Part shown: piece after piece, positions 1 to 64,000 of the stretch
How the letters are laid out: each line of letters starts with the position of its first letter
Numbering within the stretch: position 1 is the first letter of the stretch
Source: Candidatus Harrisonbacteria bacterium
Lineage (GTDB): Bacteria; Patescibacteriota; Minisyncoccia; UBA6257; 02-FULL-45-10c
Assembly: GCA_016214655.1 (NCBI GenBank)
Contig: JACROC010000005.1
Coordinates: forward strand, 195,078-259,077
Length of the DNA: 64,000 nucleotides
Reading direction: 5' to 3'
Program-made: the position numbers and the translations under genes
The notes under the pieces: model-generated
The model's database searches: none
Told to the model about the DNA's origin: nothing
What the model saw: only the letters and a program-made list of their open reading frames with translations

Positions 1-71
1 TTAGCCTCCAAAGCTTCTTTTTCCTTTAGGGCCTCTTCTTGAGTTTGTTGTATAACCTTTTTCTTTCCCAT
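1..71 (-). CDS. 5' end of a gene running off the window (downstream of rpsM; by position possibly ribosomal protein S11)
   Basis: The minus-strand ATG at 71..69 translates to MGKKKVIQQTQEEALKEKEALEA and continues to the window edge. It lies 12 nt after the rpsM stop. Identity is not established from 23 aa. Confidence 0.3.
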   Translation of the reverse strand, partial: MGKKKVIQQTQEEALKEKEALEA

Positions 72-83
72 ACCAAATTTATT

Positions 84-467
84 TTATTTGAGCTCTGTCT
101 TCCTCTTACCGCTGCCGGCAGTCTTACGAACATTACCGCGAACAGTCCGAGAATTAGTTTTTGTCCTTTGACCCCTTACCGGCAAATGCCTCATATGGCG
201 AATACCCCGATAAGCCTGCAAATCTTTCAATAAATTGATATTTTGCTTAATCAACTGACGCAGCTCGCCCTCGATTTTATAATTCTTCTCAATAAATTCT
301 TTTATCCGGTTAACTTCATCCGGCGTTAAATCTTTAGCCCGCTTATTCATATCTACCCTAACCGCCGACAAAATTTTCTGCGATAAGGTTCTGCCGATCC
401 CATAAAGATAGGTTAATGAAACTTCAATTTTCTTATTATCCGGAATATTTATACCACTAATACGCAT
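84..467 (-). CDS. rpsM: 30S ribosomal protein S13
   Basis: The 127-aa translation MRISGINIP...GIRHMRHLPVRGQRTKTNSRT is a typical S13 sequence with the conserved C-terminal basic tail. Confidence 0.9.
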   Translation of the reverse strand: MRISGINIPDNKKIEVSLTYLYGIGRTLSQKILSAVRVDMNKRAKDLTPDEVNRIKEFIEKNYKIEGELRQLIKQNINLLKDLQAYRGIRHMRHLPVRGQRTKTNSRTVRGNVRKTAGSGKRKTELK

Positions 468-488
468 ATTACAATATATATATATTTA

Positions 489-602
489 TTAGCCTTGCCG
501 CTGCTTGTGTTTTTTAATTTTGCAAACGACATAAACTCTATTACTCCTTCGGACCACCTTACAATCTTTACAAATTGTTTTTACCGATGAACGTACCTTC
601 AT
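489..602 (-). CDS. rpmJ: 50S ribosomal protein L36 (below the ORF-track size cutoff)
   Basis: Hand translation of the minus strand gives [37 protein letters not shown] plus a stop. This is the canonical L36 zinc ribbon. It sits between infA and rpsM as in the conserved spc/alpha region. Confidence 0.85.
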
Positions 603-606
603 AAAT

Positions 607-855
607 TTAAAGTCTTCTAATAATCCGTCCCCGCTTATCATCGTAAGGGGTCATTTCCATCGTTACTCTATCCCCGGGCAAAATTTTTATATAATTCATT
701 CTCATTCTGCCAGCCAAATGCGCCAAAACCTCTTTGCCATCACTCGTCTTAACACGAAAAGAAGTCCCCGGAAGGGCTTCCTCAACCACGCCTTCAACTT
801 TTATAACATCCTTACTATTATTCACAGCTAGAACAGATGGTTTAAAGTATACCAC
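607..855 (-). CDS. infA: translation initiation factor IF-1
   Basis: The 82-aa S1-like OB fold reads ...[37 protein letters not shown], matching the IF-1 family. Confidence 0.9.
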
Positions 856-890
856 CTGTTTTACTAAAATGTCAATCCCCCTTTCAAAAT

Positions 891-2477
891 TTATTCTATT
901 TTTATCGTAACCTTTCTAGGGTTAGTAGGTACGGTCTTAACATAAAACGGCCAAAGAGACACAGTGGCGCTCTTTAGGCCCGGCAAGGCAAAAACAGTAG
1001 TTTTAAGCTCAATTTCTGATTTACCGAGTATTTTAGATTTCAATTCCTCAGCGTTAATGCGCTTTGCCAGAATAGCTTTAAAATTCACTGGAAAAGTAAG
1101 GAGGCCGCGGTCGAAATCCGCTCTAGCTAATTCATAATCTAAAGTATTTTCTCTCATATCCAAATCTTCTCCATTATCGCGCTTAGCGCGTTTATCCAAT
1201 AACTCCTTAAGGTCATTCTCCTTAAACGCAATAATCGTCATTTGAGCCTCACTGAAAATTCCAAATGATCCGCCCTCATCAGTTTCCGAATCCACTTTTT
1301 GTTCCAGAACCTTATATCTGGTAGAGCCGTCCAAAACTTTAAATTCTTTTGGAATCTGCATTAAAAGCACAGTCTTAACTGAATCCTCCAGAGCAGCCTG
1401 AGCTTTTTCTTTTGCATTCTTGATATCGCTGTCCGTCGGATAAGCTACCTCCCCGATAAATCCGCCAGTCATATTGCCAGTGGATTCGCCATAAAATGAT
1501 TGATACTTTGGCGTACCCTTAAATCCGGGAATGGTAAACAATTTTACCGGACCGATATTATAATCCGGACCAGGTTTGTCAGCTGACACTTCGGTGTCAA
1601 TACTGGATGGAACTATCTTTCCTTCAACAATCTTGGCGCCCGGAACCGTAATGGTCTTAGTTAAACGATAAATTTTACCGTCCGGCGTAATAAACCTAGT
1701 CTGTTCCACCAACGGCTGAGGATCGGAGCTATAGCTGTTAAACACCGTTATCGTGCCGCCGGCTTTTCTTTCAACTTGCCTCCTGCCAGTAGCCGGAAAC
1801 TTCAGCTGAACATTCTTCTTCTCAGAAAAAACCTGGTTCGGGATAGTCATTTTAACCGGATCCAAAACTGCCGCTTTATCCGTAATAATTGAATCGTTAT
1901 ACGACCACTCCTGCGTTTGGGCGACAATAACCACAGTTGCACTTGGTAAAATTTTCAACAGATTAAACCCAAACACCGCAACAGTGAAAATCACGAATGC
2001 CCAGATAAAAAAACGCGGGCGGAATTCGGTGGCCGGAAGAGTAAATTCCGGCGGCGCGATCTCCGGTAATCTGAATTTCCATGACTTATCACTTTCCGGC
2101 ATCACCGGCTCTTCCACTGGCAACCTTTCTTCGGCTTCTTCCTGGAAAACTTTGGCAGCTGGCTTTCTTTTGGTAATTTTTACGGCTTTAGGCGCAACAA
2201 TATCGGAAAATTGCCTTTTAGTTTTAGCAAAAAACGGATTAAGCGCAGTAAGGCCGCTCATTTCCGCCAGCTCCACTATATGATCATCTACTGATTCTAT
2301 GCTGATTTTTTTCCCCAGAGCATCCGCTTCCCGTTTTAAAAGATGAAAATTACTGAGCGATTCGCCAAGATGAGAAAAACGGGGAATATTTAAAACTATC
2401 TCCTCGTCCGGAGCTTCAATAATCTTTTCAACGATAATTGCTATTTCGTCACTTTTATTTACGGAAATCTTCTTCAT
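891..2477 (-). CDS. hypothetical single-pass membrane protein (cytoplasmic N-terminal region, one TM, large extracytoplasmic domain)
   Basis: The 528-aa ORF has one hydrophobic segment, FFIWAFVIFTVAVFGFNLLKIL. It abuts the upstream ORF with a 0-nt gap, suggesting an operon. No family was recognised. Confidence 0.5.
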   Translation of the reverse strand: MKKISVNKSDEIAIIVEKIIEAPDEEIVLNIPRFSHLGESLSNFHLLKREADALGKKISIESVDDHIVELAEMSGLTALNPFFAKTKRQFSDIVAPKAVKITKRKPAAKVFQEEAEERLPVEEPVMPESDKSWKFRLPEIAPPEFTLPATEFRPRFFIWAFVIFTVAVFGFNLLKILPSATVVIVAQTQEWSYNDSIITDKAAVLDPVKMTIPNQVFSEKKNVQLKFPATGRRQVERKAGGTITVFNSYSSDPQPLVEQTRFITPDGKIYRLTKTITVPGAKIVEGKIVPSSIDTEVSADKPGPDYNIGPVKLFTIPGFKGTPKYQSFYGESTGNMTGGFIGEVAYPTDSDIKNAKEKAQAALEDSVKTVLLMQIPKEFKVLDGSTRYKVLEQKVDSETDEGGSFGIFSEAQMTIIAFKENDLKELLDKRAKRDNGEDLDMRENTLDYELARADFDRGLLTFPVNFKAILAKRINAEELKSKILGKSEIELKTTVFALPGLKSATVSLWPFYVKTVPTNPRKVTIKIE

Positions 2478-3683
2478 TTATGTCACCAGCCATCGCACGC
2501 GCCTATTCGCCAGATGGCTCATTTTATCATTTTGCGGAAGAAAATTAATTTCTAATAATGCCGCGAGAATAGTCGCGAGATTCTTCACAGAAACCGAATG
2601 TTTAAATTGTACCTCAAAACCGGATTTTTCGATAATGAGATTTGTAGATAGAGGCAGAAGCTTAATAGGCTTTTGAAACCGGCTATGAAAACGGTCGGAA
2701 AAAATGAGTGGCGGCAAATTAAAAAAAGAATTAACATAAATATCCGAAGACTCTTTCTCAACTAAAGTTTCCAATCCATTGGCGAACATCTGCAATTCTT
2801 TCAACAAGATATTTTCAAACCTCCGGAGAAAATTCTCCGAAGCATTTTCAGCAGAATAGCTCTGGATAATAGTTTTAGCGATCAATGGATCTACCTTAAG
2901 ATAGCGTCCCAGCAGATGAGTCAGGTCGTTCTCGCCCCATTCAAAATTATCCAAATGTCCAAGCCGGCCGCTGGATGAAAAATAAATTGAGGTCTGGTTG
3001 GGGAAAAGGTTCGCAATGAAAAACCGGTCTTGCCCGGCAATTCTGGAAAAAACATGGCTTATGGCAGTGCCAGCTTCGGTAACCAGCGCAATATTTTCTT
3101 TAGATAATAAATCCCGGAATCCGCGCATCAAATCCCGCGAAGTGAATGTCTGACTAAAATAAATCTCTACTGCCTTCGCCTTAAATCCAATGGGATTAAC
3201 AATTTTATGGCCATCCAACCTGATACCGCGGATACGGACGTCGCCTAACAAAACATCCACGTCATCGATATTCATTTTTTGGGCAACTTTCAAACGGTGA
3301 CGGTCAAAAAATCTCCAGATCGCCTGTGAAATCAAATTATCAATATCCGCCTCGTCGATGGTTTCTTTAGAATTCGGGCGCACTAAAGAAATGGAAGAAT
3401 AAATTGTGGTGGCGAAATCGGAATCCAAACTTAAAATGATTTTATATCTGTGCAGTTTCCTTACGTTTTTCAGCAAGAACTTGATTTCCTTCAAAATATT
3501 GAAAGTGCTGAATTCCGCAACCAGGCTCACCCAATTTCCCAAGATCCTGATTTTTTTCTTTTCAAAATCAGCTTTCAAAACCGTAACCTGCACATAATGA
3601 TTCAGCGCCTCGATCAAAAGATACCTATCGCCCCGGAAGAGCAAATTGGCCAGGAATTCTTTTATGTAATTTAGTCCCAACAC
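2478..3683 (-). CDS. putative actin-fold ATPase (PilM/FtsA-like)
   Basis: The 401-aa ORF has an N-terminal beta-hairpin pattern (LLIEALNHYVQVTVLKAD) and a middle region resembling sugar-kinase/Hsp70/actin-fold proteins of the PilM/FtsA type. This is weak similarity by eye only. Confidence 0.35.
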   Translation of the reverse strand: MLGLNYIKEFLANLLFRGDRYLLIEALNHYVQVTVLKADFEKKKIRILGNWVSLVAEFSTFNILKEIKFLLKNVRKLHRYKIILSLDSDFATTIYSSISLVRPNSKETIDEADIDNLISQAIWRFFDRHRLKVAQKMNIDDVDVLLGDVRIRGIRLDGHKIVNPIGFKAKAVEIYFSQTFTSRDLMRGFRDLLSKENIALVTEAGTAISHVFSRIAGQDRFFIANLFPNQTSIYFSSSGRLGHLDNFEWGENDLTHLLGRYLKVDPLIAKTIIQSYSAENASENFLRRFENILLKELQMFANGLETLVEKESSDIYVNSFFNLPPLIFSDRFHSRFQKPIKLLPLSTNLIIEKSGFEVQFKHSVSVKNLATILAALLEINFLPQNDKMSHLANRRVRWLVT

Positions 3684-3734
3684 TTTTTATTATAACACAT
3701 ATAGGCGATTAGCGGTTAGCGACTAGCGACTAGT

Positions 3735-3761
3735 TAAAAAAACGGCTCATTTTGAGCCGTT
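3735..3761 (-). terminator. intrinsic terminator hairpin (aacggctca-ttt-tgagccgtt) with a U-run on the minus strand
   Basis: A 9-bp perfect stem with a 3-nt loop overlaps the stop codon of the 3760..3969 ORF. It is followed on the minus strand by UUUUUU. Confidence 0.5.
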
Positions 3762-3969
3762 ATGTAAGGAAAAGGACTGAGGGTTGGTAATAGATGTATT
3801 CCGTTGAGTTGTACATGCCGCCGTCAGCGCCGCGGACCATCGTCTCGCGAATACGAAGCTCGGCGTCGTTATCCAGCTCCAAAATCAAAATGCTTTCTTT
3901 GGAAACGATTCCAACGATTCTTCTGCCAATCAGCAGCCTCGCCACTTCCTCGTTTATTTTGTTATGCAC
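3760..3969 (-). CDS. small hypothetical protein (69 aa)
   Basis: The ORF ends exactly in an intrinsic terminator hairpin. No family was recognised. Confidence 0.4.
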   Translation of the reverse strand: MHNKINEEVARLLIGRRIVGIVSKESILILELDNDAELRIRETMVRGADGGMYNSTEYIYYQPSVLFLT

Positions 3970-4028
3970 CCCTCTCCTCTTTTATTTAAGAAAACTGCTG
4001 AATTAAAGATAAATTAAAAACAGCCATA

Positions 4029-5777
4029 TTACAAGAGGATAACAACAGCTCTTATTCTCCGTACGCCAGATCCAACAGCTTCCTGTTTCAAAATCTTAAA
4101 TTTTCCGATTTTAAAAGTATTGGCAACATGCGGTCCGCCGCAAAATTCTTTGCTAAAATCACCCATAAAATAAACTTTTACTTTTTCAGGATATTTTTGT
4201 TTAAAGAAATAAAGCGCGCCGGTTTTTTTAGCTTCTTCAATCGGCAACTCTTTATAATAAACTGGCAAGTCTTTTTGGATTGCCTCATTGACTAAATCTT
4301 CTATCTTTTTAACTTCTTCGTCGGTGAGTTTGCGGCTAAACGAGAAATCAAACCTGGTTCGCTCTGCAGTTATATCCGAACCCATCTGATGCACATCTAG
4401 TCCAAGCACATTGCGTAGCGCCTGTTGAAGCAAGTGAGTCGCGGTATGGAGCCGGGTGACTTTTTCCACTTCTTCGGACGTAGAAGCTTTGAGTTCTCCG
4501 GTATCTAAAATAAGACCGTGACCGCCAAATTTTTTCTCCGAACCGGCACGAGAAACCTCCTGATGCTTTTTAAACTCCGCATCAAAATTATCTTTATTTA
4601 AACCTCTTACCTTGGCCGGCACTAATTCACCCAGCAATTCCCACGGCAATCCGAAAGTTTCATAAATATAAAATGCGTCTTTGGCAGTAATAACGTCGTA
4701 TTTTTCGATCTCTTTTATTCCCAGGGCGAGCGCTTTTTCGAATTTTGATTTTTCTTCCATCATTACTGCGAAAATTTCTTTCGTATTTTTCACTTCCGGA
4801 TACGCATCGCCAAAAGTTTCTCTGACAATATCCACAGCCAAAGCAAAAAGCTCCGCGTGAATATCATATTTAATTTCATAAACCATTATCCGGCGAAGTA
4901 ATCTCCTCAAGATATAACCGACTTCCTTATTAGACGGCCGGACGCCGTCGGCAATTAAAAATATTGATGCCCGCAGATGATCCGCCAAAACTCTCAATAC
5001 TTTATCTTCTAGTCCGGATTTTACTTCCTGAATTTTTGAAACAAGCGGATGAAAAAGATCGGTTTCAAATACATTATCAACACCCCGAAGCATTGTGGCT
5101 AAGCGCTCCAGGCCCATGCCGGTATCCACACCAGGCGTTTCCAATTTCCGCAAACTCTTGTCCGAATTCTGATAATATTCGTTAAAGACTAAATTCCAAA
5201 TCTCCACGCCGTCAACATAAATTTCCGTTGTCGGCCCGCAGGGACCTTCATTGCCGGTTGGTCCCCAAAAATTATCCGCCCGGCCATGCTTTTTAATTTT
5301 CTCCTTCGGCAAGCCGATTTCTTCATGCCAAATTCTGAATGATTCTTTATCAAATGGAATCGGGACTTGCCCTGGGCCTGCCGAAAGGTCGCCGCCAAAA
5401 ACCGTAACGGTAACCCGTTCGCGGTCAATTCCTAATTCATTTATGACAAAATCATGCGCCCACCGGATCGCTTCTTTTTTAAAATAACCGCCAAAACTGA
5501 AATTTCCAAGCATCTCAAAAAATGTCAGGTGAGTTTTATCGCCTACCTCATCAATATCCGAAGTCCGAAAACACTTCTGCACCGAAGCGGTATTTTTACT
5601 GCCGAAATCACGAATTGGATCGGCCTTACCAACATAATACGGCTTGAACTGTTGCATACCCGCAGTTGTCAGAAGCACCGAAGGATCGTCCGGAGTCAAA
5701 GAAGAAGACGGCACTACGGCGTGCCTGCGCTCTCGGAAAAAATCTGAAAATTTTTTACGGATTTCGCTAGATTCCAT
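4029..5777 (-). CDS. alaS: alanyl-tRNA synthetase, short form (catalytic plus editing core, no C-Ala domain)
   Basis: The N-terminus has class II AlaS motifs (FKPYY, SVQKCFRTSDIDEVGDKTHLTFFEMLGNFSFGGYFK). The C-terminus is an editing-domain-like HTATHLL...CGGPHV segment. At 582 aa it is far shorter than canonical AlaS of about 870 aa. Confidence 0.85.
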   Translation of the reverse strand: MESSEIRKKFSDFFRERRHAVVPSSSLTPDDPSVLLTTAGMQQFKPYYVGKADPIRDFGSKNTASVQKCFRTSDIDEVGDKTHLTFFEMLGNFSFGGYFKKEAIRWAHDFVINELGIDRERVTVTVFGGDLSAGPGQVPIPFDKESFRIWHEEIGLPKEKIKKHGRADNFWGPTGNEGPCGPTTEIYVDGVEIWNLVFNEYYQNSDKSLRKLETPGVDTGMGLERLATMLRGVDNVFETDLFHPLVSKIQEVKSGLEDKVLRVLADHLRASIFLIADGVRPSNKEVGYILRRLLRRIMVYEIKYDIHAELFALAVDIVRETFGDAYPEVKNTKEIFAVMMEEKSKFEKALALGIKEIEKYDVITAKDAFYIYETFGLPWELLGELVPAKVRGLNKDNFDAEFKKHQEVSRAGSEKKFGGHGLILDTGELKASTSEEVEKVTRLHTATHLLQQALRNVLGLDVHQMGSDITAERTRFDFSFSRKLTDEEVKKIEDLVNEAIQKDLPVYYKELPIEEAKKTGALYFFKQKYPEKVKVYFMGDFSKEFCGGPHVANTFKIGKFKILKQEAVGSGVRRIRAVVILL

Positions 5778-5807
5778 ATTTACTTAAAAATTTTAACATG
5801 ACGCCAA

Positions 5808-5843
5808 AAATAAAAAAAGCGCCGGTCCTCAATCGGCGCTTGT
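5808..5843 (-). terminator. intrinsic terminator (aagcgccg...cggcgctt stem plus U-run on minus strand)
   Basis: An 8-bp GC-rich inverted repeat lies immediately after the stop of the 5848..7404 ORF. An A-run on the plus strand gives a U-run on minus. Confidence 0.5.
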
Positions 5844-5847
5844 CGTC

Positions 5848-7404
5848 TTACTGCAATACTCTCTGTATCAACGGCTGAGAGGCGCGCTGAGCTTCTGTTT
5901 CCTCCGCTAATTTACGCAGTAAATTCTTCAAAGATTGTTCGGTATCTAGGAGTAAAGCTTTGACGTCTTTTAAAACCGCCATTATTGAATCGGGTTTGGC
6001 ATTTTTAGTTTTTAAATCCGAAAGATTCGCCAGAGATTTTTCAGCTGAAGTTAAAAGTTTGAAAAGCTCCGGCGAATTTTCCGAAGTCAAACCGTTTCTC
6101 CCCGAATCATATGAAATCCGGTCAAAATCTGTTTTTAAATTCCTGAGCAAATTTTCTAAATTGCCATAATCAATCAATTGCCGCAAGGCATTTCTTGCCG
6201 CGGCCGCCGCAATACTAGCCTGACCAAAGGCATTTGCGTACTGCGAATTACCAAAAGAGTCTTTTGCCTGCTTAAGATTAAATTCACTCAAAGAAAACAG
6301 GGCATCGGTGGATTGGCTTCTTAAATTCGCTTCAACGATCTTTTCTTTAAGCAATCTGGCCAAATTTTCCACATCATTCATCAATCTTTCCGCTTCTGAT
6401 TTACCGATGCTCCGACTGCGGGAAGCCAACTCTAAAATTAGTTGGCGAATCACACCTAAATCATTCTTTAGTTCGGAATCAGCCAAATACTCCCTTACTT
6501 CGTCCAAAACTTTTATTCTCCGCCAGGCATCTCCGGGTAATTGCTGAAATACCGCCGGCAAAGTAGAACTTAGATTTTCAGCGCCGATTTTCATTTGTAT
6601 TTTTAAGAACAAATCTTCTTTAAGCGCCAAAACTACCTCCCGCGCTTTGGAATTGTAAGGAGTTTTATCCTCTACCCGATCCAACCGCTCCAAGGCGCGG
6701 AATTCTTTAAATACTCCTCCCCCGCCTTGATCTACAACAGCTAAAAACCGTGAACGGAAACTCTCCGGGGAATCAAGATATGCCAAAGTATCTGCGATAA
6801 TTTCGCTAATACGGCTTTGTAAAGAATCCAGTTTTTCTTTATTTCGCGCATCACTTTTTAATTTCAAAACATCGAATAAACTCAAGTGTTTTAAGCTGCG
6901 ATCCAAAAGTTTATTCAATAATCTATCAACACCAGCATTGGAACTGTCCTCTTTAATTGACTTTAAAAGAGCCGGCAGACGATCTAAATTTTCTTTATAC
7001 ATTTCAAGCGCCTTAGCCAAAGCAACTTCGTTATCAGGTAAAATTTCTTCCAACCGCTTCAACTCTGCAGCTTTTTCATTTAAGAAGTCTAACTCTAAAT
7101 CAGCTTTTTGAACCGGGTTTATCTTAAATACCCTTTGAGTAGACCGCCGCCAATTCTTCATGAAATAAAAAGGATTAGACTGTAAAAGCCCCGGATCTTC
7201 TATCCCCAGATCTTCTAATTTGACAGCCTCTTGGGCAACCAGCCTCAAAACCAGGCTATTTTCAGGATTAATCTCTCCTTGAGCCAAACTGACCGCCGGA
7301 ACCAAAACAAGGCTGAAAATGGCGGTTTTTATGGCTATTTTACATATAAATTGTCGTTTACCCATGTTTCCAATATAAAAACCCTTATTTAACAGGGTCC
7401 TCAC
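5848..7404 (-). CDS. secreted alpha-helical hypothetical protein (signal peptide)
   Basis: The 518-aa ORF has an N-terminal hydrophobic signal-like segment (AIFSLVLVPAVSLAQG). The rest is Leu/Glu/Lys-rich and helical. No catalytic motif was seen. Confidence 0.55.
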   Translation of the reverse strand: MRTLLNKGFYIGNMGKRQFICKIAIKTAIFSLVLVPAVSLAQGEINPENSLVLRLVAQEAVKLEDLGIEDPGLLQSNPFYFMKNWRRSTQRVFKINPVQKADLELDFLNEKAAELKRLEEILPDNEVALAKALEMYKENLDRLPALLKSIKEDSSNAGVDRLLNKLLDRSLKHLSLFDVLKLKSDARNKEKLDSLQSRISEIIADTLAYLDSPESFRSRFLAVVDQGGGGVFKEFRALERLDRVEDKTPYNSKAREVVLALKEDLFLKIQMKIGAENLSSTLPAVFQQLPGDAWRRIKVLDEVREYLADSELKNDLGVIRQLILELASRSRSIGKSEAERLMNDVENLARLLKEKIVEANLRSQSTDALFSLSEFNLKQAKDSFGNSQYANAFGQASIAAAAARNALRQLIDYGNLENLLRNLKTDFDRISYDSGRNGLTSENSPELFKLLTSAEKSLANLSDLKTKNAKPDSIMAVLKDVKALLLDTEQSLKNLLRKLAEETEAQRASQPLIQRVLQ

Positions 7405-7475
7405 ATATATTTTCCCGATTAATTAACTCCTTATTTACTTACAATTAGTATAACATATCAGATACTAAAAAGCCA

Positions 7476-7930
7476 GTAAAAAGAAAGCCCCCTCAACTAC
7501 CAGAAGAGGGGGCGGCGAGCGCCTCGTTTGTCGCTGGTCTCTGATAACCAGCCTAGTCCCGTCGGACTGAGACACTCTAAGGAGCTTATTTGGTTAGATC
7601 GCGCGTACTCCCTATGTCAACCACGCGCGACCAGGAACGCTTACCAGGTGGTCAGAAGACCTGGCGTATCTGTGAGCTGTCTCCCGTGCCCTGCACGAGA
7701 TAACAACCAGGATGCGCTCCACGGTAATACGGATGGGTTTTTCGCTAGGTGGCAACCCAGCTAAAGCAACCTCACGCGTTGCTTTCCTCCCACCGCCCCA
7801 TAATGATCCCTCTTTGAGAAACCACGCTGGAACCAGATTCCAAACTGATGCCTCGGTCCGGTGCCAATGAAGGTACTACAGTCTAGCCGGGGCGCCCCTT
7901 GCGGAGCCTTCCGTCAGCTTCGACAAATTA
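7476..7930 (-). ncRNA. candidate structured ncRNA (class unresolved; size fits RNase P RNA or another large RNA), or a long structured rpoD 3' UTR
   Basis: This 455-nt ORF-free block is GC-rich (about 55-58%) against an approximately 40% GC background. It has many local hairpins, for example CCAGGUCUUCUGACCACCUGG and CGCGCGUGG...ACGCGCG. It ends with a minus-strand intrinsic terminator (cccccuc-N11-gaggggg then CUUUCUUUUU, plus 7476..7508). No tRNA-like T-arm is present, which argues against tmRNA. Confidence 0.35.
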
Positions 7931-7955
7931 AATATAGCATATAATCCAATTCTTG

Positions 7956-9194
7956 TCAATACCCCTCAATTGTGTGCGATTTGCCGTGCTGACGGATGCG
8001 GCTGAGAGCCTTCGCTTCAATCTGGCGGATGCGCTCGCGGGTGACTGCAAACTCCTTTCCTACTTCTTCCAAAGTATGGGTAATTCCATCCTCCAGACCA
8101 AAACGCATCTGAAGAATTTTCTGCTCTCTCGGAGTCAGGTCAACTAAAATTTCTTTGATCCTTTCCCGAAGTAAAGTTTGGGATGCTACCTGCGAGGGAG
8201 TAAGGCTGTGAGTATCTTCAATAAATTCGGACAAAGTTGATTCGTCGTCATCTTCGCCAACCGGCGCCTCAAGCGAAACCACTTCCTGGGAAATTTTCTG
8301 GATATGATGAACCTTCTCCACCGAAATATTCATTTCAATGGCAATTTCTTCCGGCAAAGGATCACGCCCCAATTCCTGCATTAAATGCCGCTTAGCTTGG
8401 GTATATTTAGAAATAGTTTCCACCATATGGACCGGAATACGGATAGTTCTGGATTGGTCAGCAAGAGCGCGGGTAATAGCCTGGCGAATCCACCAGGTTG
8501 CATAAGTAGAAAATTTAAAACCCCGGCGGTAATCAAATTTTGTAACTGCCCTGGCAAGGCCGATATTGCCCTCCTGAACAAGATCTAAAATACTGAGATG
8601 CGGAGTCCTGTTGACGTAGCGCTTGGCAATAGAAACTACCAGCCGGAGATTGGCTTTAATAAATTGCTGGCGGGCCTCTTCATCCCCCTTCTCAATTTTT
8701 TTAGCCAATTCCCGTTCCTGTTCCTGTTTCAAAAGCTCAGTCTTGCCGATCTCTTTAAGATATTGCTGGACTGAATCCGGCAGCTCTCCCTCAAAATGAG
8801 TCGCTTTTTCTAATTCCTTTTTGCTGATTTCATCTTTAGGAAGCTCGATTAACTGGCTGGTTTCCAAAACCTTAATATTAGCGGTCTCCAGCCGGTTATA
8901 AATTTCCTCCAAAAAAGCGACGTCGTCTTCCACGCGCGGAAAATAATGGAGCACTTCCGTATCCGTCACAAAACCACGGCTCTTTCCGCGGTCAATCAAT
9001 TCATTTAAAGCCTCCTCTTCAGCCATAGCTTTCTTCTCGCCCCCCGCTACTTTCTTCGCAGCCACGTTCTTTAAAATTTTCTTTATCTTTTTGATTTTCT
9101 TAGCCTTCTTGGTTTTTTTAACCTTCTTAAGTTTCTTTTTCAGCTTTTTAATTTTTGGCTTTTTTATTTTTTTATTTTTCTTCTTTTTGCTCAT
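7956..9194 (-). CDS. rpoD: RNA polymerase sigma-70 factor RpoD
   Basis: Region 2.4/3 reads [15 protein letters not shown] and region 4 reads [28 protein letters not shown]. The N-terminus is extremely Lys-rich ([15 protein letters not shown]...). The ORF track starts at 9275 and overlaps dnaG. The MSKKKK start at 9194 gives a 14-nt gap after the dnaG stop and is preferred. Confidence 0.9.
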
Positions 9195-9207
9195 AAAATA
9201 AGACAAT

Positions 9208-10950
9208 TTATGCATTATGTAACTCTTTAGATATATTAGCAAACTCCCGCATCGCCGCCTGGAGCTTATTCTCATCGCCCTCTCCCTCCAGTATTTTAAT
9301 TAAATCGCTGATTTCCTGCCTTTTATCCTTTAAATATTCAACCCTTAATTCCCGTAAAAGGTTCCTCATTTCTTTCTTCAGATTTTCAACGTCAAAATCC
9401 TGATTTTCAAAGCTAAAACGCAAGCTAATAGAATTCATGAAATCTCCCAAATCTGATGATACATTCACGCCTTTATTTAAAAGTAAGTCCCGATAGATAG
9501 TAAGGTATTGTTCTGGGAAATATTTAAGGTGGTCTTCAATGGTCTGCATATCATTTTGCAGATGCAGCATCACCCCCAGAAGCCTTTGCGAAATCAATTC
9601 CCGGCGAGACAATTTTTGGCTTACACTAACTGCCGGTGCGCCCGCCGGAACTATAGCCTCGGCCACGCCAGCCGGCGTCAATATTTCCATTTCTTCAGCC
9701 AAAACCCGCTCATCGATTCTAGCAATTTTAGAGAGCTGATTAAGCCAATGGCTCCGCTCAATCGGACTGGAAAGATTTTTAATCTTGGCGAGCACTACCC
9801 GCAGATTCTGCTTTTTAGCTTTAATGTCAGTGGACGCATTATTAAAATATTTATAAAAATAATAATCCATTGCAGACTTTGCGCCGCCAAGCAAATCTTT
9901 GATTTTACCGGGCTGTTCTCTGACTACATCTGCCGGATCTTTAAATTTTGCATCTTCAATTACCAAAAGTTTCACCGCGAAATCATGCGCTCCCGCCAAA
10001 TCAATACTTCTCTCCGCGGCTATCTGCCCTGCCAGATCAGCATCAAAACTTAACACCACCTCATCAGCTAATCTCCGCAAAACCGCCAAATGATCTTGGG
10101 TCAGAGCAGTCCCGGAGGTAGCTACAGCGTTTTTAATTCCATCCTGCCAGACCATCAGAAAATCCATCTGTCCCTCAACTAAAACTGCAGTTTTAGCCTC
10201 ACGAATATCACTCTTAGTTCTATGAAATCCATATAAAATTTTAGATTTCTGAAAAACCGGGGTTTCCGGACTATTTACATATTTGCCAACGTTAGGATTA
10301 TTATTTCCCGGCAGGATTCTGCCGGTGAATGCAACTACTTTGCCAAAATGATTATAAATCGGAAACATTATGCGGCCACGGAACCTATCCCAATAAGTTC
10401 CCCGCTCGGTTTTAATTGCCAAGCCGGCTTTTTCAATATCCAAAATATTATAGCCAAGTTTTAAAAGATGGTGCGTCAGTATATCAGAACCGTCCGCAGC
10501 AAAACCGATTTCAAACTCCTGAACAGTTTCATCTTTTAATCCCCGCTCCCTCAAATAATTTCTAACTAAGTCGGACTTCACAAGATTAGATCTAAAGAAA
10601 TTTTTAGCCGCCTCCATTACGGCATATAAAGAATTATAAGATTTAAAATCACGATTGCCGGAGGTCTTAATGTCCACGCCGGCTTTTTCCGCCAAAACCT
10701 TTAAAGCATCATAAAATTCCAAATTCTCATATTTCATCAAAAACTTTATGATGTCACCGCCTTCATTGCAGGCGCCAAAACAATGCCAGGATTGCCGTTC
10801 CGGCGAAACCATAAAAGACGGAGTTTTCTCTTTATGGAAGGGGCAGCACGCTTTCATATTTTTACCTGCCGGCTTCAGCTGGACATACGGCCGCAAAAAA
10901 TCCACAATATCTAACTTTTCCTTTATAAGTTGGGCTGTATCAGAAGACAT
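9208..10950 (-). CDS. dnaG: DNA primase DnaG
   Basis: It has a CHC2 zinc finger ([26 protein letters not shown]) and a TOPRIM motif ([10 protein letters not shown]). It is adjacent to rpoD, as in the macromolecular synthesis operon. Confidence 0.9.
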
Positions 10951-10988
10951 ATAGAAATTTTAATCCAAAATTTTCTAAATTAAAAGCC

Positions 10989-11015
10989 TTGACACTAAAA
11001 ACTAAAACCTATAAG
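10989..11015 (+). promoter_or_regulatory. candidate sigma-70 promoter for rpmB (TTGACA-N15-TATAAG)
   Basis: A consensus -35 TTGACA lies at 10989..10994 and a -10-like TATAAG at 11010..11015. The spacer is short at 15 nt. The ATG is about 17 nt downstream with no Shine-Dalgarno sequence. Confidence 0.3.
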
Positions 11016-11031
11016 CTAAAAGCTATCTTAC

Positions 11032-11226
11032 ATGAAACAATGCGAACTTTGCGCCAAAAGTTATTTGATGGGCGGCACCCGCAAATTACTCCGCGGCCAT
11101 TACAATCAAACTAATAAAGGAAGGAAACAGCCAAATCTTCAATGGCTTCATTTGCCAGGCCAAACTGGCCGCGTTAAGGCATGCGTGAAGTGCCTAAGAC
11201 AAACAAAAACGGCTGCAACTAAGTAG
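11032..11226 (+). CDS. rpmB: 50S ribosomal protein L28
   Basis: The 64-aa translation MKQCELCAKSYLMGGTRKLLRGHYNQTNKGRKQPNLQ matches the L28 N-terminal CxxC motif and basic core. Confidence 0.8.
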   Translation: MKQCELCAKSYLMGGTRKLLRGHYNQTNKGRKQPNLQWLHLPGQTGRVKACVKCLRQTKTAATK

Positions 11227-11236
11227 CCGTTTTTTA
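11206..11236 (+). terminator. intrinsic terminator (aacggct-N10-agccgtt plus TTTTT)
   Basis: A 7-bp stem encloses the rpmB stop codon and is followed by a T5 run. Confidence 0.55.
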
Positions 11237-11239
11237 ATG

Positions 11240-11310
11240 TCGGAGTGCCGAGAATCGAACTCGGGCTACATGCACCCCATGCATGCGGACTACCATTATC
11301 CCACACTCCG
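11240..11310 (-). tRNA. tRNA-Pro (anticodon GGG)
   Basis: The hand-folded 71-nt cloverleaf has acceptor CGGAGUG/CACUCCG, anticodon stem CAUGC/GCAUG, loop AUGGGGU and T-arm CCGAG-UUCGAUU-CUCGG. No CCA is encoded. Confidence 0.9.
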
Positions 11311-11377
11311 TCATCGATAGAATAACCCAGAAAGTTCTTTTGTTCAACAAAAATCCGCTAAAAGGCGGATTTTAAAT

Positions 11378-12382
11378 TTACTTTAAAAGCGGTTCAATCA
11401 TTCCAAAAACTCTTTCCTCATCTGCCCTTGTGCTGGTTAACACTAATTCGCGGTGCTCTACTGTATCCGGTAAGCAAAACTTCTTTGCGTCTTCAATAAA
11501 AACTGCTTGTCTTTGCGAATCCTTAATCCCACGCCGTTCCAAATTTTTCTTTAAAACCTCATCTGAAGCCGGACGCAACAGAATGATTGCCACATTGATT
11601 TCGTACCTGCAACCATAAAGCGCCTCTGTACCACGCGGAGTAAGCGCCATAATGCCGTGAGAGTCACGAAGTACGCTTTTCGTTTCATCTAAAGAAGAAC
11701 CGTAGTACTGATCCAGCCGATGATCATGCTCATCTCTGTAATGATCATGCTCTAAGAAGGCGCAATTTCTTATCCCTTCCTCAAACTGTTCTTTGGCAAG
11801 AAAATAATAATATTTCCGGTCATTCTCATCACGGGGCTGTCTAGTGGTTACATTTCTTACTCTCTGCAGTTTGCTGCCGAATTTCTTTTTTAGTTTTTCG
11901 GTCCAATAAGTTTTGCCAATAGCGCGCGGCCCCACAAAATCAATCAGCCAATAACGTCCCCGTAAATCTCTGGAGACATCGCCATATCGGGAATCCTTGC
12001 TTAATTTCTCATATTCCTCGTCCCATCTTCCATCAAACTCTCCCGCCGCATCTCCCCTGAATATTCTGATATTCTTCGCCGGGTCCCATTCCAAACGGTC
12101 ACGCCATTCGCCCATCACTCCTTCAGATATTCCAAAAACACCGGTAGAACCACAGCTGCGCTGAATATTCAAATCCAGCTTCAGAATTGCCGAACGGCCA
12201 ACTCTGCTTTTTTCCAAATTCCGGCCCTTATATCCTTGAATATCAAAAGGGTCTATGCCTTCATAGCCCAGGCTGTCCACAAACGCCTTTAATCTTTCGC
12301 CCTGATTAGCGTTGCGGCTGGGATGCGCCAAATACATAAGAGCCGCCTCTCCCGTCTTCGGCTTCAGCCATTCAGGAGTCAT
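11378..12382 (-). CDS. guanylate kinase homolog fused to an unknown 150-aa N-terminal domain
   Basis: The C-terminal 185 aa align by eye with Gmk. They show a P-loop GPRAIGKT, TTRQPRDENDRKYYYF (cf. TTRxPRxGE..G.dYhFV), AFLEHDHY (cf. AFLEHAEV) and a LID-region RRG. Residues 1-150 (MTPEWLKPKTGEAALMYLAHPSRNANQGERL...) match nothing I recognise. Confidence 0.7.
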   Translation of the reverse strand: MTPEWLKPKTGEAALMYLAHPSRNANQGERLKAFVDSLGYEGIDPFDIQGYKGRNLEKSRVGRSAILKLDLNIQRSCGSTGVFGISEGVMGEWRDRLEWDPAKNIRIFRGDAAGEFDGRWDEEYEKLSKDSRYGDVSRDLRGRYWLIDFVGPRAIGKTYWTEKLKKKFGSKLQRVRNVTTRQPRDENDRKYYYFLAKEQFEEGIRNCAFLEHDHYRDEHDHRLDQYYGSSLDETKSVLRDSHGIMALTPRGTEALYGCRYEINVAIILLRPASDEVLKKNLERRGIKDSQRQAVFIEDAKKFCLPDTVEHRELVLTSTRADEERVFGMIEPLLK

Positions 12383-12440
12383 TTATGCCTTATACTGATT
12401 TAACAGAGCTGTATTTAAAATAACTCATCTGAAAAAAATC

Positions 12441-12471
12441 GGCAAATTAAAAACCCGCCTTCTAAGCGGGT
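12441..12471 (-). terminator. intrinsic terminator (acccgc-loop-gcgggt plus U-run on minus strand)
   Basis: The hairpin encloses the stop codon of the 12462..13064 ORF. An A-run on the plus strand follows. Confidence 0.45.
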
Positions 12472-13064
12472 AAGTACCGTGCAGGAAAATAAGGCAATAA
12501 AACTATTGTTCTATTCGGACGCCGGTCAACGATTTCAAAAAGCGGAAAATAATTAAATTCCTGATGTTGATTTTCATCCGGTAAATCTAAAAATAAGTTA
12601 ACCGTATCCCGATATACTTTAAACAAAAGCAGACCCTTCGTCTCTAAGTCGAATGGACGATAATCAATATTTTCTAAAAAAGCGCGCCTTTGATTCAAAA
12701 ACTTCAGAACTTGGCTGCGCTCCCGCGGTTCCAGACTGGAAAGGTAGGTCTTTTGACCGCGCACCCTATCAATTTCATTAAAAAGATACTTGATTTCCGC
12801 CTTAAAAAGATGAAAGGCTAATAAATCTTCTTTGGGTTTAGTAATATTGATGGCAATCGGCTCGGGAAGAAATAACACTTTATTTCGGTGTAAAATAATG
12901 ATCGCCTCATCAGCGCTATCAATTATTTTCTTAAGTGATGTTTCTGTGGTTATAATCTTAAACAGTTCTTCCAATTTATCTTTTTTACGAAAATAAATCG
13001 TGACATAAATCGTAACTGCAACTACCGGGAAAACAATAAATAGAAACATGCCGAAAACCAGCAT
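12462..13064 (-). CDS. hypothetical N-terminally membrane-anchored protein
   Basis: The 200-aa ORF has one N-terminal TM segment (FGMFLFIVFPVVAVTIYVTIYF). No family was recognised. Confidence 0.45.
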   Translation of the reverse strand: MLVFGMFLFIVFPVVAVTIYVTIYFRKKDKLEELFKIITTETSLKKIIDSADEAIIILHRNKVLFLPEPIAINITKPKEDLLAFHLFKAEIKYLFNEIDRVRGQKTYLSSLEPRERSQVLKFLNQRRAFLENIDYRPFDLETKGLLLFKVYRDTVNLFLDLPDENQHQEFNYFPLFEIVDRRPNRTIVLLPYFPARYLPA

Positions 13065-13309
13065 AACACCCTCCTTTCAAAGAACTTAATTTAAATATAA
13101 GTTAATTCCTGAAAATAAACCAGAAATATGTTATGATAAAAGTGACCTCCTGAAAAGGATGTGTCATAAAATCTCGCTCGTTTTCCGGATCAAATTGTTT
13201 ATAAAGGGAGGGCAACATAGCTGCGGCCTGCGGGCTGTAGTTGAGCCCACCCACCTGCTTCATAGCCGGGAACAATTGGGCGAGATTTTATTTTTATTGA
13301 AAAAATAAA

Positions 13310-13708
13310 TTGTATCTGATATACTACAGCCAGCACTTCTCTAAAGAAAAAGTCATGGATCGACGAGTCGGCTGCGAATACTGCAAATTAATATACGGAT
13401 TTGAGGAACCAAAAAGAGAAACAATCTTTGCTACGCGTCATTTTCTAGCATTCTGGGACGATGAAACAAAACAGAAAATCCTGGTTATCGGTAAAGATCA
13501 CGGCTGGACACCACAATGGACGTCCACACCCCAAGGCGAAAAAGAGATAGATTTCAAGAAGGCACAAAATCAAGCTATGAATATTCTAAGTAAAAATCAC
13601 CCGAGCAAACTGGTCAGCACATATGCCGGTGACCCAAACCAGCCGCCCAAAGATCATTTCTCACTGATAGCTCAGGCTACAGAAGTACCGCCAAACTACG
13701 GATGGTAA
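13310..13708 (+). CDS. hypothetical protein with weak HIT-like N-terminal pattern; real start possibly Met16 (13355)
   Basis: The segment CEYCKLIYGFEEPKRETIFATRHFLAFWDDETKQKILVIGKDH resembles the HIT-family core (C.FCKI...VLAFLDI...GH.LVIPK.H). A clear HxHxH triad was not found. Confidence 0.4.
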   Translation: MYLIYYSQHFSKEKVMDRRVGCEYCKLIYGFEEPKRETIFATRHFLAFWDDETKQKILVIGKDHGWTPQWTSTPQGEKEIDFKKAQNQAMNILSKNHPSKLVSTYAGDPNQPPKDHFSLIAQATEVPPNYGW

Positions 13709-13711
13709 ATC

Positions 13712-13741
13712 AAAAAACTCCGACTTTAATCGGAGTTTTCT
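13712..13741. terminator. bidirectional terminator hairpin between convergent genes (aaaactccga-ctttaa-tcggagtttt)
   Basis: A 10-bp stem is flanked by A- and T-runs. It lies between the plus-strand ORF ending at 13708 and the ndk stop at 13741. Confidence 0.55.
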
Positions 13742-14259
13742 TATTCAAGGACACTATCCAAGTTTACATCATACAAAATCTTCTCGCGAACACTCTTATA
13801 ATTCACCAACTCGCTATCCTTAAACCAAACTTTGGTTTCTTTTTCCGCATCATCGGTGCTGGAAGAAGCGTGCACCAAATTCCTTACTGCACGTCCGTCT
13901 TTATCGGCGAGATCATAAGAATCCAAGGTAAAATCGCCGCGGATTGTGCCAACATCAGATTGAAGCGGTTCAGTTGAACCAACTAATTTTCGCACTACGG
14001 GAATTGCTTTATTGCCTTCCAATACCATCGCCACTACCGGGCTGGCAGACAAAAACTTAGCCAGATGATCAAGTATAGTCTGTGGAAGATTAGGATTTAT
14101 TTTATAATGCATATATGCCTGTTCCTTAGTTGGAAGCAAAAACTTCATAGCCACAATCTTCAGTCCAGCCTTTTCAAACCGGCCGACAATCTCCCCAACC
14201 AGATTCCGCTGGACTGCGTCAGGTTTTAATAAAACTAGAGTTCTTTCTTTAACATTCAT
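13741..14259 (-). CDS. ndk: nucleoside diphosphate kinase
   Basis: The N-terminus ERTLVLLKPDAVQRNLVGEIVGRFEKAGLKIVAMK is the canonical NDK start. The active-site region reads NLVHASSS. Confidence 0.85.
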   Translation of the reverse strand: MNVKERTLVLLKPDAVQRNLVGEIVGRFEKAGLKIVAMKFLLPTKEQAYMHYKINPNLPQTILDHLAKFLSASPVVAMVLEGNKAIPVVRKLVGSTEPLQSDVGTIRGDFTLDSYDLADKDGRAVRNLVHASSSTDDAEKETKVWFKDSELVNYKSVREKILYDVNLDSVLE

Positions 14260-14260
14260 A

Positions 14261-14965
14261 TTAATTAATTATTGTACCAACAAACTTTTTATTTTTAAAG
14301 TAGTTATCCAGATTCTTCAAATTATCACCTCTTAAAATAACCGCCTTTATCCCAAGCTTGCTGGCTTTTGCGGACGCAATGGGATCAAAAGGAGCATTCA
14401 GGCCCGGACCCCACTTACTTCCGACTAATTTTTTAAATTCTTTCCAAGAAATTTTATTAATCGGTTTTGCATCAGAAAATTTCTTCGGATCTTTGTCATA
14501 TACTTGTTGAATATTAGAAAGATTAATCACGGTATCAGCTCCATAATCTTTACATAAAAGTACGGCATCGTAATCAGTAGACCACCCAGGTTTCCAGCCG
14601 GCGCCTATAACTACCGGTTCAGCTGCCTTGCGAATAACGCCGTAATCTTTGATTATATTAGGATGGGCAATATCTCTAAAAATAGTTCGTAAAAGATGCG
14701 CGTTTAATCTAGTTGCGTGAATGCCAAGCCAGTCCAAATCATCAGGAGTTAATTCTTTGCCAACCACTTCTTTTCCCGCATCCCGGTAATTCCTGGCTAC
14801 TTTCCCGCCGCCGACCACAATAAAAAATTGCCGATTTTTATTCTCTGCCAATTTTTTACGAATAAAGCGGTTAAATTCCGATAAAAATTTAGTATTAGGG
14901 CCGCCATCCGGCACCACCAAGCTTCCACCTAAAGAAATAACTATTTTATCTTTCGCGTCGCTCAT
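14261..14965 (-). CDS. pyrH: UMP kinase, short archaeal-type (amino acid kinase family)
   Basis: It carries ISLGGSLV and VVGGG glycine-rich motifs of the carbamate/amino-acid kinase fold. At 234 aa it is shorter than bacterial PyrH. Confidence 0.75.
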   Translation of the reverse strand: MSDAKDKIVISLGGSLVVPDGGPNTKFLSEFNRFIRKKLAENKNRQFFIVVGGGKVARNYRDAGKEVVGKELTPDDLDWLGIHATRLNAHLLRTIFRDIAHPNIIKDYGVIRKAAEPVVIGAGWKPGWSTDYDAVLLCKDYGADTVINLSNIQQVYDKDPKKFSDAKPINKISWKEFKKLVGSKWGPGLNAPFDPIASAKASKLGIKAVILRGDNLKNLDNYFKNKKFVGTIIN

Positions 14966-16350
14966 TATTTTTTCTTTTTAATTTCTAATCCCAATTCTTT
15001 CAACTGTTCTTTACTTACCTCTGATGGCGCTTCCATCATCAGATCCCGGGCATCACCGGTTTTCGGAAATGCAATCACCTCCCTGATATTCGGTTCATTT
15101 TCTAAAATCATTATTAATCGGTCTAAGCCCGGAGCAATTCCGCCATGCGGAGGCGCGCCGCTGCCAAGCGCTTCCAGCATATGCCCGAAATTGTTCATAA
15201 TTCTCTCTTCCGCAAGGCCCATGATTTCAAAAACTTTCTTCAACGCTTCCGGCTGGTGATTACGGATGCTTCCTCCGCCAACCTCAAAACCATTTAAAAC
15301 AATATCATATTGAGTAGTTAATATTTCGCCGATATTCTTTTTCTCCATCAGCCACTCCACGTGCTCCGGTTTAGGTGAAGAAAATGGATTATGAGTGAAT
15401 GTCCATCTTTCATCAGTTTTTTCGAAGAACGGAAAATCTACCACCCAGCAAAACGCCAAAAGATTTGGGTCATCTTTAGTTTCGCGCAAATCCGGCCGGT
15501 CAGTCCCATATTTTTCCATTGCTTCTTTATAGCTCATTCTGGGAAACGGCATTTGCTGAATTTTCTTCCCTGGATAAAGCGTCTGCACGGCTTTAATAAA
15601 CATCTCCTCAATCAAACTCATCACATCCTCTTCTCTGACAAAACTCATCTCCAGGTCCAGCTGGGTAAATTCCGGCTGCCGGTCGCCGCGAGTATCCTCA
15701 TCTCGGAAACAACGCGCCACCTGAAAATAACGCTCCATCCCGGCAACCATTAAAAGCTGTTTATATTGCTGAGGAGATTGCGGAAGCGCATAAAATTTTC
15801 CATTATATAAACGCGAAGGCACTAGATAATCTCTTGCTCCCTCCGGAGTTGATTTACTTAAAATCGGCGTCTCCACTTCCACAAAATCCCGCTCGCGCAA
15901 AAAATTTCGCATAAAGGCGATCACCTTATCCCGATTCCGAATATTTTTTTGTAGCCGCTGCCTTCGTAAATCAATATAGCGATATTTCATCCGCACATCT
16001 TCCCCGACTTCAGTCCCATCCGTTCCGACCTCAAAAGGCGGAGTTTTTGCCTCATTCAAAACTTCTAATTTTTCTGCTAGGACCTCATATTCTCCGGTTG
16101 GCAAATCTTTATTAACCATAGCCGGCGGACGCTTATTTACTTGCCCAACAATCTTAACCACCCACTCTGAACGGAGCTTATCTGCTTTTTCATAAAGCGC
16201 CTTGCCGACAAAAACCAACTGGCAAATGCCAGATCTATCCCGGAGATCAATAAAAATAAGCTTGCCGTGATCACGGCGAACCGAAACCCAGCCCATCAGC
16301 TCAACCTTTTGGCCTTCTTTGTTTACAATATCCTTAACTAAAATTCGCAT
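14965..16350 (-). CDS. aspS: aspartyl-tRNA synthetase lacking the bacterial insertion domain
   Basis: It has an N-terminal OB fold. Motif 2 reads [24 protein letters not shown] (E. coli AspRS has [24 protein letters not shown]). Motif 3 reads [14 protein letters not shown]. It is 461 aa against roughly 590 aa in E. coli. Confidence 0.85.
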   Translation of the reverse strand: [461 protein letters not shown]

Positions 16351-16417
16351 TATTTAGAAAATAATTAGCATTATTTGCGATTACTCCGTTTAAATATAAC
16401 TTATTTTTATAAAAAGA

Positions 16418-16445
16418 AAAAGCTCTCTTGAAAGAGAGCTTTGAA
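16418..16445 (-). terminator. intrinsic terminator (gctctctt-gaa-agagagc plus U-run on minus)
   Basis: A perfect 8-9 bp stem sits downstream of the 16494..17273 ORF. An A-run on the plus strand follows. Confidence 0.45.
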
Positions 16446-16493
16446 AAACAAAAAAAGGGGTTTATTCGCAGAAGGAACCGTGCAAGGGTCTTG

Positions 16494-17273
16494 TTACAAT
16501 GCCTCCTGTTCAGACCAGTAGAAATAGTACATAGCTCCGCTCCACAAAACGAAGAAGATCAGGGATAAATAAAGGCTTGTCTCAAAACCGGAATACCATC
16601 CCCAACTAAAATTTGCCCCTAAACCGGACACCAAACCGACGATCGCGCCTCCGAAAAACAGGCTTATGAACACCGCGGCAATAATCGTTATCAGAAAGCA
16701 CTGATAAAAATTAAAATTCATTTCCATTGGCAAGGGAGAGACGCCGATCGCCATCCCCAGCCAGAAACCGTAGTAAAGATCACTATCGCTTTGCACATAG
16801 AAAAATCTATGCTCTTCAAGGACAGAAATCACCCAAATTATCCCAAAAAAGGCTTCCAGATAAACAGAAAACATAAGCATATCTTTCCAGGAAAAAACGC
16901 CGAGATTGGCAAAGACTAAAGCGCCATTAAGATGCATCAGCGATACGGTTTTCCTCAGCGCCAGCCATATGACCGAATAGGAACAAAGACAGAACAGAAA
17001 AATCTTCAGCATAGTAAGGCTGGTATGCTCTTTTACAAATCTCTTTCGCATTGATCTTAGAGAATATTTTTCCCGAATCAGCTTTCTCTTTGCCAAATAA
17101 TCGTCTATTGCGGTTTGCGGCAAACCCCTTGCTTTTAAAATCGTGGCGATCACTTCCTCAAGAGTCATTCCTTTTTCCGCGATAAACACTTCCTTAATCG
17201 TCTTCATGGTCAGCTGCTTATCCCTATTTTTTAAAAGTTCGAGTAACTGCGCTGCGGCGCTTTCTTCAGCCAT
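16494..17273 (-). CDS. hypothetical polytopic membrane protein with a soluble N-terminal domain
   Basis: The 259-aa ORF has several hydrophobic helices in its C-terminal two thirds. No family was recognised. Confidence 0.45.
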   Translation of the reverse strand: MAEESAAAQLLELLKNRDKQLTMKTIKEVFIAEKGMTLEEVIATILKARGLPQTAIDDYLAKRKLIREKYSLRSMRKRFVKEHTSLTMLKIFLFCLCSYSVIWLALRKTVSLMHLNGALVFANLGVFSWKDMLMFSVYLEAFFGIIWVISVLEEHRFFYVQSDSDLYYGFWLGMAIGVSPLPMEMNFNFYQCFLITIIAAVFISLFFGGAIVGLVSGLGANFSWGWYSGFETSLYLSLIFFVLWSGAMYYFYWSEQEAL

Positions 17274-17342
17274 TCAATCCTCCTTATTTTTTCAAATCAC
17301 AACTGCATATAAGGTAACACAAACCACCGTGCCTGTCAAAAT

Positions 17343-18200
17343 TTACCTTTTGAAGGTATGTAGATTTAATTTGCCGCCGGCAAGCACTAATTTTAAAAGA
17401 CCATCCCTATCCGTTCTATAAACCCCTCCGAAACTCGCAAGCCGCTGGAGCGCTTCTTTAGTCGGGTGGCCATAACGATTTTTGCCAACTTCAATAACCG
17501 ATAATTTGGGGCGGGCTTCTTTCAGGAATGATAGGTCAGAAGAATATTTAGATCCGTGATGACTGACTTTTAAGATGTCCACATCTACATCGTATAAATT
17601 CGCAAGTTGTTTCTCTTTCTCGCCGCTGATATCGCAGCCATAAAACGCTTTTAAACCGCTACTTTTTAAGATTGCCACAAGACACAAATCATTAACATTT
17701 TTTGCAATATCCGAATCTCTAGGATTTAAAATATCTAGTTCCGAACCTCCATACTTTATTTTATCTCCGGCGCGCATTACCACGGTTTTTAAATTCTGAT
17801 CCTTGATTACTTTTTCCAGCGCCCGCCAGGAGACATTCGGGCTGCCGTATTCACTCATCAGCACCGCGCCAATCTTATAATTTTTAAATAGCTTTATAAA
17901 CCCGCCGAAATGATCGAGTTGCGGATGAGAAATCATCACCAAATCAATATAGCGGTCACTAATTCGTAAAATTTTTTCTAAATTTTCTTCCAACCGGCCG
18001 TTCGGGGGACCGCCGTCAATAAGTACTTTTATTCCGCCGGGTAAAACTACTAAGGAGCTGTCTCCTTGTCCGATGTCTAAAAAATATAATTTCAGTTTGT
18101 CCGCGCTCGCCGGAAATAAAATTAAAAGCCAAACTGCAATATCAATTATAACCAGTGAACTAAGAATTATTTTAAAATATTTAAACCCTTTTTCTTTCAT
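17343..18200 (-). CDS. ComEC/Rec2 C-terminal metallo-beta-lactamase-fold domain protein
   Basis: It has an N-terminal TM segment. The MBL signature reads YFLDIGQGDSSLV...ISHPQLDHFGG. It overlaps the upstream ORF by 20 nt in another frame. Confidence 0.75.
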   Translation of the reverse strand: MKEKGFKYFKIILSSLVIIDIAVWLLILFPASADKLKLYFLDIGQGDSSLVVLPGGIKVLIDGGPPNGRLEENLEKILRISDRYIDLVMISHPQLDHFGGFIKLFKNYKIGAVLMSEYGSPNVSWRALEKVIKDQNLKTVVMRAGDKIKYGGSELDILNPRDSDIAKNVNDLCLVAILKSSGLKAFYGCDISGEKEKQLANLYDVDVDILKVSHHGSKYSSDLSFLKEARPKLSVIEVGKNRYGHPTKEALQRLASFGGVYRTDRDGLLKLVLAGGKLNLHTFKR

Positions 18201-19587
18201 AATAAACTATCCAACCAATTAACAATGCATAATAGATTATTGAGGCAGAAAAACCAAATGACCGAGTAGCAATCGGCAGAGAAAATTTGGAAAAAATATC
18301 AATAATCCAAAGCTCATAAGACAAAAGTAAATTCACTATCAAACCAATCATCTGCGCCAAAAAATCGGAAATAAATCCAAGCCCCGCCATCATAAAACCC
18401 AGCCCCATAGTCAATGGTACGGCTTCAGCTATCAGAACGTTAGAAAACAAAGAAGTTAAAGAAAACGTACCGAAGTTTCCCAAAAGCAGCGGCACCACTG
18501 CCAACTGGGCAGAAAGCGCAGTTAAAATATTTTCTTTCCATGATAAAAATCCGGAATCCTTAAATTTTAAATTTTTTTTGAGTACCGGCAGCAGATAAAC
18601 AATTCCAAGAAGCGCTGCAAAAGAGAGCTGGAAACCTAAATCAAATACCAAAACTTTAGGATTATATAAAACCATCAGAAACGCCGCCACTATAATTGCA
18701 TTCCGTATGCTAAAAATACGTTCAGTTTCTTTAGCCAAGATGGCAATAATACCCATAATCGCCGCCCTGACAACCGATGCCTCTCCTCCAGTCATTAAAA
18801 CAAACAGCACGATAACTAAAATGCTTAAATAAAAAGAAGTCGATTGTGAAAAATAAAGTCCAAAAATAGCGGCGGTAGCCAGGGCGATAATGGAAATATT
18901 ATATCCAGACAACGCCACCAAATGAGTGGTGCCGCTAAGCGACATTTTCCTTTGTAATTCCTTAGAAAAATCTTCCCGCTCTCCCAGCGTCAGGCCTGAC
19001 AAAAATGCCGCCTTTTCACTCGGTAAAGCTCTTTTAAAAATCACAACAATCGAATTTTTAAAGTCCAACAATCTCGCCTTGATGGGATTTCCTAGTCCAG
19101 ACTCAATCAGATCAATTTTTGAGAAACGCATGGTCCCCAAAATTCCATTTTTGGCCAGATAATCTGCCGATTCCGGCGAAGGCCGGTTAATAATTCCGGC
19201 TACCTTAACCAGATCCCCATACTGGAAACTTTGGTATGGATCGGTATTAGCCTGAATCTTGCCGCTGTAAGGCTTTTGCAGCTCCAGCACCAATTTTTGT
19301 CCGCCGGCGGTCCGCTCCAGCGACTTAATAATTCCGGTAAATTCTGTTTTTAAACCAACAGGAAAACTGACGCTCTTCTGATAATAATCAGACACTTGAT
19401 AATACAAAGCTCCGGCAACAATTAAAAAAGAAAGTAAAACTAGAGAATGCCGTCTGAAAATTAAAAAATAAAGAGCAATTAGAAATGTAACTAAAATTAC
19501 CGCCGGCAATACTTTAAAAACGCTTATCAAAAAAATACCCAATAAGAAAAAGACGCAGAACCAAAAGGCTGAATCGTGCAAAAACAT
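18181..19587 (-). CDS. comEC: ComEC/Rec2 membrane (competence) domain protein
   Basis: The 468-aa polytopic membrane protein has the DUF4131 plus Competence-domain topology of ComEC. Confidence 0.7.
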   Translation of the reverse strand: MFLHDSAFWFCVFFLLGIFLISVFKVLPAVILVTFLIALYFLIFRRHSLVLLSFLIVAGALYYQVSDYYQKSVSFPVGLKTEFTGIIKSLERTAGGQKLVLELQKPYSGKIQANTDPYQSFQYGDLVKVAGIINRPSPESADYLAKNGILGTMRFSKIDLIESGLGNPIKARLLDFKNSIVVIFKRALPSEKAAFLSGLTLGEREDFSKELQRKMSLSGTTHLVALSGYNISIIALATAAIFGLYFSQSTSFYLSILVIVLFVLMTGGEASVVRAAIMGIIAILAKETERIFSIRNAIIVAAFLMVLYNPKVLVFDLGFQLSFAALLGIVYLLPVLKKNLKFKDSGFLSWKENILTALSAQLAVVPLLLGNFGTFSLTSLFSNVLIAEAVPLTMGLGFMMAGLGFISDFLAQMIGLIVNLLLSYELWIIDIFSKFSLPIATRSFGFSASIIYYALLIGWIVYYERKRV

Positions 19588-19603
19588 ATCTTATAAAATA
19601 CAA

Positions 19604-19632
19604 AACGGCTCAAACTATTACAAGTCTGAGCC
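19604..19632 (-). terminator. intrinsic terminator (cggctca-N14-tgagccg plus U-run on minus)
   Basis: The hairpin lies directly downstream of the 19641..20036 stop. Confidence 0.4.
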
Positions 19633-19640
19633 GCAAAATT

Positions 19641-20036
19641 CTATGAATCGCGCTCCCAACCAGCCACATTGCCGAAATCCGAAGGAAATAAAAGTATCTT
19701 GGTTGTTCCGGGTAGAAATTTCAGAAGAAACTTAACCCGGCTCTCAATCTCCGGATCGTCTAAGCCCTTAAAGCCGGTTAACTCCTTTGTTTTTAGTTCC
19801 GCCAGCAAACACTCGACATCCGATTCCCGCTCCTTCGCCAATTCCCGGCGATAAAAATCGGTAATCTCCTCATTGCCATTTTTATAAACCGCTTCGGCAA
19901 TTTCCACCGATTGCCAATAAATTCTCTTAAGCCGCTTAGCCTGCTTGGAAGAAATTCTTAATTCGTCCGCCACCCTATCTACGCCATATCCATTATTAAA
20001 GAGATTGAAAGAGCGGGCGATCGTCCGCAAATCCAT
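19641..20036 (-). CDS. hypothetical protein
   Basis: The 131-aa ORF has a terminator downstream. No family was recognised. Confidence 0.4.
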   Translation of the reverse strand: MDLRTIARSFNLFNNGYGVDRVADELRISSKQAKRLKRIYWQSVEIAEAVYKNGNEEITDFYRRELAKERESDVECLLAELKTKELTGFKGLDDPEIESRVKFLLKFLPGTTKILLFPSDFGNVAGWERDS

Positions 20037-20120
20037 AAATCCTCCTCGGTAATCTGTTAAGATAATATCACAAAAATTTAATTAACGCAACATCAAAAAA
20101 ATAACCCGCCAACAGGCGGA

Positions 20121-20492
20121 TTATGATTTTTTGGTCAACTCATCTAATTTTTCTAACGTGTTTGCTTCCAATTCTATTTTTTGATCTTCGTATTCCGCTT
20201 GTATAGATTCCAATTCTGACTTTAAAAAATTATTTAACGTTTCATTTTTAACGCTCAAGTATCCTTCCTCCAGCATATTAGTTAAAATATCCAGTTGCCC
20301 CGGCGTAGCGGTATCTAAAATTCCAACAATGGCGGCCTTAACATCATCGTCTAAAGAGGAAGTCGCCAGCAAAAATCCCAATTTTCTTCCCTGGGCATCG
20401 GCCAAATCCAAAATCTGTTCCTTGGATAATTCTTCAATTTTTAATTGTTCTTTAGCCATAAGGTTAATTTTTTTATTTAAATACATCGCCAT
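20121..20492 (-). CDS. hypothetical acidic coiled-coil protein
   Basis: The 123-aa ORF is followed by the hairpin ccgcc-aacag-ggcgg and a U-run (20090..20115). It overlaps the upstream ORF by 20 nt. Confidence 0.4.
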   Translation of the reverse strand: MAMYLNKKINLMAKEQLKIEELSKEQILDLADAQGRKLGFLLATSSLDDDVKAAIVGILDTATPGQLDILTNMLEEGYLSVKNETLNNFLKSELESIQAEYEDQKIELEANTLEKLDELTKKS

Positions 20493-23367
20493 ACTTTTTT
20501 TCCAATTTTAATATTGTATCCGCGATATGCTTAGCCAAAAATCTTGCCCGCGGACTTTCCCCTTTCTCGGATCTCACAAGTTTATCCACCACCTTCTTTA
20601 AAAAAGCAACTTCAGCTGCTCCTGATTCTACCTGCTGCCGACTTGAAACTAATCCACTCGATGACTTCTCGTGCATAACTTCTAACCAATCTTTTTTTAA
20701 AAGCTTTTTGCCCGCTTTAGAGAAATGCTCCATAATATCTCCCCCTTCGTGGCCAACGCCAATGATTTCATTTTTGGCATTAACTCGGAAAAGAACTGGG
20801 ACGCCATCAACTCTTATAGGCTTCACCCGCACCCCTTCATCAATCATATCTTTTATAATAGTTTTATGCGCTTCAGCCGCTTCTGAAAATACCGTTGGCT
20901 TTTTTCCCGCCGCTACTTCGACTAAATATTGATGCGCCCGTTTCAGATAAGCTTCAACGCTCTCATTCTCCCTAATGGGAAGGTCAGTTTCTTTATGCAT
21001 TTTCTCAATTAATTTCTTGGCTTCCGCCCGCAGTCCTTCCTCGTGCCAATCTAAAGTCTTGCCGACATGCGCCCCGAATTCTCCTTTTTCAGCATCAGCC
21101 GCGGAAATTCCTTTAATGACTTTCCACACCTCTTCATCTTCCTTCCCCCTAAAAATACTCTTAACATCTTGTAGGGTAGCTTCTGTACCATCTAATTTTG
21201 CGGCAATATCCTGCCGTGCCAATTTACTGGTTGCCCGGATCAAAAATTCCTCTATGGTTTCGCCCTGTTTTGGCGACTCTTGCGACTTTTTCGCCAGCTC
21301 TTTTATATAATCCAGCAACTGCTGTTGATTTTTAATTTCCGACCTCTCCAATTTTTCACCAACCATCGTAAATTTATAATCATCCGACAAAACTTCAGTA
21401 GCTTTTAGCCTGCTATGCACTGCCAACTCTTCCGCTCCTCTTTTCCCAATTTTCCCAAACCATCCTCCATAAATTCCCCTCATATCAGATTCTAAATTTT
21501 TAGGTCCATGGAATTCCTGTATTTGCACGGCAACCGCAACGTCATGTTCCCTGACTTTTTCCAATACAGCCCTAGTTTCTTCTTGGGGATTCCAATGATA
21601 CTCATGCTTATTTGATACCTCTACCGTGTCATCTGATTTTAATAAATAAACAGACGGGTCCTTGGAATCCAAAACCCTGATTTCCTCGCCGGTTGAAGGA
21701 ATAATAAAATGATTTTTAACCGCTAATTCATAAGCTTGATGCTGAGCCCATTGGTGCAAAGCCAGCTTATCACTTAAATCTCCGTTATAGCCATGAGATG
21801 CCGGATCGGCTTCCAATTGCCGAACAAAAGCATGGGTTATACCTTCGCCCTTATGAATCGTAGCCAATTCGCGCACGTGCTCTAATTTCGCAACTTCTAC
21901 TACTGCCCTTTCGGATTTTAATTCTGATATTTTAGCTCCTTCGGCTTGGGCGGTTGCCGCTGCCTTTGCCTCAACTAATTTCCTAGCTGCTTGTTCTGGA
22001 TTTTCCGATAAACCAATATAAGACAATAAACGCCGTGCATTCATCACCCAATTTTCTCCACCTTGTTTCGCGGCCTCACCCAATTTGCCTTCTGATACGG
22101 CGCCCCAAAACTTTTCTGCGCCTTCCCGCATAGTTAATGTCCCGTTACGGAGCGCAACTTCAAATTCTACTAACCCTACCGCCCTAAAAAGTTTGGAGTA
22201 AGCCGCAACCGCTTCAGCCGTGGTCTGAAGTTTACCCTTTGTTTCTCTATTAAAAAGATTAAACGTAAGTCCATTAAAAGTCTCTCGCGCCGCATCAATG
22301 GTCAAATTTTTAGCCAGAAAACCCAATTTTTCTACTTGACTGCCCTCTTTTTGGAAATGTTCTTTCTCATAATTCTCAGCCGCTTTTACAGCACGTTCTC
22401 CTATAGCCAAGCCGGTGTAACCAACTGTCCGCAGCCACGGCATCATAACCATAATTGAAGCAGTATTAACTGCTTCTCGCGCCACCACCATTCCTTGGAC
22501 CGAATTATTTATATATAAATCTAAAACTTTACCGACTTTTTCAGTACGAGCCTTATCTGAATTCTTTCCCTCCTTTCGATAATCCCTTAAAATTTGCGCC
22601 ATCTCTTTTCTCAAGGCCAATTTTTCCTTGGCTGGCAACTTGGCTTCTTTTAATTGTTCGTTTAATGCTCCGATTTTAGCAGCTACTGGATTAGTTACCA
22701 ATTCCTCCACGCCTTCTGGTAATTCTTTCTTTTTTAATCTCACTTCTTCTAAAAGTGCAATAGTTGATTCACTAATTTTTCCCCGCTGTTCTTTCTTTTG
22801 GAAATAGTCGCGGATTAATTTTGGCGCTTCCAGAAAGAATCGCGCACCAAAAACAGAACCAAGCGTATCTAAAACGCCTTTCCCAACAAGTGCCTGAATA
22901 CTTTTAGGTTCTTCAAATCCTCTTCGTTCTGCGCGGCTCTCTTCTATTTTCTTTTCTAATCCTGATTTTCTGGCTTCACTGGATGCTTTTTCCTCTGGCG
23001 TCATCATTTCCTCGGCTTTTGCTTCTCTTACTTTTTTTTCCTCTGCCTTAGCTTTTACTTCCTGCTCCTTTGCCAATTTAGTTGCTATTTCAGCATCCTT
23101 CGCCATCTTTTCAGCTTCTGCCATCCTTTCTTTTTCAATCGCGGCCAATTGCTTCGGACTTGGCGGCGCAGGAGGCAAAGATGCTAACGGAACTTCTGCC
23201 TCTGGAAACACAACTGCTGGTTTCTCAGCAGCTGCTGCTTCCGGTTGGTCTAGTGACCGAACTTTTTGCGGCACCCCTAAAGTTTCTATTGGCACCGGCT
23301 TTACGGCTTCCTCTGGCTTGGGTTGTGCTTTTGGTGGTCTTTCGCTCATATTAATTAAATTATACAA
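20473..23367 (-). CDS. large hypothetical protein (964 aa) with a Pro/Ala/Lys/Glu-rich low-complexity N-terminal third
   Basis: It is a long uninterrupted ORF. There is no signal peptide or TM segment by eye and no catalytic motif was recognised. Confidence 0.5.
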   Translation of the reverse strand: MYNLINMSERPPKAQPKPEEAVKPVPIETLGVPQKVRSLDQPEAAAAEKPAVVFPEAEVPLASLPPAPPSPKQLAAIEKERMAEAEKMAKDAEIATKLAKEQEVKAKAEEKKVREAKAEEMMTPEEKASSEARKSGLEKKIEESRAERRGFEEPKSIQALVGKGVLDTLGSVFGARFFLEAPKLIRDYFQKKEQRGKISESTIALLEEVRLKKKELPEGVEELVTNPVAAKIGALNEQLKEAKLPAKEKLALRKEMAQILRDYRKEGKNSDKARTEKVGKVLDLYINNSVQGMVVAREAVNTASIMVMMPWLRTVGYTGLAIGERAVKAAENYEKEHFQKEGSQVEKLGFLAKNLTIDAARETFNGLTFNLFNRETKGKLQTTAEAVAAYSKLFRAVGLVEFEVALRNGTLTMREGAEKFWGAVSEGKLGEAAKQGGENWVMNARRLLSYIGLSENPEQAARKLVEAKAAATAQAEGAKISELKSERAVVEVAKLEHVRELATIHKGEGITHAFVRQLEADPASHGYNGDLSDKLALHQWAQHQAYELAVKNHFIIPSTGEEIRVLDSKDPSVYLLKSDDTVEVSNKHEYHWNPQEETRAVLEKVREHDVAVAVQIQEFHGPKNLESDMRGIYGGWFGKIGKRGAEELAVHSRLKATEVLSDDYKFTMVGEKLERSEIKNQQQLLDYIKELAKKSQESPKQGETIEEFLIRATSKLARQDIAAKLDGTEATLQDVKSIFRGKEDEEVWKVIKGISAADAEKGEFGAHVGKTLDWHEEGLRAEAKKLIEKMHKETDLPIRENESVEAYLKRAHQYLVEVAAGKKPTVFSEAAEAHKTIIKDMIDEGVRVKPIRVDGVPVLFRVNAKNEIIGVGHEGGDIMEHFSKAGKKLLKKDWLEVMHEKSSSGLVSSRQQVESGAAEVAFLKKVVDKLVRSEKGESPRARFLAKHIADTILKLEKKYGDVFK

Positions 23368-23447
23368 TAATTATATATTTTAGTCAATACTTACTACTAT
23401 AATATCCCAATTGTTAATTACTAATTAGTATATCACATCAACTACAT

Positions 23448-24590
23448 CTAAACTATTACTCCTCCACCGAGCATTCGACCCTCGTCATCATAAAATACAG
23501 CAGATTGACCGGAAGCAACGAATTTTTGGGATTTATTAAATACTAATCTAAGGTCTTGCGATGACCTTAATATTAATTTTGCCTTTGCTAAAGGTTGGCG
23601 ATAACGAACGCGAGCAAGTACTTGAGTCATGAATTTTGAATTATGAATTATGGGATTGATCAAATTAACGCCTTTCAAAATAACTTCTTTACAAAACAAA
23701 GCTGGATTATCGTCTCCTTCGGCTACAAGTAAGGTATTAGTTTTAATATCCTTTTCCGCAACATAAGACGCCCTTCGTTCATTTTGACCCTTAATTCCTG
23801 ATTCATAATTCTTAATTCCAAGATGCCGCTGGCCGATCGTATAAAAATGCGCTCCGCTATGCTCGCCAACCACCTTACCGGCGGTATTCAAAACCAAACC
23901 GCGCTTTTGCGGAAGATAATTGCCCAAAAAATCTTTAAGAGTCACTTGGCCCAAAAAACAAATCCCCTGCGAATCCTTTTTCTCCGCATTCGGCAGACCG
24001 AACTTCTTCGCCAGCTTCCTCACCTCCGGCTTGGCATAGTCCCCGATCGGAAATAAGCAATGCCTAAGCTGGTCTTGCGTCAAAGTCCAAAGAAAATAGG
24101 ATTGGTCCTTTTGCGCGTCCCGCGCAGCGTATAGGGTATAGGGTATAGGGTATAGTGATTTTTTTCTAGTTTTACTAAACCCTGAACCCTGACCCCTAAC
24201 CCCTAATCTCACATAATGCCCAGTCGCTACATAATCCGCTCCCATTTCCAGTGCCTTTTTCAAAAACAAGCCGAACTTTATCTCTTTATTGCACATCACA
24301 TCCGGATTCGGCGTAATGCCGCTTCGATAACCATCGATCATGTATTTCACCACCTTCTCTTTATATTCTTTTTCAAAATCAAAGACATAAAAAGGAATAC
24401 CCAAAACCTCCGCAGCTCTCCGCGCGTCTTCAGCATCCTGCTCCGCGCACCCGTCAACGTTATAGCATTTCATATGCGCGCCAATTACCTCATATCCTTT
24501 TTGTTTAAGCAATGCCGCGGCAACTGAAGAATCTACGCCTCCGGACATTGCACAAAAAACTTTTTTATTTTTCACGTTTGACATATTCAA
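23448..24590 (-). CDS. mnmA: tRNA-specific 2-thiouridylase MnmA
   Basis: The PP-loop reads KVFCAMSGGVDSSVAA. Conserved stretches include GHYVR..., KDQSYFLWTL and KKDSQGICFLG. It contains an in-frame insertion encoded by simple-sequence repeats (see the repeat feature). Confidence 0.85.
   Translation of the reverse strand: MNMSNVKNKKVFCAMSGGVDSSVAAALLKQKGYEVIGAHMKCYNVDGCAEQDAEDARRAAEVLGIPFYVFDFEKEYKEKVVKYMIDGYRSGITPNPDVMCNKEIKFGLFLKKALEMGADYVATGHYVRLGVRGQGSGFSKTRKKSLYPIPYTLYAARDAQKDQSYFLWTLTQDQLRHCLFPIGDYAKPEVRKLAKKFGLPNAEKKDSQGICFLGQVTLKDFLGNYLPQKRGLVLNTAGKVVGEHSGAHFYTIGQRHLGIKNYESGIKGQNERRASYVAEKDIKTNTLLVAEGDDNPALFCKEVILKGVNLINPIIHNSKFMTQVLARVRYRQPLAKAKLILRSSQDLRLVFNKSQKFVASGQSAVFYDDEGRMLGGGVIV
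24118..24210. repeat. simple-sequence inverted array (TATAGGG)x3-4 ... (AACCCTR)x4 lying in-frame inside mnmA
   Basis: The sequence is tatagggtatagggtatagggtatag ... aaccctgaaccctgacccctaacccctaa. It encodes an extra loop (LGVRGQGSGFSKTRKKSLYPIPYTLYA) relative to E. coli MnmA at the same position (RADVDGKSRLLRGL). Confidence 0.6.
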
Positions 24591-24641
24591 ATAAATATAT
24601 TTTACTATAAAAAGGCCGCTAAAATCAACTGGGAGATAGGT

Positions 24642-24818
24642 ATGAGGAAAAAAAATAAAAATGAAGGCCCGGCTGAATGGTATCTTAAAAAATCAATCGA
24701 ATATGCAAGAAAAGCCGAAGGCCATCTCTTTTCCGGCAGAAGCAATGACCTTTCCCTTATCTCGATCGCTTATGGCCTAATCTGTCAAAACTGCCGCGAC
24801 CTGGAACGCCAGCGATAA
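24642..24818 (+). CDS. small hypothetical protein (58 aa), not in the ORF track
   Basis: An ATG at 24642 is preceded by GGGAGATAGG. The translation is MRKKNKNEGPAEWYLKKSIEYARKAEGHLFSGRSNDLSLISIAYGLICQNCRDLERQR. An intrinsic terminator follows at 24826..24858. Confidence 0.3.
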   Translation: MRKKNKNEGPAEWYLKKSIEYARKAEGHLFSGRSNDLSLISIAYGLICQNCRDLERQR

Positions 24819-24825
24819 TCTTCTT

Positions 24826-24858
24826 CCAAACACAACGCCCAACCTACACAGGTTGGGC
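24826..24858 (+). terminator. intrinsic terminator (aacgcccaacc-tacac-aggttgggcgtt plus TTT)
   Basis: A 12-bp stem follows the small ORF. A second perfect palindrome, aaaataaaagcc-atgg-cttttatttt, lies at 24897..24922. Confidence 0.5.
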
Positions 24859-25046
24859 GTTTTACTTAAACAACTCTATTCAAAACCCAAATTACCAAAA
24901 TAGAAAATAAAAGCCATGGCTTTTATTTTCTAAGTATAGACATTTACGGCACTTCAACGCGTCGGAGTATCAAACAAACGAAGCTTGGTCAGAATTGGCA
25001 AGGTTTCAAAGATGTAAATATAATTTTATTGTATAATTATTAAATA

Positions 25047-25688
25047 ATGAATAAACCTGAATCCAAAACTCCTATTAATCCGATCATTAAAGTAATGATT
25101 TATTCCGATTTCCTGGTTCTGTCGGCTCTTTCCATCTACGGACCGATTTTTGCGCTTTTTGTTACCCGGCAAATCACTGGCGGCTCAGCACAAGTAGTCG
25201 GATTTGCCGCGGCCAGCTATTGGCTCACCCGGTCAATCGTCCAATTGCCCATATCAAGATTTTTAGACAAATATGACGGCGAAAAAGACGATTTCTGGGC
25301 AATGGTTATCGGCTCAATTTTATTTAGCGCAGTACCTATTTTATTTATCTTTGCAAAAATGCCTTGGCACATCTATCTTTTTCAAGCAATTTACGGCTTA
25401 GCCGACTCCTTAGCAGTTCCTACTTATCTAGCAATTTTTTCCCATCACATTGATAAAGAAAAAGAAAATTTTGAATGGGGTTTGCACTCAGTCTCAATTG
25501 GAATCGGCGTTGCTCTTGGAGCGGCGAGCGGTGGTTATCTGGTAGATAAGGTGGGGTTTAACGTAATCTTCATATTGACTAGCATTATTACTTTTCTAGG
25601 CGCAGCAGTATTAATTACCATTCGGCAAACACTGCTCACTAAACCGCAACCAGTAATACCAATCATTACGAGAAAAAACCATATCTAG
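25047..25688 (+). CDS. MFS-like half-transporter (6 predicted TM helices)
   Basis: The 213-aa ORF has six hydrophobic segments typical of one MFS half. An extended -10 (TGtTATAAT, 25030..25038) lies only about 9 nt upstream of the ATG, so the mRNA is possibly leaderless. Confidence 0.5.
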   Translation: MNKPESKTPINPIIKVMIYSDFLVLSALSIYGPIFALFVTRQITGGSAQVVGFAAASYWLTRSIVQLPISRFLDKYDGEKDDFWAMVIGSILFSAVPILFIFAKMPWHIYLFQAIYGLADSLAVPTYLAIFSHHIDKEKENFEWGLHSVSIGIGVALGAASGGYLVDKVGFNVIFILTSIITFLGAAVLITIRQTLLTKPQPVIPIITRKNHI

Positions 25689-25695
25689 CCACACT

Positions 25696-26979
25696 TTAAC
25701 GCGTTAAAGCGCCCAATAATAAATCTCCTACCTTATATATATCCCCCGCACCCATGGTCAAAATAATATCTCCTTTCTTCGGTTCTAATATTAGAACCGA
25801 GGCCGCATTATTAAAAGAATCAACATACCGCACATTTTTATGAAACTTTTTCATTTTATTTACTAATTGAGTTGAATGTGTCCCGTCATCTTTTTCCCGC
25901 GCCGCATAAATATCCGCCACCAGTACCGCATCGGCATCATTAAAACTTTTGGAAAAATCATTTAAAAGCAATTTAGTCCTACTGTATAGATGCGGCTGGA
26001 ATATGCAAAAAATCGCGCTATGCGGAAATGCTTGCCTGGCGCCGGCAAGCGTTGCTTTGATTTCCGTAGGATGATGTCCGTAATCGTCGTAAACATACGC
26101 ACCACTCCTAGTTTTCCCTTTATATTCAAATCTCCGCCAGGTGCCGGAAAAATTTTCCAAAGATTTCCGCGCCTCGGATTCTTTAACTTTCAATATCTTA
26201 GCCACTGCAAATGCCGCCTGCGCATTATCCAGGTTATGATCTCCAACAACTTTTAATTTTAAATTCCGCGGCGATTTGGTGTAATCAACAATCTTGCACT
26301 TTGCGTTTTTAACAACCGAATCTAGATACCTGCCGCGCGGATTACAAACTAAATAATCCTCTGAAGTTAACTTAGAAACAAACTCTGAAAACGCTTTTTG
26401 GATATTCCGCACATTTCCATAATAATCCAGGTGATCATTATCAATATTCGTAATAACAATAATCTTCGGATTTATATTCAGAAAAGACTTTTTATATTCG
26501 CAGGCCTCCACGACAAAATATTTTCTGCGTCCGGCTACAAAATTAGACTTAGAATCCTTCAATAAACTCCCAACAATAATCGTCGGATCCAGACCACTAT
26601 CCTTTAGGATAGTGCCGATCATTGCGGTTGTAGTTGTTTTTCCATGCGCGCCGGAAACCGCAATCGTATATTTATCGCGTGAAATAATTCCTAGCATCTC
26701 GGGGTAGGAAAGAGTTTGGATGCCCAGCTTTTTTGCCTTAACCAATTCTGGGTTATTTTCTTTCACGGCTGGCGTATAAACTACCAAATCAACATCTTTT
26801 AAATTTTTTTCATCATGACCAAAATAAATTTTCGCCCCGAGCTTTTCTAATTCATCAATAATCTCCGATCGCGAAACATCCGAACCGCTGACCTCTTTAC
26901 CCTCCCCCAGCATCATCCTTGCAATCGCCGAAATCCCAATTCCGCCGATGCCAATAAAATGCGCTTTCCGAATATCCAT
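25696..26979 (-). CDS. murC: UDP-N-acetylmuramate--L-alanine ligase MurC
   Basis: The N-terminus reads HFIGIGGIGISAIARMML. The Mur ligase P-loop reads AVSGAHGKTTTTAMIG. The C-terminus reads ILTMGAGDI. Confidence 0.9.
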   Translation of the reverse strand: MDIRKAHFIGIGGIGISAIARMMLGEGKEVSGSDVSRSEIIDELEKLGAKIYFGHDEKNLKDVDLVVYTPAVKENNPELVKAKKLGIQTLSYPEMLGIISRDKYTIAVSGAHGKTTTTAMIGTILKDSGLDPTIIVGSLLKDSKSNFVAGRRKYFVVEACEYKKSFLNINPKIIVITNIDNDHLDYYGNVRNIQKAFSEFVSKLTSEDYLVCNPRGRYLDSVVKNAKCKIVDYTKSPRNLKLKVVGDHNLDNAQAAFAVAKILKVKESEARKSLENFSGTWRRFEYKGKTRSGAYVYDDYGHHPTEIKATLAGARQAFPHSAIFCIFQPHLYSRTKLLLNDFSKSFNDADAVLVADIYAAREKDDGTHSTQLVNKMKKFHKNVRYVDSFNNAASVLILEPKKGDIILTMGAGDIYKVGDLLLGALTR

Positions 26980-26983
26980 AACT

Positions 26984-27961
26984 TTATTTTAAAACTATCC
27001 GGCGCAATTTGTAAGCATTCCCATGCCTCAATAATCCCAAATAAGAATTTATGATTTCTGGTTTTGGCAATTCTTGTATCCTCTTCATCATCCTTCTTTT
27101 AGTCGTTGTCCTTAATATCCGATGATCTAAAAAATTCACCCAGCCAAGAAAATCCACTCCGGAAGCAAGAGTTTTGATGGAAACTTTATTCGGGTGAAGC
27201 TCTAAAGATAATGTCTCATTCAGGAACGCTCTTATAAATAAGAGTGAGCGATTTAATGATTCTTTGTTTTCAGACAAAATCACAAAATCATCCGCATATC
27301 TTATGTAATATCTGGCCTTTAGTTTGTGCTTCATAAATCGGTCAAATTCATTCATATAGATATTGACTAGTAATTGGGAGGTTAGATTGCCTAGCGGCAA
27401 GCCGATTCCTGGCTTAACCTCAAAGCTATCAATGACTCTATCCAATAACCATAAGATATCTTTGTCTGGAATATGGCTGACCAGAATCTTCTTTAAGATG
27501 GAATGGTCAATATTGGCAAAGAATTTCTTGATATCGCACTTTAATATCCAGTAAGTTTGAGTGTTATTTTGACTGACTTTGTAGGAAAAATCCCGAAATC
27601 GGTTAATGGCTTTATGAGTTCCTTTGTTTAGACGGCAGGAATAGGAATCGGCAATAAAAATTTGGTCAAAAAATGGGTAGAGTATCCTATATATTGCGTG
27701 GTGTAATAATCTGTCTCTTACTTGGGCTTTATGGATATTTCTGGGTTTAGGGTCGCAGATATTGAATGCCTGGTACCCGCCGTGTACATACGTTTGGTTG
27801 CGAAGATCATTATGAAGCGATAGGATATTATCCATCAGATTAAAAGAGAATTCCTGGACATCTGGCTTGCTCCTTTTCCCTCTTACAAATTCTTTCCAGG
27901 CCTCTAATAAATTCTCAATGCTAATAATATCTTCAAATTTATGGCGCAATTGAATTTTCAT
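26984..27961 (-). CDS. DGR reverse transcriptase
   Basis: The 325-aa ORF contains RT motifs 1-7. YADD lies within ARYYIRYADDFVIL. The DGR-diagnostic motif 4 reads LPLGNLTSQLLVNIYMNEFD (I/LGxxxSQ). Its size is typical of DGR RTs. Confidence 0.9.
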   Translation of the reverse strand: MKIQLRHKFEDIISIENLLEAWKEFVRGKRSKPDVQEFSFNLMDNILSLHNDLRNQTYVHGGYQAFNICDPKPRNIHKAQVRDRLLHHAIYRILYPFFDQIFIADSYSCRLNKGTHKAINRFRDFSYKVSQNNTQTYWILKCDIKKFFANIDHSILKKILVSHIPDKDILWLLDRVIDSFEVKPGIGLPLGNLTSQLLVNIYMNEFDRFMKHKLKARYYIRYADDFVILSENKESLNRSLLFIRAFLNETLSLELHPNKVSIKTLASGVDFLGWVNFLDHRILRTTTKRRMMKRIQELPKPEIINSYLGLLRHGNAYKLRRIVLK

Positions 27962-27985
27962 AAAAATAATTTTTCCCGGGAAGCG

Positions 27986-27996
27986 CCCCCCCCCCC
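27986..27996. repeat. homopolymeric C11 (G11 on minus) tract in the 40-nt RT/avd divergent intergenic region
   Basis: The sequence gcg-ccccccccccc-gac lies 25 nt upstream of the RT ATG and 6 nt upstream of the avd TTG start. Confidence 0.9.
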
Positions 27997-28001
27997 GACT
28001 T

Positions 28002-28370
28002 TTGCCGCTAATCCAGAAAACTAAGGACGCCTATCTGCTTTGGTATGGCTATTACCAAATCCTGCCTAAACTCCACCGGCACTCTCTAGGTCAGAAAGTT
28101 GATACTCTTTTTGTTGAAATTATAGAAATGCTCTCAACAGCCAATTTTCTTATCAGAGAAGAAAAATTGCCCTATGTTCGTGTGGCTATAAGAAAAGCAG
28201 ATACGCTGAAGATATTTTTAATGATGCTTTGGGAAACTAAATCGCTGGATAATAAAAAATACATCGCATTATCAACACAAATAGGCGAAATAGGCAGAAT
28301 GCTAGGCGGTTGGAGCGGCCAGCTTATCAAACAAGCTCAAGATAAACAAAACTCTCCTGACAAAAAGTGA
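28002..28370 (+). CDS. avd: DGR accessory variability determinant (Avd, four-helix-bundle family)
   Basis: The 122-aa ORF starts at TTG. Its C-terminal helix TQIGEIGRMLGGWSGQLIKQAQDKQ resembles Bordetella phage bAvd AEVGRILGSWIARVNRKGQ. It is encoded on the strand opposite to RT, TR and VR. Confidence 0.75.
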   Translation: MPLIQKTKDAYLLWYGYYQILPKLHRHSLGQKVDTLFVEIIEMLSTANFLIREEKLPYVRVAIRKADTLKIFLMMLWETKSLDNKKYIALSTQIGEIGRMLGGWSGQLIKQAQDKQNSPDKK

Positions 28371-28388
28371 GGAGAGAAATGAAGAGAG

Positions 28389-28514
28389 TTTCGAGAACGG
28401 CAGACGGATCGTTAACATTCCAGTCGTTGTCAAGCCAGTTGTAGTTCCAGTTCCACCTGCCATCGTTCCAGTACAGATACAGGACGTAGCGGTTGCCATT
28501 CGGGTTCCGAAGAA
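28389..28514 (-). repeat. DGR template repeat (TR), 126 nt
   Basis: It is 111/126 identical to the VR. All 15 mismatches are T on the plus strand, which is A on the minus sense strand. The minus-strand translation is Asn-rich (RNPNGNRYVLYLYWNDGRWNWNYNWLDNDWNVNDPSAVL), the AAY-codon signature of TRs. Confidence 0.85.
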
Positions 28515-28783
28515 TTATATGGAATATCGTCTGTGCCACCACCCCTTGAATACTCTTAGAGTTGTATCGTATCCGGTATATCATTCAGTAGAATGACCTA
28601 CTGGGTTAATACCTTAATATTCCATACCAAGTATCTTCATTTTTTGTTGAAGTGTCTGCATACACCACTCTATCCGAAACCGTGATCGCGGATACTCCCG
28701 ATGTATGGATACTGGGTTCGGTAGCGGAAAACCGTAATCGTCCGCGTATTCACCTACTGCCAAATTTATTTTAGCAAAAAAAT

Positions 28784-28817
28784 AATCCCCTGCACAGGCT
28801 TGCCTGTGCAGGGGATT
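28784..28817 (-). terminator. 15-bp perfect hairpin (aatcccctgcacagg-cttg-cctgtgcaggggatt) downstream of the VR, with a U-run on minus
   Basis: The stem-loop sits about 55 nt 3' of the target-gene stop. It is followed on the minus strand by UUAUUUUUUU. It resembles the conserved GC-rich hairpin found 3' of the VR in DGRs and also acts as the target-gene terminator. Confidence 0.6.
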
Positions 28818-28870
28818 CTAAGGGCTAAGTTGCAAAGGGCATACAGTGCAAAGTAACCCAGTACTGAAGA

Positions 28871-29506
28871 CTAACTTGCGAGAACGGCAGACGGACCGTC
28901 AACATCCCAGTCGCTGCCAAGCCAGTTGCAGCTCCAGTGCCACCTGCCATCGAACCAGTACAGACACAGGACGTAGCGGTCGCCATCCGGGTACCGAAGA
29001 ACCGTTCCATCAAAGAAGATGAAACGGATGTTGCCGTTCACCTTCTCTTTCCACGATTCGGGGATGAGGAGCTGGTTCTCCCAGAGCGTCTGGAAGACCT
29101 TGGCATCCAGGCGGATGTGACCCGCCTTCTTCAGCCGTTTCAGCTTTTCCTCACCGGTGATCGACGTCTCGTTCGGATTGAGCATCGTCTCGAAGCGGAC
29201 CTTGGACAGGTCGACTTCGGTGAGCGCCTCCGAACGGGCGTCCGTGTCTTCGCCGACAACCGACCAACCCTTGCCGATGAAGGCGACGGGGTCGAACGGC
29301 TTGGCGCGATCGATCTTCAGGATCTTCGGTTCCCCGACGAGGACCTTTCCGCCGTTCTTGAGGAAGGCAGTGAACTGCTGTCCCGCCTGACGAGGGTCGT
29401 TGATGATTTTCTGGATGGTGTCGCTATCCAGATTGTCCCAGTCTGCGTTGTTAGCGAGGACTGAGAACAGGTTGAGGGACTGACCGGTAGTGATGGCTTT
29501 TCCCAT
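28871..29506 (-). CDS. DGR target protein (variable C-terminal domain; likely C-type-lectin/FGE-like fold)
   Basis: The 211-aa ORF is preceded by AAGGAG about 8 nt upstream. Its C-terminal 41 aa (RYPDGDRYVLCLYWFDGRWHWSCNWLGSDWDVDGPSAVL) are encoded by the VR. The gene body is about 57% GC against about 37% for the adjacent RT. Confidence 0.85.
   Translation of the reverse strand: MGKAITTGQSLNLFSVLANNADWDNLDSDTIQKIINDPRQAGQQFTAFLKNGGKVLVGEPKILKIDRAKPFDPVAFIGKGWSVVGEDTDARSEALTEVDLSKVRFETMLNPNETSITGEEKLKRLKKAGHIRLDAKVFQTLWENQLLIPESWKEKVNGNIRFIFFDGTVLRYPDGDRYVLCLYWFDGRWHWSCNWLGSDWDVDGPSAVLAS
28876..29001 (-). repeat. DGR variable repeat (VR), 126 nt, ending 5 nt before the target stop codon
   Basis: It is the counterpart of the TR. 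On the sense strand the 15 differences are A to G x10, A to C x2 and A to T x3. The 3' end of the VR (CTCGCAAG) diverges from the TR (CTCGAAAC), as expected for IMH versus IMH*. Confidence 0.85.
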
Positions 29507-29701
29507 TTCCGTTTCTCCTTTTTATCCGTTGCCTGACCGCCGTCCGTATTTGGCAGCCATAGCCAGAAAACCTCAATATTTAAGGGCTTTTGGCTATGGC
29601 CATCTTACAAATTACTAAATATAGTATAGCACTATTAGAGCTATTTTGTCAAGTTCGCCGTAGATAAACTACAATTATTTTTAACAACTAATATGAGGAA
29701 A

Positions 29702-29799
29702 TAAAATAAGGTTTTTGGATATTCAGGCTGGCGGTGGGATCGATTTCGCTCCCTTTAGGGAGCTTTATAAATATAGGCGATATCCAAAAACCTTATTTT
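29702..29799. repeat. 20-bp perfect inverted repeat (aaaataaggtttttggatat / atatccaaaaaccttatttt) enclosing a 58-nt loop with an inner hairpin (gctccc-ttta-gggagc)
   Basis: It lies between the DGR target gene start and the stop of the upstream nucleotidyltransferase gene, whose stop it overlaps. Confidence 0.6.
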
Positions 29800-30551
29800 G
29801 TTTCCGAATCCCACTCTTTAATGGCTTTTTCCCAACGCTGTAAATTCCCACAGTCATGCCACTTCCCTTTTGATTTATAAGCCGCAAGTTTTCGTTCGGC
29901 GGCAAGCTTCGGAAAAAGGTCCTTTTCAATCATTAAAAATTTTTCACCGCTTTGTATTTTGTCGCTTAAATGTTCACGCACTTTCGGGTCAATTAAATAA
30001 AGACCCGAAGAAATAAAATTTGTCGGCGGATTTTCCGGTTTTTCCAAAAAACTGTGGATGTGATCGCCATCGCAAATTAAAACACCATACTCCTGCGGAT
30101 TTGATACTTCCACTGCCGCAATAGTTGCCAATCCTCCGACCTTGCGATGGTGGGCCGCCATTTCAGTCAAATTTACCTCTTTTAATTCATCGCCATTAGT
30201 TAAGAAAAATGGCTCACTGCCAGTCCAGGTATGTAGCTTATGTGCCCAATAGCCAAGCGTACCCATTGGCTCCTCCTCAACCATCAAATTTACCCACACG
30301 CCGCCAAGGTCATTCTGCCAACGCCGCAACCACCAAGAAAAATCTTCAAAATCACCTTGCCTGACCGTAATAGCAACTTCTTCTATGCCATGCTTTTTAA
30401 ACATCTCGATCAAATAATTTATGATCGGTTTTTTATTGACAGTTAAAAGCGGTTTTGGAGTTTCCAAGGTCACCGGATAAAGACGAGCGCCTTTCCCGCC
30501 GGCTAAAATTATTGCTTTGCGAACTTTCTGCATATTATTAAAATACAACAA
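29793..30551 (-). CDS. sugar-phosphate nucleotidyltransferase (RfbA/GlmU-N-like)
   Basis: The N-terminal signature KAIILAGGKGARLYPVTLETPKPLL is that of the NTP_transferase family. Confidence 0.75.
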   Translation of the reverse strand: MLYFNNMQKVRKAIILAGGKGARLYPVTLETPKPLLTVNKKPIINYLIEMFKKHGIEEVAITVRQGDFEDFSWWLRRWQNDLGGVWVNLMVEEEPMGTLGYWAHKLHTWTGSEPFFLTNGDELKEVNLTEMAAHHRKVGGLATIAAVEVSNPQEYGVLICDGDHIHSFLEKPENPPTNFISSGLYLIDPKVREHLSDKIQSGEKFLMIEKDLFPKLAAERKLAAYKSKGKWHDCGNLQRWEKAIKEWDSETK

Positions 30552-30751
30552 ATTTTAAGTAATAAAAGTCATAGAGCTAATTTTGCTAATATCCGTCGCT
30601 TTCTTCCGTGCGGCAATTACGGAACCCTGAAATACTTGGATTTTTGCGAAGCAAAAAATTTCAGGGTGAGGCATAGGCGCTCCGATCCGCAGGAGATCGA
30701 AGACGCCGGTGCCGGTAGGAAGAAAGCAATGGATATAAATAAAAATTAAAT

Positions 30752-31090
30752 AAAAAAAGGCCGGGGAAACCGATGTCGCGTTACAGGCGACTGGTTTCCC
30801 CGGCGGGTAAAACGTTGGCAACGCCCCATCTTAAGCCGTGTATAGGCAGGATGGATAGCGTTGCCAAAATTGGCGGTCGGAAAATGCACTTGGCACTTCA
30901 GGGGGTCGAAGTTTACCTTGGCCCCCTTACTATGCACGCCTTTTGCTCAATTGCCCCCACTTTAGAATAAAGGGGCGGGAGTCGGATGGTTGGCGACCTG
31001 GGAGGATTTCTGCGATCGCCGCGCTAAGGCTCCCATTGAGCAGTCAGGTACCCGCGAAATTATTTGCCTTTCGTGGGTTGCATTTTCCGA
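30752..31090 (-). ncRNA. candidate structured ncRNA or long structured leader (class unresolved)
   Basis: This ORF-free block is about 55% GC. A 14-nt long-range complementarity (GGUCGGAAAAUGCA at 31075..31062 with UGCAUUUUCCGACC at 30889..30876) encloses about 170 nt. It ends in a strong minus-strand terminator (GCCGGGGAAACC...GGUUUCCCCGGC then U7, plus 30752..30804). No T-arm is present. Confidence 0.35.
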
Positions 31091-31317
31091 CCAAATCAAA
31101 GAACGAACTGTAAATATACAATAGCATACTATAAAATTTTGTCAATAGTGACAAATCTTAGAATGGGTTATATAATTTACAATAAATTTGAATAAAGTAC
31201 CCCGTATAAATTTTACTCTTGGATATAGTAAAGATAAAATTTATACGGGATGCTCATTTTTGCAGCCAATCGGGCTGCGTTAGTAAATTAACTTGCCCTC
31301 TTGGGCAAAAATGGCAC

Positions 31318-31893
31318 ATGCTAAGCTACAACGAATTAAAAATTGGAACGATGTTCAAGTTTGAAGGAACTCCGTATGAGGTGCTGGATTATGAGTTCCT
31401 CCGGATGCAACAGAGAAAACCGGTCGCCAAGACTAGGATTAAAAATCTGCTTACGGGCCAAGTAATTGAACGAAACTTCCACCAAAATGAATCGCTGGAA
31501 TCCATAGAAATAGACAGGCAGGAGATCGTCTACTTATACAATAATCGCGGTGAGTTTTGGTTCTGCGAAAAAGGCAACCCGAAGAACCGCTTCAAACTGG
31601 AAGAATCCAAAATCGGACCGGCTGCAAAATTCCTAAAATCAAACAGCGAAGTCACGGCTGTAAAACTGGATGACCAGATTATCAGCGTTAAAGCGCCGAT
31701 TAAAATTGATTTGAAAATTACCGAAGCGCCTCCAGGAGAACGAGGCAACACTGCCCAAGGCGGAAGCAAGCTGGCTACCGTAGAAACTGGCGCTCAAGTT
31801 TATGTGCCGCTCTTCGTAAACACGGGTGATGTCATACGGGTAAATACAGAAACCGGACAATACGTTGAAAGAATGGAAAAGTCCAAGGAATAA
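31318..31893 (+). CDS. efp: elongation factor P
   Basis: The sequence KIGTMFKFEGTPYEVLDYEFLRMQQRKPVAKTRIKNLLTGQVIERNF has the KOW-like and OB domains of EF-P. The ORF track starts at 31219, but the Met at 31318 gives a canonical protein of about 190 aa. Confidence 0.85.
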   Translation: MLSYNELKIGTMFKFEGTPYEVLDYEFLRMQQRKPVAKTRIKNLLTGQVIERNFHQNESLESIEIDRQEIVYLYNNRGEFWFCEKGNPKNRFKLEESKIGPAAKFLKSNSEVTAVKLDDQIISVKAPIKIDLKITEAPPGERGNTAQGGSKLATVETGAQVYVPLFVNTGDVIRVNTETGQYVERMEKSKE

Positions 31894-31895
31894 CT

Positions 31896-33521
31896 TTATT
31901 CTTGTTCACCCATATCCTCAAAATCATCGTCTAATGTGTCGGCAGAACTTAAGGCCTTTGCCAAAGCGGATTTTAAATCAGTAATATCCACCTTTTTCTT
32001 TTCTTGCTTCGGCACTTCCGGCATAGCTGGTTTTGGGATTACCGGTACAACCGGTTTTGGCATTGTCGGAACGGTCTCCTTTGGCGCCACCCCAGAAAAA
32101 GGTTTCGGTGGGCGAGACGATAAAGATTTGCGCCGCTCCGGACTGCCGACAAAAGAATCAATCGGCTTTAAAACTTTGATCAACGGCAGTTCGCCTTTTC
32201 TGGATATCTTTTCTTCTGCCGCCCTTTCTCCCCCCGCCATCCATTCCCCGGCTATTTTTTCTTCAACAATTTTTTTCGGGGTGCTATATTCTCTCCGACT
32301 ATTTTCTATAATTACATCTTTAAAATTTTGATCCGGTATTTTATAAGGAGAAATACCAGTTGCCGAGAACGGCCGGGAAGAAATGCCGTCAATTAAAAGT
32401 TTGATATAAAAATTATGTTTTGGGAGATTTACGAAGTCATTGGCCATAAAATCCGGCTGAAATTCCTTTTCCAAAAATTCCGCGTCTTCAGCGCCGATTC
32501 TATAAGAAACTATCGTCCCGACATTGCCAAAAATAGCATCCCGGACTTTAGTATTGGTGTCATGAACCAATTGCCGGATATATTGGTGGGCCAGAATAAG
32601 ACAAAGGCGATATTTTCTGGCTTCAGATAAAATATTAGCAAAAGAATCAGTAGCGAAATTTTGAAACTCATCAACATAAAGATAAAAGTCTTTGCGGGCG
32701 CTCTCCGGAATATCCACCCGGGACATGGCTGCCAGCTGAAGCTTGGTAATAATCAGAGCGCCTAAAAGTGCTGAATTATCCTCTCCAATTTTTCCTTTAG
32801 ATAAATTTACAATCAAAATTTTTCCCTCGTCCATTATTTTCCGCATATCAATAGAAGACCGGGACTGGCCCAAAATATTACGTATGAGCGGATTAGTAAC
32901 AAACTGTCCAACTTTGTTTTGAATTGCGGCGGTGGCCTCAGTTTCAAATTTCTGGCTGTATTTTGCAAATTCATTTACCCAAAAACCTTTTACTACCGGA
33001 TCTTTTAAGCTATCCACAACCTTTTTACGATAATCTTTGTCATTGAGCATACGCATAATCCCAAGCAAAGTAGAGCCGGGATACTCAAGTAAAGCAAGTA
33101 GGGTATTATTTAAAATGTATTCCATCCGAGCAGACCAAAGATCAACCCAAATTTTTTTAAATACACCCATGATTCCGGATGCTACTAAATGCCGGAATTC
33201 AGTCCCAACCTGCTCTAAAGGATTAAAAGCAATCGGATAATTCATGTCTGAAGGATCTATATAAACCACATCTTTAATACGCTCTGCCGGAACAAAATCC
33301 AGCAATTTTTCAGCAAATTCGCCGTGCGGATCCACTACTCCAACACCTCGGCCAGAAAGAATGTCGGCAATCACCATATTCTCTAAAAAAGTCGTTTTCC
33401 CCATTCCAGTTTTCCCGACCACATACATATGGCGACGGCGGTCATCCATTTTAATACCAAATTCTATCTGCCGGTTACGGAAGTTGATTATACCAAAGGG
33501 GGTTATTTCATCTTTAATCAT
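31896..33521 (-). CDS. FtsK/TraG/VirD4-like P-loop ATPase (type IV secretion/DNA-translocation coupling-protein family)
   Basis: Walker A reads YVVGKTGMGKTT and Walker B reads FYLYVDEFQNF. It is 541 aa with a Pro/Lys-rich acidic C-terminal tail. It is co-oriented, with a 22-nt gap, with a membrane-protein gene. Confidence 0.65.
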   Translation of the reverse strand: MIKDEITPFGIINFRNRQIEFGIKMDDRRRHMYVVGKTGMGKTTFLENMVIADILSGRGVGVVDPHGEFAEKLLDFVPAERIKDVVYIDPSDMNYPIAFNPLEQVGTEFRHLVASGIMGVFKKIWVDLWSARMEYILNNTLLALLEYPGSTLLGIMRMLNDKDYRKKVVDSLKDPVVKGFWVNEFAKYSQKFETEATAAIQNKVGQFVTNPLIRNILGQSRSSIDMRKIMDEGKILIVNLSKGKIGEDNSALLGALIITKLQLAAMSRVDIPESARKDFYLYVDEFQNFATDSFANILSEARKYRLCLILAHQYIRQLVHDTNTKVRDAIFGNVGTIVSYRIGAEDAEFLEKEFQPDFMANDFVNLPKHNFYIKLLIDGISSRPFSATGISPYKIPDQNFKDVIIENSRREYSTPKKIVEEKIAGEWMAGGERAAEEKISRKGELPLIKVLKPIDSFVGSPERRKSLSSRPPKPFSGVAPKETVPTMPKPVVPVIPKPAMPEVPKQEKKKVDITDLKSALAKALSSADTLDDDFEDMGEQE

Positions 33522-33543
33522 ACGCTAGTATATTGATATCGCA

Positions 33544-34836
33544 TTATCTAATTGGTAAATTTCCAGGCGGTTCGCCTTTCCTAGTTTCTAAACGGCGCAA
33601 CAGCGGCGCCTCAACAGTAACCAAAGGAAAATGGAAGATGGTTGCCAATTCTTCGGTATTCAAAATAGAAAATTTCGGCGGAAACCAGCGCAATTTATAC
33701 ATATCGTAAATCAAACGCTTGCGATAATGCAGTTTTTGCCTGCGAAACCAGCTTTTGGTGGTTAATTTTTTGCTGGTAACAAAAGTAACGGTTTCCGAAA
33801 TTAAACCCAATTTATTCATGTCTTGAGTACTGAATTGTTTAAAAGCGCCCTGAACCGCGGCTACATTAGCCGGTGAAAAACTGTCTTGCCGGTCAATGTA
33901 AATAAAGCGAATTGCGGTTTCAAACCCAAGCTTAGAAATTTTATTTTCTACCCCCTCCAAGATATTTTTTTCTCCGGGTGATAAAGCGAGTATCTTAAAT
34001 TTTTCTTCTTTTTTTTCACCCCCCGGCCAAGTTGGAACTTCTGTCGGAGCAATTGTTAAATTCCTTAAAAAAATAAAAAATTCTTTGATGAGTGATTCAA
34101 GAATGCCGGCCGGCTTCTCTTTTTTCCGCTGCATTATTTTATCCCTGATTTCTTCACCTTCCTTTTTCCAATAATCAGAGACTGGGCGAATCAAATATTG
34201 CAGCCAAATCGCCTCCCCTTCTTTAAGGCGGGACATAACCTCCGTAATAGCTGCTAACGGATCCAAACGCTGTTCCTCAACCTGGGCCTCGAAAAATTCA
34301 TAAGTCCTGATAGGATACGGGCTTTCTTTCGATAAAACATAGTCATTGCCCCACAAGTCATAAACCTCGTTGGGCAGCACGTCCGGCAAAAGGCCGGTAT
34401 AATCTTCCGCTTCAGCAAATTCCGCGTCCGGATATTCCGAATAAATCGCCGATTCTATAAGATTACGGTGGCGTTTTGTACAACGGACATAAAAATGGAC
34501 GCCTCCGGCATAACCCACCAGCTCAAAAGTAAACCAAGACAAATCAGTACCGCTCAAATACCTGTCCTCAAAGGTCATTTCAGTGGCATAAACCGCATGG
34601 AGCGCGGAAAAAATATTTTCCATTGCTTTGGGAGTTTTCAAGATATTTCTGGGAATCTTGATCTCCAGCATCACCCACTCAATACTTTTTTTCCACATCC
34701 GGTTCAGCCCCCAGACCCAAAAACCCTTCCAGACGAAAAATAAGCCGAGGGGCAAAATTGCCCACCAGCTGATTGAAATTACCCGCCAAATATTTTTAAA
34801 AATCTCCAGCTCAAAAGCCAATAGATCAATGCCCAT
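33544..34836 (-). CDS. membrane protein partner of the TraG-like ATPase
   Basis: The 430-aa ORF has two N-terminal TM helices (WWAILPLGLFFVW / GFWVWGL) followed by a large soluble domain. It is in an operon with the ATPase. Confidence 0.55.
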   Translation of the reverse strand: MGIDLLAFELEIFKNIWRVISISWWAILPLGLFFVWKGFWVWGLNRMWKKSIEWVMLEIKIPRNILKTPKAMENIFSALHAVYATEMTFEDRYLSGTDLSWFTFELVGYAGGVHFYVRCTKRHRNLIESAIYSEYPDAEFAEAEDYTGLLPDVLPNEVYDLWGNDYVLSKESPYPIRTYEFFEAQVEEQRLDPLAAITEVMSRLKEGEAIWLQYLIRPVSDYWKKEGEEIRDKIMQRKKEKPAGILESLIKEFFIFLRNLTIAPTEVPTWPGGEKKEEKFKILALSPGEKNILEGVENKISKLGFETAIRFIYIDRQDSFSPANVAAVQGAFKQFSTQDMNKLGLISETVTFVTSKKLTTKSWFRRQKLHYRKRLIYDMYKLRWFPPKFSILNTEELATIFHFPLVTVEAPLLRRLETRKGEPPGNLPIR

Positions 34837-34897
34837 ATCAGTGACCTCTAATTAAATATCTTTAATAAATTGAAATCTTGATTTTGTATCAAGTTCC

Positions 34898-34980
34898 AGG
34901 CACGACGACGAAATTGTGGTGATAACCACATTGTTGCTCGTCGGAAAGGTAGGTAACCCTACGATTTCCTCCTCGCGCCT
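34898..34980. repeat. structured intergenic repeat family, copy 1 (AGGCaCGACGACGAAAt - hairpin gtggtg-at-aaccac - GTTGCTCGTCG ... CTCGCGCCT)
   Basis: It shares boxes with copies at 39646 and 59709. The hairpin stem differs by compensatory changes. Confidence 0.6.
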
Positions 34981-35117
34981 TGTATTTATTATAAAATTTC
35001 TCTTATCAATTAGCAAAGATATTTAATTAGAGGTCACAAATTTTAAAACGTTATTATTAAAAGAACAAAGTGAATAAAAACTACTAGATTCTAGATATTA
35101 GATCCTAAATTCTGCAA

Positions 35118-36176
35118 TTAAACCAAGACAGTATACTTGCCGTCTTCTAAGCGCTTAAAGAATTTGCGGTTTTGCAAATTAATCATCACCGTATTCTTCT
35201 TGAGCATTCTTTCTTTCAGAACTAATCCCAATAACTCCTTCGGAGATAGCGGTCCATGCTGTTTCAGAATTCTTCCCATAACTTCTTTAGCTGTTCCCGG
35301 CATAAGCCCGAATTCCTGCAAACCATACATTCCGCGGCCAACTAAAACAAATCTTTGATCTTTAATTAGTTCATTATGAACAGTTTGTGGATGGGCTAAT
35401 TTCCGAGAATCTTTACGGATTCTATTGATTAATTTCGCAATATCCTGGAAATGCAGCGGCTTTCTTTCTTTCTTTAAAACTATATGCGCCCAATCTCTCA
35501 CGGTTTTCGGATTAACTTCCGGCCAATGGGAAAGGCCAAAATCTCCAAATTCATTAACATGGAAATCCTTAGAAATAGAGATAAAATTTAAGGCAACTAA
35601 ATCTTTCAAATTATGCGGTCCGGTTGCGTCTTTTAAAAGTAAATCGATATTGCCGTGAGTGACTACCTCACCTTTTTTCACTTCCATTAACTTAACCAGC
35701 TTAGCGACAAAACCGGTTGCCTTTTTTTGGTCATCGCCGGATAAATACCAATATGAATAATTATCGTTCCCCTCGGATACAAACTTCGGATCACCGGCCA
35801 CTTCCAGCAAAAAACGGACTTTATTTCCAAGATATTGAGTATTGGGATCGCCGACCATCATCTTAAGATCAGTCAAAAGCAAAGCTTCCCGGCGAACTCC
35901 CCCGATATTCTTTAAATGAGTTTTAACCAGATTAACGAAAGATCCATCGGTTTTAGCCAAAAGAACTCTGACTTCCTGAAGAGCTCCGGCCTCTATCTGG
36001 CGCACTCGCTCGCGGGTAATAGAATTTTTCTCGCCGATTTCCGCTAAAGTTCTGACCTCGCCATCTTTCAAACCATAACGCCCTTCCAGCACTTCGCGCT
36101 GTCTTTGGTCCAAACTAGCCAACACGCCGGAAACCAATTTAGAAACATTTATATTCATTGGTTTATATAATACCAC
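35118..36176 (-). CDS. sigma-70 region-4 HTH plus HARE-HTH domain protein
   Basis: The N-terminal region 4 reads RQREVLEGRYGL...TLAEIGEKNSITRERVRQIEAGAL. The C-terminal domain resembles the HARE-HTH of the RpoE delta subunit (HFQDIAKLINRI...DQRFVLVGRGMYGL). Confidence 0.55.
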   Translation of the reverse strand: MVLYKPMNINVSKLVSGVLASLDQRQREVLEGRYGLKDGEVRTLAEIGEKNSITRERVRQIEAGALQEVRVLLAKTDGSFVNLVKTHLKNIGGVRREALLLTDLKMMVGDPNTQYLGNKVRFLLEVAGDPKFVSEGNDNYSYWYLSGDDQKKATGFVAKLVKLMEVKKGEVVTHGNIDLLLKDATGPHNLKDLVALNFISISKDFHVNEFGDFGLSHWPEVNPKTVRDWAHIVLKKERKPLHFQDIAKLINRIRKDSRKLAHPQTVHNELIKDQRFVLVGRGMYGLQEFGLMPGTAKEVMGRILKQHGPLSPKELLGLVLKERMLKKNTVMINLQNRKFFKRLEDGKYTVLV

Positions 36177-36270
36177 AGCTATTTATAAATAGCAAGCCAT
36201 AGCATTAACTTTTAAATTATTAATATAATACCACGACCCAATAAAATAAGTCAATAGCTTAACCAATAAC

Positions 36271-37158
36271 CTAGTATTTAGGCTTAAAAAACGTCAATAG
36301 CGGGCTGGCAACAAAAATCGATGAATAAGTGCCGGTAATTGTTCCTACCAGGATCAGAAGAGTAAAATAGCTCAGATTATGCGCCCCGAACAAATAAAGC
36401 GCCACCAAGACCAATACTAAAGTAAGGGAGGTATTAACCGATCTTGCAAAAGTCTGATTAACGCTGGCATTAACAATTTCACTGAAATTTTCTTTATGCT
36501 TGGAAAGCAAAAGATTCTCCCGGATACGGTCAAAGACTACGATAGTATCATGAACCGAAAACCCCATTACTACTAAGATTGCCACTATAAAATTAGTATC
36601 CACTTCAGCTCCGCGCAACTGTCCCAAAATGGCAAAAGCTCCAGCTGGTATTAAAGCATCATGAAACAAAGTTACCAAAGTTATAAATCCATACTTCCAG
36701 GAACTGACCGGATAAGAAACCTTCCTAAACGCAAAAGCAATGTAAAGTGAAATTCCCAACAGCACTAAGAAGAAAGCTAGGAGAGCGCGATTTCTAAGTT
36801 CATAACCAATCGCGGGACCGATGCTGGCAAAACTCAACTCCTCCATCTCACCAAATTGGGAATTTAGCTGGCGAAGCAATTCCTGGTGCCGTTCCTCACC
36901 AATCTCCTTGGTCCGGATGGAAAATTCTTTCGGCGTTGCACCCTGCCTGACTAAAACATCTTCCAAACTCTGGGTTGCCAAAAATCCATTTAATCCATCT
37001 AAAGTCGCGCTTTCGGAACTAAATCGCAATTGCCAGAGAGTCCCGCCGGCAAAATCAATCCCTTGCTTGAAACCAAAAAACACTATACCAACAACTGCGG
37101 CTATAGTTAAAATTGTAGAAAAACCAATGAATATATATTTGTACTTTATAATGTTCAT
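36271..37158 (-). CDS. secF: protein translocase subunit SecF
   Basis: The 6-TM SecD/F fold contains FDRIREN and overlaps secD by 4 nt. Confidence 0.85.
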   Translation of the reverse strand: MNIIKYKYIFIGFSTILTIAAVVGIVFFGFKQGIDFAGGTLWQLRFSSESATLDGLNGFLATQSLEDVLVRQGATPKEFSIRTKEIGEERHQELLRQLNSQFGEMEELSFASIGPAIGYELRNRALLAFFLVLLGISLYIAFAFRKVSYPVSSWKYGFITLVTLFHDALIPAGAFAILGQLRGAEVDTNFIVAILVVMGFSVHDTIVVFDRIRENLLLSKHKENFSEIVNASVNQTFARSVNTSLTLVLVLVALYLFGAHNLSYFTLLILVGTITGTYSSIFVASPLLTFFKPKY

Positions 37159-38417
37159 AATTTTGAAAATGCCCTTAACATTGTTCTGGTGACTGTTATG
37201 GCGCTGAACATACTCATCACCACACCAATCAGCAGAGTCAGCGCAAATCCTTTAACAAAACTAGAAGTAAGATAAAAAAGAATCAAGGAAGTAAGAATGG
37301 TCGTAAAATTGGAATCCCTGATAGATGTCCAAGCACGGTTAAAACCGGTATCGATAGCCGCGCCGCGTGAGGATCCCCTTCTTAACTCTTCTTTGGTGCG
37401 CTCAAAAATTAAAATATTGGCGTCCACTGCCATCCCGATGGAGAGAATAAAACCGGCTATACCGGCAAGCGACATAGTGATAGAAAACAATTTAAAGACT
37501 GCCAAAGTCAGAACAATGTAAATACAAAGAGCTGCTACAGCAAAAAACCCGAGACCGTGATAATACAAAAGCATGAACAACATCACCGCAAAGGTACCGT
37601 AAACTCCGGCCCAGATCATTTTCTGAAGAGAATCTTGGCCAAGCGAGGCTCCAATGGTCTGCTGATTGACCAATTTAATCGGCGCCGGCAAAGCCCCGGC
37701 ATTAAAACGTTCCACCAACTTCTTGGCCTCTTGAATGGTGAATCTGCCGGTAATTTGCGCCCGGCCACCACTGATTTTTTCAGAAACCCGCGGAGCGCTC
37801 AGTAAATTATTATCCAAAAAAATCGCCAGTGGCTTGCCGACGTTCCTGCTGGTCACTTCTTCAAAAATTTTTGCCCCCTCACCGGTGAATTCCAAAAATA
37901 TTTGCGGTTCGTTGCCGACTCGTCCGAAAGCCAGCTGAGCTTTTTTAACATAACGGCCGGTAAGTTCGGTGGGCTTAAACTTCGGCTGCTTTTCAAGATC
38001 CGCCTGTTCCGCTGATTTATCCGCCGATTCCGGCATTTCTACTTCAGCAAAAAATAGAAATGGGGTTTCACCAATCTGCTTGATTGCCTCACTGATGTCT
38101 TTTACGCCCGCCAATTCCACCAATAACCTATAAGAACCCCCCGCTTTGGAAGTAACAATACTTGGTTCACTGACGCCAAAAAGATTTACCCGGCGCTCAA
38201 TTACGTCGCGAAGACCTGCTATTACCAAATCGCGGTCTCCGGAAGCTACTCCGGACATATCCACTTCATAAATCAATTGGCTCCCGCCAACCAGATCTAA
38301 TCCCAAGCGCCATGGTAATAATTTATTCACATACGGACTCTTGGGATAGACAAAAAGTCCCGCCGCTACCGCGACCAACAAGATTAAAAGCAGAAGTAAA
38401 AAAGATTTTAAGCGCAT
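37155..38417 (-). CDS. secD: protein translocase subunit SecD
   Basis: It has an N-terminal TM segment, a periplasmic domain and a C-terminal 5-TM block reading AGIAGFILSIGMAVDANILIFER. Confidence 0.85.
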   Translation of the reverse strand: MRLKSFLLLLLILLVAVAAGLFVYPKSPYVNKLLPWRLGLDLVGGSQLIYEVDMSGVASGDRDLVIAGLRDVIERRVNLFGVSEPSIVTSKAGGSYRLLVELAGVKDISEAIKQIGETPFLFFAEVEMPESADKSAEQADLEKQPKFKPTELTGRYVKKAQLAFGRVGNEPQIFLEFTGEGAKIFEEVTSRNVGKPLAIFLDNNLLSAPRVSEKISGGRAQITGRFTIQEAKKLVERFNAGALPAPIKLVNQQTIGASLGQDSLQKMIWAGVYGTFAVMLFMLLYYHGLGFFAVAALCIYIVLTLAVFKLFSITMSLAGIAGFILSIGMAVDANILIFERTKEELRRGSSRGAAIDTGFNRAWTSIRDSNFTTILTSLILFYLTSSFVKGFALTLLIGVVMSMFSAITVTRTMLRAFSKL

Positions 38418-38446
38418 TAAAATATATTCTTAATCAAAAATAAAAT

Positions 38447-39067
38447 TTATTCAACCGCGATCCCGGTGACGGCCGCATCAACCATTGGATGATCATTCTG
38501 ATTACGAGGCAAATTTTCAATTTTAGCCACCACCTCCATACCCTTGATTACCCGGCCAAAGACCGTATGCTTGCCATCCAGCCAAGGCGTTGCTTCGGCA
38601 GTTACAATAAAAAACTGGCTGCCATTGGTATTCGGTCCGGAATTAGCCATAGCCAGCGTTCCACGGACTAGTTTATTAGAATTAATCTCATCTTCAAATA
38701 CATAACTCGGACCGCCAAAACCATCATCAGACCAGTCATTATCTCTGCTATTCGGATCACCACCCTGAATCATAAATTGCGGGATCACCCGATGAAACTT
38801 AGTGCTATTATAAAATCCTTCTTTAGCCAATTTTACAAAATTAGCCACAGTCTTCGGAGCATCTTTGGCAAAAAGTTCCAGCTCAATATCGCCGAAACTG
38901 GTTTTTAAAATCACTGTTTGTAAATCATTTTTTGGCTCCATGATTCGTATTTGTCCGCTTTGATTAGCCGTCAAAACAGATTTGGTTACTTCAACATTCT
39001 GTCCATGCCAATTATAAGCTATTCCAAAAAATCCTGCCAGAACTAACGTGGTAATCAAATATTTCAT
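38447..39067 (-). CDS. ppiB: cyclophilin-type peptidyl-prolyl cis-trans isomerase (secreted)
   Basis: It has a signal peptide and the motifs [15 protein letters not shown] and [19 protein letters not shown]. Confidence 0.85.
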
Positions 39068-39117
39068 ATCAAAAGATTTTACCTTAAAAATAGAAAGGCG
39101 TCTAGCGACGCCTAATA

Positions 39118-39498
39118 TTAACTTTTCCCTTTATCCGCATCACCCCGGTCAACATTCTTAAGCAAGTTTTTAGCGTTTATCAATGCCTGAAGATATTGCT
39201 TTAAAACCTGGAGCACCAGCTCCTCCACTTCTTTCCAATCAAATGCCATACTGACTGTCACTGTAACTATATAGCCATCTATTCCCACTGTCTGGACGCC
39301 ATCTATCTCCAGCAAGTTCTTTGCCAAATCATAGCGATGATTCCGCTCATCTTCTACATTGAATTCATACGCATCAGCCAAGCCATTATACCACTCCGGA
39401 TAATAGGTCAGTCTTTGCCGGGTATGAAATTCCTTTGATTCGGGATTGTCACTCTTTTGAGTAACAACTTTTAATTCCAAGTCATTCTGTTCCGACAT
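39118..39498 (-). CDS. hypothetical protein
   Basis: The 126-aa ORF is acidic. No family was recognised. Confidence 0.4.
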
Positions 39499-39645
39499 CC
39501 AACCTCCGGATATTTAAAGTGCTTATAAGTAATATAAATGGCCGCGGATTTATTTACAAGTTAAAGAAATTATATTATAATTTTATAAGCTTTCTCTCCT
39601 CATATTAATCTCCGACGCGACACTGCTTATTTTATTATCAGCGCC

Positions 39646-39784
39646 AGGCGCGACGACGAAACCGTGGTCTAGACCACATTGGGGAGGAGCAACGCAGCGA
39701 TGTAATAAAATAAGCATGTCCCAAAGGGTTGTTGCCAAAATGAAATATCTCTTCGTTATTCCTCCTCGCCGTGGTTAAAACCAC
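39646..39784. repeat. structured intergenic repeat family, copy 2 (AGGCGCGACGACGAAAC - hairpin gtggtc-ta-gaccac - GGAGGAGCAACGCAG ... CCTCCTCGCC - hairpin gtggtt-aa-aaccac)
   Basis: It shares the 5' box and the GGAGGAGCAACGCAG box with copy 3, and a hairpin of the same class. Confidence 0.6.
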
Positions 39785-39864
39785 CAGCTTGTCGGAAATG
39801 CCTTGATCTAATTCATTTTGGCTAACAACGCGTCTAGAGCTAATATTATGAGGAGAGAAAGCAT

Positions 39865-39935
39865 GCCCCCATAGCTTAGTGGTAAAGCAGCTGCCTTTTA
39901 AGCAGTTGACCTTGGTCCGATTCCAAGTGGGGGCA
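39865..39935 (+). tRNA. tRNA-Lys (anticodon UUU)
   Basis: The hand-folded 71-nt cloverleaf has acceptor GCCCCCA/UGGGGGC, D-arm GCUU-AGUGGUA-AAGC, anticodon loop CUUUUAA and T-arm CUUGG-UCCGAUU-CCAAG. No CCA is encoded. Confidence 0.85.
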
Positions 39936-40018
39936 CAAAAAATAATCTACAAAACAAAAGGCCCGGGCCCGCCTTTTGAGTCTCACTCGCGACCGGCGCC
40001 GTCGCCAGTCGCTAAGTG

Positions 40019-40066
40019 AAAGTCCCCTAGTGGTTTAATCCCGCTCGGGGACTTTTTTATTTGACT
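40019..40066 (+). terminator. stem-loop (agtcccc ... ggggact) followed by TTTTTTATTT
   Basis: A 7-bp GC stem with a long loop and a T-run lies about 85 nt after tRNA-Lys. Confidence 0.4.
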
Positions 40067-40122
40067 CTCTCATAAAGAAAATCTTAAAATAAGATATTCC
40101 TTGAAAACTTGAAGGGGTTGAG

Positions 40123-40659
40123 GTGGACAAATGCATCGTCTGGATGGCGAAATTGATTTTCTTTAGTTTATTGCTTTTCGGCAAAAATCTGCATGCACAT
40201 ATTAACTTTTGGCCAACATTGATCACAATTTTAGTTGTCATAATTGCAATATTCGCTATCAGCTACGCGGCTGAATCCCGACTGCTAAATAAATCCCAAG
40301 AAACAGCCGCCGTCATCACTATCAGCACAATAACCCCAATCGCCTTCTTATTATCTAATCTTCAGGAAATCGGAGTCATATTATTTTCAATAGGCTGGAT
40401 ATTAAATCGCCTGGCGATACTTGCAAACCAAGGAAAGATGCCTGTAGACTCGGAAGCGCTTGATAAAACATTAGTCCCAATTCCTTACGGAGAAGTTGAG
40501 GAATCCGATTTACATTCAATAATGACTCCGGAAAGCAAATACAAATTCCTCTGCGACTGGCTGTATCTGCCGTTTAATCTCGGCCTCGGAATCTGGAGCA
40601 TAGGAGACGTACTTATAATTCTCGGAATGCTCGTCCTGGATTACAAATATTTTATATAA
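40123..40659 (+). CDS. hypothetical polytopic membrane protein
   Basis: The 178-aa ORF has about 5 hydrophobic helices. A terminator palindrome aaaaattgc-N10-gcaattttt lies at 40666..40694. Confidence 0.5.
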   Translation: MDKCIVWMAKLIFFSLLLFGKNLHAHINFWPTLITILVVIIAIFAISYAAESRLLNKSQETAAVITISTITPIAFLLSNLQEIGVILFSIGWILNRLAILANQGKMPVDSEALDKTLVPIPYGEVEESDLHSIMTPESKYKFLCDWLYLPFNLGLGIWSIGDVLIILGMLVLDYKYFI

Positions 40660-40696
40660 ATTAAAAATTGCTCGGTTAAGGGCAATTTTTGTTTAT

Positions 40697-42067
40697 CTAA
40701 AAATCAGTTTTAACCGCTTTAAGACCTGTTCGCGTTCCCTCAGCAACAAAATTGAATTTCCCGGCAATAGCAGCACCAGAAGATCCGGTGACAGTGTAAG
40801 TTGTTTCCCCGACCGGAACCAGCCAGGAATCAGCCGGCAAATTAAAAAAAGTGGCTCTGCCATCCGAAGCATTAATTGGACCGGCAACTAATTTTCCCGA
40901 CGGACCCCAGATTTTTACGTTTTGAACCTGCAGAGATCCGGCCAATTTTATTTCAAAACTGAAAACCCGCATCGGCTCGCGATTAACCGCTAAAATAAAA
41001 TTTCCCAATTTTTCCTCGCCTAAATATTGAGTCAAAAAAAGATTCCACGGAGAAACTTGCATTGAACCGGCTCTAATAGTATGCGCCGCAGAATCATGAG
41101 TGTTATAACCCAAAATCCCATATCCATAATTAACTCCGGTTGCAGTCAGTGATACCTTTAATGAATCCACAAAATCAATTGTCCGCCCAACGCCGGATAC
41201 CGGCTCTCCGCTGATATAAATTTCCGCTGCGTCCCCTTTTTCCATCCTGATTCCGGAATCTAGTGCCGCAATCCACTCATGCTGCGGATTCGAACCGGTA
41301 GAATACGGATCAGTCGGGAAAGAAAAAATTTGTCCCTTATAATTTACGTTAGTGGTTAAATTCGTTATATCTTCCGGTCCGGCAGACCCAAGCTGGGTCC
41401 AAATTACATATTGAAGGACTAAAGGCTCGGCCTGACCAACGTCTATACGAATTGAATTAAAAACTTTTTTCTCGCCAGTGGTAAGATTTTGCGCAGCGCC
41501 CGGATCGAGCGGCCCCTGGCTGACAGTCATCGAACCGATAGTAAGCATTGAATTAATGATATGCGCCGGACCAACAACCGGAAGCCCCTGAACAGTTGCG
41601 TCAGAATCTATATTTACTACCGCCAACTGCGGCTTCTCGCCGTCATAACTTGAAAGCGAAGCCTCCATATCTCCCATTATTTTAAACGTCCTGGTTTCGC
41701 CTTTTTTAATAGTAAAATTATATCGGGTGTTATGCTGATGATCCGAATTTAACGCCTTCGCCTTGCCGATATCCTGATCTGTCCCGATTTCTCTGACTTG
41801 CACATATAAAAAAGCGCCGTCTCTCGCCACACCCATCCGCTGAACCGTAAGATTGTTGACATTCACGTCTCCGCGCAAAGCTGTCAATTTGAATACGGTA
41901 AAAGTTTGCTCCCAAGAATTAGCAACAGCTAATGTGGGCGCCGGGTGATCTCCGGGTTCAACCAAAAGAATCGGTTGATTATCCTGCGCTTTAAGTATAT
42001 TTATAAACAATCCAGCAAAAACGGCTAATATGAATAAATTTAAAAAAATCTTTTTAAAAAGTGACAT
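40697..42067 (-). CDS. secreted hypothetical protein (signal peptide, beta-rich)
   Basis: The 456-aa ORF has an N-terminal signal segment (IFLNLFILAVFAGLFINILKAQ). It is Thr/Gly/Asn-rich, which suggests a surface protein. Confidence 0.55.
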   Translation of the reverse strand: MSLFKKIFLNLFILAVFAGLFINILKAQDNQPILLVEPGDHPAPTLAVANSWEQTFTVFKLTALRGDVNVNNLTVQRMGVARDGAFLYVQVREIGTDQDIGKAKALNSDHQHNTRYNFTIKKGETRTFKIMGDMEASLSSYDGEKPQLAVVNIDSDATVQGLPVVGPAHIINSMLTIGSMTVSQGPLDPGAAQNLTTGEKKVFNSIRIDVGQAEPLVLQYVIWTQLGSAGPEDITNLTTNVNYKGQIFSFPTDPYSTGSNPQHEWIAALDSGIRMEKGDAAEIYISGEPVSGVGRTIDFVDSLKVSLTATGVNYGYGILGYNTHDSAAHTIRAGSMQVSPWNLFLTQYLGEEKLGNFILAVNREPMRVFSFEIKLAGSLQVQNVKIWGPSGKLVAGPINASDGRATFFNLPADSWLVPVGETTYTVTGSSGAAIAGKFNFVAEGTRTGLKAVKTDF

Positions 42068-42151
42068 ATCTAAAGATTACTACCAATAATACCATACTCG
42101 CCAAATCAAAAAACGGGGCTAAATCCCCGTTTTTTATTTTTTACAGATATC

Positions 42152-43234
42152 TTACCCCTCCAGCGCCTTTCTGATCTGAGAATCAATTTTTGGAATCTTT
42201 ATATCAAAATCAACATACAGATCGCCGCGGCCGTGACTACCGAATCTCGGCATACCCTCTCCGGAAATTCTCAATTTTTCCCGCAAATTAAAGCCAACCG
42301 GAATTTCAACCTGGAGCTTGCCGCCGGAAAGAGTCGGAATTTCTATTTTTTTCCCGACTAAAACTGCCAAAATATCTAAGTCTTTTTTAACAACCATATC
42401 ATTGCCAATGCGTTTAAAAGTGTGGTGTGGCTTAACTTTGATGCGAACATATAAATCTCCAACGCCAGCTCCGCGCTCTCCCGCCTGACCGGCACCCACG
42501 ACTTTGATCAGTTGTCCGTCGGCTATGCCAGGCGCAATTGTTATCTCAACATTTCTCTTAGAATTTATTCTGCCACTCCCCGCGCAAGACTTGCAAAGTT
42601 TATTCGGAACCTCTCCTTCTCCGTGACATTTCGCACAAATCCTGACCTGCGAAAATTGCCCAAAAAAACTCTGCCGAGTTTCTCTAATTTCTCCGCGCCC
42701 ATCGCAAATATTGCATTTTGTAAAGCCATCTTTTTGAAAATGGCCAAGACCACCACATTCACTACAGGGCATATAGGTTTCAAAGTTAAAGGCGCTAGTC
42801 ATTCCATGAAAAGCCTCCTCTAAGGTAATCTCTTTTAAAACTTCGATATCTGCACCGCGATGGTAAGTTTTCCTCCTTTTTACTCCCAGACCCTCAAAAA
42901 ACGCGTCGAAAATATCGCTGACATTAGATAAATCTTCCAAATTAGACGGGTCAAATCCGAAACCGAAATCAAAACCACCATCCGTGCCGCGGGAAAAATC
43001 AAAACCGCCGAACCCTCCCGACGCGTCCGAAACTCTTCCAAAACGATCATACTGAGTGCGCTTTTCTTTACTGGACAAGATCTGATAAGCTTCGTTGATT
43101 TCTTTAAATTTTTTTTCATCCCCGCCAGATTTATCAGGATGATATTGATGTGCCAATTTCCGATAAGCTTTTTTTATTTCTTCCTCATTAGCGCTTTTAT
43201 CTACGCCAAGAATTTTGTAATAGTCTTTTGCCAT
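42152..43234 (-). CDS. dnaJ: chaperone DnaJ
   Basis: The J domain reads DYYKILGV...HQYHPDK. A G/F region follows, then four CxxCxGxG zinc-finger repeats. Confidence 0.9.
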
Positions 43235-43240
43235 AAAATA

Positions 43241-43315
43241 GTACGTAGTACGTAGATCGTAGGGCGTAGTTTATAAAATTTCTACGAACTACGGGCTACT
43301 GCCTACAACCTAAAT
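43241..43315. repeat. inverted short-repeat array immediately upstream of dnaJ ((TACGTAG)-like x4 ... (CTACG)-like x4)
   Basis: The sequence is gtacgtagtacgtagatcgtagggcgtag - AT spacer - ctacgaactacgggctactgcctac. Confidence 0.6.
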
Positions 43316-44286
43316 TATTTTAAAACGACAATTTCCCTGCTCCTCGATTCCAATGCCAATCTGGCGAAACCGGTTAAAATAGCCAATTGATAAACCAAAT
43401 AAGCCGGAATGGCAATAACCCAATGAAATAACGATCCGACTCCTTTTAGCGTCAAAAATAGCAAGGCACCCACGGCAATCGGAATAGCGGCGCGGAAAGA
43501 TTCCGGAATTTTCTTAATTTGATTGAAAACAAAACCATACAGGACATCAATAATTTTATCCGTTCCCTTAAAAGAAATTCCGTATTGGCTTGCCTGCTTA
43601 CTCAACTGTCCAACGGTTTGAGAAATCAAAGAATTCCTTGCACTGATCGGCAAAGCAGCTGCTTCGGCGCCCAACTGCTTAATAACCAGGGATTCTACCA
43701 ATTTAGTCATAGTCATATTCAGCGAAAAATCCTTAAAATAGAATTTCTGAATTAGCGGCTCTGCCGGCAATAAGATAGATTTAATGTTCTGCTCGGAAAC
43801 CATCCCTCCGCCGGCAACTACGTAGATAATACTAATAAAAATAGCTAAAGCGGTCAGGGTGTATGACATAACCGCCTTTTCAAATTGGAAAAATCTGATC
43901 TTAAGTTGATTATCTAATTGCTCCCTCCCCATTCTAACGGCAAGCCACCAAAATAGAATTAATAAAAACCAGGCGGATAAAATAACCGAAGAAAATAATC
44001 TGATCGAGACAAAAGTTAAAGCCAAACTTTCTAATAAAATAATGATTCCGATAATTTGCTTACTCTTGATGAAGAGCGTCTGGAGTAAAAACACTATCAA
44101 AAAAGCAACCGCCGAAAATAAGGCCGGCAATAGTTGGCTCGATCCATTATCTAAAACTGCCAAGTTCAAGAAAAAACCAAACAAACCGGACAAAAGAACG
44201 CCGATTACCCCCAACCCAATGACCTTAGGCTTGGAAGTATCCACAGATACCTCATCCGTTAATTTAGCTCCAGTTAAAGAATCCAT
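43315..44286 (-). CDS. hypothetical polytopic membrane protein inserted between dnaK and dnaJ
   Basis: The 323-aa ORF has multiple TM helices. No family was recognised. Confidence 0.5.
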   Translation of the reverse strand: MDSLTGAKLTDEVSVDTSKPKVIGLGVIGVLLSGLFGFFLNLAVLDNGSSQLLPALFSAVAFLIVFLLQTLFIKSKQIIGIIILLESLALTFVSIRLFSSVILSAWFLLILFWWLAVRMGREQLDNQLKIRFFQFEKAVMSYTLTALAIFISIIYVVAGGGMVSEQNIKSILLPAEPLIQKFYFKDFSLNMTMTKLVESLVIKQLGAEAAALPISARNSLISQTVGQLSKQASQYGISFKGTDKIIDVLYGFVFNQIKKIPESFRAAIPIAVGALLFLTLKGVGSLFHWVIAIPAYLVYQLAILTGFARLALESRSREIVVLK

Positions 44287-44299
44287 TCGCTTGATTTAA

Positions 44300-46144
44300 T
44301 TATACTTTATCTTCAGGCTTCTGTCCCTCTTCCGGCTTCGCCTGTCCTTTATATAAATGTTCCCCGATTTTTTGAAGTTCTTGAGATAAATCCTGAAGCG
44401 CCTTTTTAATCGCCTCCGCATCTCCGCTGTCTTTAACAGATTTTAATGCTTCGATCTTCTTATTAACCGCGTCTTTGATATCCGCCGGAACCTTATCACC
44501 CGCTTCACGCAAAGATTTTTCTGCAAGATAAACCGTGCTTTCAGCGGTATTTTTGAGTTCCACTAATCCACGTTTTTTCTTATCTTCATCTTGATGCGCC
44601 GCGGCTTCATTTTTAAGCCGTTCAATCTCTTCTTTAGACAATCCGGTACTGGCCTCAATCCGGACCGACTGGCTCTTACTGGTCGCTTTATCTTTCGCAG
44701 AAACATTCAAAATACCGTTTACATCAATGTCAAAAGTCACTTCTACTTGCGGCATGCCACGCGGAGACGGCGGAATACCATCTAAAATAAACTTAGCTAA
44801 TGTTTTATTGTCCGCAGACATTTCCCTCTCTCCCTGAAGCACATGAATTTCCACTGAAGTCTGGTTATCAGCGGCCGTTGAAAAAACTTGGGTTTTTGCG
44901 GTGGGAATTGTAGTATTTTTTTCAATCAATTTAGTGAATATGCCGCCAAGCGTTTCCAAACCAAGTGAAAGCGGAATCACATCTAAAAGCAGAATATCTT
45001 TCACATCCCCCTGCATAATGCCGGCCTGGACTGCCGCACCCACTGCCACCACCTCATCTGGATTGACTCCCTTGTGCGGCTCTTTGCCGAACATTTTTTT
45101 CACCGCTTCCTGCATTGCTGGCATCCTGGTCTGACCGCCGACCAACACCACTTCATCAACATCTTTTACATCAAACTTAGCCTCTTTAATCGTTTGCAAA
45201 GTAAGTTCCACAGAATGATCAATAAACGGCTGTACTAATTCTTCCAGCTTTGCCCTAGTCATTTTCATTAAAAAATGTTTCGGCCCGGACTCGTTAGAAC
45301 TGATGTAGGGCAGATTAATTTCGGTTTCCAAGGCGGCAGAAAGTTCATGCTTAGCTTTTTCCGCGGCTTCTTTTAAGCGTTGGACTGCCAATGAATCTTT
45401 GGAGATATCAATGCCTTCTGATTTTTTATACTCAGAAACCAAGTATTCAATTATTTTTTTATCAAAATCATCTCCGCCCAAATGAGTGTCGCCGCCGGTA
45501 GCTTTGACTTCCACCGTATCGTCGCCAACTTCCAAAACCGAGACATCAAAAGTTCCGCCGCCAAAATCATAAACCACAATCTGTTCATTTTTTTTCTTAT
45601 TCAAACCATAGGCCAGCGCCGCCGCAGTCGGCTCATTTAAAATTCTTTTTACCTTCAAACCAGCAATCTCCCCGGCGTTTTTAGTGGCCTGTCTTTGACT
45701 GTCATCAAAATAAGCCGGCACCGTGATCACCGCTTCTTCTATTTTTTCTCCGAGAAGTGCTTCGGCATCAGCTTTCAATTTCGCCAGCACCATTGCAGAA
45801 ATTTCTTCCGGCTTAAGCCACTTATCACCCAATTTAACTTCTACTCCGCCATTTGCCGCTTCGCGGATATCATAAGACAGCCACTTTTTGTCATTTTGGA
45901 CTTCGGCATCGCTAAACTTGCGCCCAATCAGCCTTTTAACCGAAAAAATTGTGTTCTTCGGATTAGTAACCGCCTGCCGTTTTGCAAGCAATCCAACCGA
46001 ACGTTCACCGGATTTATTAACTGCCGCAATTGATGGCGTAGTGCGATTACCCTCGGCGTTTTCCAAAACCCGAGGTCCGCTCGCCTCCATAATCGCCATT
46101 GCTGAATTAGTTGTACCTAAATCAATACCTAATATTTTTGACAT
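44300..46144 (-). CDS. dnaK: chaperone DnaK (Hsp70)
   Basis: [11 protein letters not shown] and the DLGGGTFD-like motif [15 protein letters not shown] give full-length Hsp70. Confidence 0.95.
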
Positions 46145-46217
46145 AATGTTTAGACATCAGGCATAAGTTATAAGAAATAAGAATAAATTTTAATTCTTAT
46201 GGCTTGTGACTAATTTC

Positions 46218-46676
46218 TTATTTACTAAGCTTAACTCTTGCCGGCCGAATGACCTTATTTTTTAATTTATATCCGGAACTTATTTCAGCCGCAATTTTTC
46301 CAGATTCTAATTCTTTTACCTCCATTTCTCCGACTGATTCATGAATACTAGCATCAAACGGATCGCCTGGAGAAACTTTGATTTTTTCCAACCCATATTT
46401 TTTTAACATATCCTCCAGCTGAATTTTTATCCTCTGCAAACCATCGTTATTAGTTTCTACTCTAAGCGCCAATTCCATACTATCTAAAACCGGAACCAAA
46501 TCGCCAATCACCACTTCTCTGCTGTAATTCATCATTTCTTCAAACCGTTTAGCTTCGTCTTTCTGATAATTAATCAGATCTGCCTTGGCGCGCCTCCAGC
46601 CATTCAAGTACTCTTCACATTGCTTTTTCAATTCATCAAGCTCGGTAGTATTAGGTTGTTTTTGCTGTTCCTCCAT
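46218..46676 (-). CDS. grpE: nucleotide exchange factor GrpE
   Basis: The 152-aa ORF has a coiled-coil N-terminus and the GrpE core RRAKADLINYQKD...VIGDLVPVLDSMELAL. Confidence 0.85.
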   Translation of the reverse strand: MEEQQKQPNTTELDELKKQCEEYLNGWRRAKADLINYQKDEAKRFEEMMNYSREVVIGDLVPVLDSMELALRVETNNDGLQRIKIQLEDMLKKYGLEKIKVSPGDPFDASIHESVGEMEVKELESGKIAAEISSGYKLKNKVIRPARVKLSK

Positions 46677-46680
46677 AAAA

Positions 46681-46795
46681 CTATGATACTAATATACAAA
46701 TGGTACTAATGATACGAATGATACTAATTCTTTTTTATATTCGTATGATTGGTATCATTCGCATGCATTAGTATATTGGTATCGCATTATTTTAA
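46681..46795. repeat. dispersed intergenic element, copy A (GATACTAAT direct repeats - AT spacer - ATTAGTATC inverted copies), immediately upstream of grpE
   Basis: It is near-identical at both ends to copy B at 58962..59062. The conserved blocks are ctatgatactaatatac(a/g)aat...tactaatgatacgaat and tagtatcattcgcatgcattagtatattggtatcgc(a/g)tta. Confidence 0.7.
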
Positions 46796-47488
46796 CTCAT
46801 CTTTCAAATTCTTAAAAACTTTTAAAGTTTTATCATAATCCATCCGCTTGGGACCAATAACCGCCACTAAAACTTTGCCATCTTTAATATTAAAACTGTC
46901 CATCACCACGGAAAGATTTTTACTTTTAGTAATCGGGCTTTTACCGATAAAAACCTGCGGCAAGCGCAAAGTATTAAAAATCTTTTCCCGCACCTCTTCT
47001 ATGCGGCGGTCCAATAATTCAAAATCACTCACCACTTCGGACATTTCTTTTTTAGTTGCGACATCCAAATGCTCTATCAGCTCTTTAAGGCCGCTTTTAT
47101 GCGCCTCTTTTTCTTTTTCTTTTTTACTTACACCCAAAAGCTTCATCTCGTCCGAAAACGCGCCTACGAATTCTTTAAGCTTTCCGGCGCGAAGATCTCC
47201 CGCCAGCATGCCATAATGGCCTTCCAGAATTTTCTTTGATTCCACCACGTTTTCCAAAGTGGAAGCCACAAACATTTGATATCCCTTATCTGTCGGCACC
47301 CTCCCGCCAGAAGTGTGGAGCTGAGATAAAAATCCTTCCTGCGTAAGAAGGTTTAATTCGTTGCGAATTGTTGCTTCTTTCGCGCCAAAATCATAAGCCT
47401 TCTCCAATAAACGCGAGCTAACCGGTTTTCCGCTTCTTATATATTCTTTAACTGCGGCCTCTAATACCGATTTAGAACGTAAATTCAT
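46787..47488 (-). CDS. hrcA: heat-inducible transcription repressor HrcA (short form, 233 aa)
   Basis: The N-terminal winged helix VSSRLLEKAYDFGAKEATIRNELNLLTQEGFLSQLHTSGGRVPTDKGYQ matches HrcA. It sits at the head of the grpE-dnaK-dnaJ block with a CIRCE element upstream. Confidence 0.7.
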   Translation of the reverse strand: MNLRSKSVLEAAVKEYIRSGKPVSSRLLEKAYDFGAKEATIRNELNLLTQEGFLSQLHTSGGRVPTDKGYQMFVASTLENVVESKKILEGHYGMLAGDLRAGKLKEFVGAFSDEMKLLGVSKKEKEKEAHKSGLKELIEHLDVATKKEMSEVVSDFELLDRRIEEVREKIFNTLRLPQVFIGKSPITKSKNLSVVMDSFNIKDGKVLVAVIGPKRMDYDKTLKVFKNLKDELK

Positions 47489-47506
47489 TCACTAATTATA
47501 AGAACG

Positions 47507-47533
47507 TTATCACTCTCGTGTCAAGAGTGCCAA
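47507..47533. promoter_or_regulatory. CIRCE-like operator (TTATCACTC-N9-GAGTGCCAA) 19 nt upstream of the hrcA start
   Basis: It matches the CIRCE consensus TTAGCACTC-N9-GAGTGCTAA at 7/9 and 8/9 positions with exact 9-nt spacing. Confidence 0.6.
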
Positions 47534-47561
47534 AACCCTTGTTATGTTATAATAAAATTGA

Positions 47562-48470
47562 ATGAGAATCATTAAACATAAACTTACTTGGATAGACGTA
47601 CAAAATCCGACTAAAAAGGATATTGAATTTATCCGCAAACAACACCGTTTCCATCCGATTATCTTGGATGAGCTTTTGCATACTTCTGCCAGATCCAGAG
47701 TCGAACCGTATGAAAAGTATCTTTTCATGACCTATCACCTGCCGATGTATGACAAGAACATTAAAAGTTCGCGAAAGGCGGAAGTAGATTTTTTAATTAC
47801 CAAAGATAGAATCATCACCGTTCACTATGAAGACCTGGAGCCATTGAATAATTTCTGGCGGCATCTCAATAATGACAAAAATTTTAAAGAACGCGCTCTT
47901 GGTGAAAGCACCGGCCGAACGGCTTATTATCTGATTGAAGAAGTTTTGGCATTCGCCCAGCGGCAACTCCGCCACATTGAAGAAAATGTTTCCGAACTCA
48001 CGAAAGAATTGTTCCAAAACAAAGAGGCTCAGCTTTTACAAAGAATATCTTATTTAAAAAGAGACATTCTGGATTACAGCATTATCAGCGATCCGCAAAA
48101 AATTATCCTGGAATCTCTGCGAGAGGTTGGCGGAAAATTCTGGAATGAAGAAATGAAAATTTATTTATCCGACTTAGCCGGCGACCATCTGAAAATCATG
48201 CAGCAATTGCAAAATTTCAAGGAAACCGTTGAGGCGCTGGAACAAACCAACTCTCAGCTGCTAAGCGCCAAAACCAACGCCGTTATGCAAAGATTCACAG
48301 TTCTGGCTTTTCTGACTTTTCCGCTGGTTTTATTAACTTCACTCTTTAATGTCGGGGCGATCGATAAATTAATTAACAGTAATCCAATCATCTTTGGCTT
48401 CAGTTTTGTCTTAGTTTTAATAGTCACCATTCTATTGCTGATACTTTTCAGAAAACGAGGCTGGCTTTAA
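47562..48470 (+). CDS. CorA-like divalent-cation transporter family protein with an atypical signature (GMN replaced)
   Basis: It has a soluble N-terminal domain and two C-terminal TM helices, the CorA topology. It reads FLTFPLVLLTSLFNVG where CorA has ...YGMNF. Confidence 0.5.
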   Translation: MRIIKHKLTWIDVQNPTKKDIEFIRKQHRFHPIILDELLHTSARSRVEPYEKYLFMTYHLPMYDKNIKSSRKAEVDFLITKDRIITVHYEDLEPLNNFWRHLNNDKNFKERALGESTGRTAYYLIEEVLAFAQRQLRHIEENVSELTKELFQNKEAQLLQRISYLKRDILDYSIISDPQKIILESLREVGGKFWNEEMKIYLSDLAGDHLKIMQQLQNFKETVEALEQTNSQLLSAKTNAVMQRFTVLAFLTFPLVLLTSLFNVGAIDKLINSNPIIFGFSFVLVLIVTILLLILFRKRGWL

Positions 48471-48500
48471 ACAAAAAGATTTTTCCAGTAAGATTAAAGC

Positions 48501-49949
48501 ATGCTCCGCATTTTTAATACTCTTTCCAGAAAAAAAGAAGGTTTTAAGCCGCTCCGCAAAAACCAGGTTGGACTTTACACTTGCGGACCGACTGTTTACA
48601 ACTACGCGCATATCGGCAATTTGCGCACTTATATTTTTGAAGACGTTCTGCAGCGCACGCTGGAATACAACGGCTACCAAGTAAAGCGCGTCATGAACAT
48701 TACCGATGTCGGACATTTAACCTCTGATGCCGACACCGGCGAAGATAAAATAGAAAAAGAAGCCCAATTAGAGAGAAAATCAGTATGGGAGATAGCCGAA
48801 TTTTATACTAAAGCTTTTTTGCGGGACATTAAAAATCTCAATATTAAGATCCCCGAACTGCTGATACCAGCAACCAAGACCGTTCCTGATCAGATTAAAA
48901 TTATCAAAAGACTACTGACAAGCAGATTCGCCTACGAAACCTCCAAGGCTATTTATTTTGAAGTTTCCAAATTCAAAAACTATACCAAACTCTCCCGCCA
49001 GCCCTTAACCGAAAAAATAGTAGCCGCACGGGAAGAAGTCATTGCCGATCCGGAAAAGAAAGGTGCGGCGGATTTTGTGCTTTGGTTTAAATTAGTAGAT
49101 CGGTTTAAAAACCATATTATGCGCTGGCCTTCGCCGTGGGGAGACGGATTTCCCGGATGGCACATTGAATGTTCGGCTATCTCCACCAAATATTTAGGCC
49201 AGCCATTTGACGTCCATACCGGCGGCGTGGATCACATCAGCGTTCATCATACCAATGAAATCGCGCAATCAGAAGCCGCTTTCAGTAAGTCATTAGCCAG
49301 ATATTGGATGCACGGAGAATTTCTTACTATCAATCAAGGGAGGATGGGAAAGTCACTTGGTAATTTTATAACCTTGCAAGACCTGCAAAAAATGGGCTAT
49401 AACCCGCTTGCCTATCGCTACCTAGTTCTCAATTCGCACTATCGGTCGCACCTGGACTTTAGTCTGGAAAGCCTGAAATCTGCCGAAAATGCCTACCACG
49501 GCCTTAAAAATAATCTTGCCGCTTTTAAAAACTGCGAAGCTAAGATTAAAGATTCCTCTGCTGATAAAACCGCGAAAAAAGCAATAAAACTTTTCCAAAA
49601 AAAATTCTCAGAAGCAATCAATGACGACCTGAACACCGCTAAAGCCCTGGCCTCCGTCCATGAACTTCTTAACCAGTCTAATTCTATAAAAGCCGGCGGA
49701 AAATTAAACGGGAGAATCGCCAAGGAAGTATATAAGGCAATAATGAACCTTGATAAAATACTTGGCTTGAAGCTGGCAGAAATGCCCAAAATTCCCTCCA
49801 AAATTATCGGATTAACCAAGAAACGGGAGTTATACAGGGTCCGTAAACAGTTTATTCAAGCTGACGCCTTGCGCAAAGAAATAGAAACGCTAGGATACAG
49901 TATAGAGGACACGCCGCAAGGACCACTGGTCCTTCCCAAAAGCGTTTAG
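48501..49949 (+). CDS. cysS: cysteinyl-tRNA synthetase
   Basis: The class I HIGH motif reads [15 protein letters not shown]. The KMSKS-like motif is within GRMGKSLGN. Confidence 0.9.
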
Positions 49950-50030
49950 CGGTTAGAGTTTAGTGGTTAGGATTTAAAAATTTTTATAAATTAAATTCTA
50001 TACCCTATACTCTATACCCTATACCCTAAA
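49946..50030. repeat. inverted short-repeat array immediately upstream of dnaB ((TTAGCGG/TTAGTGG)-like x4 ... (TATACCC)x4)
   Basis: The sequence is tttagcggttagagtttagtggttagg - AT spacer - ctataccctatactctataccctataccctaa. It shares the TATAGGG unit, in opposite orientation, with the array inside mnmA, and tagcggttag with 3700..3730. Confidence 0.6.
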
Positions 50031-51373
50031 TGACACAGTCATTAAAACTTCCTCCGCAAAATTTAGAAGCCGAGCAATCGGTGCTTGGCGCTTTAATGCT
50101 GGATAAAAACTCTATTATTAATGTAGCGGATATTTTATTGCCGGAAGATTTTTATAAACCGGCCCACGCCAAAATTTATGAAACTGTATTAAATTTATAT
50201 GAAAAACGGGAACCGATTGATATCTTGAGCGTTACCGCAAAATTAAAAAATGAAAATGTATTGAAAGAAATAGGCGGCAACTCCTATCTAACTCAATTAA
50301 TCGAGTCGGTACCAACTGCCGCGCACGTGGAGCATTATGCGAAAATAGTCAAAGAAAAAAGGGTTTTGCGTGATCTCATCAAAGCTTCTGCGGAAATCAC
50401 TGAAAATGCTGTAGATGCAACCGAAGATATTGAAACTATCCTGGACGGCATAGAACAAAAAGTTTTTGCGATCTCCCAGCATTCTTTCAAGCAAAAATTC
50501 ATTAAATTAAAAGATGAACTTCTGGGCGCCTATGAAAGAATCGAGAAACTGCATCGCGGCGAAGGCGGTTTGCGCGGAGTAACCACCGGATTTTCGGAAA
50601 TTGATAATATGCTTTCTGGACTGCAAAAATCGGATATGATAGTTCTTGGCGCCAGACCATCGCTCGGAAAAACCTCGCTGGCACTGGATATAGCCAGAAA
50701 TGCGGCGCTGAATGACAATCAGCCAGTGGCAATTTTTTCCTTAGAAATGTCGCGGGAACAAATTGTAGATAGATTAATATCTGCCGAAGCTCAAATCCCG
50801 CTCTGGGAATTAAGAACCGGACGCTTAAAAAATGATGAGGATTTTGAACTGATCCAGCACGCATTAGATCAGTTATCTAAGGCGCCGATTTTTATAGACG
50901 ACACGCCATCCCCCACTGTTCTTCAAATGAGATCCATGGCTCGCCGTCTGCAGGCTGAACACGGATTAAGCCTGATAATAGTGGACTATCTCCAGCTGAT
51001 ACAGCCCAGAGCCCACTCCGACAGCTTGGTTCAGCAGGTTACTGAATTTTCCCGCGGCCTAAAATCCATGGCCCGAGAATTAAACGTGCCGGTATTGGCG
51101 GTTTCCCAGCTTTCCCGCGAAGTTGATAAAAGAGAAATAAAAAGGCCGCGTCTGGCAGATCTCCGGGAATCCGGCGCCATTGAACAAGATGCCGATGTGG
51201 TGCTTTTCATTTACCGCAAAGATCAAGACCGGCTTAACCCGACATCTGAAGAACAAAATACCGCAGAAATCATTATTGCCAAACACCGCAATGGTCCGAC
51301 TGGCACGGTGAAATTGAAATTTGATCCAGAAAAAGCGAGTTTTAGATCAATAGATAAACACCATGTTGCCTGA
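50030..51373 (+). CDS. dnaB: replicative DNA helicase DnaB
   Basis: The N-terminal domain reads LPPQNLEAEQSVLGALML. Walker A reads GARPSLGKTSLAL. The RecA-like C-terminal domain follows. Confidence 0.9.
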   Translation: MTQSLKLPPQNLEAEQSVLGALMLDKNSIINVADILLPEDFYKPAHAKIYETVLNLYEKREPIDILSVTAKLKNENVLKEIGGNSYLTQLIESVPTAAHVEHYAKIVKEKRVLRDLIKASAEITENAVDATEDIETILDGIEQKVFAISQHSFKQKFIKLKDELLGAYERIEKLHRGEGGLRGVTTGFSEIDNMLSGLQKSDMIVLGARPSLGKTSLALDIARNAALNDNQPVAIFSLEMSREQIVDRLISAEAQIPLWELRTGRLKNDEDFELIQHALDQLSKAPIFIDDTPSPTVLQMRSMARRLQAEHGLSLIIVDYLQLIQPRAHSDSLVQQVTEFSRGLKSMARELNVPVLAVSQLSREVDKREIKRPRLADLRESGAIEQDADVVLFIYRKDQDRLNPTSEEQNTAEIIIAKHRNGPTGTVKLKFDPEKASFRSIDKHHVA

Positions 51374-52013
51374 TCCTATTAAAAATTTCGTTACTATTTT
51401 TTCTAAATTGCCTTCTATTGGACCGCGGCAAGCTACGCGGCTTGCTTTTTATATCAGCGGGCTTGGTAAAACTAAAGTCAAAGAAATTGCCGACGCCATT
51501 GCCGAATTAAATACTTTAATCACCTGTGCCCGCTGTTTCCGAACATTCACCCCGCCAAGGGCGGGACAAGCAGGCTCTGGCAAACTTTGCTCCATTTGCT
51601 CCGATCCAACCAGGTTAAAAAATCTCATTGCTATCGTAGAAAAAGAAACTGATCTTTTATCTTTAGAGAAAACGAAAAAATTTACCGGCTGGTACCTGGT
51701 AATCGGCGAACTGCATAAAAATGGCGAGCTTGAACCGGAACAAAAATTACGCTTATCCAGCTTAAAAAGCTTCATTCAAAAAGAGTTGGGAGGGAAACCC
51801 TCCTCCGCTGAAACTACGGCGGGCAAGGCCGAAGAAATAATCCTCGCCACCAATCCTACTGTTTACGGTGATCTTAACGCCGCTACCCTCAAAAAAGAAC
51901 TTGAGGGCCTTGCAAAAAAAATCACTCGCCTCGGCCGGGGAATCCCGACAGGCGGAGAAATAGAATTTGCCGATGAGGAAACCTTGGGACAGGCGCTTGA
52001 GCGAAGAAACTAA
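51363..52013 (+). CDS. recR: recombination protein RecR
   Basis: It has a helix-hairpin-helix (LPSIGPRQATRLAF), a C4 zinc finger (CARCFRTF...CSICSD) and a Toprim domain (ATNPTVYGD). Confidence 0.85.
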   Translation: MLPDPIKNFVTIFSKLPSIGPRQATRLAFYISGLGKTKVKEIADAIAELNTLITCARCFRTFTPPRAGQAGSGKLCSICSDPTRLKNLIAIVEKETDLLSLEKTKKFTGWYLVIGELHKNGELEPEQKLRLSSLKSFIQKELGGKPSSAETTAGKAEEIILATNPTVYGDLNAATLKKELEGLAKKITRLGRGIPTGGEIEFADEETLGQALERRN

Positions 52014-52041
52014 AAACAGTTGCCCTAGGCGACTGTTTTTA
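52012..52041. terminator. bidirectional terminator hairpin between recR and rplU (aaaaacagttgcc-ctag-ggcgactgttttt)
   Basis: A 13-bp stem with one mismatch is flanked by A- and T-runs. Confidence 0.55.
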
Positions 52042-52347
52042 GTTCACTGAAACTATCTCCAATTCTGTAAAGTGTTGCCTGTGTCCTTTTTTCTTTTTAT
52101 ACCTAGTCTTGGAATGATATTTAAAAATAATTTTCTTGTCCCCGCGGCCTTGCTCTAAAACTTTAGCCTCCACCTTAGCACCACTAACGTACGGAGCCCC
52201 GACTTGAACATTCTCACCATCGGCAACCAATAAAACTTTATCCAAAGTTAAAGACGCGCCCGGTGCGGCATCTAATTTTTCCACTTTTAATTTCTGTCCG
52301 GGAAAAACTCTGTACTGTTTCCCTCCGGTTTCTACTACAGCAAACAT
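52039..52347 (-). CDS. rplU: 50S ribosomal protein L21
   Basis: MFAVVETGGKQYRVFPGQKLKVEKL is the canonical L21 start. Confidence 0.9.
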   Translation of the reverse strand: MFAVVETGGKQYRVFPGQKLKVEKLDAAPGASLTLDKVLLVADGENVQVGAPYVSGAKVEAKVLEQGRGDKKIIFKYHSKTRYKKKKGHRQHFTELEIVSVN

Positions 52348-52350
52348 AAA

Positions 52351-52695
52351 TTAGTTAATAGAAATAATAGCATTAACTGCTATTAAAATCAATATGGATA
52401 CAATCAAAGTATTACCGGCAAATATGTAAGATAAGAACTTTTCTCTCGAGTAAAGCTCCTTTGTCAGAAATAAGTTTATTAAAAAAATTGCCATAGCTGT
52501 AAAAACTATTTCAAAAACATCATACTTTTCTCCAAAAAAGTCTGCACCCCTATAACTATCAAAATGGATAACTAAAAGATTATTGGCTCCGGATAAATTT
52601 ATAAAGGCAGTTGCTGCCGCTATAACTAAAATAACCGCGCTCGCGGCAAAAACCGACATAATATATTTATCTTTTAAAATCATCGGGGCTGCCAT
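52351..52695 (-). CDS. hypothetical small membrane protein (3 TM)
   Basis: The 114-aa ORF is hydrophobic. No family was recognised. Confidence 0.4.
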   Translation of the reverse strand: MAAPMILKDKYIMSVFAASAVILVIAAATAFINLSGANNLLVIHFDSYRGADFFGEKYDVFEIVFTAMAIFLINLFLTKELYSREKFLSYIFAGNTLIVSILILIAVNAIISIN

Positions 52696-52696
52696 G

Positions 52697-52771
52697 TGGT
52701 CCCATCGGGATTCGAACCCGAGTTTTCGCGATGAGAACGCGACGTCCTAGGCCAGGCTAGACGATAGGACC
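52697..52771 (-). tRNA. tRNA-Glu (anticodon CUC)
   Basis: The hand-folded 75-nt cloverleaf has acceptor GGUCCUA/UGGGACC, anticodon stem UCGCG/CGCGA, loop UUCUCAU and T-arm UCGGG-UUCGAAU-CCCGA. Confidence 0.85.
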
Positions 52772-52920
52772 AAAGTGATCTCCACACTAATGGATAAAAA
52801 TACTATAATATAAAAAATGACTACTTCAAAGTAGTCATGTAATAGGAATAAAGTTCCCTAATTTCCTCCATCCCGACGCTTCGGTCGGGACCCCGACCTT
52901 CTTGGGGCGTCAGGGCTACC

Positions 52921-54162
52921 CTAAAATTGTTGAATCTCTTCAACAATTTTATCTAATCTGATGCCATGCGATCCTTTAACCAAGATCAAATCCCCTTTTC
53001 TAATCAGTTTTTGTACTTCCGGCGCCGCTTCTTCCGCAGTATCAAAACTATAAATATTTTTAAGATTCATTCCTTCGGCTTTGGCGGATTCGCCAATAAA
53101 TTTAGCCCTGGATCCAACAGTTACCAAAATATCAAAATTATCAGGTATTAATTTCCCGATGCCCTCATGCGCTTCAACGGTATATTTTCCTAACTCCAGC
53201 ATATCCCCCAATACCGCTACTTTACGTTTTGCCGGCCAGCTTCTAATCGTATGGATAGCAGCCTCAACTGAAAGCGGGGAGGCGTTATAAGAATCATCCA
53301 AAATATAAGAATGTTTGATTCCAGAAATTATTTTTCCTCTGCCAGGTGGCGCAGAATAGTCCCAAAGAGCTTCGGCAATTTTAACCAAATTTAATCCAAA
53401 AGCTATTCCCACACAAGCAGCCGCAGCTGCCGCATAAGCTTGCGCCTTGCCAAAACATCCGTCGAGACGGATCGGCACAAAACTGCCGCCATAATTTAAT
53501 TTAAAAGCGATGCCGGCCGGCCTTTCTCCTTCCATGCGAGTTTCATAATTGGTCATTTGAACTTGCGCGCCCTCGCCAAATCCAAAAGTCATTATATGAG
53601 CCCTAGTCCGTTCTTTCATATTTAAAACGATTTCGTCATCATAGTTCAAAATAGCAAAACCAGTAACTGATAATGCTTCAATAATTTTTGATTTCTCTCT
53701 GGCAACCGCTTCCGGACCGCTGTAAAACTCAACGTGAACCGGCATATTGCCAACCGTTGTTACCACTCCAATTTGCGGCCTGGCAATATCAAGGAGATAT
53801 TTAATATCGCCTGGCTTATCGGCCGCATATTCCAAAACCAAAAGCTCCGGATATCGCATCCTGAATATTAAATGCAAGACAGAAACAGCTATTGCCTTAA
53901 TCCAGAAAAGTTTCCCGCTGATAATCTGCCAGTCTCCAAGAATAGTTAAGGGCAATCCGATTTCATTATTAAAATTTCCACTGCTTTTCCTGACATTACG
54001 ATGCTTCTTTAAAACAGTGTAAATCGCCTCTTTTGAGGAAGTTTTTCCGACGCTTCCAGTAACTCCAATGACTCCGGGCTGATATTTGCGGAGAGTCCAC
54101 ATTGCCAATAGCCGCAATGTAGTTTGGAGGTATTGTTGAAGTTTTTCCTTATTCATAAGCAT
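52921..54162 (-). CDS. murF: UDP-MurNAc-tripeptide--D-Ala-D-Ala ligase MurF
   Basis: The Mur ligase P-loop reads GVTGSVGKTSSKEAI. The order of central and C-terminal domains is typical of MurF. Confidence 0.8.
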   Translation of the reverse strand: MLMNKEKLQQYLQTTLRLLAMWTLRKYQPGVIGVTGSVGKTSSKEAIYTVLKKHRNVRKSSGNFNNEIGLPLTILGDWQIISGKLFWIKAIAVSVLHLIFRMRYPELLVLEYAADKPGDIKYLLDIARPQIGVVTTVGNMPVHVEFYSGPEAVAREKSKIIEALSVTGFAILNYDDEIVLNMKERTRAHIMTFGFGEGAQVQMTNYETRMEGERPAGIAFKLNYGGSFVPIRLDGCFGKAQAYAAAAAACVGIAFGLNLVKIAEALWDYSAPPGRGKIISGIKHSYILDDSYNASPLSVEAAIHTIRSWPAKRKVAVLGDMLELGKYTVEAHEGIGKLIPDNFDILVTVGSRAKFIGESAKAEGMNLKNIYSFDTAEEAAPEVQKLIRKGDLILVKGSHGIRLDKIVEEIQQF

Positions 54163-54163
54163 T

Positions 54164-54300
54164 AAATTCTAAATCCTAATATCTAAATTCTAAATAAATT
54201 CAAAATGCTAAAATTCTAATAATCCAAATTTTTTAAGTTTTTATATTTGAATTTAATCATTATTTAGGATTTCGTGCTTAGTGCTTAGAAATTATTCTAA
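54164..54300. repeat. AT-rich short-repeat array upstream of murF ((ATTCTAAAT)-like repeats ... ttaggatttcgtgcttagtgcttag)
   Basis: The sequence is aaattctaaatcctaatatctaaattctaaataaattcaaaatgctaaaattctaataatcc ... with gcttagtgcttag inverted motifs. Confidence 0.5.
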
Positions 54301-55923
54301 ATGGTCCGGTGCCACATTATAATAATTTAAAATAAATTCCGCTAACTCTCTGAACGCCGGGACTACGGTCAATCCGGCCAGCGGAGCGCCTTGCGGCTTA
54401 TCTATTCTTATTAAAATTGTAAATCTCGCATCGGAAGCCGACGCAAAACCTATATAAGTATGGATATATTCTTCAGTATAACCGCCATGCTTAAAATCCG
54501 GAATTTGGGCAGTTCCAGTCTTACCAGCCACATCGAATTTAGGTATTTGCGCAATGGTTGCTTTTTTCACTGCGGAAATCATCATTTTAGTCGCTTCTTG
54601 AGCCGCTTCTTCAGAAATCACCCTCCTCATAACCTCCGGCTTTTCATCTCTCAATAAGTGAGGCTTCATTAACAATCCGCCATTAGCAATAGCCGAAAAG
54701 GCATTTATCATTTGAAGCGGCGTAACCGAAACTCCCTGTCCAAATGCCGCTGTAGCGAAATTAACATCCCGATAAGTTGACTTCAAATTGCCCAAACTGC
54801 CGCTTAACTCTCCGGGCAGAGCAATGCCAGTTTTCTGGCCAAATCCGAATTTCACTAAATAATTATAAAAAATGTCTTTGCCAATTAATTTCTGCGCATA
54901 AGCCGCTCCGGTATTGATAGACTGCTCGATCACCTCTGTCATAGTTATTTTGCCATGCGCTTTATTATCCCAATTTTTTATAGTCCGCCCGTCCAGCATC
55001 AAAGATCCGCTATCATAGAAAGTAGTGTCTGGTGTCAATTTATGGCTATCCAATCCGGCAGACATTGTAATTACCTTCATCACCGAGCCAGGCTCATAAA
55101 TAGCTTGAATTACCGGGTTCAAAAAAGATTCAACTTTATTTTCTGAATAATTATTCGGGTCAAAATTGGGATAAGCCCCTAAAGCCAAAATTTTCCCAGT
55201 CTTCGGTTCCTGGACTAAAAACATTCCCTTCTCGGCCTTATATTTTTTAATCAATTCTATTAGTATCTCTTCAGCTCGAGCCTGAATGTTCGGATCAATA
55301 GTCAAATAAAGATTTTCTCCGGCCACCGGGTCAATAATACGATCATCATCCAAGCGTCCGGCTTCGCCATCCAATTGATCATTATAATATAATTCCAATC
55401 CATAACGCCCCCGAATGGCCCGGTCTTCAGCGTTTGGACCGGTAAAACCTATTAATTGAGCCGCTAAATTTTTAAACGGATAAAAACGGTCATTTTCCGT
55501 ATCGATATAAACACCGCGAAAATTTAACTCGCGTACAGAATTTACTTGTTCTCCGGACGCCTTGCGCAATAATAATTCATAGGGGTCATTGGATTTACCT
55601 AAAGATGCCAGTAATTTTTCTTTATCAAGATTCAGGATATTACCCAAAGATTCTGCGGCCCATTGCGGATTTTCCAATTCTTTGGGCACCGCAAAAATTA
55701 CCGGGTATTCCTTAGTTATGGCCGCTGGAACGAAATTATTATTCCGATCAGAAAAATAAATACTGCCCCTTTGCGGCTCCAAAAAACCGGCCAACCTATG
55801 TTGAGAGGCAGCCCGAGCAGAATAATAGCCGCCCTTTTCAATTTGTAAATTATAAATATTAAAAATTAAGGATGAGTATAAAAAGGTGAAAAATAATATT
55901 ACTAAAAAAAGACGGTAGCGCAT
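54292..55923 (-). CDS. ftsI: penicillin-binding protein 2 / FtsI-type peptidoglycan D,D-transpeptidase
   Basis: It has an N-terminal TM segment, an SxxK motif (GSVMKVIT), a KTG motif (AGKTGTAQ) and a dimerisation domain. Confidence 0.85.
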   Translation of the reverse strand: MRYRLFLVILFFTFLYSSLIFNIYNLQIEKGGYYSARAASQHRLAGFLEPQRGSIYFSDRNNNFVPAAITKEYPVIFAVPKELENPQWAAESLGNILNLDKEKLLASLGKSNDPYELLLRKASGEQVNSVRELNFRGVYIDTENDRFYPFKNLAAQLIGFTGPNAEDRAIRGRYGLELYYNDQLDGEAGRLDDDRIIDPVAGENLYLTIDPNIQARAEEILIELIKKYKAEKGMFLVQEPKTGKILALGAYPNFDPNNYSENKVESFLNPVIQAIYEPGSVMKVITMSAGLDSHKLTPDTTFYDSGSLMLDGRTIKNWDNKAHGKITMTEVIEQSINTGAAYAQKLIGKDIFYNYLVKFGFGQKTGIALPGELSGSLGNLKSTYRDVNFATAAFGQGVSVTPLQMINAFSAIANGGLLMKPHLLRDEKPEVMRRVISEEAAQEATKMMISAVKKATIAQIPKFDVAGKTGTAQIPDFKHGGYTEEYIHTYIGFASASDARFTILIRIDKPQGAPLAGLTVVPAFRELAEFILNYYNVAPDHLE

Positions 55924-56124
55924 AATTCCGAAAATAGTATTGTCCGCCTATCAATTGGCAAGCGGTTTATGTTCATGAACCATAATATATTATTTTCCCT
56001 AATTGATAAGGGGAATTTTGATCTAGCCTCAAGGCTGGCTGACGAGTTTGTGGTTGAATACCACAGCGAGGAAGCATAACGCAGAAGATAGACAAAATTT
56101 CCTTACCCTTCGGGAATCTTGATT

Positions 56125-56430
56125 TCAATTTAGGGAAGATAACATGTTATGGGTCATATAATCTGGATTCTTATCTGAAACAAGATTTTGCTTATCCACA
56201 ATAGAAGAAAGGTTTCGGGAATCTAAGATTTGATACAGCTGATTGCGCAGATCGGCGTTGGTAACTTCCAATTTTTGTACAACTTTTTCTTGCAAACTAA
56301 TTTTGTATTTCAAACTGACATTAGAATTGTAAAAACGGATATTAAAAATGGCTAACATCAAAATAAGAACGGCAATATATAAAAATTCGTTGGTATAATA
56401 TCGATTTTTTGTTGGTTCAATGATTGTCAT
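56125..56430 (-). CDS. ftsL: FtsL-like cell-division protein (single TM plus coiled coil)
   Basis: The 101-aa ORF has one TM segment (FLYIAVLILMLAIF). Its position between rsmH and ftsI is as in dcw clusters. Confidence 0.5.
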   Translation of the reverse strand: MTIIEPTKNRYYTNEFLYIAVLILMLAIFNIRFYNSNVSLKYKISLQEKVVQKLEVTNADLRNQLYQILDSRNLSSIVDKQNLVSDKNPDYMTHNMLSSLN

Positions 56431-56437
56431 ATATATT

Positions 56438-57313
56438 TTAGAATATTATTGCTGCCCGGAGTTTCGCCGACCTAGAACGGGGGTTTTTTTTAATTTCCTC
56501 CAAGCTAGCGGTAATGGGTTTTTTAGTTAAAATTTTTAATCGACCCGCTTTGGCTAATTTCCTAAAACTGTTTTTCACTATCCGGTCTTCCAGTGAATGA
56601 AATGAAATAACTACTACCCGACCTCCAATTTTCAAAATCTTTTCTAATGAACCTAAAACTTTTTCTAAATTTTCTAATTCTTTATTCAAATAAATCCGGA
56701 ATGCTTGGAAGGTCCTGGTCGCCGGGTGAATCCGCCCATACTCATAAGACTTTGGCGTTGCCTGCCGGATGATTTCCGCTAATTGCCGGCTGGTAGAAAT
56801 CTGGTGCTTATTTCTAAAAATGGCTTCGGCTATTTTCTTCGCATAACGCTCCTCGCCATAAATGTTAATAATTTCTGCTAATTCCTCAATAGAAGCTTTC
56901 TTCAGAAAATCCGACAGCGGCTGCATTTTTTCGTCATAAGTCATAATCAACGGCTCATCGCTCCGGAAACTAAATCCTTGCCCGCTTCCTTCCAGCTGAT
57001 CCGAGGAAAATCCCAAATCCAGAAGCAAGCCGTCGGATTTAAAAAAATCATATTTCTCCATAATTTCCGGCAAATCGGCATAATTACCATGAACAATTAA
57101 AAGATTTTTCTGATTTTTAAATTCGTCCTTCAATTTTTCCACCGCCTTTTTATCCCAATCAACTATTAATAATCTTCCTTCCGGACCAGCGATTTTAGCC
57201 AATTCCCTGGCGTGACCACCGCCGCCTGCGGTTCCGTCAATCATTATTTCTCCCCTCTTTGGGTCGAGTAACTCAATTACTTCTTTTAAAAGAACAGAAA
57301 CGTGCGCCGTCAT
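56438..57313 (-). CDS. rsmH: 16S rRNA (cytosine1402-N4)-methyltransferase RsmH (MraW)
   Basis: It carries the motifs HVSVLLKEVIELL and DGTAGGGGHAREL. Confidence 0.9.
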   Translation of the reverse strand: MTAHVSVLLKEVIELLDPKRGEIMIDGTAGGGGHARELAKIAGPEGRLLIVDWDKKAVEKLKDEFKNQKNLLIVHGNYADLPEIMEKYDFFKSDGLLLDLGFSSDQLEGSGQGFSFRSDEPLIMTYDEKMQPLSDFLKKASIEELAEIINIYGEERYAKKIAEAIFRNKHQISTSRQLAEIIRQATPKSYEYGRIHPATRTFQAFRIYLNKELENLEKVLGSLEKILKIGGRVVVISFHSLEDRIVKNSFRKLAKAGRLKILTKKPITASLEEIKKNPRSRSAKLRAAIIF

Positions 57314-57741
57314 ATACCGAGCCCCTCCAAGTTTTCTGCAATGTCCTCCGAAGAGGCCTCGGTTTTATCTTTATACTTCTTCCAGCTTTCCTCATCCCAG
57401 ATTTCCAAACGATTATATAAGCCAGCTATCACGGTTTGCTTTTTTAATCCGCCATATTCGCGCAAATAATCAGGAAGTAAAATCCTTCCCTGAACATCCA
57501 AATTTACTTCCATCGCACCGCCCAACATTAAACGGCTAAATGCCCTGGAATTAGCCTGGGATATCGGCAGAACTTTTATTTTTTCCGCTAATACATCCCA
57601 TTCTTTTTTTTCAAAAACAAAAAGACAGCGATCCAGTCCGCGCGTTACAATCGCGCCATTTTTAAAAGCCTCGCGGAACTTCGCCGGTACCGCTACTCTG
57701 CCCTTATCGTCTATTGAATGTTTAAATTCGCCGATGAACAT
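57310..57741 (-). CDS. mraZ: transcriptional regulator MraZ
   Basis: MFIGEFKHSIDDKGRVAVPAKFRE is the canonical MraZ start (SpoVT/AbrB-like). The ORF track extends to 57795, but the Met at 57741 matches the family start. Confidence 0.85.
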   Translation of the reverse strand: MFIGEFKHSIDDKGRVAVPAKFREAFKNGAIVTRGLDRCLFVFEKKEWDVLAEKIKVLPISQANSRAFSRLMLGGAMEVNLDVQGRILLPDYLREYGGLKKQTVIAGLYNRLEIWDEESWKKYKDKTEASSEDIAENLEGLGI

Positions 57742-57910
57742 ATATTTAGGTTGATTATCCCCAGATTTGAGGGTTATCCCCATACTTATCCACAATTCCC
57801 CACTACAATTTAATTGTACCCCACTAAGGTCAAAAAATAAAATAGCTTAAAATAACCAAATTCCCTTCAATTTCCCTCTTAAAAGCCCGTTTTTATCCTC
57901 AAGTTATCCA

Positions 57911-58062
57911 CACCCCGTGACCATAACAAGAATTGCTTGCAGTTTAAGAGCGGATGACCGGAGTTAAGTTGATGTCTTAATCTTGGAAAATCATGTATCG
58001 ATTGCCATACCATATTTGCAAGAATGAGCGCTAGATTCTTGTTATGGTACGGGGCACACCCC
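57911..58062. repeat. about 150-nt element bounded by about 28-bp imperfect inverted repeats (ccccgtgaccataacaagaattgcttgca ... tgcaagaat-gagcgctag-attcttgttatggtacgggg), upstream of mraZ
   Basis: Long terminal inverted repeats enclose about 70 nt. Both ends also carry cacacccc. Confidence 0.6.
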
Positions 58063-58141
58063 CCAATAAAAATTTGTAATCCCCCATAAAATCAACTATT
58101 ATCTTATAAGCTCTCAACGATGTGAAAATGGAGAATGTTAA

Positions 58142-58384
58142 ATGGTACCAAAAGATAGCGCTTTTTTCCTCAGCCTGGACTGGGATACTATAAACATTAA
58201 GACCCCTTTTTCTAAAGATGAAAACGGAATCAAAAAGGTTACTTCAATAACGGCCTGGCCGGATAACCCGGAAGCTGATAATCCAGAAAATTCAGAGGCA
58301 GCCTTCCGACTTGACCAAAGCACCAATACCGCCCACAGCTTTCTATACCGGAAAAACATGTGGAAAGAACCTACGCCAAATTGA
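58142..58384 (+). CDS. small hypothetical acidic protein (80 aa)
   Basis: GGAGAA lies 9 nt upstream of the ATG. A weak hairpin plus T-run follows (aaccgg-actaa-ccggcttttt). No family was recognised. Confidence 0.35.
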   Translation: MVPKDSAFFLSLDWDTINIKTPFSKDENGIKKVTSITAWPDNPEADNPENSEAAFRLDQSTNTAHSFLYRKNMWKEPTPN

Positions 58385-58454
58385 AAATCGGAATTGAAAT
58401 AATTATTACCCCCATACAAGAACAAAAACCGGACTAACCGGCTTTTTATATTTG

Positions 58455-58526
58455 TGGGCGCTACAGGGATCGAACCTGTGAGCTCTCGAATGTGAATCGA
58501 GCGTTCTACCACTGAACTAAGCGCCC
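58455..58526 (-). tRNA. tRNA-Val (anticodon CAC)
   Basis: The hand-folded 72-nt cloverleaf has acceptor GGGCGCU/AGCGCCC, D-arm GUUC-AGUGGUA-GAAC, anticodon loop UUCACAU and T-arm ACAGG-UUCGAUC-CCUGU. Confidence 0.85.
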
Positions 58527-58543
58527 GTGAAATAACTATAAAT

Positions 58544-58575
58544 AAAAAATACCCCGATTTCAATCGGAGTATTTT
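58544..58575 (-). terminator. intrinsic terminator downstream of rplL (ataccccgatt-loop-aatcggagtat plus U-run on minus)
   Basis: The hairpin lies 6 nt after the rplL stop and is followed by an A-run on the plus strand. Confidence 0.5.
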
Positions 58576-58580
58576 TTATT

Positions 58581-58955
58581 TTATTGAAGTTCAGCGGTGG
58601 CTCCTGCGCCCTCAAGCTTCTTCTTCAGATCTTCCGCCTCTTCTTTTTTTAGCCCTTCCTTTACAACTTTCGGAGCGGCATCGACTAAGTCCTTGGCTTC
58701 TTTTAAGCCGAGGCCAGTTACTTCCCGGAGAACCTTAATCACTTGGATCTTCTGGCCTCCGCCTTCTTTTAACAAAACGTTCCAGGCGGTTTTCTCTTCA
58801 GCCGCCTCCCCTCCTCCGGCCGCAGCTCCGCCGGCAGCCATCACCGGCATTGCCGCAGAAACTCCGAATTTTTCTTCCATCGCCTTTACTAATTCGGCAA
58901 GCTCGGTAACTTTCATTTCTCCAATTTTAGTTAATAAATCGTTATATTTTTCCAT
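58581..58955 (-). CDS. rplL: 50S ribosomal protein L7/L12
   Basis: It has an Ala/Gly-rich hinge and the C-terminal domain [24 protein letters not shown]. Confidence 0.9.
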
Positions 58956-58961
58956 ACGCTT

Positions 58962-59062
58962 ACGCTAACTATGATACTAATATACGAATTTTACTAATGA
59001 TACGAATATTTGTATTATTAGTATCATTCGCATGCATTAGTATATTGGTATCGCGTTAGGTT
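58962..59062. repeat. dispersed intergenic element, copy B (same family as 46681..46795), between rplJ and rplL
   Basis: It shares 5' and 3' blocks of about 40 nt each with copy A at 38/40 or better. The middle diverges. Confidence 0.7.
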
Positions 59063-59562
59063 AATTTTTTCGACCTCTCATTTAAGACTAATAATAATTT
59101 CTTAATTGGCATTGTTAACATCATCGCAACCTGCGCCAGCAATACTTCTCTTGGCGGCAGAGTGGCAATTGCCTTAAACTCATTAGAATCAACAACTCTA
59201 TTCTCATTGGCATCATAAGCTCCCGCTACCAAAAACTCTCCTTTTTTCTTTTTAGCCAAGTCCTTGGCGAATTTATGCACCAATCCGGCAACCGAAGTTA
59301 AATCGCCTTTAGAAAATATCGTGGCTAACTGGGTTTTTGTATTGGCGGGATCAAAAGAAACTCCGGTATTCTTCAGCACTAAATTAAGCAGTCTCTTTTT
59401 CAAAACTTTCACCTCTGCTCCAACTTTTTTCAATTCACCCCTGAGCTTTTTTAAATCCTCAACCAATACCCCATTAAATTCGGTAAAGACCAGAGATTTG
59501 CTTTCCTTAACTTTCTTGATGCCTTCCTCTATAACTGATGTTTTTTGTTTTTTAGTTAACAT
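59056..59562 (-). CDS. rplJ: 50S ribosomal protein L10
   Basis: The 168-aa ORF begins MLTKKQKTSVIEEGIKKVKESKSLVFTEFNGVLVEDLKKLRGEL. Its position upstream of rplL is as in the L10-L12 operon. Confidence 0.85.
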   Translation of the reverse strand: MLTKKQKTSVIEEGIKKVKESKSLVFTEFNGVLVEDLKKLRGELKKVGAEVKVLKKRLLNLVLKNTGVSFDPANTKTQLATIFSKGDLTSVAGLVHKFAKDLAKKKKGEFLVAGAYDANENRVVDSNEFKAIATLPPREVLLAQVAMMLTMPIKKLLLVLNERSKKLT

Positions 59563-59708
59563 ATTACTTAACTAACTATTAAATTAAAATAGACCTTTCG
59601 GTCCATAGACAACCACAATAAAAGTGGTAACTTCCTCGACGGGACTTAACAGTACCTTTTGTACAAATGCAGCGATATATTGGAAGCTCACAAATTAAGA
59701 TGAGATCA

Positions 59709-59863
59709 AGGCGCGACGACGAAACTGTGGTTTTAACCACGTTGAGGAGGAGCAACGCAGAGATCACTTAATTTTAAGCTTCTCTACGAGCCAGAATCTT
59801 TTTTCTTCTGGCGTTGTTGCTCGTCGCTAGTGTATCTAAAGATACACTTCGCTTCTCGCGCCT
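59709..59863. repeat. structured intergenic repeat family, copy 3 (AGGCGCGACGACGAAAC - hairpin gtggtt-tt-aaccac - GAGGAGGAGCAACGCAG ... CGTTGTTGCTCGTCGC - hairpin gtgtatc-taaa-gatacac - CTCGCGCCT), in the rplJ upstream region
   Basis: It shares the 5' box, the hairpin class and the GGAGGAGCAACGCAG box with copy 2. It shares the GTTGCTCGTCG and CTCGCGCCT boxes with copy 1. The 5' AGGCGCG is complementary to the 3' CGCGCCT. Confidence 0.6.
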
Positions 59864-60008
59864 AGCCAGAGAGAAAAAATCTTTCTGGCCAATAATCGTT
59901 GAATTTATATAAAAGGTACACTTGCCCGTTGTCTACGGATTAATAACTAGTATAGCAGGCTTATAAAATATGTCAACAAAAAACCGCCCAAGGGGGCGGC
60001 TTCGCCTC

Positions 60009-61274
60009 TTAGGCGGCTGACTCTTCTTTATAAAAAACTATTTTCTTCTTCCCGCTTCCCTCCTCAAATTTTACCAAAACTACATCATTGGCTTTCACTT
60101 CGCCCCGATTCTTCAATCGGCCAAGCGGCTCCCGAATATATTTGCTGATTTTATTCCTCAAAAGCCTGGCGCCAGACTGAGGTCGGTCAGAAGCTTCATC
60201 AACAACAAATTCTTTGACTTCCTGATCAAATTTCAAGAAGACTGGAAATTTCTTAGCAACCATTTCCGCAACTACCTCTTGAATCAACCAGTCAAAAATC
60301 TGAAGCAAAATTTCACGAGACAAAGGGCGGAAAACGCTGATACGATTAAATCTCCCGAGAAACTCCGGCCGGAAAACATTATATAACTCCTCCGATGCCC
60401 TGGAGTAAATCTCCTTATCAACGGTTTCTACTCCTTCTCCGTGCTTAAATCCCATTCCCCGCCGTCCCTTCAAAATATCAGATATCTGCTTGGAACCAAC
60501 ATTAGAGGTCATCAGAATCACCGATTGATTGAAACGAGTTACGTCTCCGTTAGCTAATTTGATCGTTCCCTTATCCATTATCTCCAATAAAAGATTATGC
60601 AAAGTTTCGTAAGCCTTCTCTACTTCATCAAATAAGAGTACGGAGCGATAAATATTTTTTTCCGGATCATAAGCGTATTTTATCCTAATGCCTACTATTT
60701 CTTTGGAGATCTCCGTCGCCCGATCACCGCTCTTGCCCCGATCATCCCTATTTCTGAAGATTCCTCTGCCGTCGCCGCCAATCTTCTGCAATTCATCAAA
60801 CAAAACAGCTTCGCGTTTCTTATCATCCGTATATTTTCTGCTCTTTTTTAACCTTTCCATCCGGCTCAAATAATCGTGCCTATCGATATTCCACTGCGAT
60901 AGCTGCGGTTCGGTGCCCCGATGCATGGGGTCGCTCGGATCGTAAAAACCAACATAGCCGGGCGGAGAGCCGATTAAATCGGCAACGCGATGCGGTTCGC
61001 TATATTGAGCGCAAGCAACTTTAGTAAACGCTTTACGCGAACCAAACAAATATTCAGCCAGAACTTCCGCCATCAAGGTCTTGCCGACGCCGGAGGGTCC
61101 CAAAAATAACACTATATAAATGGGCTTTTCCGGATCTTTTAAGCCGGAATTATAAAGATCAAACATATCCACCAGATCATCAATGGTCTTATCCTGGCCC
61201 TTAATTCTTGCCCGCATGAATTCTCTTAATTTTTCCGCTTCCTCACTGAATTTATCCGGATCCAGTTTTCTCAT
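60009..61274 (-). CDS. stand-alone AAA+ ATPase resembling the D2 (second nucleotide-binding) module of ClpA/ClpB/ClpC
   Basis: Walker A reads LFLGPSGVGKTLMAEVLAEYLFG. Walker B reads VLLFDEVEKA. A sensor-2-like region (GARLLRN) follows. No D1 or N-domain is present and the ORF is 421 aa. Confidence 0.65.
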   Translation of the reverse strand: MRKLDPDKFSEEAEKLREFMRARIKGQDKTIDDLVDMFDLYNSGLKDPEKPIYIVLFLGPSGVGKTLMAEVLAEYLFGSRKAFTKVACAQYSEPHRVADLIGSPPGYVGFYDPSDPMHRGTEPQLSQWNIDRHDYLSRMERLKKSRKYTDDKKREAVLFDELQKIGGDGRGIFRNRDDRGKSGDRATEISKEIVGIRIKYAYDPEKNIYRSVLLFDEVEKAYETLHNLLLEIMDKGTIKLANGDVTRFNQSVILMTSNVGSKQISDILKGRRGMGFKHGEGVETVDKEIYSRASEELYNVFRPEFLGRFNRISVFRPLSREILLQIFDWLIQEVVAEMVAKKFPVFLKFDQEVKEFVVDEASDRPQSGARLLRNKISKYIREPLGRLKNRGEVKANDVVLVKFEEGSGKKKIVFYKEESAA

Positions 61275-61376
61275 CTAAATCTCTGTATAAATTTTCAAAG
61301 TGATAACTATAATATAAATCAAAAAACCAAAGGTGGCAAACAAAAAGGGCTGCATTGCTGCAGCCCATGATAATGT

Positions 61377-63398
61377 TTATCTCCAAGGCAACTGAGTTAA
61401 TTCATCCACCTTCTTACAACGCTCAAGCACCATAGCGGTAGTCAGATTATCCGCGAAAACGAACTTCGCGTCTTCCGGAACAATATCATCGAAAAACTCG
61501 ATGGTGTCCGAAAGCAACTGACCCTGCTTATTCAGCTGGACCGAAACCTTGACCATTCCATGCTCAACCGCCTTATTGATATTATTCTCAAACTCCGTAT
61601 CTTTCAGCATCGCGGCGCTCATAACTCCCAGGATAGTCTTGCCAAAATGCGAAGTGTGGATGGAAGACGCCTCATGGAAATTAGCCACCATTACCACACA
61701 AAGCTGCTTCAAATCCCGATCCGGATAATATGCTAATGCTTTCTCGAAGAAGCTGGCTGTCTGCTGGATTCGGGCGCCCTTGTTCTGAGTATTACCCTGA
61801 CGAGGATGTTTAAGACCAATAACCGCGTCGGAAACCTTAATCGTTCGGCTCTCGCCCACCCTGATAATTTTTTCATTGATCAACTTAACCAACTCGTCAA
61901 AACGCACATCCGAAGCGCGATTCTCCGACTGCAAAAAAGCAGTCAGCAGCATCACCATTTCGGAGCGAAGTTTCAAATCAAAAATATGAAGCGCAATCGC
62001 GTCCTTAGACTTGCTGAATCGCGATTCATCATGGTTACCAACGTTATAAACGAAAGTAACCAGGCATTTCTGCAGCATCTCCTTGGTAGGAAGCTTTAAA
62101 GCAACCAGCCTTGCCCATCGGCGCCGGAAAATATCCAGCAGGATAATAGCCTGCATAATCGCAGCAGCGCTCTGATGCTTATCCGGACCATTCATCGTAG
62201 CCAGCATCTCGCCGTTATATTCGTAGTTGTGGGAAATACCCTGTTGGACATCGCCATTCAACACGATCACATCGGCATCGTCAGCCAATTCCGGCTCTTT
62301 CTTCAACACCGTGAAATAAAGCGCTTTCAGCGCGCCAACGTGCCAACAAGATTTAATAACAAACGTTAACGTCCGGGAATCTTTGGTAAACTGCTCCAAC
62401 GTCAGATTAGCCTCATTATGAAGCGACTCTCTGATCGCATAGCGATGGCCCTTTTCGTAATAAACTGCCAGCTTCTTTTTCTGAAGATCCTCGACAATTC
62501 CTTGAACCGTTTCTAATTCCCAAGGATTCCTGGCATTGCTATTCAAACGGAACTGAATAGTCTTCAAGCTAGCAGAGCTAGACTTGAGAACATCCAAAAC
62601 CTGCTTGTGTCGCCGAGACAAACCATCCGGCAAAGCCAGATTGTATTCATCGGCAAGAGCCGTCCGGAAATCATAGGTCGTAGAACGAATCCTGAATTTG
62701 TCGCCATCCTTCGTAATAGTAACAGCCACACAACCAACCATATTCTCCGTAGAAAGCTGATCATCCAGCTTATGAAGTGCCGGGACAGCAATACACGGAA
62801 CACCTTTGTAATAAGGCAAGTTAGAACCGGTACCAGTGCAGCCAACTAAGATAAGCGGCGGCTTGCCAGAACCAGTGCGCATGGCAAAACCATTCACTAA
62901 ACGCTGAAGCAATCCGGTAATATTCTCATAAAACCAAGGTTGCTTGCGCGGAACGATAACCCGCATCTCGCCGAAACCAGACAACTGGATCGGCATCTTA
63001 GTTTCCGGATTATCAGAAAGACGGATATCATCGCGCCGCTTACGGAGTTCATCCAAGATTTTATAACCGATCGGCCGGTCATAAATCTTTTCCGCTACCA
63101 CAATATGGTAATTAACGTCCTTGATCTTCGGCAAAAAGGAATCCAGAGACTCAATCATCTCCTGATAAAATTTCTGCCCCGCCTCTTCGCGCTGATTCTT
63201 TGGAACCTCGCTTAATCTAAGCTTGAGCAGCTGCTCCAGATCCTTGCCGGCGATCGTGTGACCGGCTCCAATAATGAATTTAGCGCCATGAAGATTAACA
63301 ACACCTTTTACCAGATTCATCAAATACTTGCGGCTCTTCACCGGGAAATTGATTCCCGAGATCACCACGAAAGTCACGGAACGGTTTTCCGCGGTCAT
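61377..63398 (-). CDS. large hypothetical protein with a central calcineurin-like metallophosphoesterase signature
   Basis: The 673-aa ORF carries VIVLNGDVQQG and FVYNVGNHDESRF, motifs of the GD/GNH(D/E) phosphoesterase class. Its flanking domains are unrecognised. The gene is about 50% GC, above the local background. Confidence 0.5.
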   Translation of the reverse strand: MTAENRSVTFVVISGINFPVKSRKYLMNLVKGVVNLHGAKFIIGAGHTIAGKDLEQLLKLRLSEVPKNQREEAGQKFYQEMIESLDSFLPKIKDVNYHIVVAEKIYDRPIGYKILDELRKRRDDIRLSDNPETKMPIQLSGFGEMRVIVPRKQPWFYENITGLLQRLVNGFAMRTGSGKPPLILVGCTGTGSNLPYYKGVPCIAVPALHKLDDQLSTENMVGCVAVTITKDGDKFRIRSTTYDFRTALADEYNLALPDGLSRRHKQVLDVLKSSSASLKTIQFRLNSNARNPWELETVQGIVEDLQKKKLAVYYEKGHRYAIRESLHNEANLTLEQFTKDSRTLTFVIKSCWHVGALKALYFTVLKKEPELADDADVIVLNGDVQQGISHNYEYNGEMLATMNGPDKHQSAAAIMQAIILLDIFRRRWARLVALKLPTKEMLQKCLVTFVYNVGNHDESRFSKSKDAIALHIFDLKLRSEMVMLLTAFLQSENRASDVRFDELVKLINEKIIRVGESRTIKVSDAVIGLKHPRQGNTQNKGARIQQTASFFEKALAYYPDRDLKQLCVVMVANFHEASSIHTSHFGKTILGVMSAAMLKDTEFENNINKAVEHGMVKVSVQLNKQGQLLSDTIEFFDDIVPEDAKFVFADNLTTAMVLERCKKVDELTQLPWR

Positions 63399-63473
63399 TT
63401 CACCCTCCTTGAATCAGTTATCGAACTGCTGATAAGAGTGTAAAATAAAAACTCCTAAAAGTCAACGTGAAAA

Positions 63474-64000
63474 TTAAGATTCCGGAACAGCGAAGGTGAA
63501 AGTACTGCCTTTGTCTAATTCCGATTCCACCCAGATAGCGCCGCCATGCGCCTCAATAAATCGCTTCACTAGATAAAGCCCCAAACCGGCGCCATCGGCA
63601 ATTTTCTTAACGGCATTTTTAGCGCGAAAAAATTTGGTAAATAATTTCGGCATATCCTCTTGAGCAACGCCAATGCCGGTGTCCTTAACGCTGAAAACCA
63701 GAACTGGTTTGCCTTCTGATTCCCCCTCCCAGATACTCACTATTACCTTGCCTTTTTCCGGCGTGTAATGAATAGCATTTCTAATTAAAATCTTGCAGAT
63801 GCGGTGAATCTTTGTAGGATCCAATAATACTTCTTTCAGCGGGGCCTTACTCCGGTCAAAGATCACAGACACCCTTTCCCGTTCAGCTTCTTTCTCCTGT
63901 TCTTTCAAAACGTCTGCAACAATTTCCCACAGCTGGCTCGGCTTTTTTTCAATCGCTAAAGTTTTTCCTTCAATGGCCAAAACGTCATAAACATCCTCAA
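63474..64000 (-). CDS. sensor histidine kinase, C-terminal HATPase_c domain (N-terminal part beyond the window edge)
   Basis: The G1/G2 boxes read VKDTGIGVAQEDMPKLFTKFFRA and GAGLGLYLVKRFIEAHGGAIWVESE. The ORF is open to the window end. Confidence 0.75.
   Translation of the reverse strand, partial: EDVYDVLAIEGKTLAIEKKPSQLWEIVADVLKEQEKEAERERVSVIFDRSKAPLKEVLLDPTKIHRICKILIRNAIHYTPEKGKVIVSIWEGESEGKPVLVFSVKDTGIGVAQEDMPKLFTKFFRAKNAVKKIADGAGLGLYLVKRFIEAHGGAIWVESELDKGSTFTFAVPES

What the first reader, a model, noticed from the sequence alone, without database searches (positions are those of the whole stretch)
7440..7955. GC-rich, ORF-free 455-nt block between rpoD and a minus-strand terminator: candidate large structured RNA
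This segment is about 55-58% GC in a roughly 40% GC genome. It has no plausible ORF; the only one, 7528..7764, has arbitrary composition. It is packed with short stems and ends at a clean minus-strand intrinsic terminator (cccccuc-N11-gaggggg then CUUUCUUUUU at 7476..7508).

The block lies directly 3' of the rpoD stop on the same strand. It is therefore either a separate RNA gene or an unusually long structured 3' UTR. Its length fits RNase P RNA. I could not find a convincing P4 helix (GGAAAGUCCGGGC / ACAGAANCCGGCUUA). I found no tRNA-like T-arm, so tmRNA is unlikely.
Basis: partly seen in the sequence, partly recalled or inferred. Interest (0 to 1): 0.6.

Follow-up and report, generated by a model that had tools for sequence, protein, structure and literature searches.

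The report
Unclassified large structured RNA gene after rpoD
Just downstream of the main sigma-factor gene of an uncultured Candidatus Harrisonbacteria (CPR) bacterium lies a separate gene, with its own promoter and terminator, for a roughly 445-nucleotide, GC-rich, highly folded RNA that matches no known RNA family, was found in only three related lineages, and has no known function.

Summary
Window 7478-7924 (minus strand) is 56.6% GC against 41.7% for the window, and it has no credible ORF. It is bounded by a near-consensus promoter (TTGACA-17-TGcTATATT, 7959-7931) and an intrinsic terminator (7512-7478).

The same unit, with promoter and terminator in the same places, occurs in two other groundwater lineages (L087, L099). 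Its 280-nt core is 89-93% identical between lineages, while the flanking rpoD, alaS and dnaG DNA is 72-80% identical. The 5' third is only about 50% identical, yet it keeps a long hairpin of the same shape. Single-base indels rule out a coding sequence.

Rfam 15 gives no relevant hit at E<=10 in any of the three copies. ARAGORN finds no tmRNA. The two halves of the RNase P P4 helix are absent.

At least six equally close relatives (RpoD 84-88% identical) lack the RNA at this site, so its distribution is patchy.

My verdict is a real, independently transcribed structured ncRNA of a family that has not been described. It is most likely a trans-acting structural or catalytic RNA; its function is unknown. 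Covariation in the core is not statistically significant with three sequences. A very divergent RNase P RNA is not fully excluded (about 7%).

The parts
7931..7959 (-). Promoter of the RNA gene. The -35 TTGACA (7959-7954) contains the rpoD TGA stop codon. A 17-nt spacer follows, then the extended -10 TGcTATATT (7939-7931).
   Evidence: 11 of 12 consensus positions, TG present. The same arrangement is found in L087 (CTGACA-17-TATATT) and in L099 (TTGACA-17-TATATT). In L099 the upstream DNA is not rpoD.
7478..7924 (-). Predicted transcript, about 447 nt and 56.6% GC. The 5' end is inferred as about 7 nt after the -10 element; the 3' end is the U-tract of the terminator.
   Evidence: Homologous over its full length to L087 3467-3923 and L099 103-558 (nhmmer E = 1e-142 to 1e-164).
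7797..7924 (-). Variable 5' domain. It holds a GCAA-capped hairpin (7907-7893), the conserved island GUAGUAC, hairpin H4 (7862-7832) and hairpin H5 (7831-7797).
   Evidence: This domain is 49-52% identical between the window and the two homologs. H5 folds as a 14-17 bp hairpin at the same place in all three sequences despite sequence divergence, with z = -3.8, -4.9 and -5.9. Six H5 pairs changed on both sides.
7729..7796 (-). Core domain 1: stem H6 (7796-7789 with 7737-7729) closes a three-way junction that holds hairpins H7 (7785-7763) and H8 (7761-7744).
   Evidence: H7 and H8 are invariant. H6 shows G-C to G-U changes.
7634..7720 (-). Core domain 2: stem H9 (7720-7714 with 7640-7634) closes a three-way junction. 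The junction holds the long hairpin H10 (7710-7670), the invariant junction strand UCACAGAUAC (7675-7666), and hairpin H11 (7665-7643) with the invariant 9-nt loop CUUCUGACC (7658-7650).
   Evidence: H10 shows a U-A to C-G compensatory change. L099 has a paired G...C insertion that lengthens H11.
7596..7633 (-). Hairpin H12: a 12-bp GC-rich stem with a large loop containing AGGGAG. The loop could pair with GCUCCUU (7585-7579) to form a pseudoknot; this is inferred only.
   Evidence: The stem is invariant, so covariation does not test it.
7517..7577 (-). Core domain 3: stem H16 (GAGUGUCUC 7577-7569 with GAGGCGCUC 7525-7517) closes a three-way junction. The junction holds hairpins H14 (7567-7556) and H15 (7552-7533; loop UAUCAGAG).
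   Evidence: Two U-G pairs in the window are C-G in both homologs. The H15 loop UCAGAG is complementary to UUCUGA in the H11 loop, a possible loop-loop contact that remains untested.
7478..7512 (-). Intrinsic terminator: CCCCCUC, an 11-nt loop, GAGGGGG, then CUUUCUUUUU.
   Evidence: L087 and L099 have a terminator at the same position with a different stem sequence.
7447..7455 (-). Extended -10 (TGtTATACT) of the separate promoter of the downstream DUF5667 gene (5848-7404). It is not part of the RNA.
   Evidence: The motif ATATGcTATAcTAA is conserved in all five aligned lineages, including those that lack the RNA.

Best explanation
Window 7478-7924 (minus strand) is a stand-alone gene for a stable, highly structured non-coding RNA of about 445 nt that belongs to no described family.

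Shown:
- It has its own sigma-70-type promoter, whose -35 element overlaps the rpoD stop codon, and its own intrinsic terminator.
- The next gene (DUF5667) keeps a separate promoter.
- A 280-nt core is held nearly constant across three lineages, while the 5' third diverges in sequence but keeps its hairpins.

Inferred:
- The RNA folds into a variable 5' arm followed by three successive three-way-junction domains and a long GC hairpin.
- It may be compacted by a loop-loop contact (UUCUGA with UCAGAG) and a loop-to-strand pseudoknot (AGGGAGU with GCUCCUU).
- It acts in trans as a structural or catalytic RNA, that is, an RNP scaffold, a ribozyme or a self-assembling 'ornate' RNA, and not as a cis-regulator of its neighbours.
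- Equally close relatives lack it at this site, so it is probably an accessory, lineage-restricted RNA and not a universal housekeeping RNA.

Its molecular function is not known.
For: Transcription unit:
- The promoter matches 11 of 12 consensus positions with an extended -10, and a terminator follows.
- Both are conserved in position in L087 and L099. The terminator stems differ in sequence.
- In L099 the DNA upstream of the promoter is not rpoD.

Composition and folding:
- GC is 56.6% against 41.7% for the window (top 0.5% of 400-nt windows).
- Folding z-scores are -3.9 for the window, -5.6 for L087 and -2.9 for the antisense strand.

Conservation:
- nhmmer gives E = 6e-77 to L087 from the single sequence.
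- The core is 89-93% identical between lineages. Between the window and L087, rpoD DNA is 80%, alaS 78%, dnaG 72% and DUF5667 66% identical.
- The 5' domain is 49-52% identical. This uneven conservation points to selection and not to recent transfer.

Not coding:
- Single-nucleotide indels lie inside the core.
- No reading frame is consistently open across the three copies.
- The ORFs have no Pfam match, and a six-frame translation finds no relative among 5.8 billion proteins.

Structure:
- Of 117 modelled pairs, 84 are invariant, 13 changed on one side compatibly, 7 changed on both sides and 13 are broken, the broken ones mostly in the poorly aligned H4 and H5.
- H5 is a 14-17 bp hairpin in all three sequences despite low identity.

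Not cis-regulatory for DUF5667:
- The downstream promoter motif is conserved in relatives that lack the RNA.

No known family:
- Rfam 15 gives no hit at gathering threshold and no relevant hit at E<=10 in the three homologs.
Against: - Only three distinct sequences were found, so covariation in the conserved core is not significant: 45 of 52 pairs never vary, and 181 of 500 shuffles reach the observed score.
- No expression data are available.
- Six or more relatives with equally similar RpoD (84-88%) lack the RNA at this site. I could not check whether they carry it elsewhere in their genomes.
- There is no terminator between rpoD and the RNA, so rpoD read-through must also produce this sequence as a 3' extension.
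- The proposed tertiary contacts involve only invariant bases and are untested.
- CPR RNase P RNAs are known to escape Rfam thresholds (PMC8172020).
Confidence: 0.68

Rival explanations
1. It is a highly divergent RNase P RNA. CPR bacteria are known to carry RNase P RNAs that fall below Rfam thresholds and lack canonical helices.
For: The length of about 445 nt, the high GC content and a stand-alone RNA gene are all compatible. Lui et al. 2021 (PMC8172020) found that 10 of 35 complete CPR genomes had RNase P RNAs missed at standard thresholds, some detected only with the threshold lowered to 5 bits. No RNase P RNA was detected anywhere in the 64-kb window. The sequence has loose look-alikes of conserved strings (GGGAGGAAAG; GACAAAC).
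Against: - No RF00010 or RF00011 match at E<=10 in any of the three homologs, although matches of 11-18 bits to other families were listed.
- Neither P4 half (GAGGAAAGUCCGGGC, ACAGAANCCGGCUUA) occurs within 3 mismatches in 7478-7924.
- The GGAAAG string is followed by a local 8-bp hairpin, not by a long-range P4 strand.
- The predicted architecture is a chain of local three-way junctions, not nested P1, P2, P4, P5 and P7 helices.
- Presence at the locus is patchy among close relatives.
Confidence: 0.07
2. It is a long structured 3' UTR of rpoD, or an RNA processed from it. It would act in cis on rpoD mRNA stability or termination and would not be an independent gene.
For: It is on the same strand and starts at the rpoD stop codon, with no terminator in between. 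The only terminator for rpoD transcripts is the one at 7512-7478. L090, which lacks the block, has a simple terminator in its place.
Against: A near-consensus promoter with an extended -10 is conserved in all three lineages. In L099 the unit keeps this promoter although the 60 nt upstream are not rpoD. Six relatives have rpoD followed by a gap of only 78-212 nt. A 280-nt core at about 90% identity is far more than a stabilising 3' hairpin needs.
Confidence: 0.1
3. It is a cis-regulatory leader (a riboswitch or attenuator-type element) that controls the downstream DUF5667 gene through its terminator.
For: The RNA is directly upstream of the DUF5667 gene in all three lineages that have it, and it ends in a terminator hairpin.
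Against: A separate, conserved extended -10 promoter (ATATGcTATAcTAA) lies between the terminator and the DUF5667 start. It is present in relatives without the RNA. No riboswitch or leader family matches. The terminator is not visibly part of an alternative anti-terminator pairing with conserved sequence, because its stem sequence differs between lineages.
Confidence: 0.04
4. It is non-functional foreign DNA, such as a mobile-element remnant or a decayed higher-GC gene, inserted at a variable intergenic site.
For: The rpoD/DUF5667 gap is a variable site. It holds small ORFs in L100 and L101, a different GC-rich block in L117, and nothing in six lineages. The RNA's distribution is patchy and its GC content is atypical.
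Against: Conservation is strongly uneven (core 90%, 5' domain about 50%), which indicates purifying selection. The promoter and terminator are retained. There are no terminal repeats. nhmmer and the CM find no second copy in the window or in about 0.85 Mb of related loci. There is no similarity to phage or plasmid records or to viral contigs. No protein homology exists in any frame.
Confidence: 0.05
5. It is a 6S/Ms1-like RNA that binds RNA polymerase and is genetically linked to the sigma-factor gene. This is a special case of the trans-acting reading.
For: It lies immediately after rpoD in two of three lineages and has a strong constitutive-type promoter.
Against: There is no 6S match in Rfam. 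The predicted fold is multi-domain, not a rod with a central open-promoter-like bubble. Linkage to rpoD is lost in L099, and rpoD in relatives has no such RNA next to it.
Confidence: 0.04

Closest known systems
Large 'ornate' bacterial ncRNAs of unknown or recently emerging function (OLE, ROOL, GOLLD, raiA; Kretsch et al. 2025, PMC12286853)
   Same: It is a large (>400 nt), GC-rich, multi-junction structured RNA. It is transcribed as its own unit, restricted to particular lineages, patchy in distribution and non-coding. It was detected as a GC-rich intergenic block in an AT-rich genome, and it has complementary invariant loops that could mediate tertiary or quaternary contacts.
   Different: It matches none of those covariance models. 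It occurs in CPR/Patescibacteria and not in Firmicutes, rumen or phage contexts. There are no tRNA or prophage neighbours. Only three lineages are known. No oligomerisation or protein partner is known.
Bacterial RNase P RNA (Rfam RF00010/RF00011), including the divergent CPR forms described by Lui et al. 2021 (PMC8172020)
   Same: Similar size, high GC content, a stand-alone RNA gene with its own promoter, and strong sequence conservation of a core.
   Different: There is no P4 consensus and no CM match even at permissive E-values. The architecture is a chain of local three-way junctions. It is absent from the same locus in equally close relatives.
Structured 3' UTR-derived sRNAs and read-through RNAs downstream of housekeeping genes
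   Same: It lies directly after a stop codon on the same strand and shares the terminator with the upstream mRNA.
   Different: It has its own conserved promoter. It is several times longer and more structured than known 3' UTR sRNAs. It persists without rpoD upstream in L099.

Membership tests
RNase P RNA (bacterial type A/B) | Match to the Rfam covariance models RF00010 or RF00011 | tested here: not met
   There is no match at gathering score or at E<=10 in the window, L087 or L099 copies, although 11-18 bit matches to unrelated families were reported. Caveat: some CPR RNase P RNAs score very low (PMC8172020).
RNase P RNA (bacterial type A/B) | P4 helix with conserved CR-I (GAGGAAAGUCCGGGC) and CR-V (ACAGAANCCGGCUUA) strands | tested here: not met
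   Neither pattern occurs in 7478-7924 with up to 3 mismatches. The GGAAAG in the RNA leads into a local hairpin, AAAGCAAC with GUUGCUUU.
RNase P RNA (bacterial type A/B) | Nested long-range helices (P1, P2, P4, P5, P7) that enclose specificity and catalytic domains | tested here: inconclusive
   Predicted folds of all three sequences give serial local three-way-junction domains. With three sequences, long-range pairings cannot be excluded.
RNase P RNA (bacterial type A/B) | One copy in essentially every genome, with pre-tRNA 5' cleavage activity | not testable with these tools
   Only 64 kb of the genome is available. The locus is empty in six close relatives, but the rest of their genomes could not be searched.
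tmRNA | A tRNA-like domain (acceptor stem, T-arm, 3' CCA) plus a tag reading frame | tested here: not met
   ARAGORN finds no tmRNA in the window. There is no Rfam tmRNA match. The 3' end is an intrinsic terminator.
6S RNA | A rod-like helix of about 180 nt with a central bubble, and a match to RF00013 | tested here: not met
   There is no Rfam match. The predicted fold is branched and about 445 nt long.
OLE / ROOL / GOLLD / raiA / HEARO large ncRNAs | Match to the family covariance model (all are in Rfam) | tested here: not met
   There is no match at E<=10 in three homologs. The resemblance is one of kind only.
Riboswitch / cis-acting 5' leader | The element is contiguous with the regulated ORF in one transcript, with no intervening promoter, and matches a known aptamer class | tested here: not met
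   A conserved separate promoter lies between the terminator and the DUF5667 gene, and it is present in relatives without the RNA. No aptamer family matches.
Independent bacterial ncRNA gene (generic) | Own promoter and terminator, conservation above neutral, and no coding potential | tested here: met
   Promoter and terminator are present in all three lineages. The core is 90% identical against 66-80% for flanking gene DNA. There are frame-breaking indels and no protein homology. Expression itself was not testable.
Structured RNA (generic) | Statistically supported covariation of base pairs | tested here: inconclusive
   In the core, 45 of 52 pairs are invariant, 1 pair changed on both sides, and 181 of 500 shuffles reach the observed score. 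The variable H5 hairpin keeps its shape at low identity. Three sequences are too few.

The most novel reading that the evidence does not exclude
This is the founding member of a new class of large, ornate, trans-acting RNA specific to a Harrisonbacteria-like clade of CPR bacteria. It would be either a new ribozyme or RNP scaffold, or a self-assembling RNA held together by its invariant complementary loops. It would be carried as an accessory gene in organisms with some of the smallest bacterial genomes known.
Probability: 0.5. Interest if true: 0.72.

Novelty: categorically new. Interest (0 to 1): 0.6.

Why it matters
Large structured bacterial RNAs outside the ribosome, RNase P, tmRNA and group I/II introns are rare. 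Each one found so far (OLE, GOLLD, ROOL, HEARO/omega RNA, raiA) has led to unexpected biology, including RNA-only cages and RNA-guided nucleases.

CPR/Patescibacteria have tiny genomes of under 1 Mb, and their non-coding RNA content is almost unexplored. A strongly promoted RNA of about 445 nt, with a core conserved more tightly than the DNA of the neighbouring housekeeping genes, implies a function worth the genomic space.

If it proves instead to be an extreme RNase P variant, it would redefine the minimal conserved core of that ribozyme.

Either way, the sequence, its boundaries and a draft secondary structure are now defined well enough for in vitro transcription, structure probing, cryo-EM and metatranscriptome checks.

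Tried and rejected
Searches for more homologs, in the order run:
1. A genome-contig scan with RpoD returned 80 loci, best 71% identity. None contains the RNA by nhmmer or by CM.
2. Synteny walking through DUF5667 and RpoD homologs used all 12 contig look-ups. It found the RNA only in the L087 and L099 lineages.
3. A metagenome scan with junction and loop anchors (TCACAGATACN{6,10}CTTCTGACC) gave 12 hits. Two are the L087 contigs again and 10 are chance matches.
4. Three viral-contig scans gave no true hits. Two matches lie inside a phage gene and are chance.
5. blastn against phage and plasmid records gave nothing.
6. Spurious ORFs over the RNA might have been called as proteins, so I searched a concatenated six-frame translation against 5.8 billion proteins. 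Nothing scored at E<=10.
7. A covariance model of the 164-nt core found no further copies in about 0.85 Mb of held DNA.

Identities rejected:
- RNase P.
- tmRNA.
- All 4227 Rfam families.
- Protein-coding sequence.
- A repeat or mobile element: single copy, no terminal repeats.

A second GC-rich peak in the window (28.8-29.5 kb) was checked as a possible hidden RNase P RNA. It is a 211-aa ORF with a ribosome-binding site.

Literature searches found no description of this RNA.

Full report
**Source and context.** The window comes from a Candidatus Harrisonbacteria (CPR/Patescibacteria) metagenome-assembled genome. The downstream protein is 100% identical to NCBI entry HZB99_02710, on a 271.6-kb contig. 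On the minus strand the gene order is:
- dnaG (9208-10950)
- rpoD (7956-9275, five sigma-70 domains)
- a 551-nt gap
- a DUF5667 protein gene (5848-7404)
- a short alaS (4029-5777)

**Checking the observation.** The block is real.
- The segment 7478-7924 is 56.6% GC against 41.7% for the window. Only 0.5% of 400-nt windows are as GC-rich as 7500-7899.
- The ORFs in it are 78 aa and 52 aa on the plus strand and 47 aa on the minus strand. None has a Pfam match.
It reads TTGACA (7959-7954, containing the rpoD TGA stop), a 17-nt spacer, then the extended -10 TGcTATATT (11 of 12 consensus positions).
- Promoter and terminator together delimit a transcript of about 447 nt.
- The transcript folds to -190 kcal/mol (z = -3.9). 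The antisense strand folds to -162 kcal/mol (z = -2.9).

**Known families.** Rfam 15 (4227 models) gives only four tRNAs in the whole window at gathering thresholds. On the block at E<=10 it gives one irrelevant match, a 17-bit hit to a frameshift-site model over the terminator. ARAGORN finds no tmRNA.

**Homologs.** I walked the synteny through homologs of the DUF5667 and RpoD proteins. Two further lineages carry the same unit: L087 (also recovered as L088, L089, L106 and L115, from three data sources) and L099.
- nhmmer gives E = 6e-77 from the single sequence, and E = 1e-142 to 1e-164 with a three-sequence profile.
- Both homologs keep the promoter (CTGACA or TTGACA, 17 nt, TGcTATATT) and a terminator at the same positions. 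The terminator stems differ in sequence.
- In L099 the 60 nt upstream of the promoter are not rpoD. The unit therefore does not depend on rpoD.
- Downstream, all lineages, with or without the RNA, share the extended -10 motif ATATGcTATAcTAA in front of the DUF5667 gene. That gene has its own promoter, so the RNA is not its leader.

**Conservation pattern.**

| Region (window vs L087) | Identity |
|---|---|
| RNA core, 280 nt | 90% |
| rpoD DNA | 80% |
| alaS DNA | 78% |
| dnaG DNA | 72% |
| DUF5667 DNA | 66% |
| RNA 5' 140 nt, and the tail between the core and the terminator | about 50% |

- Across all three pairs the core is 89-93% identical.
- Uneven conservation of this kind indicates purifying selection on the core and not recent horizontal transfer of the whole block.
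- Single-base indels inside the core, and the absence of a frame that stays open in all three copies, exclude a coding sequence. One of these indel pairs is a G...C insertion that lengthens helix H11.

**Structure.** RNAalifold and independent single-sequence folds agree on the following elements:
- a variable 5' arm: a GCAA-capped hairpin, then H4 and H5
- a three-way junction H6(H7, H8)
- a three-way junction H9(H10, H11)
- a long GC hairpin H12
- a three-way junction H16(H14, H15)

Of 117 modelled pairs, 84 never vary, 13 change on one side compatibly, 7 change on both sides and 13 are broken in at least one sequence. The broken pairs are mostly in H4 and H5, where the alignment is poor. 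H5 folds as a 14-17 bp hairpin in all three sequences despite low identity, with z = -3.8 to -5.9.

In the conserved core the covariation test is not significant. 45 of 52 pairs are invariant, and 181 of 500 shuffles reach the observed score. The core structure therefore rests on thermodynamics, a few compatible changes (U-A to C-G in H10; U-G to C-G twice in H16) and conservation. It is a draft.

Two possible tertiary pairings between invariant segments were noted: the H11 loop UUCUGA with the H15 loop UCAGAG, and the H12 loop AGGGAGU with GCUCCUU. Neither could be tested.

**Distribution.** Lineages with equally similar RpoD (84-88%) and AlaS have only 78-212 nt between rpoD and DUF5667 and no trace of the RNA. 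These are L081, L090, L092 and L118, plus the more distant L095 and L096.

Other lineages carry different cargo in the gap after rpoD:
- an 85-aa ORF in L100
- a small Cys-rich ORF in L101
- a different GC-rich structured block in L117, which sits between rpoD and tuf, not DUF5667

Further searches added no new members:
- one metagenome scan
- three viral scans
- phage and plasmid blastn
- a six-frame-translation search of 5.8 billion proteins
- a covariance model of the core over about 0.85 Mb of held loci

As far as these tools can see, the family is narrow (three lineages) and patchy.

**RNase P.** Lui et al. 2021 report that CPR RNase P RNAs are divergent and often missed by Rfam (PMC8172020), so I tested this reading specifically.
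- None of the three homologs gives any RNase P match at E<=10, although 11-18 bit matches to unrelated models were listed.
- Neither P4 half-site occurs within three mismatches.
- The GGAAAG look-alike runs into a local hairpin.
- The predicted architecture is serial, not nested.
- The locus is empty in close relatives.

I put this reading at about 7%. It cannot be closed without the rest of the genome.

**Interpretation.**
- Shown: a conserved, separately promoted and terminated, non-coding, strongly folding unit.
- Inferred: it is a stable trans-acting RNA, acting as an RNP scaffold, a ribozyme or a self-assembling 'ornate' RNA, and it is an accessory gene and not a universal one.
- Closest in kind: OLE, ROOL, GOLLD and raiA (PMC12286853). 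It matches none of their models, so it works like that kind of RNA without belonging to any of those families.
- Less likely readings: an rpoD 3' UTR (about 10%), a DUF5667 leader (about 4%), inert foreign DNA (about 5%) and a 6S-like RNA (about 4%).
- No paper in the searchable library describes it.

**Verdict.** The RNA belongs to no described family. Interest is moderate to high. It is limited by the narrow distribution, the lack of expression data and the weak statistical support for the core structure.

Noticed in passing
L117:3262-3606 (+): In another Harrisonbacteria-like lineage the DNA right after rpoD holds a different GC-rich block of about 345 nt (0.53-0.61 GC) with its own terminator. 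The next gene there is tuf. The block folds strongly (z = -4.9). It has no Rfam match and no similarity to the window RNA. It is a second unclassified structured-RNA candidate at the same genomic position.
   Followed up: partly
L100:2416-2673 and L101:1603-1752: The same rpoD/DUF5667 intergenic site holds an 85-aa hydrophobic ORF in L100 and a small Cys-rich ORF with its own promoter-like site in L101. Six other lineages have only 78-212 nt there. The site behaves as a hot spot for variable cargo.
   Followed up: no
window 28871-29506 (-): This is the only other strongly GC-rich stretch in the window (0.55-0.63 GC). It is a 211-aa ORF with a ribosome-binding site and no Pfam family (only a 12.6-bit sub-threshold Radical SAM match). 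It is probably a horizontally acquired gene and not an RNA.
   Followed up: partly
window 7447-7455 (-) and 7931-7939 (-); L081, L087, L090, L092: Both promoters in this region use an extended -10 of the form TGnTATAnT. The DUF5667 promoter motif ATATGcTATAcTAA is conserved across five lineages. This suggests extended -10 promoters are the norm in this clade.
   Followed up: no
window 7956-9275 (-): The longest rpoD ORF (439 aa) would overlap dnaG by 68 nt. The deposited protein is 412 aa (P0032), so the true start is probably the internal one. The N-terminal region is low-complexity with a strong AT and GC skew (9000-9300).
   Followed up: no
window 4029-5777 (-): AlaS is only 582 aa, with the catalytic and editing SAD domains and no C-terminal domain. 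The relatives have the same short form (558-593 aa).
   Followed up: no
L099:1-70: In L099 the RNA unit keeps its promoter, but the upstream 60 nt are AT-rich non-rpoD sequence. The contig ends there, so either the rpoD linkage was broken in that lineage or the short contig is misassembled.
   Followed up: no
window 31176-31290: An AT-rich inverted repeat gives sub-threshold Rfam matches on both strands to the trpB ncRNA motif (29.3 and 22.9 bits; gathering score 59). It is probably just a hairpin or terminator.
   Followed up: no

Follow-up and report, generated by a model that had tools for sequence, protein, structure and literature searches.

How did a palindromic array of 7-nt repeats come to lie within the reading frame of an essential gene, and is such an array an isolated case or one member of a wider class? 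These questions are raised by the mnmA locus of a Candidatus Harrisonbacteria genome. The window, that is, the whole stretch of 64,000 nt that was analyzed, contains an intact coding sequence for MnmA, tRNA 2-thiouridine(34) synthase (23448-24584, minus strand, 378 aa, ATG at 24584). All three MnmA Pfam domains (tRNA_Me_trans, _M and _C) are matched by the open reading frame, with 8e-74 for tRNA_Me_trans, and the protein is 100% identical to the annotated MnmA of a Candidatus Harrisonbacteria MAG (P0001). The uninterrupted minus-strand frame 23448-24590 encloses an element of about 80 bases at 24130-24209, in which two inverted heptad arms and an A/T spacer are read in frame. Tandem Repeats Finder reported 24129-24155 (period 7, 3.9 copies, 100% matches) and 24175-24206 (period 7, 4.6 copies, 88% matches). 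On the plus strand, 24130-24157 reads as three copies of TATAGGG followed by TATAGTG, and 24175-24209 as CTAAACC CTGAACC CTGACCC CTAACCC CTAATCT. The initial annotation had placed an array inside the mnmA frame, and the repeat finder, direct reading and the intact frame with its MnmA domains confirm it. The features of the gene are as follows, with motifs in mRNA sense unless stated.

24175-24209, minus strand: arm 1, AGATTAG GGGTTAG GGGTCAG GGTTCAG GGTTTAG, UAG-type, defined from the sequence, Tandem Repeats Finder and the codon layout.
24158-24174, minus strand: apical spacer of 17 nt, A-rich in sense (plus strand atttttttctagtttta), encoding part of S-K-T-R-K-K-S.
24130-24157, minus strand: arm 2, CACTATA CCCTATA CCCTATA CCCTATA, CUA-type, encoding LYPIPYTLY, with 100% identity in Tandem Repeats Finder and pairing with arm 1.
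24113-24125, minus strand: GC-rich mini-hairpin GCGCG-GGA-CGCGC over the A-R-D-A codons, which folds and lies directly 3' of arm 2.
23790-23821, minus strand: second heptad array, in loop 2 after TIGQRH, GGAATTA AGAATTA TGAATCA GGAATTA, encoding LGIKNYESGIK (5 aa more than in the solved MnmA 2HMA).
23621-23657, minus strand: third heptad array, in loop 3 before ARVRYRQ, ATAATTC ATAATTC AAAATTC, encoding PIIHNSKF.

The second and third arrays are inverted complements of each other, about 140 nt apart, and are paired in the minimum-energy fold (z = -2.1). Loop 1 contains 14 extra residues compared with 2HMA; the earlier statement of a 27-aa loop against 14 aa was about right. In the AlphaFold2 model of the window's MnmA (mean pLDDT 88.9), confidence falls below 50 at residues 133-140, between the strands 126-129 and 149-152, and to 55 at residues 261-270 in loop 2, while the remainder reaches at least 90; the stretches of low confidence are the three segments encoded by heptads. 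The insert is predicted to form the tip of a β-hairpin, disordered and exposed at the surface, without disruption of the fold.

Translation without a frameshift, as had been claimed, is borne out by the first comparison set, which consists of the window and the loci L001-L160. All 161 mnmA sequences are intact, each covered by one tblastn segment in one frame, and continuous reading frames were present in the 33 sequences of this set that were checked. Five of the six frames over the element are closed by stops in every ortholog. The in-frame heptad of arm 1 has CAG in the window; in the orthologs, it has CAG or AAG where neighboring heptads have TAG. The closed frames and the in-frame heptad without TAG are signs of an origin outside coding sequence.

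A repeat unit that is not a multiple of three may also suggest a contingency locus, in which the gain or loss of one unit shifts the frame and switches mnmA, and the background cited in PMC4679880 includes other bacteria whose contingency genes carry heptanucleotide repeats. Phase variation of this kind is, however, very improbable. None of the 161 sequences is frameshifted, the arrays contain only 4-5 imperfect units, the length of 34 residues is constant in four relatives despite different numbers of arm units, and the genes that host such arrays are housekeeping genes. In view of the lack of frameshifted alleles, this reading was rejected.

The GC-rich mini-hairpin beside arm 2 is kept in orthologs with altered stems (GCGCA..UGCGC; GCUCGC..GCGAGC). 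As a general seed for arrays, mini-hairpins of this type show a weak effect, adjoining 15 of 187 arrays against 7.2 ± 2.6 expected. An Rfam search of the window returned only four tRNAs at the gathering threshold, and the element itself gave only chance-level microRNA-like matches.

Similar structures can be observed at other places in the window, some of which were detected or scored with a covariance model built from the mnmA elements and then used on other sites:

49941-50029, plus strand: closest sister element, occupying the whole cysS-dnaB gap (fold z = -6.05; covariance model 50.5 bits, E = 5e-13).
43235-43314, minus strand: two-arm element that fills the space from a hypothetical gene to dnaJ, (NNCGTAG)x4, spacer, (CTACGNN)x4 (z = -3.2; covariance model 16.2 bits).
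46152-46218, minus strand: between grpE and dnaK, a two-arm element whose heptads are of the ATAAGAA and TTCTTAT types (covariance model).
54163-54300, minus strand: two-arm element, long and degenerate, with heptads of the TCTAAAT type, separating ftsI from a Mur ligase gene.
3701-3737, unstranded: single-arm array (NNTAGCG)x5 by an intrinsic-terminator-like hairpin downstream of alaS.
10991-11026, plus strand: single-arm array (CTAAAAN)x5, its end 7 nt short of the ATG (11034) of a small ORF.
35084-35113, unstranded: single-arm array (CTAGATN)x4 just past the stop of a sigma-region-4/HARE-HTH gene.

The small plus-strand ORF at 11034 appears, by eye, to be ribosomal protein L28-like.

The sister element before dnaB begins at the cysS stop codon TAG with (KTTAGNG)x4, continues through an A/T spacer, and ends with (CTATACC)x4 at the dnaB ATG. 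It is the only copy in the window with heptads common to the mnmA copy; arm 2 of the two matches at 29 of 31 positions, and arm 1 is related. The further sites in the initial annotation all exist, its names for DnaJ, DnaB and Mur ligase were right, and two-arm copies do occur at gene junctions (cysS/dnaB, dnaJ, grpE/dnaK, ftsI/mur). The array at 3701-3737, however, has a single arm rather than two, and the list lacked the grpE/dnaK element and the mnmA arrays at 23621-23657 and 23790-23821.

Promoter and terminator scans of 43-55 kb gave counts equal to the shuffled expectation, and two weak promoter-like matches in arrays are no evidence of promoters. A connection between the heptads and a nearby reverse transcriptase was also considered and rejected, because this gene is part of a diversity-generating retroelement that has a template and variable repeats of its own, and because it is absent beside mnmA in relatives.

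Period 7 alone is enriched, both in the window and across the loci fetched. The window contains 7 arrays at this period and 0-1 at each of the other periods from 4 to 12. The pattern TAG-N4-TAG-N4-TAG occurs 21 times, in nine arms, against 0.29 expected. TAG/CTA is the most enriched of the 64 trinucleotides at 7-nt spacing, both in the window (21 observed against 0.13 expected) and in the other loci outside mnmA (42 against 2.7). Period-7 arrays are present in many Parcubacteria; essentially none was found in the non-CPR loci fetched, with one in L062 only.

Within this distribution, mnmA is favored about ten-fold over its neighboring genes. Array density is 4.7 per 10 kb within mnmA and 0.54 outside, and no other period exceeds 0.28. 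In a census of gene families, 167 mnmA members carried 106 arrays (59 members had at least one), whereas families of 20-72 members carried 0-3. The mnmA arrays recur at the same places: 48 lie between TGHY and KDQSYF, 17 between GQR and RYR, 17 after RYR, and 1 near the N-terminus, in stretches that include variable loops. The element class is specific to the Paceibacteria/Parcubacteria lineage and was previously undescribed, and mnmA is by far its favorite site.

The class does not form a single sequence family, since 118 different canonical heptads were counted among 187 arrays. Grouping of heptads into families failed, as single linkage merged nearly all of them through A-rich units and exact classes gave no dominant unit. 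Most sites have in common only the 7-nt period, the two-arm plan and the TAG/CTA core.

The arms can pair. The mnmA element folds at -39.7 kcal/mol (z = -2.6), and the z-scores of the mnmA, dnaB-upstream and dnaJ-side elements range from -2.6 to about -6. Across mnmA orthologs, 10 of 24 pairs carry compensatory changes on both sides; the UAG:CUA core is invariant while adjoining paired positions co-vary. In total, 87.5% of cells are paired, compared with 29-47% when partners are slid, a level that was reached by none of 500 shuffles. With the terminal pair set aside, G-U and A-C mismatches are equal in number, so that nothing points specifically to the RNA sense strand. Similar two-arm hairpins were also found by the covariance model outside mnmA in several genomes.

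Three further readings, a G-quadruplex or telomere-like motif, an artefact of assembly, and a chance pattern, are together hardly credible. The sense strand of the window does fit a quadruplex motif (GGGG-TTA-GGGG-TCA-GGG-TTCA-GGG), four tracts of at least three G are present in the elements of the window and of L161, L162 and L163, and Xanthomonas and Nostoc have heptamer repeats that form quadruplexes (PMC4692102). In L164, L001, L167, L166 and L011, however, GGG is replaced by GAA, GCG, GCC or GAG with arm pairing kept; thus, G-runs are not the conserved feature, and the quadruplex and telomere reading was rejected. The telomere-like TTAGGG units to which the initial annotation drew attention are incidental, as orthologous elements use TAGAA, TAGCG, TAGCC or TAGAG heptads. 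The same element is present in independent NCBI, JGI and ENA assemblies and is thus no artefact, and chance is excluded by the period-7 excess, the density in mnmA and the TAG spacing counts.

The gene junctions of close relatives contain information on how the intergenic members arose. The cysS-dnaB gap is 80 nt in the window and 10-20 nt in L169 and L170; the grpE-dnaK gap is 73 nt compared with 6-10 nt in the same two loci; and the ftsI-mur gap is 129 nt compared with 9 nt in L170. The copies at these three junctions are thus insertions or expansions. At cysS-dnaB, each of the four syntenic relatives has some period-7 array directly preceding the dnaB ATG, with differing units: the heptads of the window differ from those of L168, and L169 and L170 have short one-arm versions. 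Neither target-site duplications nor terminal inverted repeats apart from the arms were recognized at these sites, of which the filled and empty forms are too diverged for base-by-base alignment.

Filled and empty sites at three junctions are also what would be expected of non-autonomous mobile elements (MITE-, REPIN- or RPE-like) served by a transposase elsewhere in the genome, the mnmA copy being an old frame-preserving insertion. The near identity of arm 2 in two copies of one genome, the hairpins found by the covariance model outside mnmA, and the nested insertions within the arrays of L081 and L130 are consistent with this reading. So is the array at 10991-11026: it agrees at 28 of 30 positions, the same variant unit among them, with arm 2 of the L143 mnmA element, which is in another species and at another site. 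REP/BIME and REPIN sequences (PMC3116915) are likewise short intergenic palindromes between co-directional genes, form mRNA hairpins, and are present or absent at orthologous junctions. REPs, however, are conserved in sequence, with a 5' motif of the GTAG type and a dedicated RAYT transposase, contain no tandem heptads and are untranslated. Mobility in this sense is unlikely for the present class. The arrays show no consensus beyond the period and TAG, the terminal hallmarks looked for were not recognizable at the diverged sites, and no transposase or HUH domain was found among the approximately 58 ORFs of the window. The differing heptads and one-arm versions at cysS-dnaB look like local growth, and the arms in mnmA loops 2 and 3 flank 140 nt of conserved coding sequence, an arrangement that a single insertion cannot yield.

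Orthologs of the mnmA copy were also compared, which had been suggested as a check: L161, L162 and L163, at 70-75% MnmA identity, have the same 34-residue loop built of the same heptads, compared with 15-19 aa for loop 1 in the empty state. The codons of arm 2 are identical in these three loci. Where residues are identical, codon identity is 0.77-0.90 within the element compared with 0.50-0.57 in the rest of the gene, in which synonymous sites are near saturation among the four lineages. The window's arm 2 consists of 4 units and that of L163 of 5, with the total length unchanged. Judged from these comparisons, the mnmA element appears to be old, stably inherited and now part of the protein, not a recent or unstable insertion. 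The earlier description of the arrays as mobile or expanding is supported for the intergenic members, which behave as insertions or expansions given the gaps of 6-20 nt in relatives, but not for the mnmA copy.

On a wider scale, turnover of these loops can be observed. Loop 1 of orthologs varies from 15 aa to 80 aa, with 15-19 aa in the empty and 34 aa in the filled state, and contains heptad hairpins with two arms, single arms, or perfect palindromes that are unique. Loops 1 and 2 form a mosaic of presence and absence in proteins that are 65-75% identical.

Constraint on synonymous sites and the invariant UAG:CUA core amid covarying paired neighbors raise the possibility, here considered less likely, that the arrays are functional cis-elements, either mRNA or ssDNA hairpins (processing, stability, translational coupling, pausing) or sites at which an oligomeric protein recognizes UAG/CUA triplets spaced in a 7-nt register. 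Such a protein would be HutP- or TRAP-like on RNA or omega-repressor-like on DNA, and mnmA expression would be under its control. The first rank of TAG at 7-nt spacing in the window and in other genomes, the same heptads in two unlinked copies of one genome (mnmA and dnaB-upstream), and the period-7 array that directly precedes dnaB in each of the four syntenic relatives, with differing units, also argue for this reading, and enrichment in a single gene suggests a gene-specific benefit. The operators of the omega repressor of plasmid pSM19035, which is a ribbon-helix-helix protein, have the heptad consensus WATCACW and resemble the arrays in their contiguous 7-bp units, both direct and inverted, around promoters. 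Here, however, the consensus is only TAG, and the covariation of the arms points to strand pairing instead of duplex recognition. HutP binds (UUUAGUU)3 with UAG triplets 7 nt apart, in two clusters joined by a linker of 12-17 nt (PMC2425495). The UAG every 7 nt (3 + 4), the UUUAGGG and AUUUAGA heptads and the spacer-separated clusters in a hairpin are similar to this ligand. The likeness is one of pattern only, since both HutP clusters are on the same strand, whereas the second arm here is the CUA complement, and HutP and TRAP act on one leader, whereas many sites here are within coding regions or separate two cistrons.

Other observations also oppose a cis-element. The approximately 58 ORFs of the 64-kb window yielded no HutP, TRAP, ribbon-helix-helix or cold-shock-domain protein, and many coding-region arrays of other lineages are without TAG (AAGTTCA, GCAAAGT, AATTTAA and others). 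Heptads are uniform within a site and differ between sites, which suggests local duplication rather than recognition. Syntenic relatives have gaps of 6-20 nt at the same junctions, and the equal counts of G-U and A-C mismatches give no pointer to the RNA sense strand. In a more far-reaching and rather improbable version, the heptads may be the cis half of a Paceibacteria-wide system, in which an oligomeric protein or enzyme with a 7-nt footprint reads or writes UAG/CUA heptads and controls hairpins at cistron junctions and in the mRNAs of tRNA modification and translation; mnmA would be the main target, with feedback on the thiolation of tRNA-Lys/Gln/Glu through the Lys-codon-rich loop.

The explanation preferred here, with about even confidence, sees the mnmA array as a palindromic insertion or expansion element that is translated and forms a hairpin. 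Built of heptanucleotides, it would resemble the Rickettsia palindromic elements (RPE) in behavior and be tolerated where a self-pairing insert that preserves the frame is harmless. Replication slippage would amplify short 7-nt units, and fold-back or template-switch copying would then mirror the array into an inverted arm. The array may persist only at sites where the harm is small. One such site would be the short space that separates two co-directional genes, where the upstream stop and the downstream start would be rejoined by the helix; another would be a disordered surface loop, with a length that is a multiple of three and an in-frame heptad without TAG. The hairpin may neutralize the insertion. 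Selection may later maintain the pairing of the arms, or one arm may repeatedly be corrected against the other, which would explain both the compensatory changes and the frozen synonymous sites. Since single 7-nt steps break the frame, growth inside a gene needs steps of 21 nt or a ready-made array.

Some observations are left unexplained by this preferred explanation, namely the UAG:CUA core with the TAG/CTA enrichment and the approximately ten-fold preference for mnmA. Nucleotide-level conservation in four lineages is not easily explained by a purely mutational or selfish origin. The nearly identical arm 2 of the mnmA and dnaB-upstream copies could reflect copying between sites or a common trans-acting reader rather than independent local growth.

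Rickettsia palindromic elements were reportedly described by Ogata et al. in 2000 (Science 290:347). They are likewise short palindromic hairpin DNA that lies in frame in conserved housekeeping genes, is translated as a surface segment with the fold intact, and also occurs between genes. The initial annotation had compared the array with them, and the comparison is apt for what the element does, because it is in frame and forms a hairpin, and because its class occurs at junctions where the intergenic copies are insertion-like. The likeness does not extend to a sequence family: RPE families have a conserved consensus of about 100-150 bp, whereas the tandem 7-nt arms described here vary by site, and most sites share the period, plan and TAG/CTA core. 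The host is also different (CPR/Parcubacteria), mnmA is hit recurrently at the same loops, and compensatory covariation extends over long divergence.

Repeats of this unit length have precedents in other bacteria. Mrazek and co-workers reportedly drew attention to an excess of long repeats of 7 nt. According to the summary in PMC4679880, no other class of long simple-sequence repeat is as abundant as the heptanucleotides in several bacterial genomes, and polymerase slippage is the proposed cause. The STRR of heterocystous cyanobacteria and the TAACTGA repeats of Beggiatoaceae (PMC4679880) similarly favor 7-nt units, mostly in 2-6 copies, often stand immediately upstream of start codons, and carry stop triplets. 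These repeats, however, comprise one or a few fixed heptamers per genome and are direct and almost wholly intergenic. The heptads of the present class, by contrast, are diverse, typically paired with an inverted arm, and frequently in frame in essential genes.

Annotators and modelers of protein families should expect heptad-coded low-complexity inserts in the MnmA, aminoacyl-tRNA synthetases, TsaD and cysteine desulfurases of Parcubacteria. The preference for mnmA, the UAG:CUA core and the frozen synonymous sites are unexplained by a purely selfish model and pose the question of a reader or writer that operates in a 7-nt register. If the picture presented here holds, the ultra-small CPR genomes tolerate, and may use, self-pairing hairpins of 7-nt repeats, which write new peptide loops into essential enzymes and pad the junctions of operons. 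They would then represent a second independent case, after Rickettsia, of translated palindromic DNA, of quite different construction.

A heptad-repeat hairpin is carried in frame in mnmA, the gene of the tRNA 2-thiouridine(34) synthase. The initial annotation had placed a heptad array inside this reading frame, which was borne out by the sequence, by Tandem Repeats Finder (period 7 for both loop-1 arrays), by the unbroken ORF and by matches to all three MnmA Pfam domains. Arrays are present in three loops of MnmA, and loop 1 holds the main element (its arrays are given as read on the plus strand):

23448-24590, minus strand: host ORF, unbroken
24130-24157: loop 1, heptad array, TATAGGG three times, then TATAGTG
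24158-24174: loop 1, A/T spacer of 17 nt between the two arrays
24175-24209: loop 1, heptad array CTAAACC CTGAACC CTGACCC CTAACCC CTAATCT
23790-23821, in the minus-strand gene: heptad array of loop 2
23621-23657, in the minus-strand gene: heptad array of loop 3

In the mRNA sense, arm 1 consists of five UAG-type heptads (AGAUUAG GGGUUAG GGGUCAG GGUUCAG GGUUUAG), and an A-rich hairpin loop joins it to arm 2, with four CUA-type heptads (CACUAUA and three CCCUAUA), after which a small GC hairpin follows (GCGCG-GGA-CGCGC). Together these segments encode the peptide VRLGVRGQGSGFSKTRKKSLYPIPYTLYAARDAQ. The host-ORF protein is 100% identical to the annotated MnmA of a Candidatus Harrisonbacteria MAG (contig of 271,595 bp), and its loop 1 has 14 more residues than the solved MnmA 2HMA. 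In the AlphaFold2 model (mean pLDDT 88.9), a β-hairpin of strands 126-129 and 149-152 carries the insert at its tip, and residues 133-140 fall below a pLDDT of 50. The model has low confidence in two further stretches, those encoded by the arrays of loops 2 and 3, which are mutual inverted complements about 140 nt apart and pair together in the minimum-energy fold. The (ATAATTC)n array of loop 3 encodes IIHNS(K/S/R)F, which in relatives (P0002, P0008, P0010, P0024 and P0025) is found at a different, more C-terminal loop in the C-terminal domain, for example as FIIHNSKF; the same heptad array type is therefore found at two places in the MnmA family.

Other heptad arrays of the window lie outside mnmA:

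49941-50029: two-arm element, fills the cysS-dnaB gap
43235-43314: two-arm element, gap between a hypothetical gene and dnaJ
46152-46218: two-arm element, grpE-dnaK gap
54163-54300: two-arm element, degenerate, ftsI-Mur ligase gap
3701-3737: one-arm array, downstream of alaS
10991-11026: one-arm array, before a small L28-like ORF
35084-35113: one-arm array, after a sigma-region-4 gene

The sites of the initial annotation hold, but the grpE-dnaK element had been overlooked. Folding of the two-arm elements gives beaded hairpins, in which helices of 5-6 bp are broken every 7 nt, with folding z-scores of -6.05 (dnaB-upstream), -3.2 (dnaJ) and -2.6 (mnmA). The array pattern is not due to chance, and period 7 is special. 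A lag-identity scan of the window returned seven arrays at period 7 and none or one at every other period from 4 to 12. Nine array arms together hold 21 instances of the pattern TAG-N4-TAG-N4-TAG, where 0.29 were expected. Among all 64 trinucleotides, TAG/CTA was the most enriched at 7-nt spacing both in the window (21 vs 0.13) and, once mnmA was excluded, across 160 other loci (42 vs 2.7).

Gene junctions were compared with those of three syntenic relatives (L168, L169 and L170), which have the same gene order and a DnaB identity of 85-89%:

cysS-dnaB gap: window 80 nt, two arms; L168 70 nt, two arms with different heptads (GCGACTAG / CTAGTCG); L169 20 nt, three CTAACAA-like units; L170 10 nt
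grpE-dnaK gap: window 73 nt; L169 6 nt; L170 10 nt; L168 sequence not spanning
ftsI-mur gap: window 129 nt; L170 9 nt; L168 and L169 sequence not spanning

The intergenic members compared in this way are insertions or expansions. In the window and L168, the first TAG of arm 1 is the cysS stop codon and the dnaB ATG lies where arm 2 ends; the predicted helix of the dnaJ element has the stop codon of the upstream gene and the start codon at its base. By pairing with itself, an insert would thus bring stop and start as close together as they are in the relatives, and this may be the reason why pairing is kept at junctions. TATAAT-like hexamers were observed about 5-12 nt upstream of many start codons in the window (for example those of 2478-3683, 13741-14259, 25047-25688, 43315-44286, 46787-47488 and 47562-48470), and a GGAGG-like Shine-Dalgarno in only about 9 of 57 genes, which suggests that leaderless or very short-leader mRNAs are widespread. 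Stop codons in the window are TAA (42), TAG (9) and TGA (6).

Filled and empty sites at orthologous junctions would also agree with a transposase-driven MITE/RPE-like element, as would the presence of two similar copies in one genome: the dnaB-upstream copy shares the heptads CTATACC and KTTAGNG with mnmA and reaches 50.5 bits against a covariance model derived solely from mnmA elements. Moreover, window 10991-11026 matches the mnmA arm of L143 at 28 of 30 positions. Such an origin is nevertheless improbable; the elements lack a consensus and show no recognisable target-site duplications, no transposase is encoded within the window, and one junction shows signs of local growth. Rickettsia palindromic elements (RPE) are the nearest known system in what the element does, but they are defined by a shared consensus sequence, and the heptad arrays have none.

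The mnmA element of the window is, by comparison with relatives, old and constrained. Three loci of 70-75% MnmA identity (L161, L162 and L163) have exactly the same loop length and matching heptads, (UUUAGGG)n and (CCCUAUA)n; an artefact is thereby effectively excluded. Where two sequences share a residue, they also use the same codon in 77-90% of cases in the element, vs 50-57% elsewhere in mnmA. The in-frame heptad carries CAG in the window and L161 and AAG in L162 and L163, and the neighbouring heptads carry UAG. Of the six frames in nine orthologs examined, that of mnmA alone is open; each of the remaining five contains 0-5 stops, nearly always at least one. Phase variation is effectively excluded, as all 161 sequences of the first set have mnmA in a single reading frame. 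Arm 2 has four units in the window and five in L163 at unchanged total length, which implies a shift of the spacer-array boundary.

The surroundings of mnmA hold other features. A 964-aa Lys/Glu/Ala-rich protein (20473-23367, no Pfam match) lies directly downstream; L161, L162 and L163 lack it in the syntenic region and have comEC after mnmA. A TrwB/VirD4-like type IV coupling protein (31896-33521; PF10412, PF02534) stands in an otherwise housekeeping neighbourhood. A complete diversity-generating retroelement (26984-29506) lies about 2.4 kb from mnmA:

26984-27961, minus strand: reverse transcriptase, RVT_1 1.4e-24
28002-28370, plus strand: bAvd-like accessory gene
28389-28514: template repeat
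28876-29001: variable repeat, 3' end of a 211-aa ORF (28871-29506, minus strand)

The two repeats differ at 15 positions, each of which is an adenine in the template on minus-strand reading. Between the bAvd-like ORF and the start of the reverse transcriptase there are about 11 consecutive C ('agcgcccccccccccgactt', ~27980-28000), a run that may be prone to slippage or mark a weak point in the assembly.

In more distant orthologs the two-arm plan is kept and the heptads are changed: TAGAA:TTCTA in L164, L001 and L165, TAGCG:CGCTA in L167, TAGCC:GGCTA mixed with TAGGG:CCCTA in L166, and TAGAG:CCCTAG in L011. These exchanges of TAGGG effectively exclude a quadruplex or telomere motif. In the aligned sequences the two arms co-vary. 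RNAalifold predicted 24 pairs from nine sequences, with pair-preserving two-sided changes in 10; 87.5% of cells were paired on the predicted structure, vs 29-47% with partners slid 1-3 columns, and none of 500 shuffles reached the observed covariation. The UAG:CUA core pairs (U-A, A-U, G-C) are almost invariant. With the terminal pair set aside, G-U mismatches are as frequent as A-C mismatches, and pairing in mRNA and in single-stranded DNA are therefore not told apart.

In the main rival explanation, the hairpin itself would be functional or the array would bind a putative protein reading UAG in 7-nt register. Such an array would resemble the sites of HutP, which binds (UUUAGUU)3 as well as a pair of such clusters 12-17 nt apart (PMC2425495). 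However, the HutP clusters are both on one strand, no HutP-type UAG-reading protein is encoded within the window, and this explanation is held to be rather unlikely.

Minimal loops 1 have 15-19 residues, as in Bacillus, and those of Parcubacteria reach 80. Two-arm heptad hairpins occupy loop 1 in the window, L001, L011, L081, L082, L093, L110, L120, L125, L130, L135, L137 and L143; one-arm arrays are found in L004, L013, L015, L025, L029, L031, L056 and others. Long unique, nearly perfect palindromes take the place of heptads in L160, L146, L095/L101, L107 and L144/L049, and span up to ~60-80 codons (L160: cttggacacggagtgtctaag...cttagacactccgtgtccaag). In L081 (catgcctaccggcaggcagg) and L130, an extra GC-rich hairpin-like segment of ~20-30 nt breaks the array and looks like a nested insertion. 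The 187 arrays include 118 canonical heptad units, which vary by lineage; element types are common to close relatives and not to more distant ones, and loops 1 and 2 form a mosaic of present, absent and replaced among proteins of 65-75% identity. These patterns argue for vertical inheritance with turnover.

The sample comprised 160 genomic and metagenomic loci, each with an mnmA ortholog at its centre, and ten more from exact-protein look-ups. Period-7 arrays are common across many Parcubacteria/Paceibacteria loci; such arrays are virtually absent from non-CPR loci (Bacillus, Leptotrichia, verrucomicrobial and others), of which L062 alone has one. Their density per 10 kb is 4.7 in mnmA vs 0.54 outside, and that of all other periods is at most 0.28. 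When all ORFs of the loci were clustered into families, the mnmA family had 106 arrays, with at least one in 59 of 167 members, and families of 20-72 members had 0-3 each. Within mnmA the arrays concentrate in a few stretches, variable loops among them: 48 in loop 1 (TGHY to KDQSYF), 17 in GQR-RYR, 17 after RYR and one in the N-terminal vicinity. Housekeeping proteins are also hosts (identified by eye: TsaD, LeuRS, AlaRS, GluRS, ProRS, cysteine desulfurases, IscU, LigA, GatA, a CobO-like protein and Adk). In L151, a TsaD/Kae1-like ORF of 531 aa (1966-3558) has five separate period-7 arrays, and its IscU-like and NifS-like neighbour genes have one apiece (identities also by eye).

The preferred explanation, held with about even confidence, is a heptanucleotide-repeat palindromic insertion or expansion element. 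Slippage by 7 nt would generate the heptads, inverted copying would yield the second arm, and the product would be retained only at sites that tolerate an insert which keeps the frame and pairs with itself. A precedent for the slippage origin is the excess of 7-nt repeats, itself unexplained, in some bacteria (summarised in PMC4679880). Bacterial heptanucleotide repeats are the nearest known system in construction, but their units are direct, of constant sequence and located between genes. The literature search found no paper connecting heptamer repeats to CPR bacteria. Three patterns are not accounted for by the preferred explanation: arrays favour mnmA ten-fold, the UAG:CUA core is invariant, and synonymous sites are constrained. 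The period-7 array phenomenon is lineage-wide and has its hotspot in mnmA, where the element has been stably inherited as part of the protein.

Follow-up and report, generated by a model that had tools for sequence, protein, structure and literature searches.

The element described here lies in a 64,000-nt window (the whole stretch of DNA analysed, taken from contig JACROC010000005.1 of the metagenome-assembled genome of an uncultivated CPR bacterium, Candidatus Harrisonbacteria). With a probability of about 0.8, it is a genuine but typical chromosomal diversity-generating retroelement (DGR) of the CPR type, in which the accessory protein Avd is probably off or very low because of a run of eleven C residues (C11) in the avd gene. 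The DGR identification at its core is fully supported. The window contains a reverse transcriptase (RT) of the DGR lineage, Avd encoded within the cassette, and a template repeat (TR) whose differences from a variable repeat (VR) give a pure A-to-N signature. The VR is located inside the 3′ end of a target gene, and the two repeats carry an IMH/IMH* pair. The sequence-only reading had called the element a DGR, and the TR/VR pattern, the RT, the Avd profile matches and the position of the VR all uphold that identification. It is an ordinary member of its class, and nothing sets it apart from the published CPR DGR group.

For the clade of CPR DGRs to which the element belongs, which numbers at least 600 loci in metagenomes, we propose a wider reading, to which we give slightly better than even odds. 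A hypermutable repeat in avd would flip or throttle Avd, and a stand-alone DGR RNA would carry a large structured domain 5′ of the template. As a DGR alone, the element adds one more member to a well-catalogued group. The repeat in the avd frame, if the reading is true, is a concrete and testable answer to how cells restrain a targeted hypermutator, in the most DGR-rich bacteria known. Each population would then consist of a minority of cells diversifying the target and a majority keeping it fixed.

The reverse transcriptase and avd genes

The RT gene (26984..27961, minus strand) encodes 325 aa and matches Pfam RVT_1 (1.4e-24). Its best solved relative is the RT of the Bordetella phage DGR (bRT, 8ub7; E 8.5e-44), compared to ∼1e-24 for group II and retron RTs. 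DGR RTs are recognized by the motif [I/V/L]GxxxSQ in place of QGxxxSP, together with the catalytic YxDD, and the role of R74 and of the motif residues in bRT has been described (PMC7826257). The window RT retains R74, L190-GNLTSQ196 and Y222-ADD. Both the profile match and the motifs bear out the earlier proposal of a 325-aa RT with YADD and the DGR-specific LGNLTSQ, and bRT is its closest solved relative.

An Avd homolog between RT and TR had also been proposed. Profile searches support the homology: the encoded protein scores 41.6 bits against Pfam bAvd (cut-off 40), and reaches E 7.5e-18 against NCBIfam DivGenRetAVD, where its 64.8 bits fall below the 80-bit cut-off. The proposal missed that the gene lies on the opposite (plus) strand, and the open reading frame 28002-28370 is the avd body and not the whole gene. 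The full avd frame spans 27941..28370 on the plus strand, whereas RT, TR and VR are all encoded on the minus strand; as assembled, it is frameshifted at C11. From the conserved start, ATG 27941, the assembled reading frame stops after 27 codons; with one C deleted (C11 to C10), a 142-aa Avd is encoded from the same ATG.

The starts of avd and RT overlap by 21 nt (27941..27961) in a head-to-head antisense arrangement, in which ATGGCGCAATTGAATTTTCAT is the reverse complement of RT codons 1–7. The same arrangement is found in most related loci, with the candidate avd start given by the RT-to-avd-body gap plus 21 nt. At its other end, avd converges on the DGR RNA at a common hairpin. Conservation of the avd start and of its N-terminal peptide is by itself no proof of translation, because both lie antisense to the N-terminus of RT, which is conserved.

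A simple-sequence repeat in the avd 5′ coding region

The repeat (27986..27996) is C11 on the avd strand and G11 on the RT strand. It occupies avd codons 16–19 and lies ∼24 nt upstream of the RT ATG; no other G/C run in the 64-kb window reaches a length of 7. The RT/avd junction is common to 91 unique related loci, and 82 of them carry a repeat at the same spot, in the form of C7–C14, (CA)8–12 or (CT)12; the (CA)n and (CT)n forms are found in four loci. Among the repeat-bearing loci that could be scored (n = 69), 23 have avd in frame and 46 have it out of frame, the one third expected of a free-running switch (binomial p = 1.0). Of the nine loci that lack a repeat, in contrast, eight have avd in frame (Fisher p 0.002). 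All 41 complete out-of-frame loci contain an intact avd body of 110–129 codons. Length alleles were found for a sister element, which has C8 in L140, C9 in L047 and C10 in L134, with 0 mismatches over 3.3–5.9 kb otherwise; only C9 is in frame.

The avd repeat looks like an on/off switch, apparently an undescribed one. It shares two properties with contingency genes: a repeat tract within the gene, here C11 between ATG 27941 and the avd body, and length alleles in otherwise identical genomes, the latter in the sister element only. Run length would set the avd reading frame, and a one-base slip from C11 would restore it. As C11 puts avd out of frame, the majority genotype may make little or no Avd, and Avd, along with mutagenic homing, is probably off or very low in that genotype. 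If such a gate exists, VR heterogeneity in long-read metagenomes should be predictable from repeat length modulo 3, and repeat length should switch activity in reconstituted systems. No published description of the repeat was found in the portions of the literature searched, a set outside which Paul et al. 2017 (Nat Microbiol) falls.

The alternative that survives best, which we consider possible but doubtful, is recoding instead of heritable switching. Slippage of RNA polymerase on the C/G run or +1 ribosomal frameshifting would then allow every genotype to make a little, noisy Avd, and the repeat would throttle Avd rather than turn it on and off. Runs of 8–14 identical bases are known slippage sites, and CCC-C proline codons are a known context for +1 frameshifting. 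Expression from any frame would also fit the finding that each of the three frames is common, with avd bodies that stay intact. However, the (CA)n and (CT)n tracts in four loci slip at the DNA level and are not typical recoding sites, and the length alleles, too, are differences in the DNA itself, between sequences that are otherwise identical. Recoding and heritable switching are not mutually exclusive.

A second alternative places the avd start after the repeat, at TTG 28002, so that the C/G run would be an RT leader, promoter or spacer unrelated to the Avd frame. We consider this improbable. Many relatives have a non-start codon for Leu or Ile in the place of TTG 28002; in roughly half of the loci the aligned codon is CTA, CTC, CTT, TTA, CTG, ATA or CCx, so it acts as an internal Leu codon. 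Some ATG, GTG or TTG does occur between the repeat and codon 8 in ∼70% of loci, but their frequency is no higher where avd is out of frame (32 of 46 loci) than where it is in frame (16 of 23), and 14 of the out-of-frame loci lack any start codon after the repeat. Moreover, 8 of 9 repeat-less loci open in phase from an ATG or GTG further upstream, which overlaps the start of RT, and the form that gene callers give for the in-frame locus L001 is the long one of 135 aa. The downstream start is favoured by the window sequence itself, where the open reading frame 28002-28370 spans the whole bAvd profile (positions 4–104 of 107), and by the location of the run on the RT strand, where it could affect the promoter or leader of RT. 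In the window, the repeat is followed by the codon TTG 28002, from which a complete Avd domain can be read, so that a shorter Avd from an internal start is possible; no Shine-Dalgarno sequence is found upstream of TTG 28002 in the window.

It is distinctly unlikely that the out-of-frame lengths and the C8/C9/C10 alleles are sequencing or assembly errors, with a true length that is always in frame. G/C homopolymers are error-prone in short-read data, and the three alleles come from three separate assemblies. This explanation nevertheless requires errors in two thirds of 69 independent consensus assemblies, distributed so that the frames become exactly uniform. It also leaves unexplained that dinucleotide repeats at the site are out of frame as well (L004 and L084), and that repeat-less loci are nearly always in frame.

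The sequence-only reading had described the element as complete and apparently active. This description needs a qualification, since the C11 run puts the assembled avd out of frame with its conserved start. The 15 TR/VR substitutions are a record of past, not present, activity. Scanning metagenome contigs with the TR, every A replaced by N, gave 0 matches, and no second contig of the window element was found. The opposite extreme, a decaying relic in which avd has become a pseudogene by frameshift and nothing but past activity is recorded in the TR/VR differences, has very little probability in our view. The early stop of the frame from the conserved avd start points in this direction. Against decay, RT is full length with all catalytic motifs, and an intact avd body is present in the window as well as in all complete out-of-frame relatives. 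No damage is seen in TR, the RNA domain, the IMH-like block or the hairpins either, and the sole lesion is at a repeat whose position is conserved in 82 of 91 loci.

Template, DGR RNA and target

The TR (28389..28514, minus strand) contains 32 sense-strand adenines, and the VR (28876..29001, minus strand) makes up the last ∼42 codons of the target gene. Aligned to each other, they form an ungapped 126-nt direct repeat with 111 identities and 15 mismatches, and their identity ends sharply at both edges. All 15 mismatches are T on the TR plus strand, corresponding to A on the minus sense strand, and the VR has C (10), G (2) or A (3) in their place, in full agreement with the earlier claim. Thus 15 of the 32 TR adenines are changed in the VR, and the chance that 15 random mismatches would all fall on TR adenines is 5.5e-11 (hypergeometric). 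Virtually no credence can be given to the idea that TR and VR are an ordinary duplication diverged by normal mutation beside an unrelated RT, which is supported only by the existence of a repeat and is already refuted by the restriction of all differences to one base of one copy, by the same pattern across 21 unique relatives (341 of 365 mismatches on TR adenines) and by the DGR type of the adjacent RT.

Relatives also document the pattern at finer scale. A sister element is represented by two assemblies (L008 and L009), which differ over 2801 nt at 19 VR positions only, 19 of 19 on TR adenines, and the alignment of the target family is hypervariable at exactly the TR-adenine codons, and only there. 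No further TR-like copy was found in the window. The TR reads as an Asn-rich peptide, as is usual for DGRs, whose AAC-rich TRs have their adenines at codon positions 1 and 2; this peptide and that of the VR were recovered from the open reading frames, in agreement with the earlier statement that the VR is the end of a 211-aa frame and the TR its Asn-rich counterpart. A GC-rich, IMH*-like sequence, CCGTCTGCCGTTCTCG, is found at the 3′ end of the TR (28392..28407, minus strand). It is identical to the VR copy, with divergence just downstream, and the block is conserved at the ends of TR and VR across the clade. This block, present in both repeats, would delimit the replaced segment on its 3′ side.

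Directly upstream of the TR, alignments of relatives revealed a structured 5′ domain of the DGR RNA (28515..28761, minus strand). In this domain of ∼250 nt, 87 pairs are predicted, 44 of them with compensatory changes, and 97% of cells are paired compared to 37–46% in slid controls. None of 500 shuffles reached the observed value. The domain has no match in Rfam, and the DGR RNA folded as a single sequence is no more stable than shuffles (z = −1.3). This covarying domain 5′ of the TR is apparently undescribed. Directly 3′ of the TR, a hairpin (CTCTCCT/AGGAGAG) with a U-run (28340..28376, minus strand) is kept in 20 of 20 loci compared. It constitutes helix 16, with compensatory changes in 6 of 7 pairs, and its loop contains, on the other strand, the avd stop codon (28368-28370). 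The hairpin probably terminates the DGR RNA or belongs to its 3′ structure.

An extended −10-like element, TGCTAAAAT, is present just after the target terminator (28768..28776, minus strand), and is kept at the same alignment position in relatives as TGnTAAAnT or TGTATACT. From its consensus, we infer that it is the promoter of the DGR RNA. The RNA would then stand alone, with its own promoter, and comprise the structured 5′ domain (∼250 nt), the TR (126 nt) and the 3′ hairpin and U-run. As in the homologous Bordetella phage system, RT and Avd would copy it to cDNA, misincorporating opposite template adenines, and the cDNA would replace the VR, the last 42 codons of the 211-aa target. An RNA domain located 5′ of the template is the reverse of the Bordetella prototype and, if true, implies a different positioning of the primer. 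Together with the RT/avd overlap, it suggests a priming geometry unlike the Bordetella model, and the two features are what must be cloned to reconstitute a CPR DGR.

The target gene (28871..29506, minus strand) encodes 211 aa, and no Pfam or NCBIfam family was matched. The apparently cytoplasmic protein consists of a low-confidence helical N-terminus and a 150-aa C-terminal domain with a putative, distant C-type-lectin-like fold. Its family comprises 2079 representatives at 50% identity. The GC3 of the gene is 0.78, compared to 0.42 for the genome, a stable and apparently undescribed signal that might help to find such targets. That the target is short and lacks a signal peptide had been singled out as a point of interest; this is already typical of CPR DGRs, for which domain-less, non-membrane targets are reported in Roux 2021 (PMC8144416).

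The target transcript is flanked by further signals. A perfect 16-bp palindrome followed by a T-run (28784..28817, minus strand) lies ∼59 nt after the VR, and relatives have equivalent hairpins; the equivalent place after the TR is without a 16-bp hairpin. It is a predicted intrinsic terminator of the target, and possibly also a DGR target-site hairpin. The target mRNA has a stem-loop in its 5′ leader (29556..29600, minus strand), for which 14 aligned loci give 17 pairs, 11 with compensatory changes; this conserved hairpin is apparently undescribed. A strong sigma-70-like target promoter (TTGACA, 18 nt, TG-TATACT; 29623..29652, minus strand) is predicted from a consensus match at 11 of 12 positions.

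Comparison with known systems

DGRs were stated from the outset to be well known in CPR and the class not to be novel, and the gene order confirms this. Architecture B3, TR-(avd)-RT with reversed avd, represents 90% of the set of CPR DGRs in Wu 2018 (PMC5758913). The window element has this order, a reversed avd and a Patescibacteria host, as do CPR/DPANN DGRs of B3 (PMC5758913) and clade 2 (PMC8144416), and the order target(+), TR, avd(−), RT(+) was found in 24 loci of our first set. The CPR DGRs of these two papers also share the A-to-N substitutions and the kind of target, a protein that has a C-terminal VR but neither transmembrane segments nor known domains. The RT/avd start overlap, the avd repeat, the 5′ RNA domain and the target leader hairpin are absent from the parts of the two papers covered. 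Neither a switch in avd nor a structured RNA 5′ of the template was found in the portions of the literature searched.

The Bordetella phage element BPP-1 (mtd-avd-TR-brt) has a homologous RT with the same conserved residues, and both elements have Avd, A-specific transfer from TR to VR, a GC-rich IMH-like block at the VR 3′ end and a hairpin downstream of the VR. The variable domain of the window target may also have a distant likeness to the C-type-lectin-like one of BPP-1; the solved DGR variable proteins named as closest are Mtd (1yu0), TvpA (2y3c), and archaeal and Thermus variable proteins. All genes of BPP-1 are on one strand, whereas avd of the window element is on the other strand. The DGR RNA of BPP-1 consists of 20 nt of avd, the TR and, 3′ of the TR, a spacer of 140 nt, which is wrapped around RT and provides the primer. 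In the window element, the large structured RNA is 5′ of the TR, which is followed only by a ∼37-nt hairpin and U-run before the antisense avd. The cDNA priming site may therefore be placed differently in the two systems. Furthermore, BPP-1 belongs to a phage and targets a tail fibre, while the window element has a cellular host and a target that is not a tail fibre.

The closest parallel to the avd repeat is provided by the contingency loci of Neisseria, Haemophilus, Campylobacter, Bordetella and Mycobacterium (PMC1891110, PMC2831843), which likewise have a homopolymer or dinucleotide repeat early in the coding region. In these loci as in avd, repeat lengths differ between otherwise identical DNAs, and about one third are in phase. 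The products of known contingency genes are mostly surface structures or restriction-modification systems, whereas avd encodes an accessory factor of a targeted hypermutation machine.

A diversity-generating retroelement in a CPR chromosome

The template repeat (TR, 28389-28514, minus strand) and the variable repeat (VR, 28876-29001, minus strand) form an ungapped direct repeat of 126 nt. The sequence-only reading had reported this pair with adenine-only substitutions, and re-alignment gave the same 111/126 identities, with 15 of 15 mismatches at TR adenines. Each mismatch is a T in the TR plus strand (A on the minus strand), replaced in the VR by C (10), G (2) or A (3). The TR has 32 adenines on the minus strand, and the probability that 15 random mismatches all fall on adenines is 5.5e-11. 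Identity breaks off abruptly at both edges of the repeat, and no third copy is present in the 64-kb window. The VR forms the final ∼42 codons of a 211-aa minus-strand ORF, the target (28871-29506).

Profile searches, proposed in the same reading for the reverse transcriptase and Avd, bore out its assignments. The 325-aa ORF at 26984-27961 (minus strand) is a reverse transcriptase (RT; Pfam RVT_1, 1.4e-24), and the best match among solved structures is the Bordetella phage DGR RT (bRT; 8ub7, E 8.5e-44), with group II intron and retron RTs at ∼1e-24. It retains YADD, R74 and the DGR signature L190-GNLTSQ196, and these columns are invariant among 14 clade members. Adenine mutagenesis by bRT is promoted by R74 and I181, the latter being the first residue of the signature motif (PMC7826257). 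The ORF at 28002-28370 matches Pfam bAvd at 41.6 bits (cut-off 40 bits) and NCBIfam DivGenRetAVD at E 7.5e-18; a PDB sequence search with Avd returned no match. avd lies on the plus strand and all other parts of the element on the opposite strand. With adenine-specific TR/VR differences, a DGR-type RT and Avd profile matches, it is practically certain that the element is a diversity-generating retroelement (DGR). Its description as complete and apparently active needs qualifying: the DGR is real, but a repeat in the assembled avd puts this gene out of frame. MurC lies 4 nt past the RT and is followed by MnmA, EF-P and a sugar nucleotidyltransferase, all housekeeping neighbours; the DGR belongs to the chromosome of a CPR bacterium and not to a phage.

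Metagenome contigs were scanned with the TR after changing every A to N, which would catch the TR and derived VRs, with 0 matches, and a look-up of the exact RT sequence found no contig on record. Relatives of the target are numerous. The target has 794 close homologues (∼210 aa, 57-73% identity), and clustering of its family at 50% identity leaves 2079 representatives. A Candidatus Harrisonbacteria MAG (271-kb contig) encodes an identical protein, annotated as hypothetical, and no Pfam or NCBIfam family matches the target. An AlphaFold2 model from a 35-sequence alignment has a confident C-terminal domain, with pLDDT >90 for residues 60-211, which are also the conserved core of the family, and ∼50 for the first 59; Foldseek against the PDB found nothing significant.

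DGR-bearing relatives in the first set of related loci always show the order target(+), TR, avd(-), RT(+), and across 21 unique relatives 341 of 365 TR/VR mismatches fall at TR adenines. One sister element was recovered in two independent assemblies (L008:600-3400 and L009:3866-6666), which over 2801 nt differ only at 19 positions, all in the VR and each opposite a TR adenine; the clade therefore diversifies in nature. One of these two assemblies is binned as Nitrospira (a 3.9-kb contig, probably mis-binned) and the other as Saccharibacteria.

Another related locus, L047:4000-8591, is a tandem pair of DGR cassettes. Past its first, apparently truncated RT comes a second GC-rich target, which differs from the first but shares its leader hairpin, and then a second DGR RNA, TR, avd and RT; the repeats in the two avd genes are C8 and C9. 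Roughly half the genomic target-family loci have no RT or avd inside 4 kb (including L007, L010, L011, L013, L016, L017, L021, L023, L024 and L028), and some non-CPR MAGs carry 3-4 target paralogues on separate contigs (L057, L061, L068 and L069 belong to one deltaproteobacterial MAG). Such genes may be acted on by a DGR located elsewhere, or may be copies that are not diversified. A TrwB/VirD4-like coupling ATPase (DUF87, TrwB_AAD_bind) is encoded at 31896-33521 (minus strand), 2.4 kb upstream of the target. It also lies immediately upstream of the target in the related loci L001/L002 (L001:3170-4522), and an FtsK-gamma protein takes that place in L006. The ATPase is possibly a recurrent neighbour, or its position a coincidence.

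The avd start and its C11 repeat

Just 40 nt lie between the RT and the avd body, and they include a C11 run (27986-27996), the sole G/C run of at least 7 in the 64-kb window. In about half of the relatives the codon at the position of TTG 28002 is a non-start Leu/Ile codon (CTA, CTC, CTT, TTA, CTG or ATA), and the avd start must therefore be farther upstream. All but one of the repeat-less loci have a frame that is open from an ATG or GTG, and this codon is the reverse complement of RT codon 7; the RT and avd starts of these in-frame loci overlap head-to-head by 21 nt. The corresponding window segment, 27941-27961, reads ATGGCGCAATTGAATTTTCAT, the complement of ATGAAAATTCAATTGCGCCAT. The repeat sits within the resulting N-terminal extension of avd and encodes Pro-Pro-Pro. 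Read from the ATG, the window frame meets a stop after 27 codons, and removal of one C yields a 142-aa Avd.

A metagenome scan added 80 loci (>600 exist), giving 91 unique RT/avd junctions. The repeat is found at the same place in 82 of them, as C7-C14 in 78, (CA)8-12 in 3 and (CT)12 in 1. Among these 82 the avd start is in frame in 23 and out of frame in 46 (28 and 18), with 13 not scorable. The in-frame share of the scorable repeat-bearing loci is exactly 1/3 (binomial p = 1.0). Repeat-less loci are in frame in 8 of 9 cases, the exception having C6 (Fisher p 0.002). The out-of-frame loci show no decay: 41/41 complete ones have retained an avd body of 110-129 codons. Internal start codons are not enriched in them (32/46, against 16/23 in-frame loci), and 14 out-of-frame loci have none. 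One sister element occurs with C8 (L140), C9 (L047) and C10 (L134), the rest of the DNA being identical over 3344 and 5868 nt, and C9 alone is in frame.

The frame statistics and the length alleles have the signature of a simple-sequence-repeat switch that would act on Avd. We put the probability that the repeat controls Avd production at roughly 0.7. Slippage by the polymerase, or +1 frameshifting by ribosomes on CCC-C, may also play a part at the repeat.

The DGR RNA and the target gene

A conserved non-coding stretch separates the predicted target terminator (28784-28817 with its T-run) from the TR, and is preceded by an extended -10-like TGCTAAAAT (28768-28776) that is conserved in position. 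Directly 3' of the TR, a hairpin (CTCTCC...GGAGAG) and TTTTGTTTT are present in 20/20 loci compared. The avd stop codon falls within the loop of this hairpin on the opposite strand. Two transcription units converge here, and the last avd codons (KQNSP...stop) lie antisense to the conserved hairpin with its U-run (28340-28376); one segment therefore encodes the avd C-terminus and probably also forms the 3' structure or terminator of the DGR RNA.

RNAalifold applied to 19 loci predicted 87 pairs, 44 of them with compensatory changes. The cells of these pairs are 97% paired, compared with 37-46% in controls with slid partners, and none of 500 shuffles reached the observed values. Support is good for six helices of a 5' domain and for the 3' hairpin. 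A pairing predicted between the 5' domain (CCAGUAUCC) and the TR (GGAACUGG) is invariant, so covariation speaks neither for nor against it, and an alternative partner, GAUACUUGG, lies inside the 5' domain. The single-sequence fold gives no thermodynamic support (z = -1.3), and the evidence for the predicted structure is solely covariation. Rfam searches of the DGR RNA, the target leader and the 30.5-31.2 kb gap, at gathering thresholds and with E up to 5, returned only tRNAs and chance matches to the terminator hairpin. That gap (30555-31218) is ∼660 nt without a long ORF, has locally raised GC (up to 0.55) and contains a 35-nt imperfect inverted repeat (30581-30615 / 30710-30744).

The target has a predicted promoter with a strong consensus match, TTGACA-18-TATACT (29652-29623, minus strand), and a leader stem-loop (29556-29600, minus strand; GCCATAGC...GCUAUGGC) with compensatory changes in 11 of 17 pairs across 14 loci. 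The stem-loop also precedes DGR-less family members and the second, different target in L047. Between the promoter and the point where the nucleotidyltransferase gene ends is a 26-nt inverted repeat (29697-29722 / 29780-29805; 96% complementary, arms 57 nt apart), perhaps a terminator, perhaps a small repeated element; a related segment of 20-29 nt lies at 26388-26416.

GC3 of the target is 0.78, compared with a mean of ∼0.42 (sd ∼0.04; z = 9) for the other 46 long ORFs in the window and 0.41 for the adjacent RT. Target GC exceeds that of the flanks by >0.05 in 37 of 66 family loci (such as L006-L009, L013, L026, L027 and L056), and the neighbouring RT genes agree with the host. That the gene was recently acquired from a GC-rich donor is unlikely, as orthologues only 60-70% identical keep GC3 at ∼0.8; many AT-rich genomes have such orthologues beside AT-rich RT genes. 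A spread of repair-biased conversion out of the VR is not supported, since GC peaks in the 5' half of the gene. Adenine avoidance is rejected: the sense strand has more A than T, and third positions are depleted in both. The GC3 excess is a stable, gene-specific bias for which we found no explanation.

Comparison with published DGRs

The reversed avd might be taken as unusual, but it is the published layout of Architecture B3, TR-(avd)-RT, to which 90% of the CPR DGRs in Wu et al. 2018 (PMC5758913) belong. The type of target, which had made the element of interest to the sequence-only reading, is likewise in print: CPR (clade 2) DGR targets are mostly without transmembrane or known domains (Roux et al. 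2021, PMC8144416). Because both layout and target type are published, the DGR is ordinary as a class, and it is an additional member of the known CPR B3 group.

In a literature search that did not take in the key CPR DGR paper, Paul et al. 2017, we found no paper connecting homopolymers, simple repeats or phase variation to DGRs or Avd. Three clade-wide features, apparently undescribed, give the locus its interest for further work: the proposed repeat gate, the overlap of the RT and avd starts, and the RNA domain 5' of the TR. For the gate, we rate the chance that it is both real and new as slightly better than even. The RNA also differs from that of the Bordetella prototype, in which the large structured RNA is a 140-nt spacer 3' of the TR that wraps around the RT and provides the primer, whereas in the window DGR the bulk of the predicted structured RNA lies 5' of the TR.
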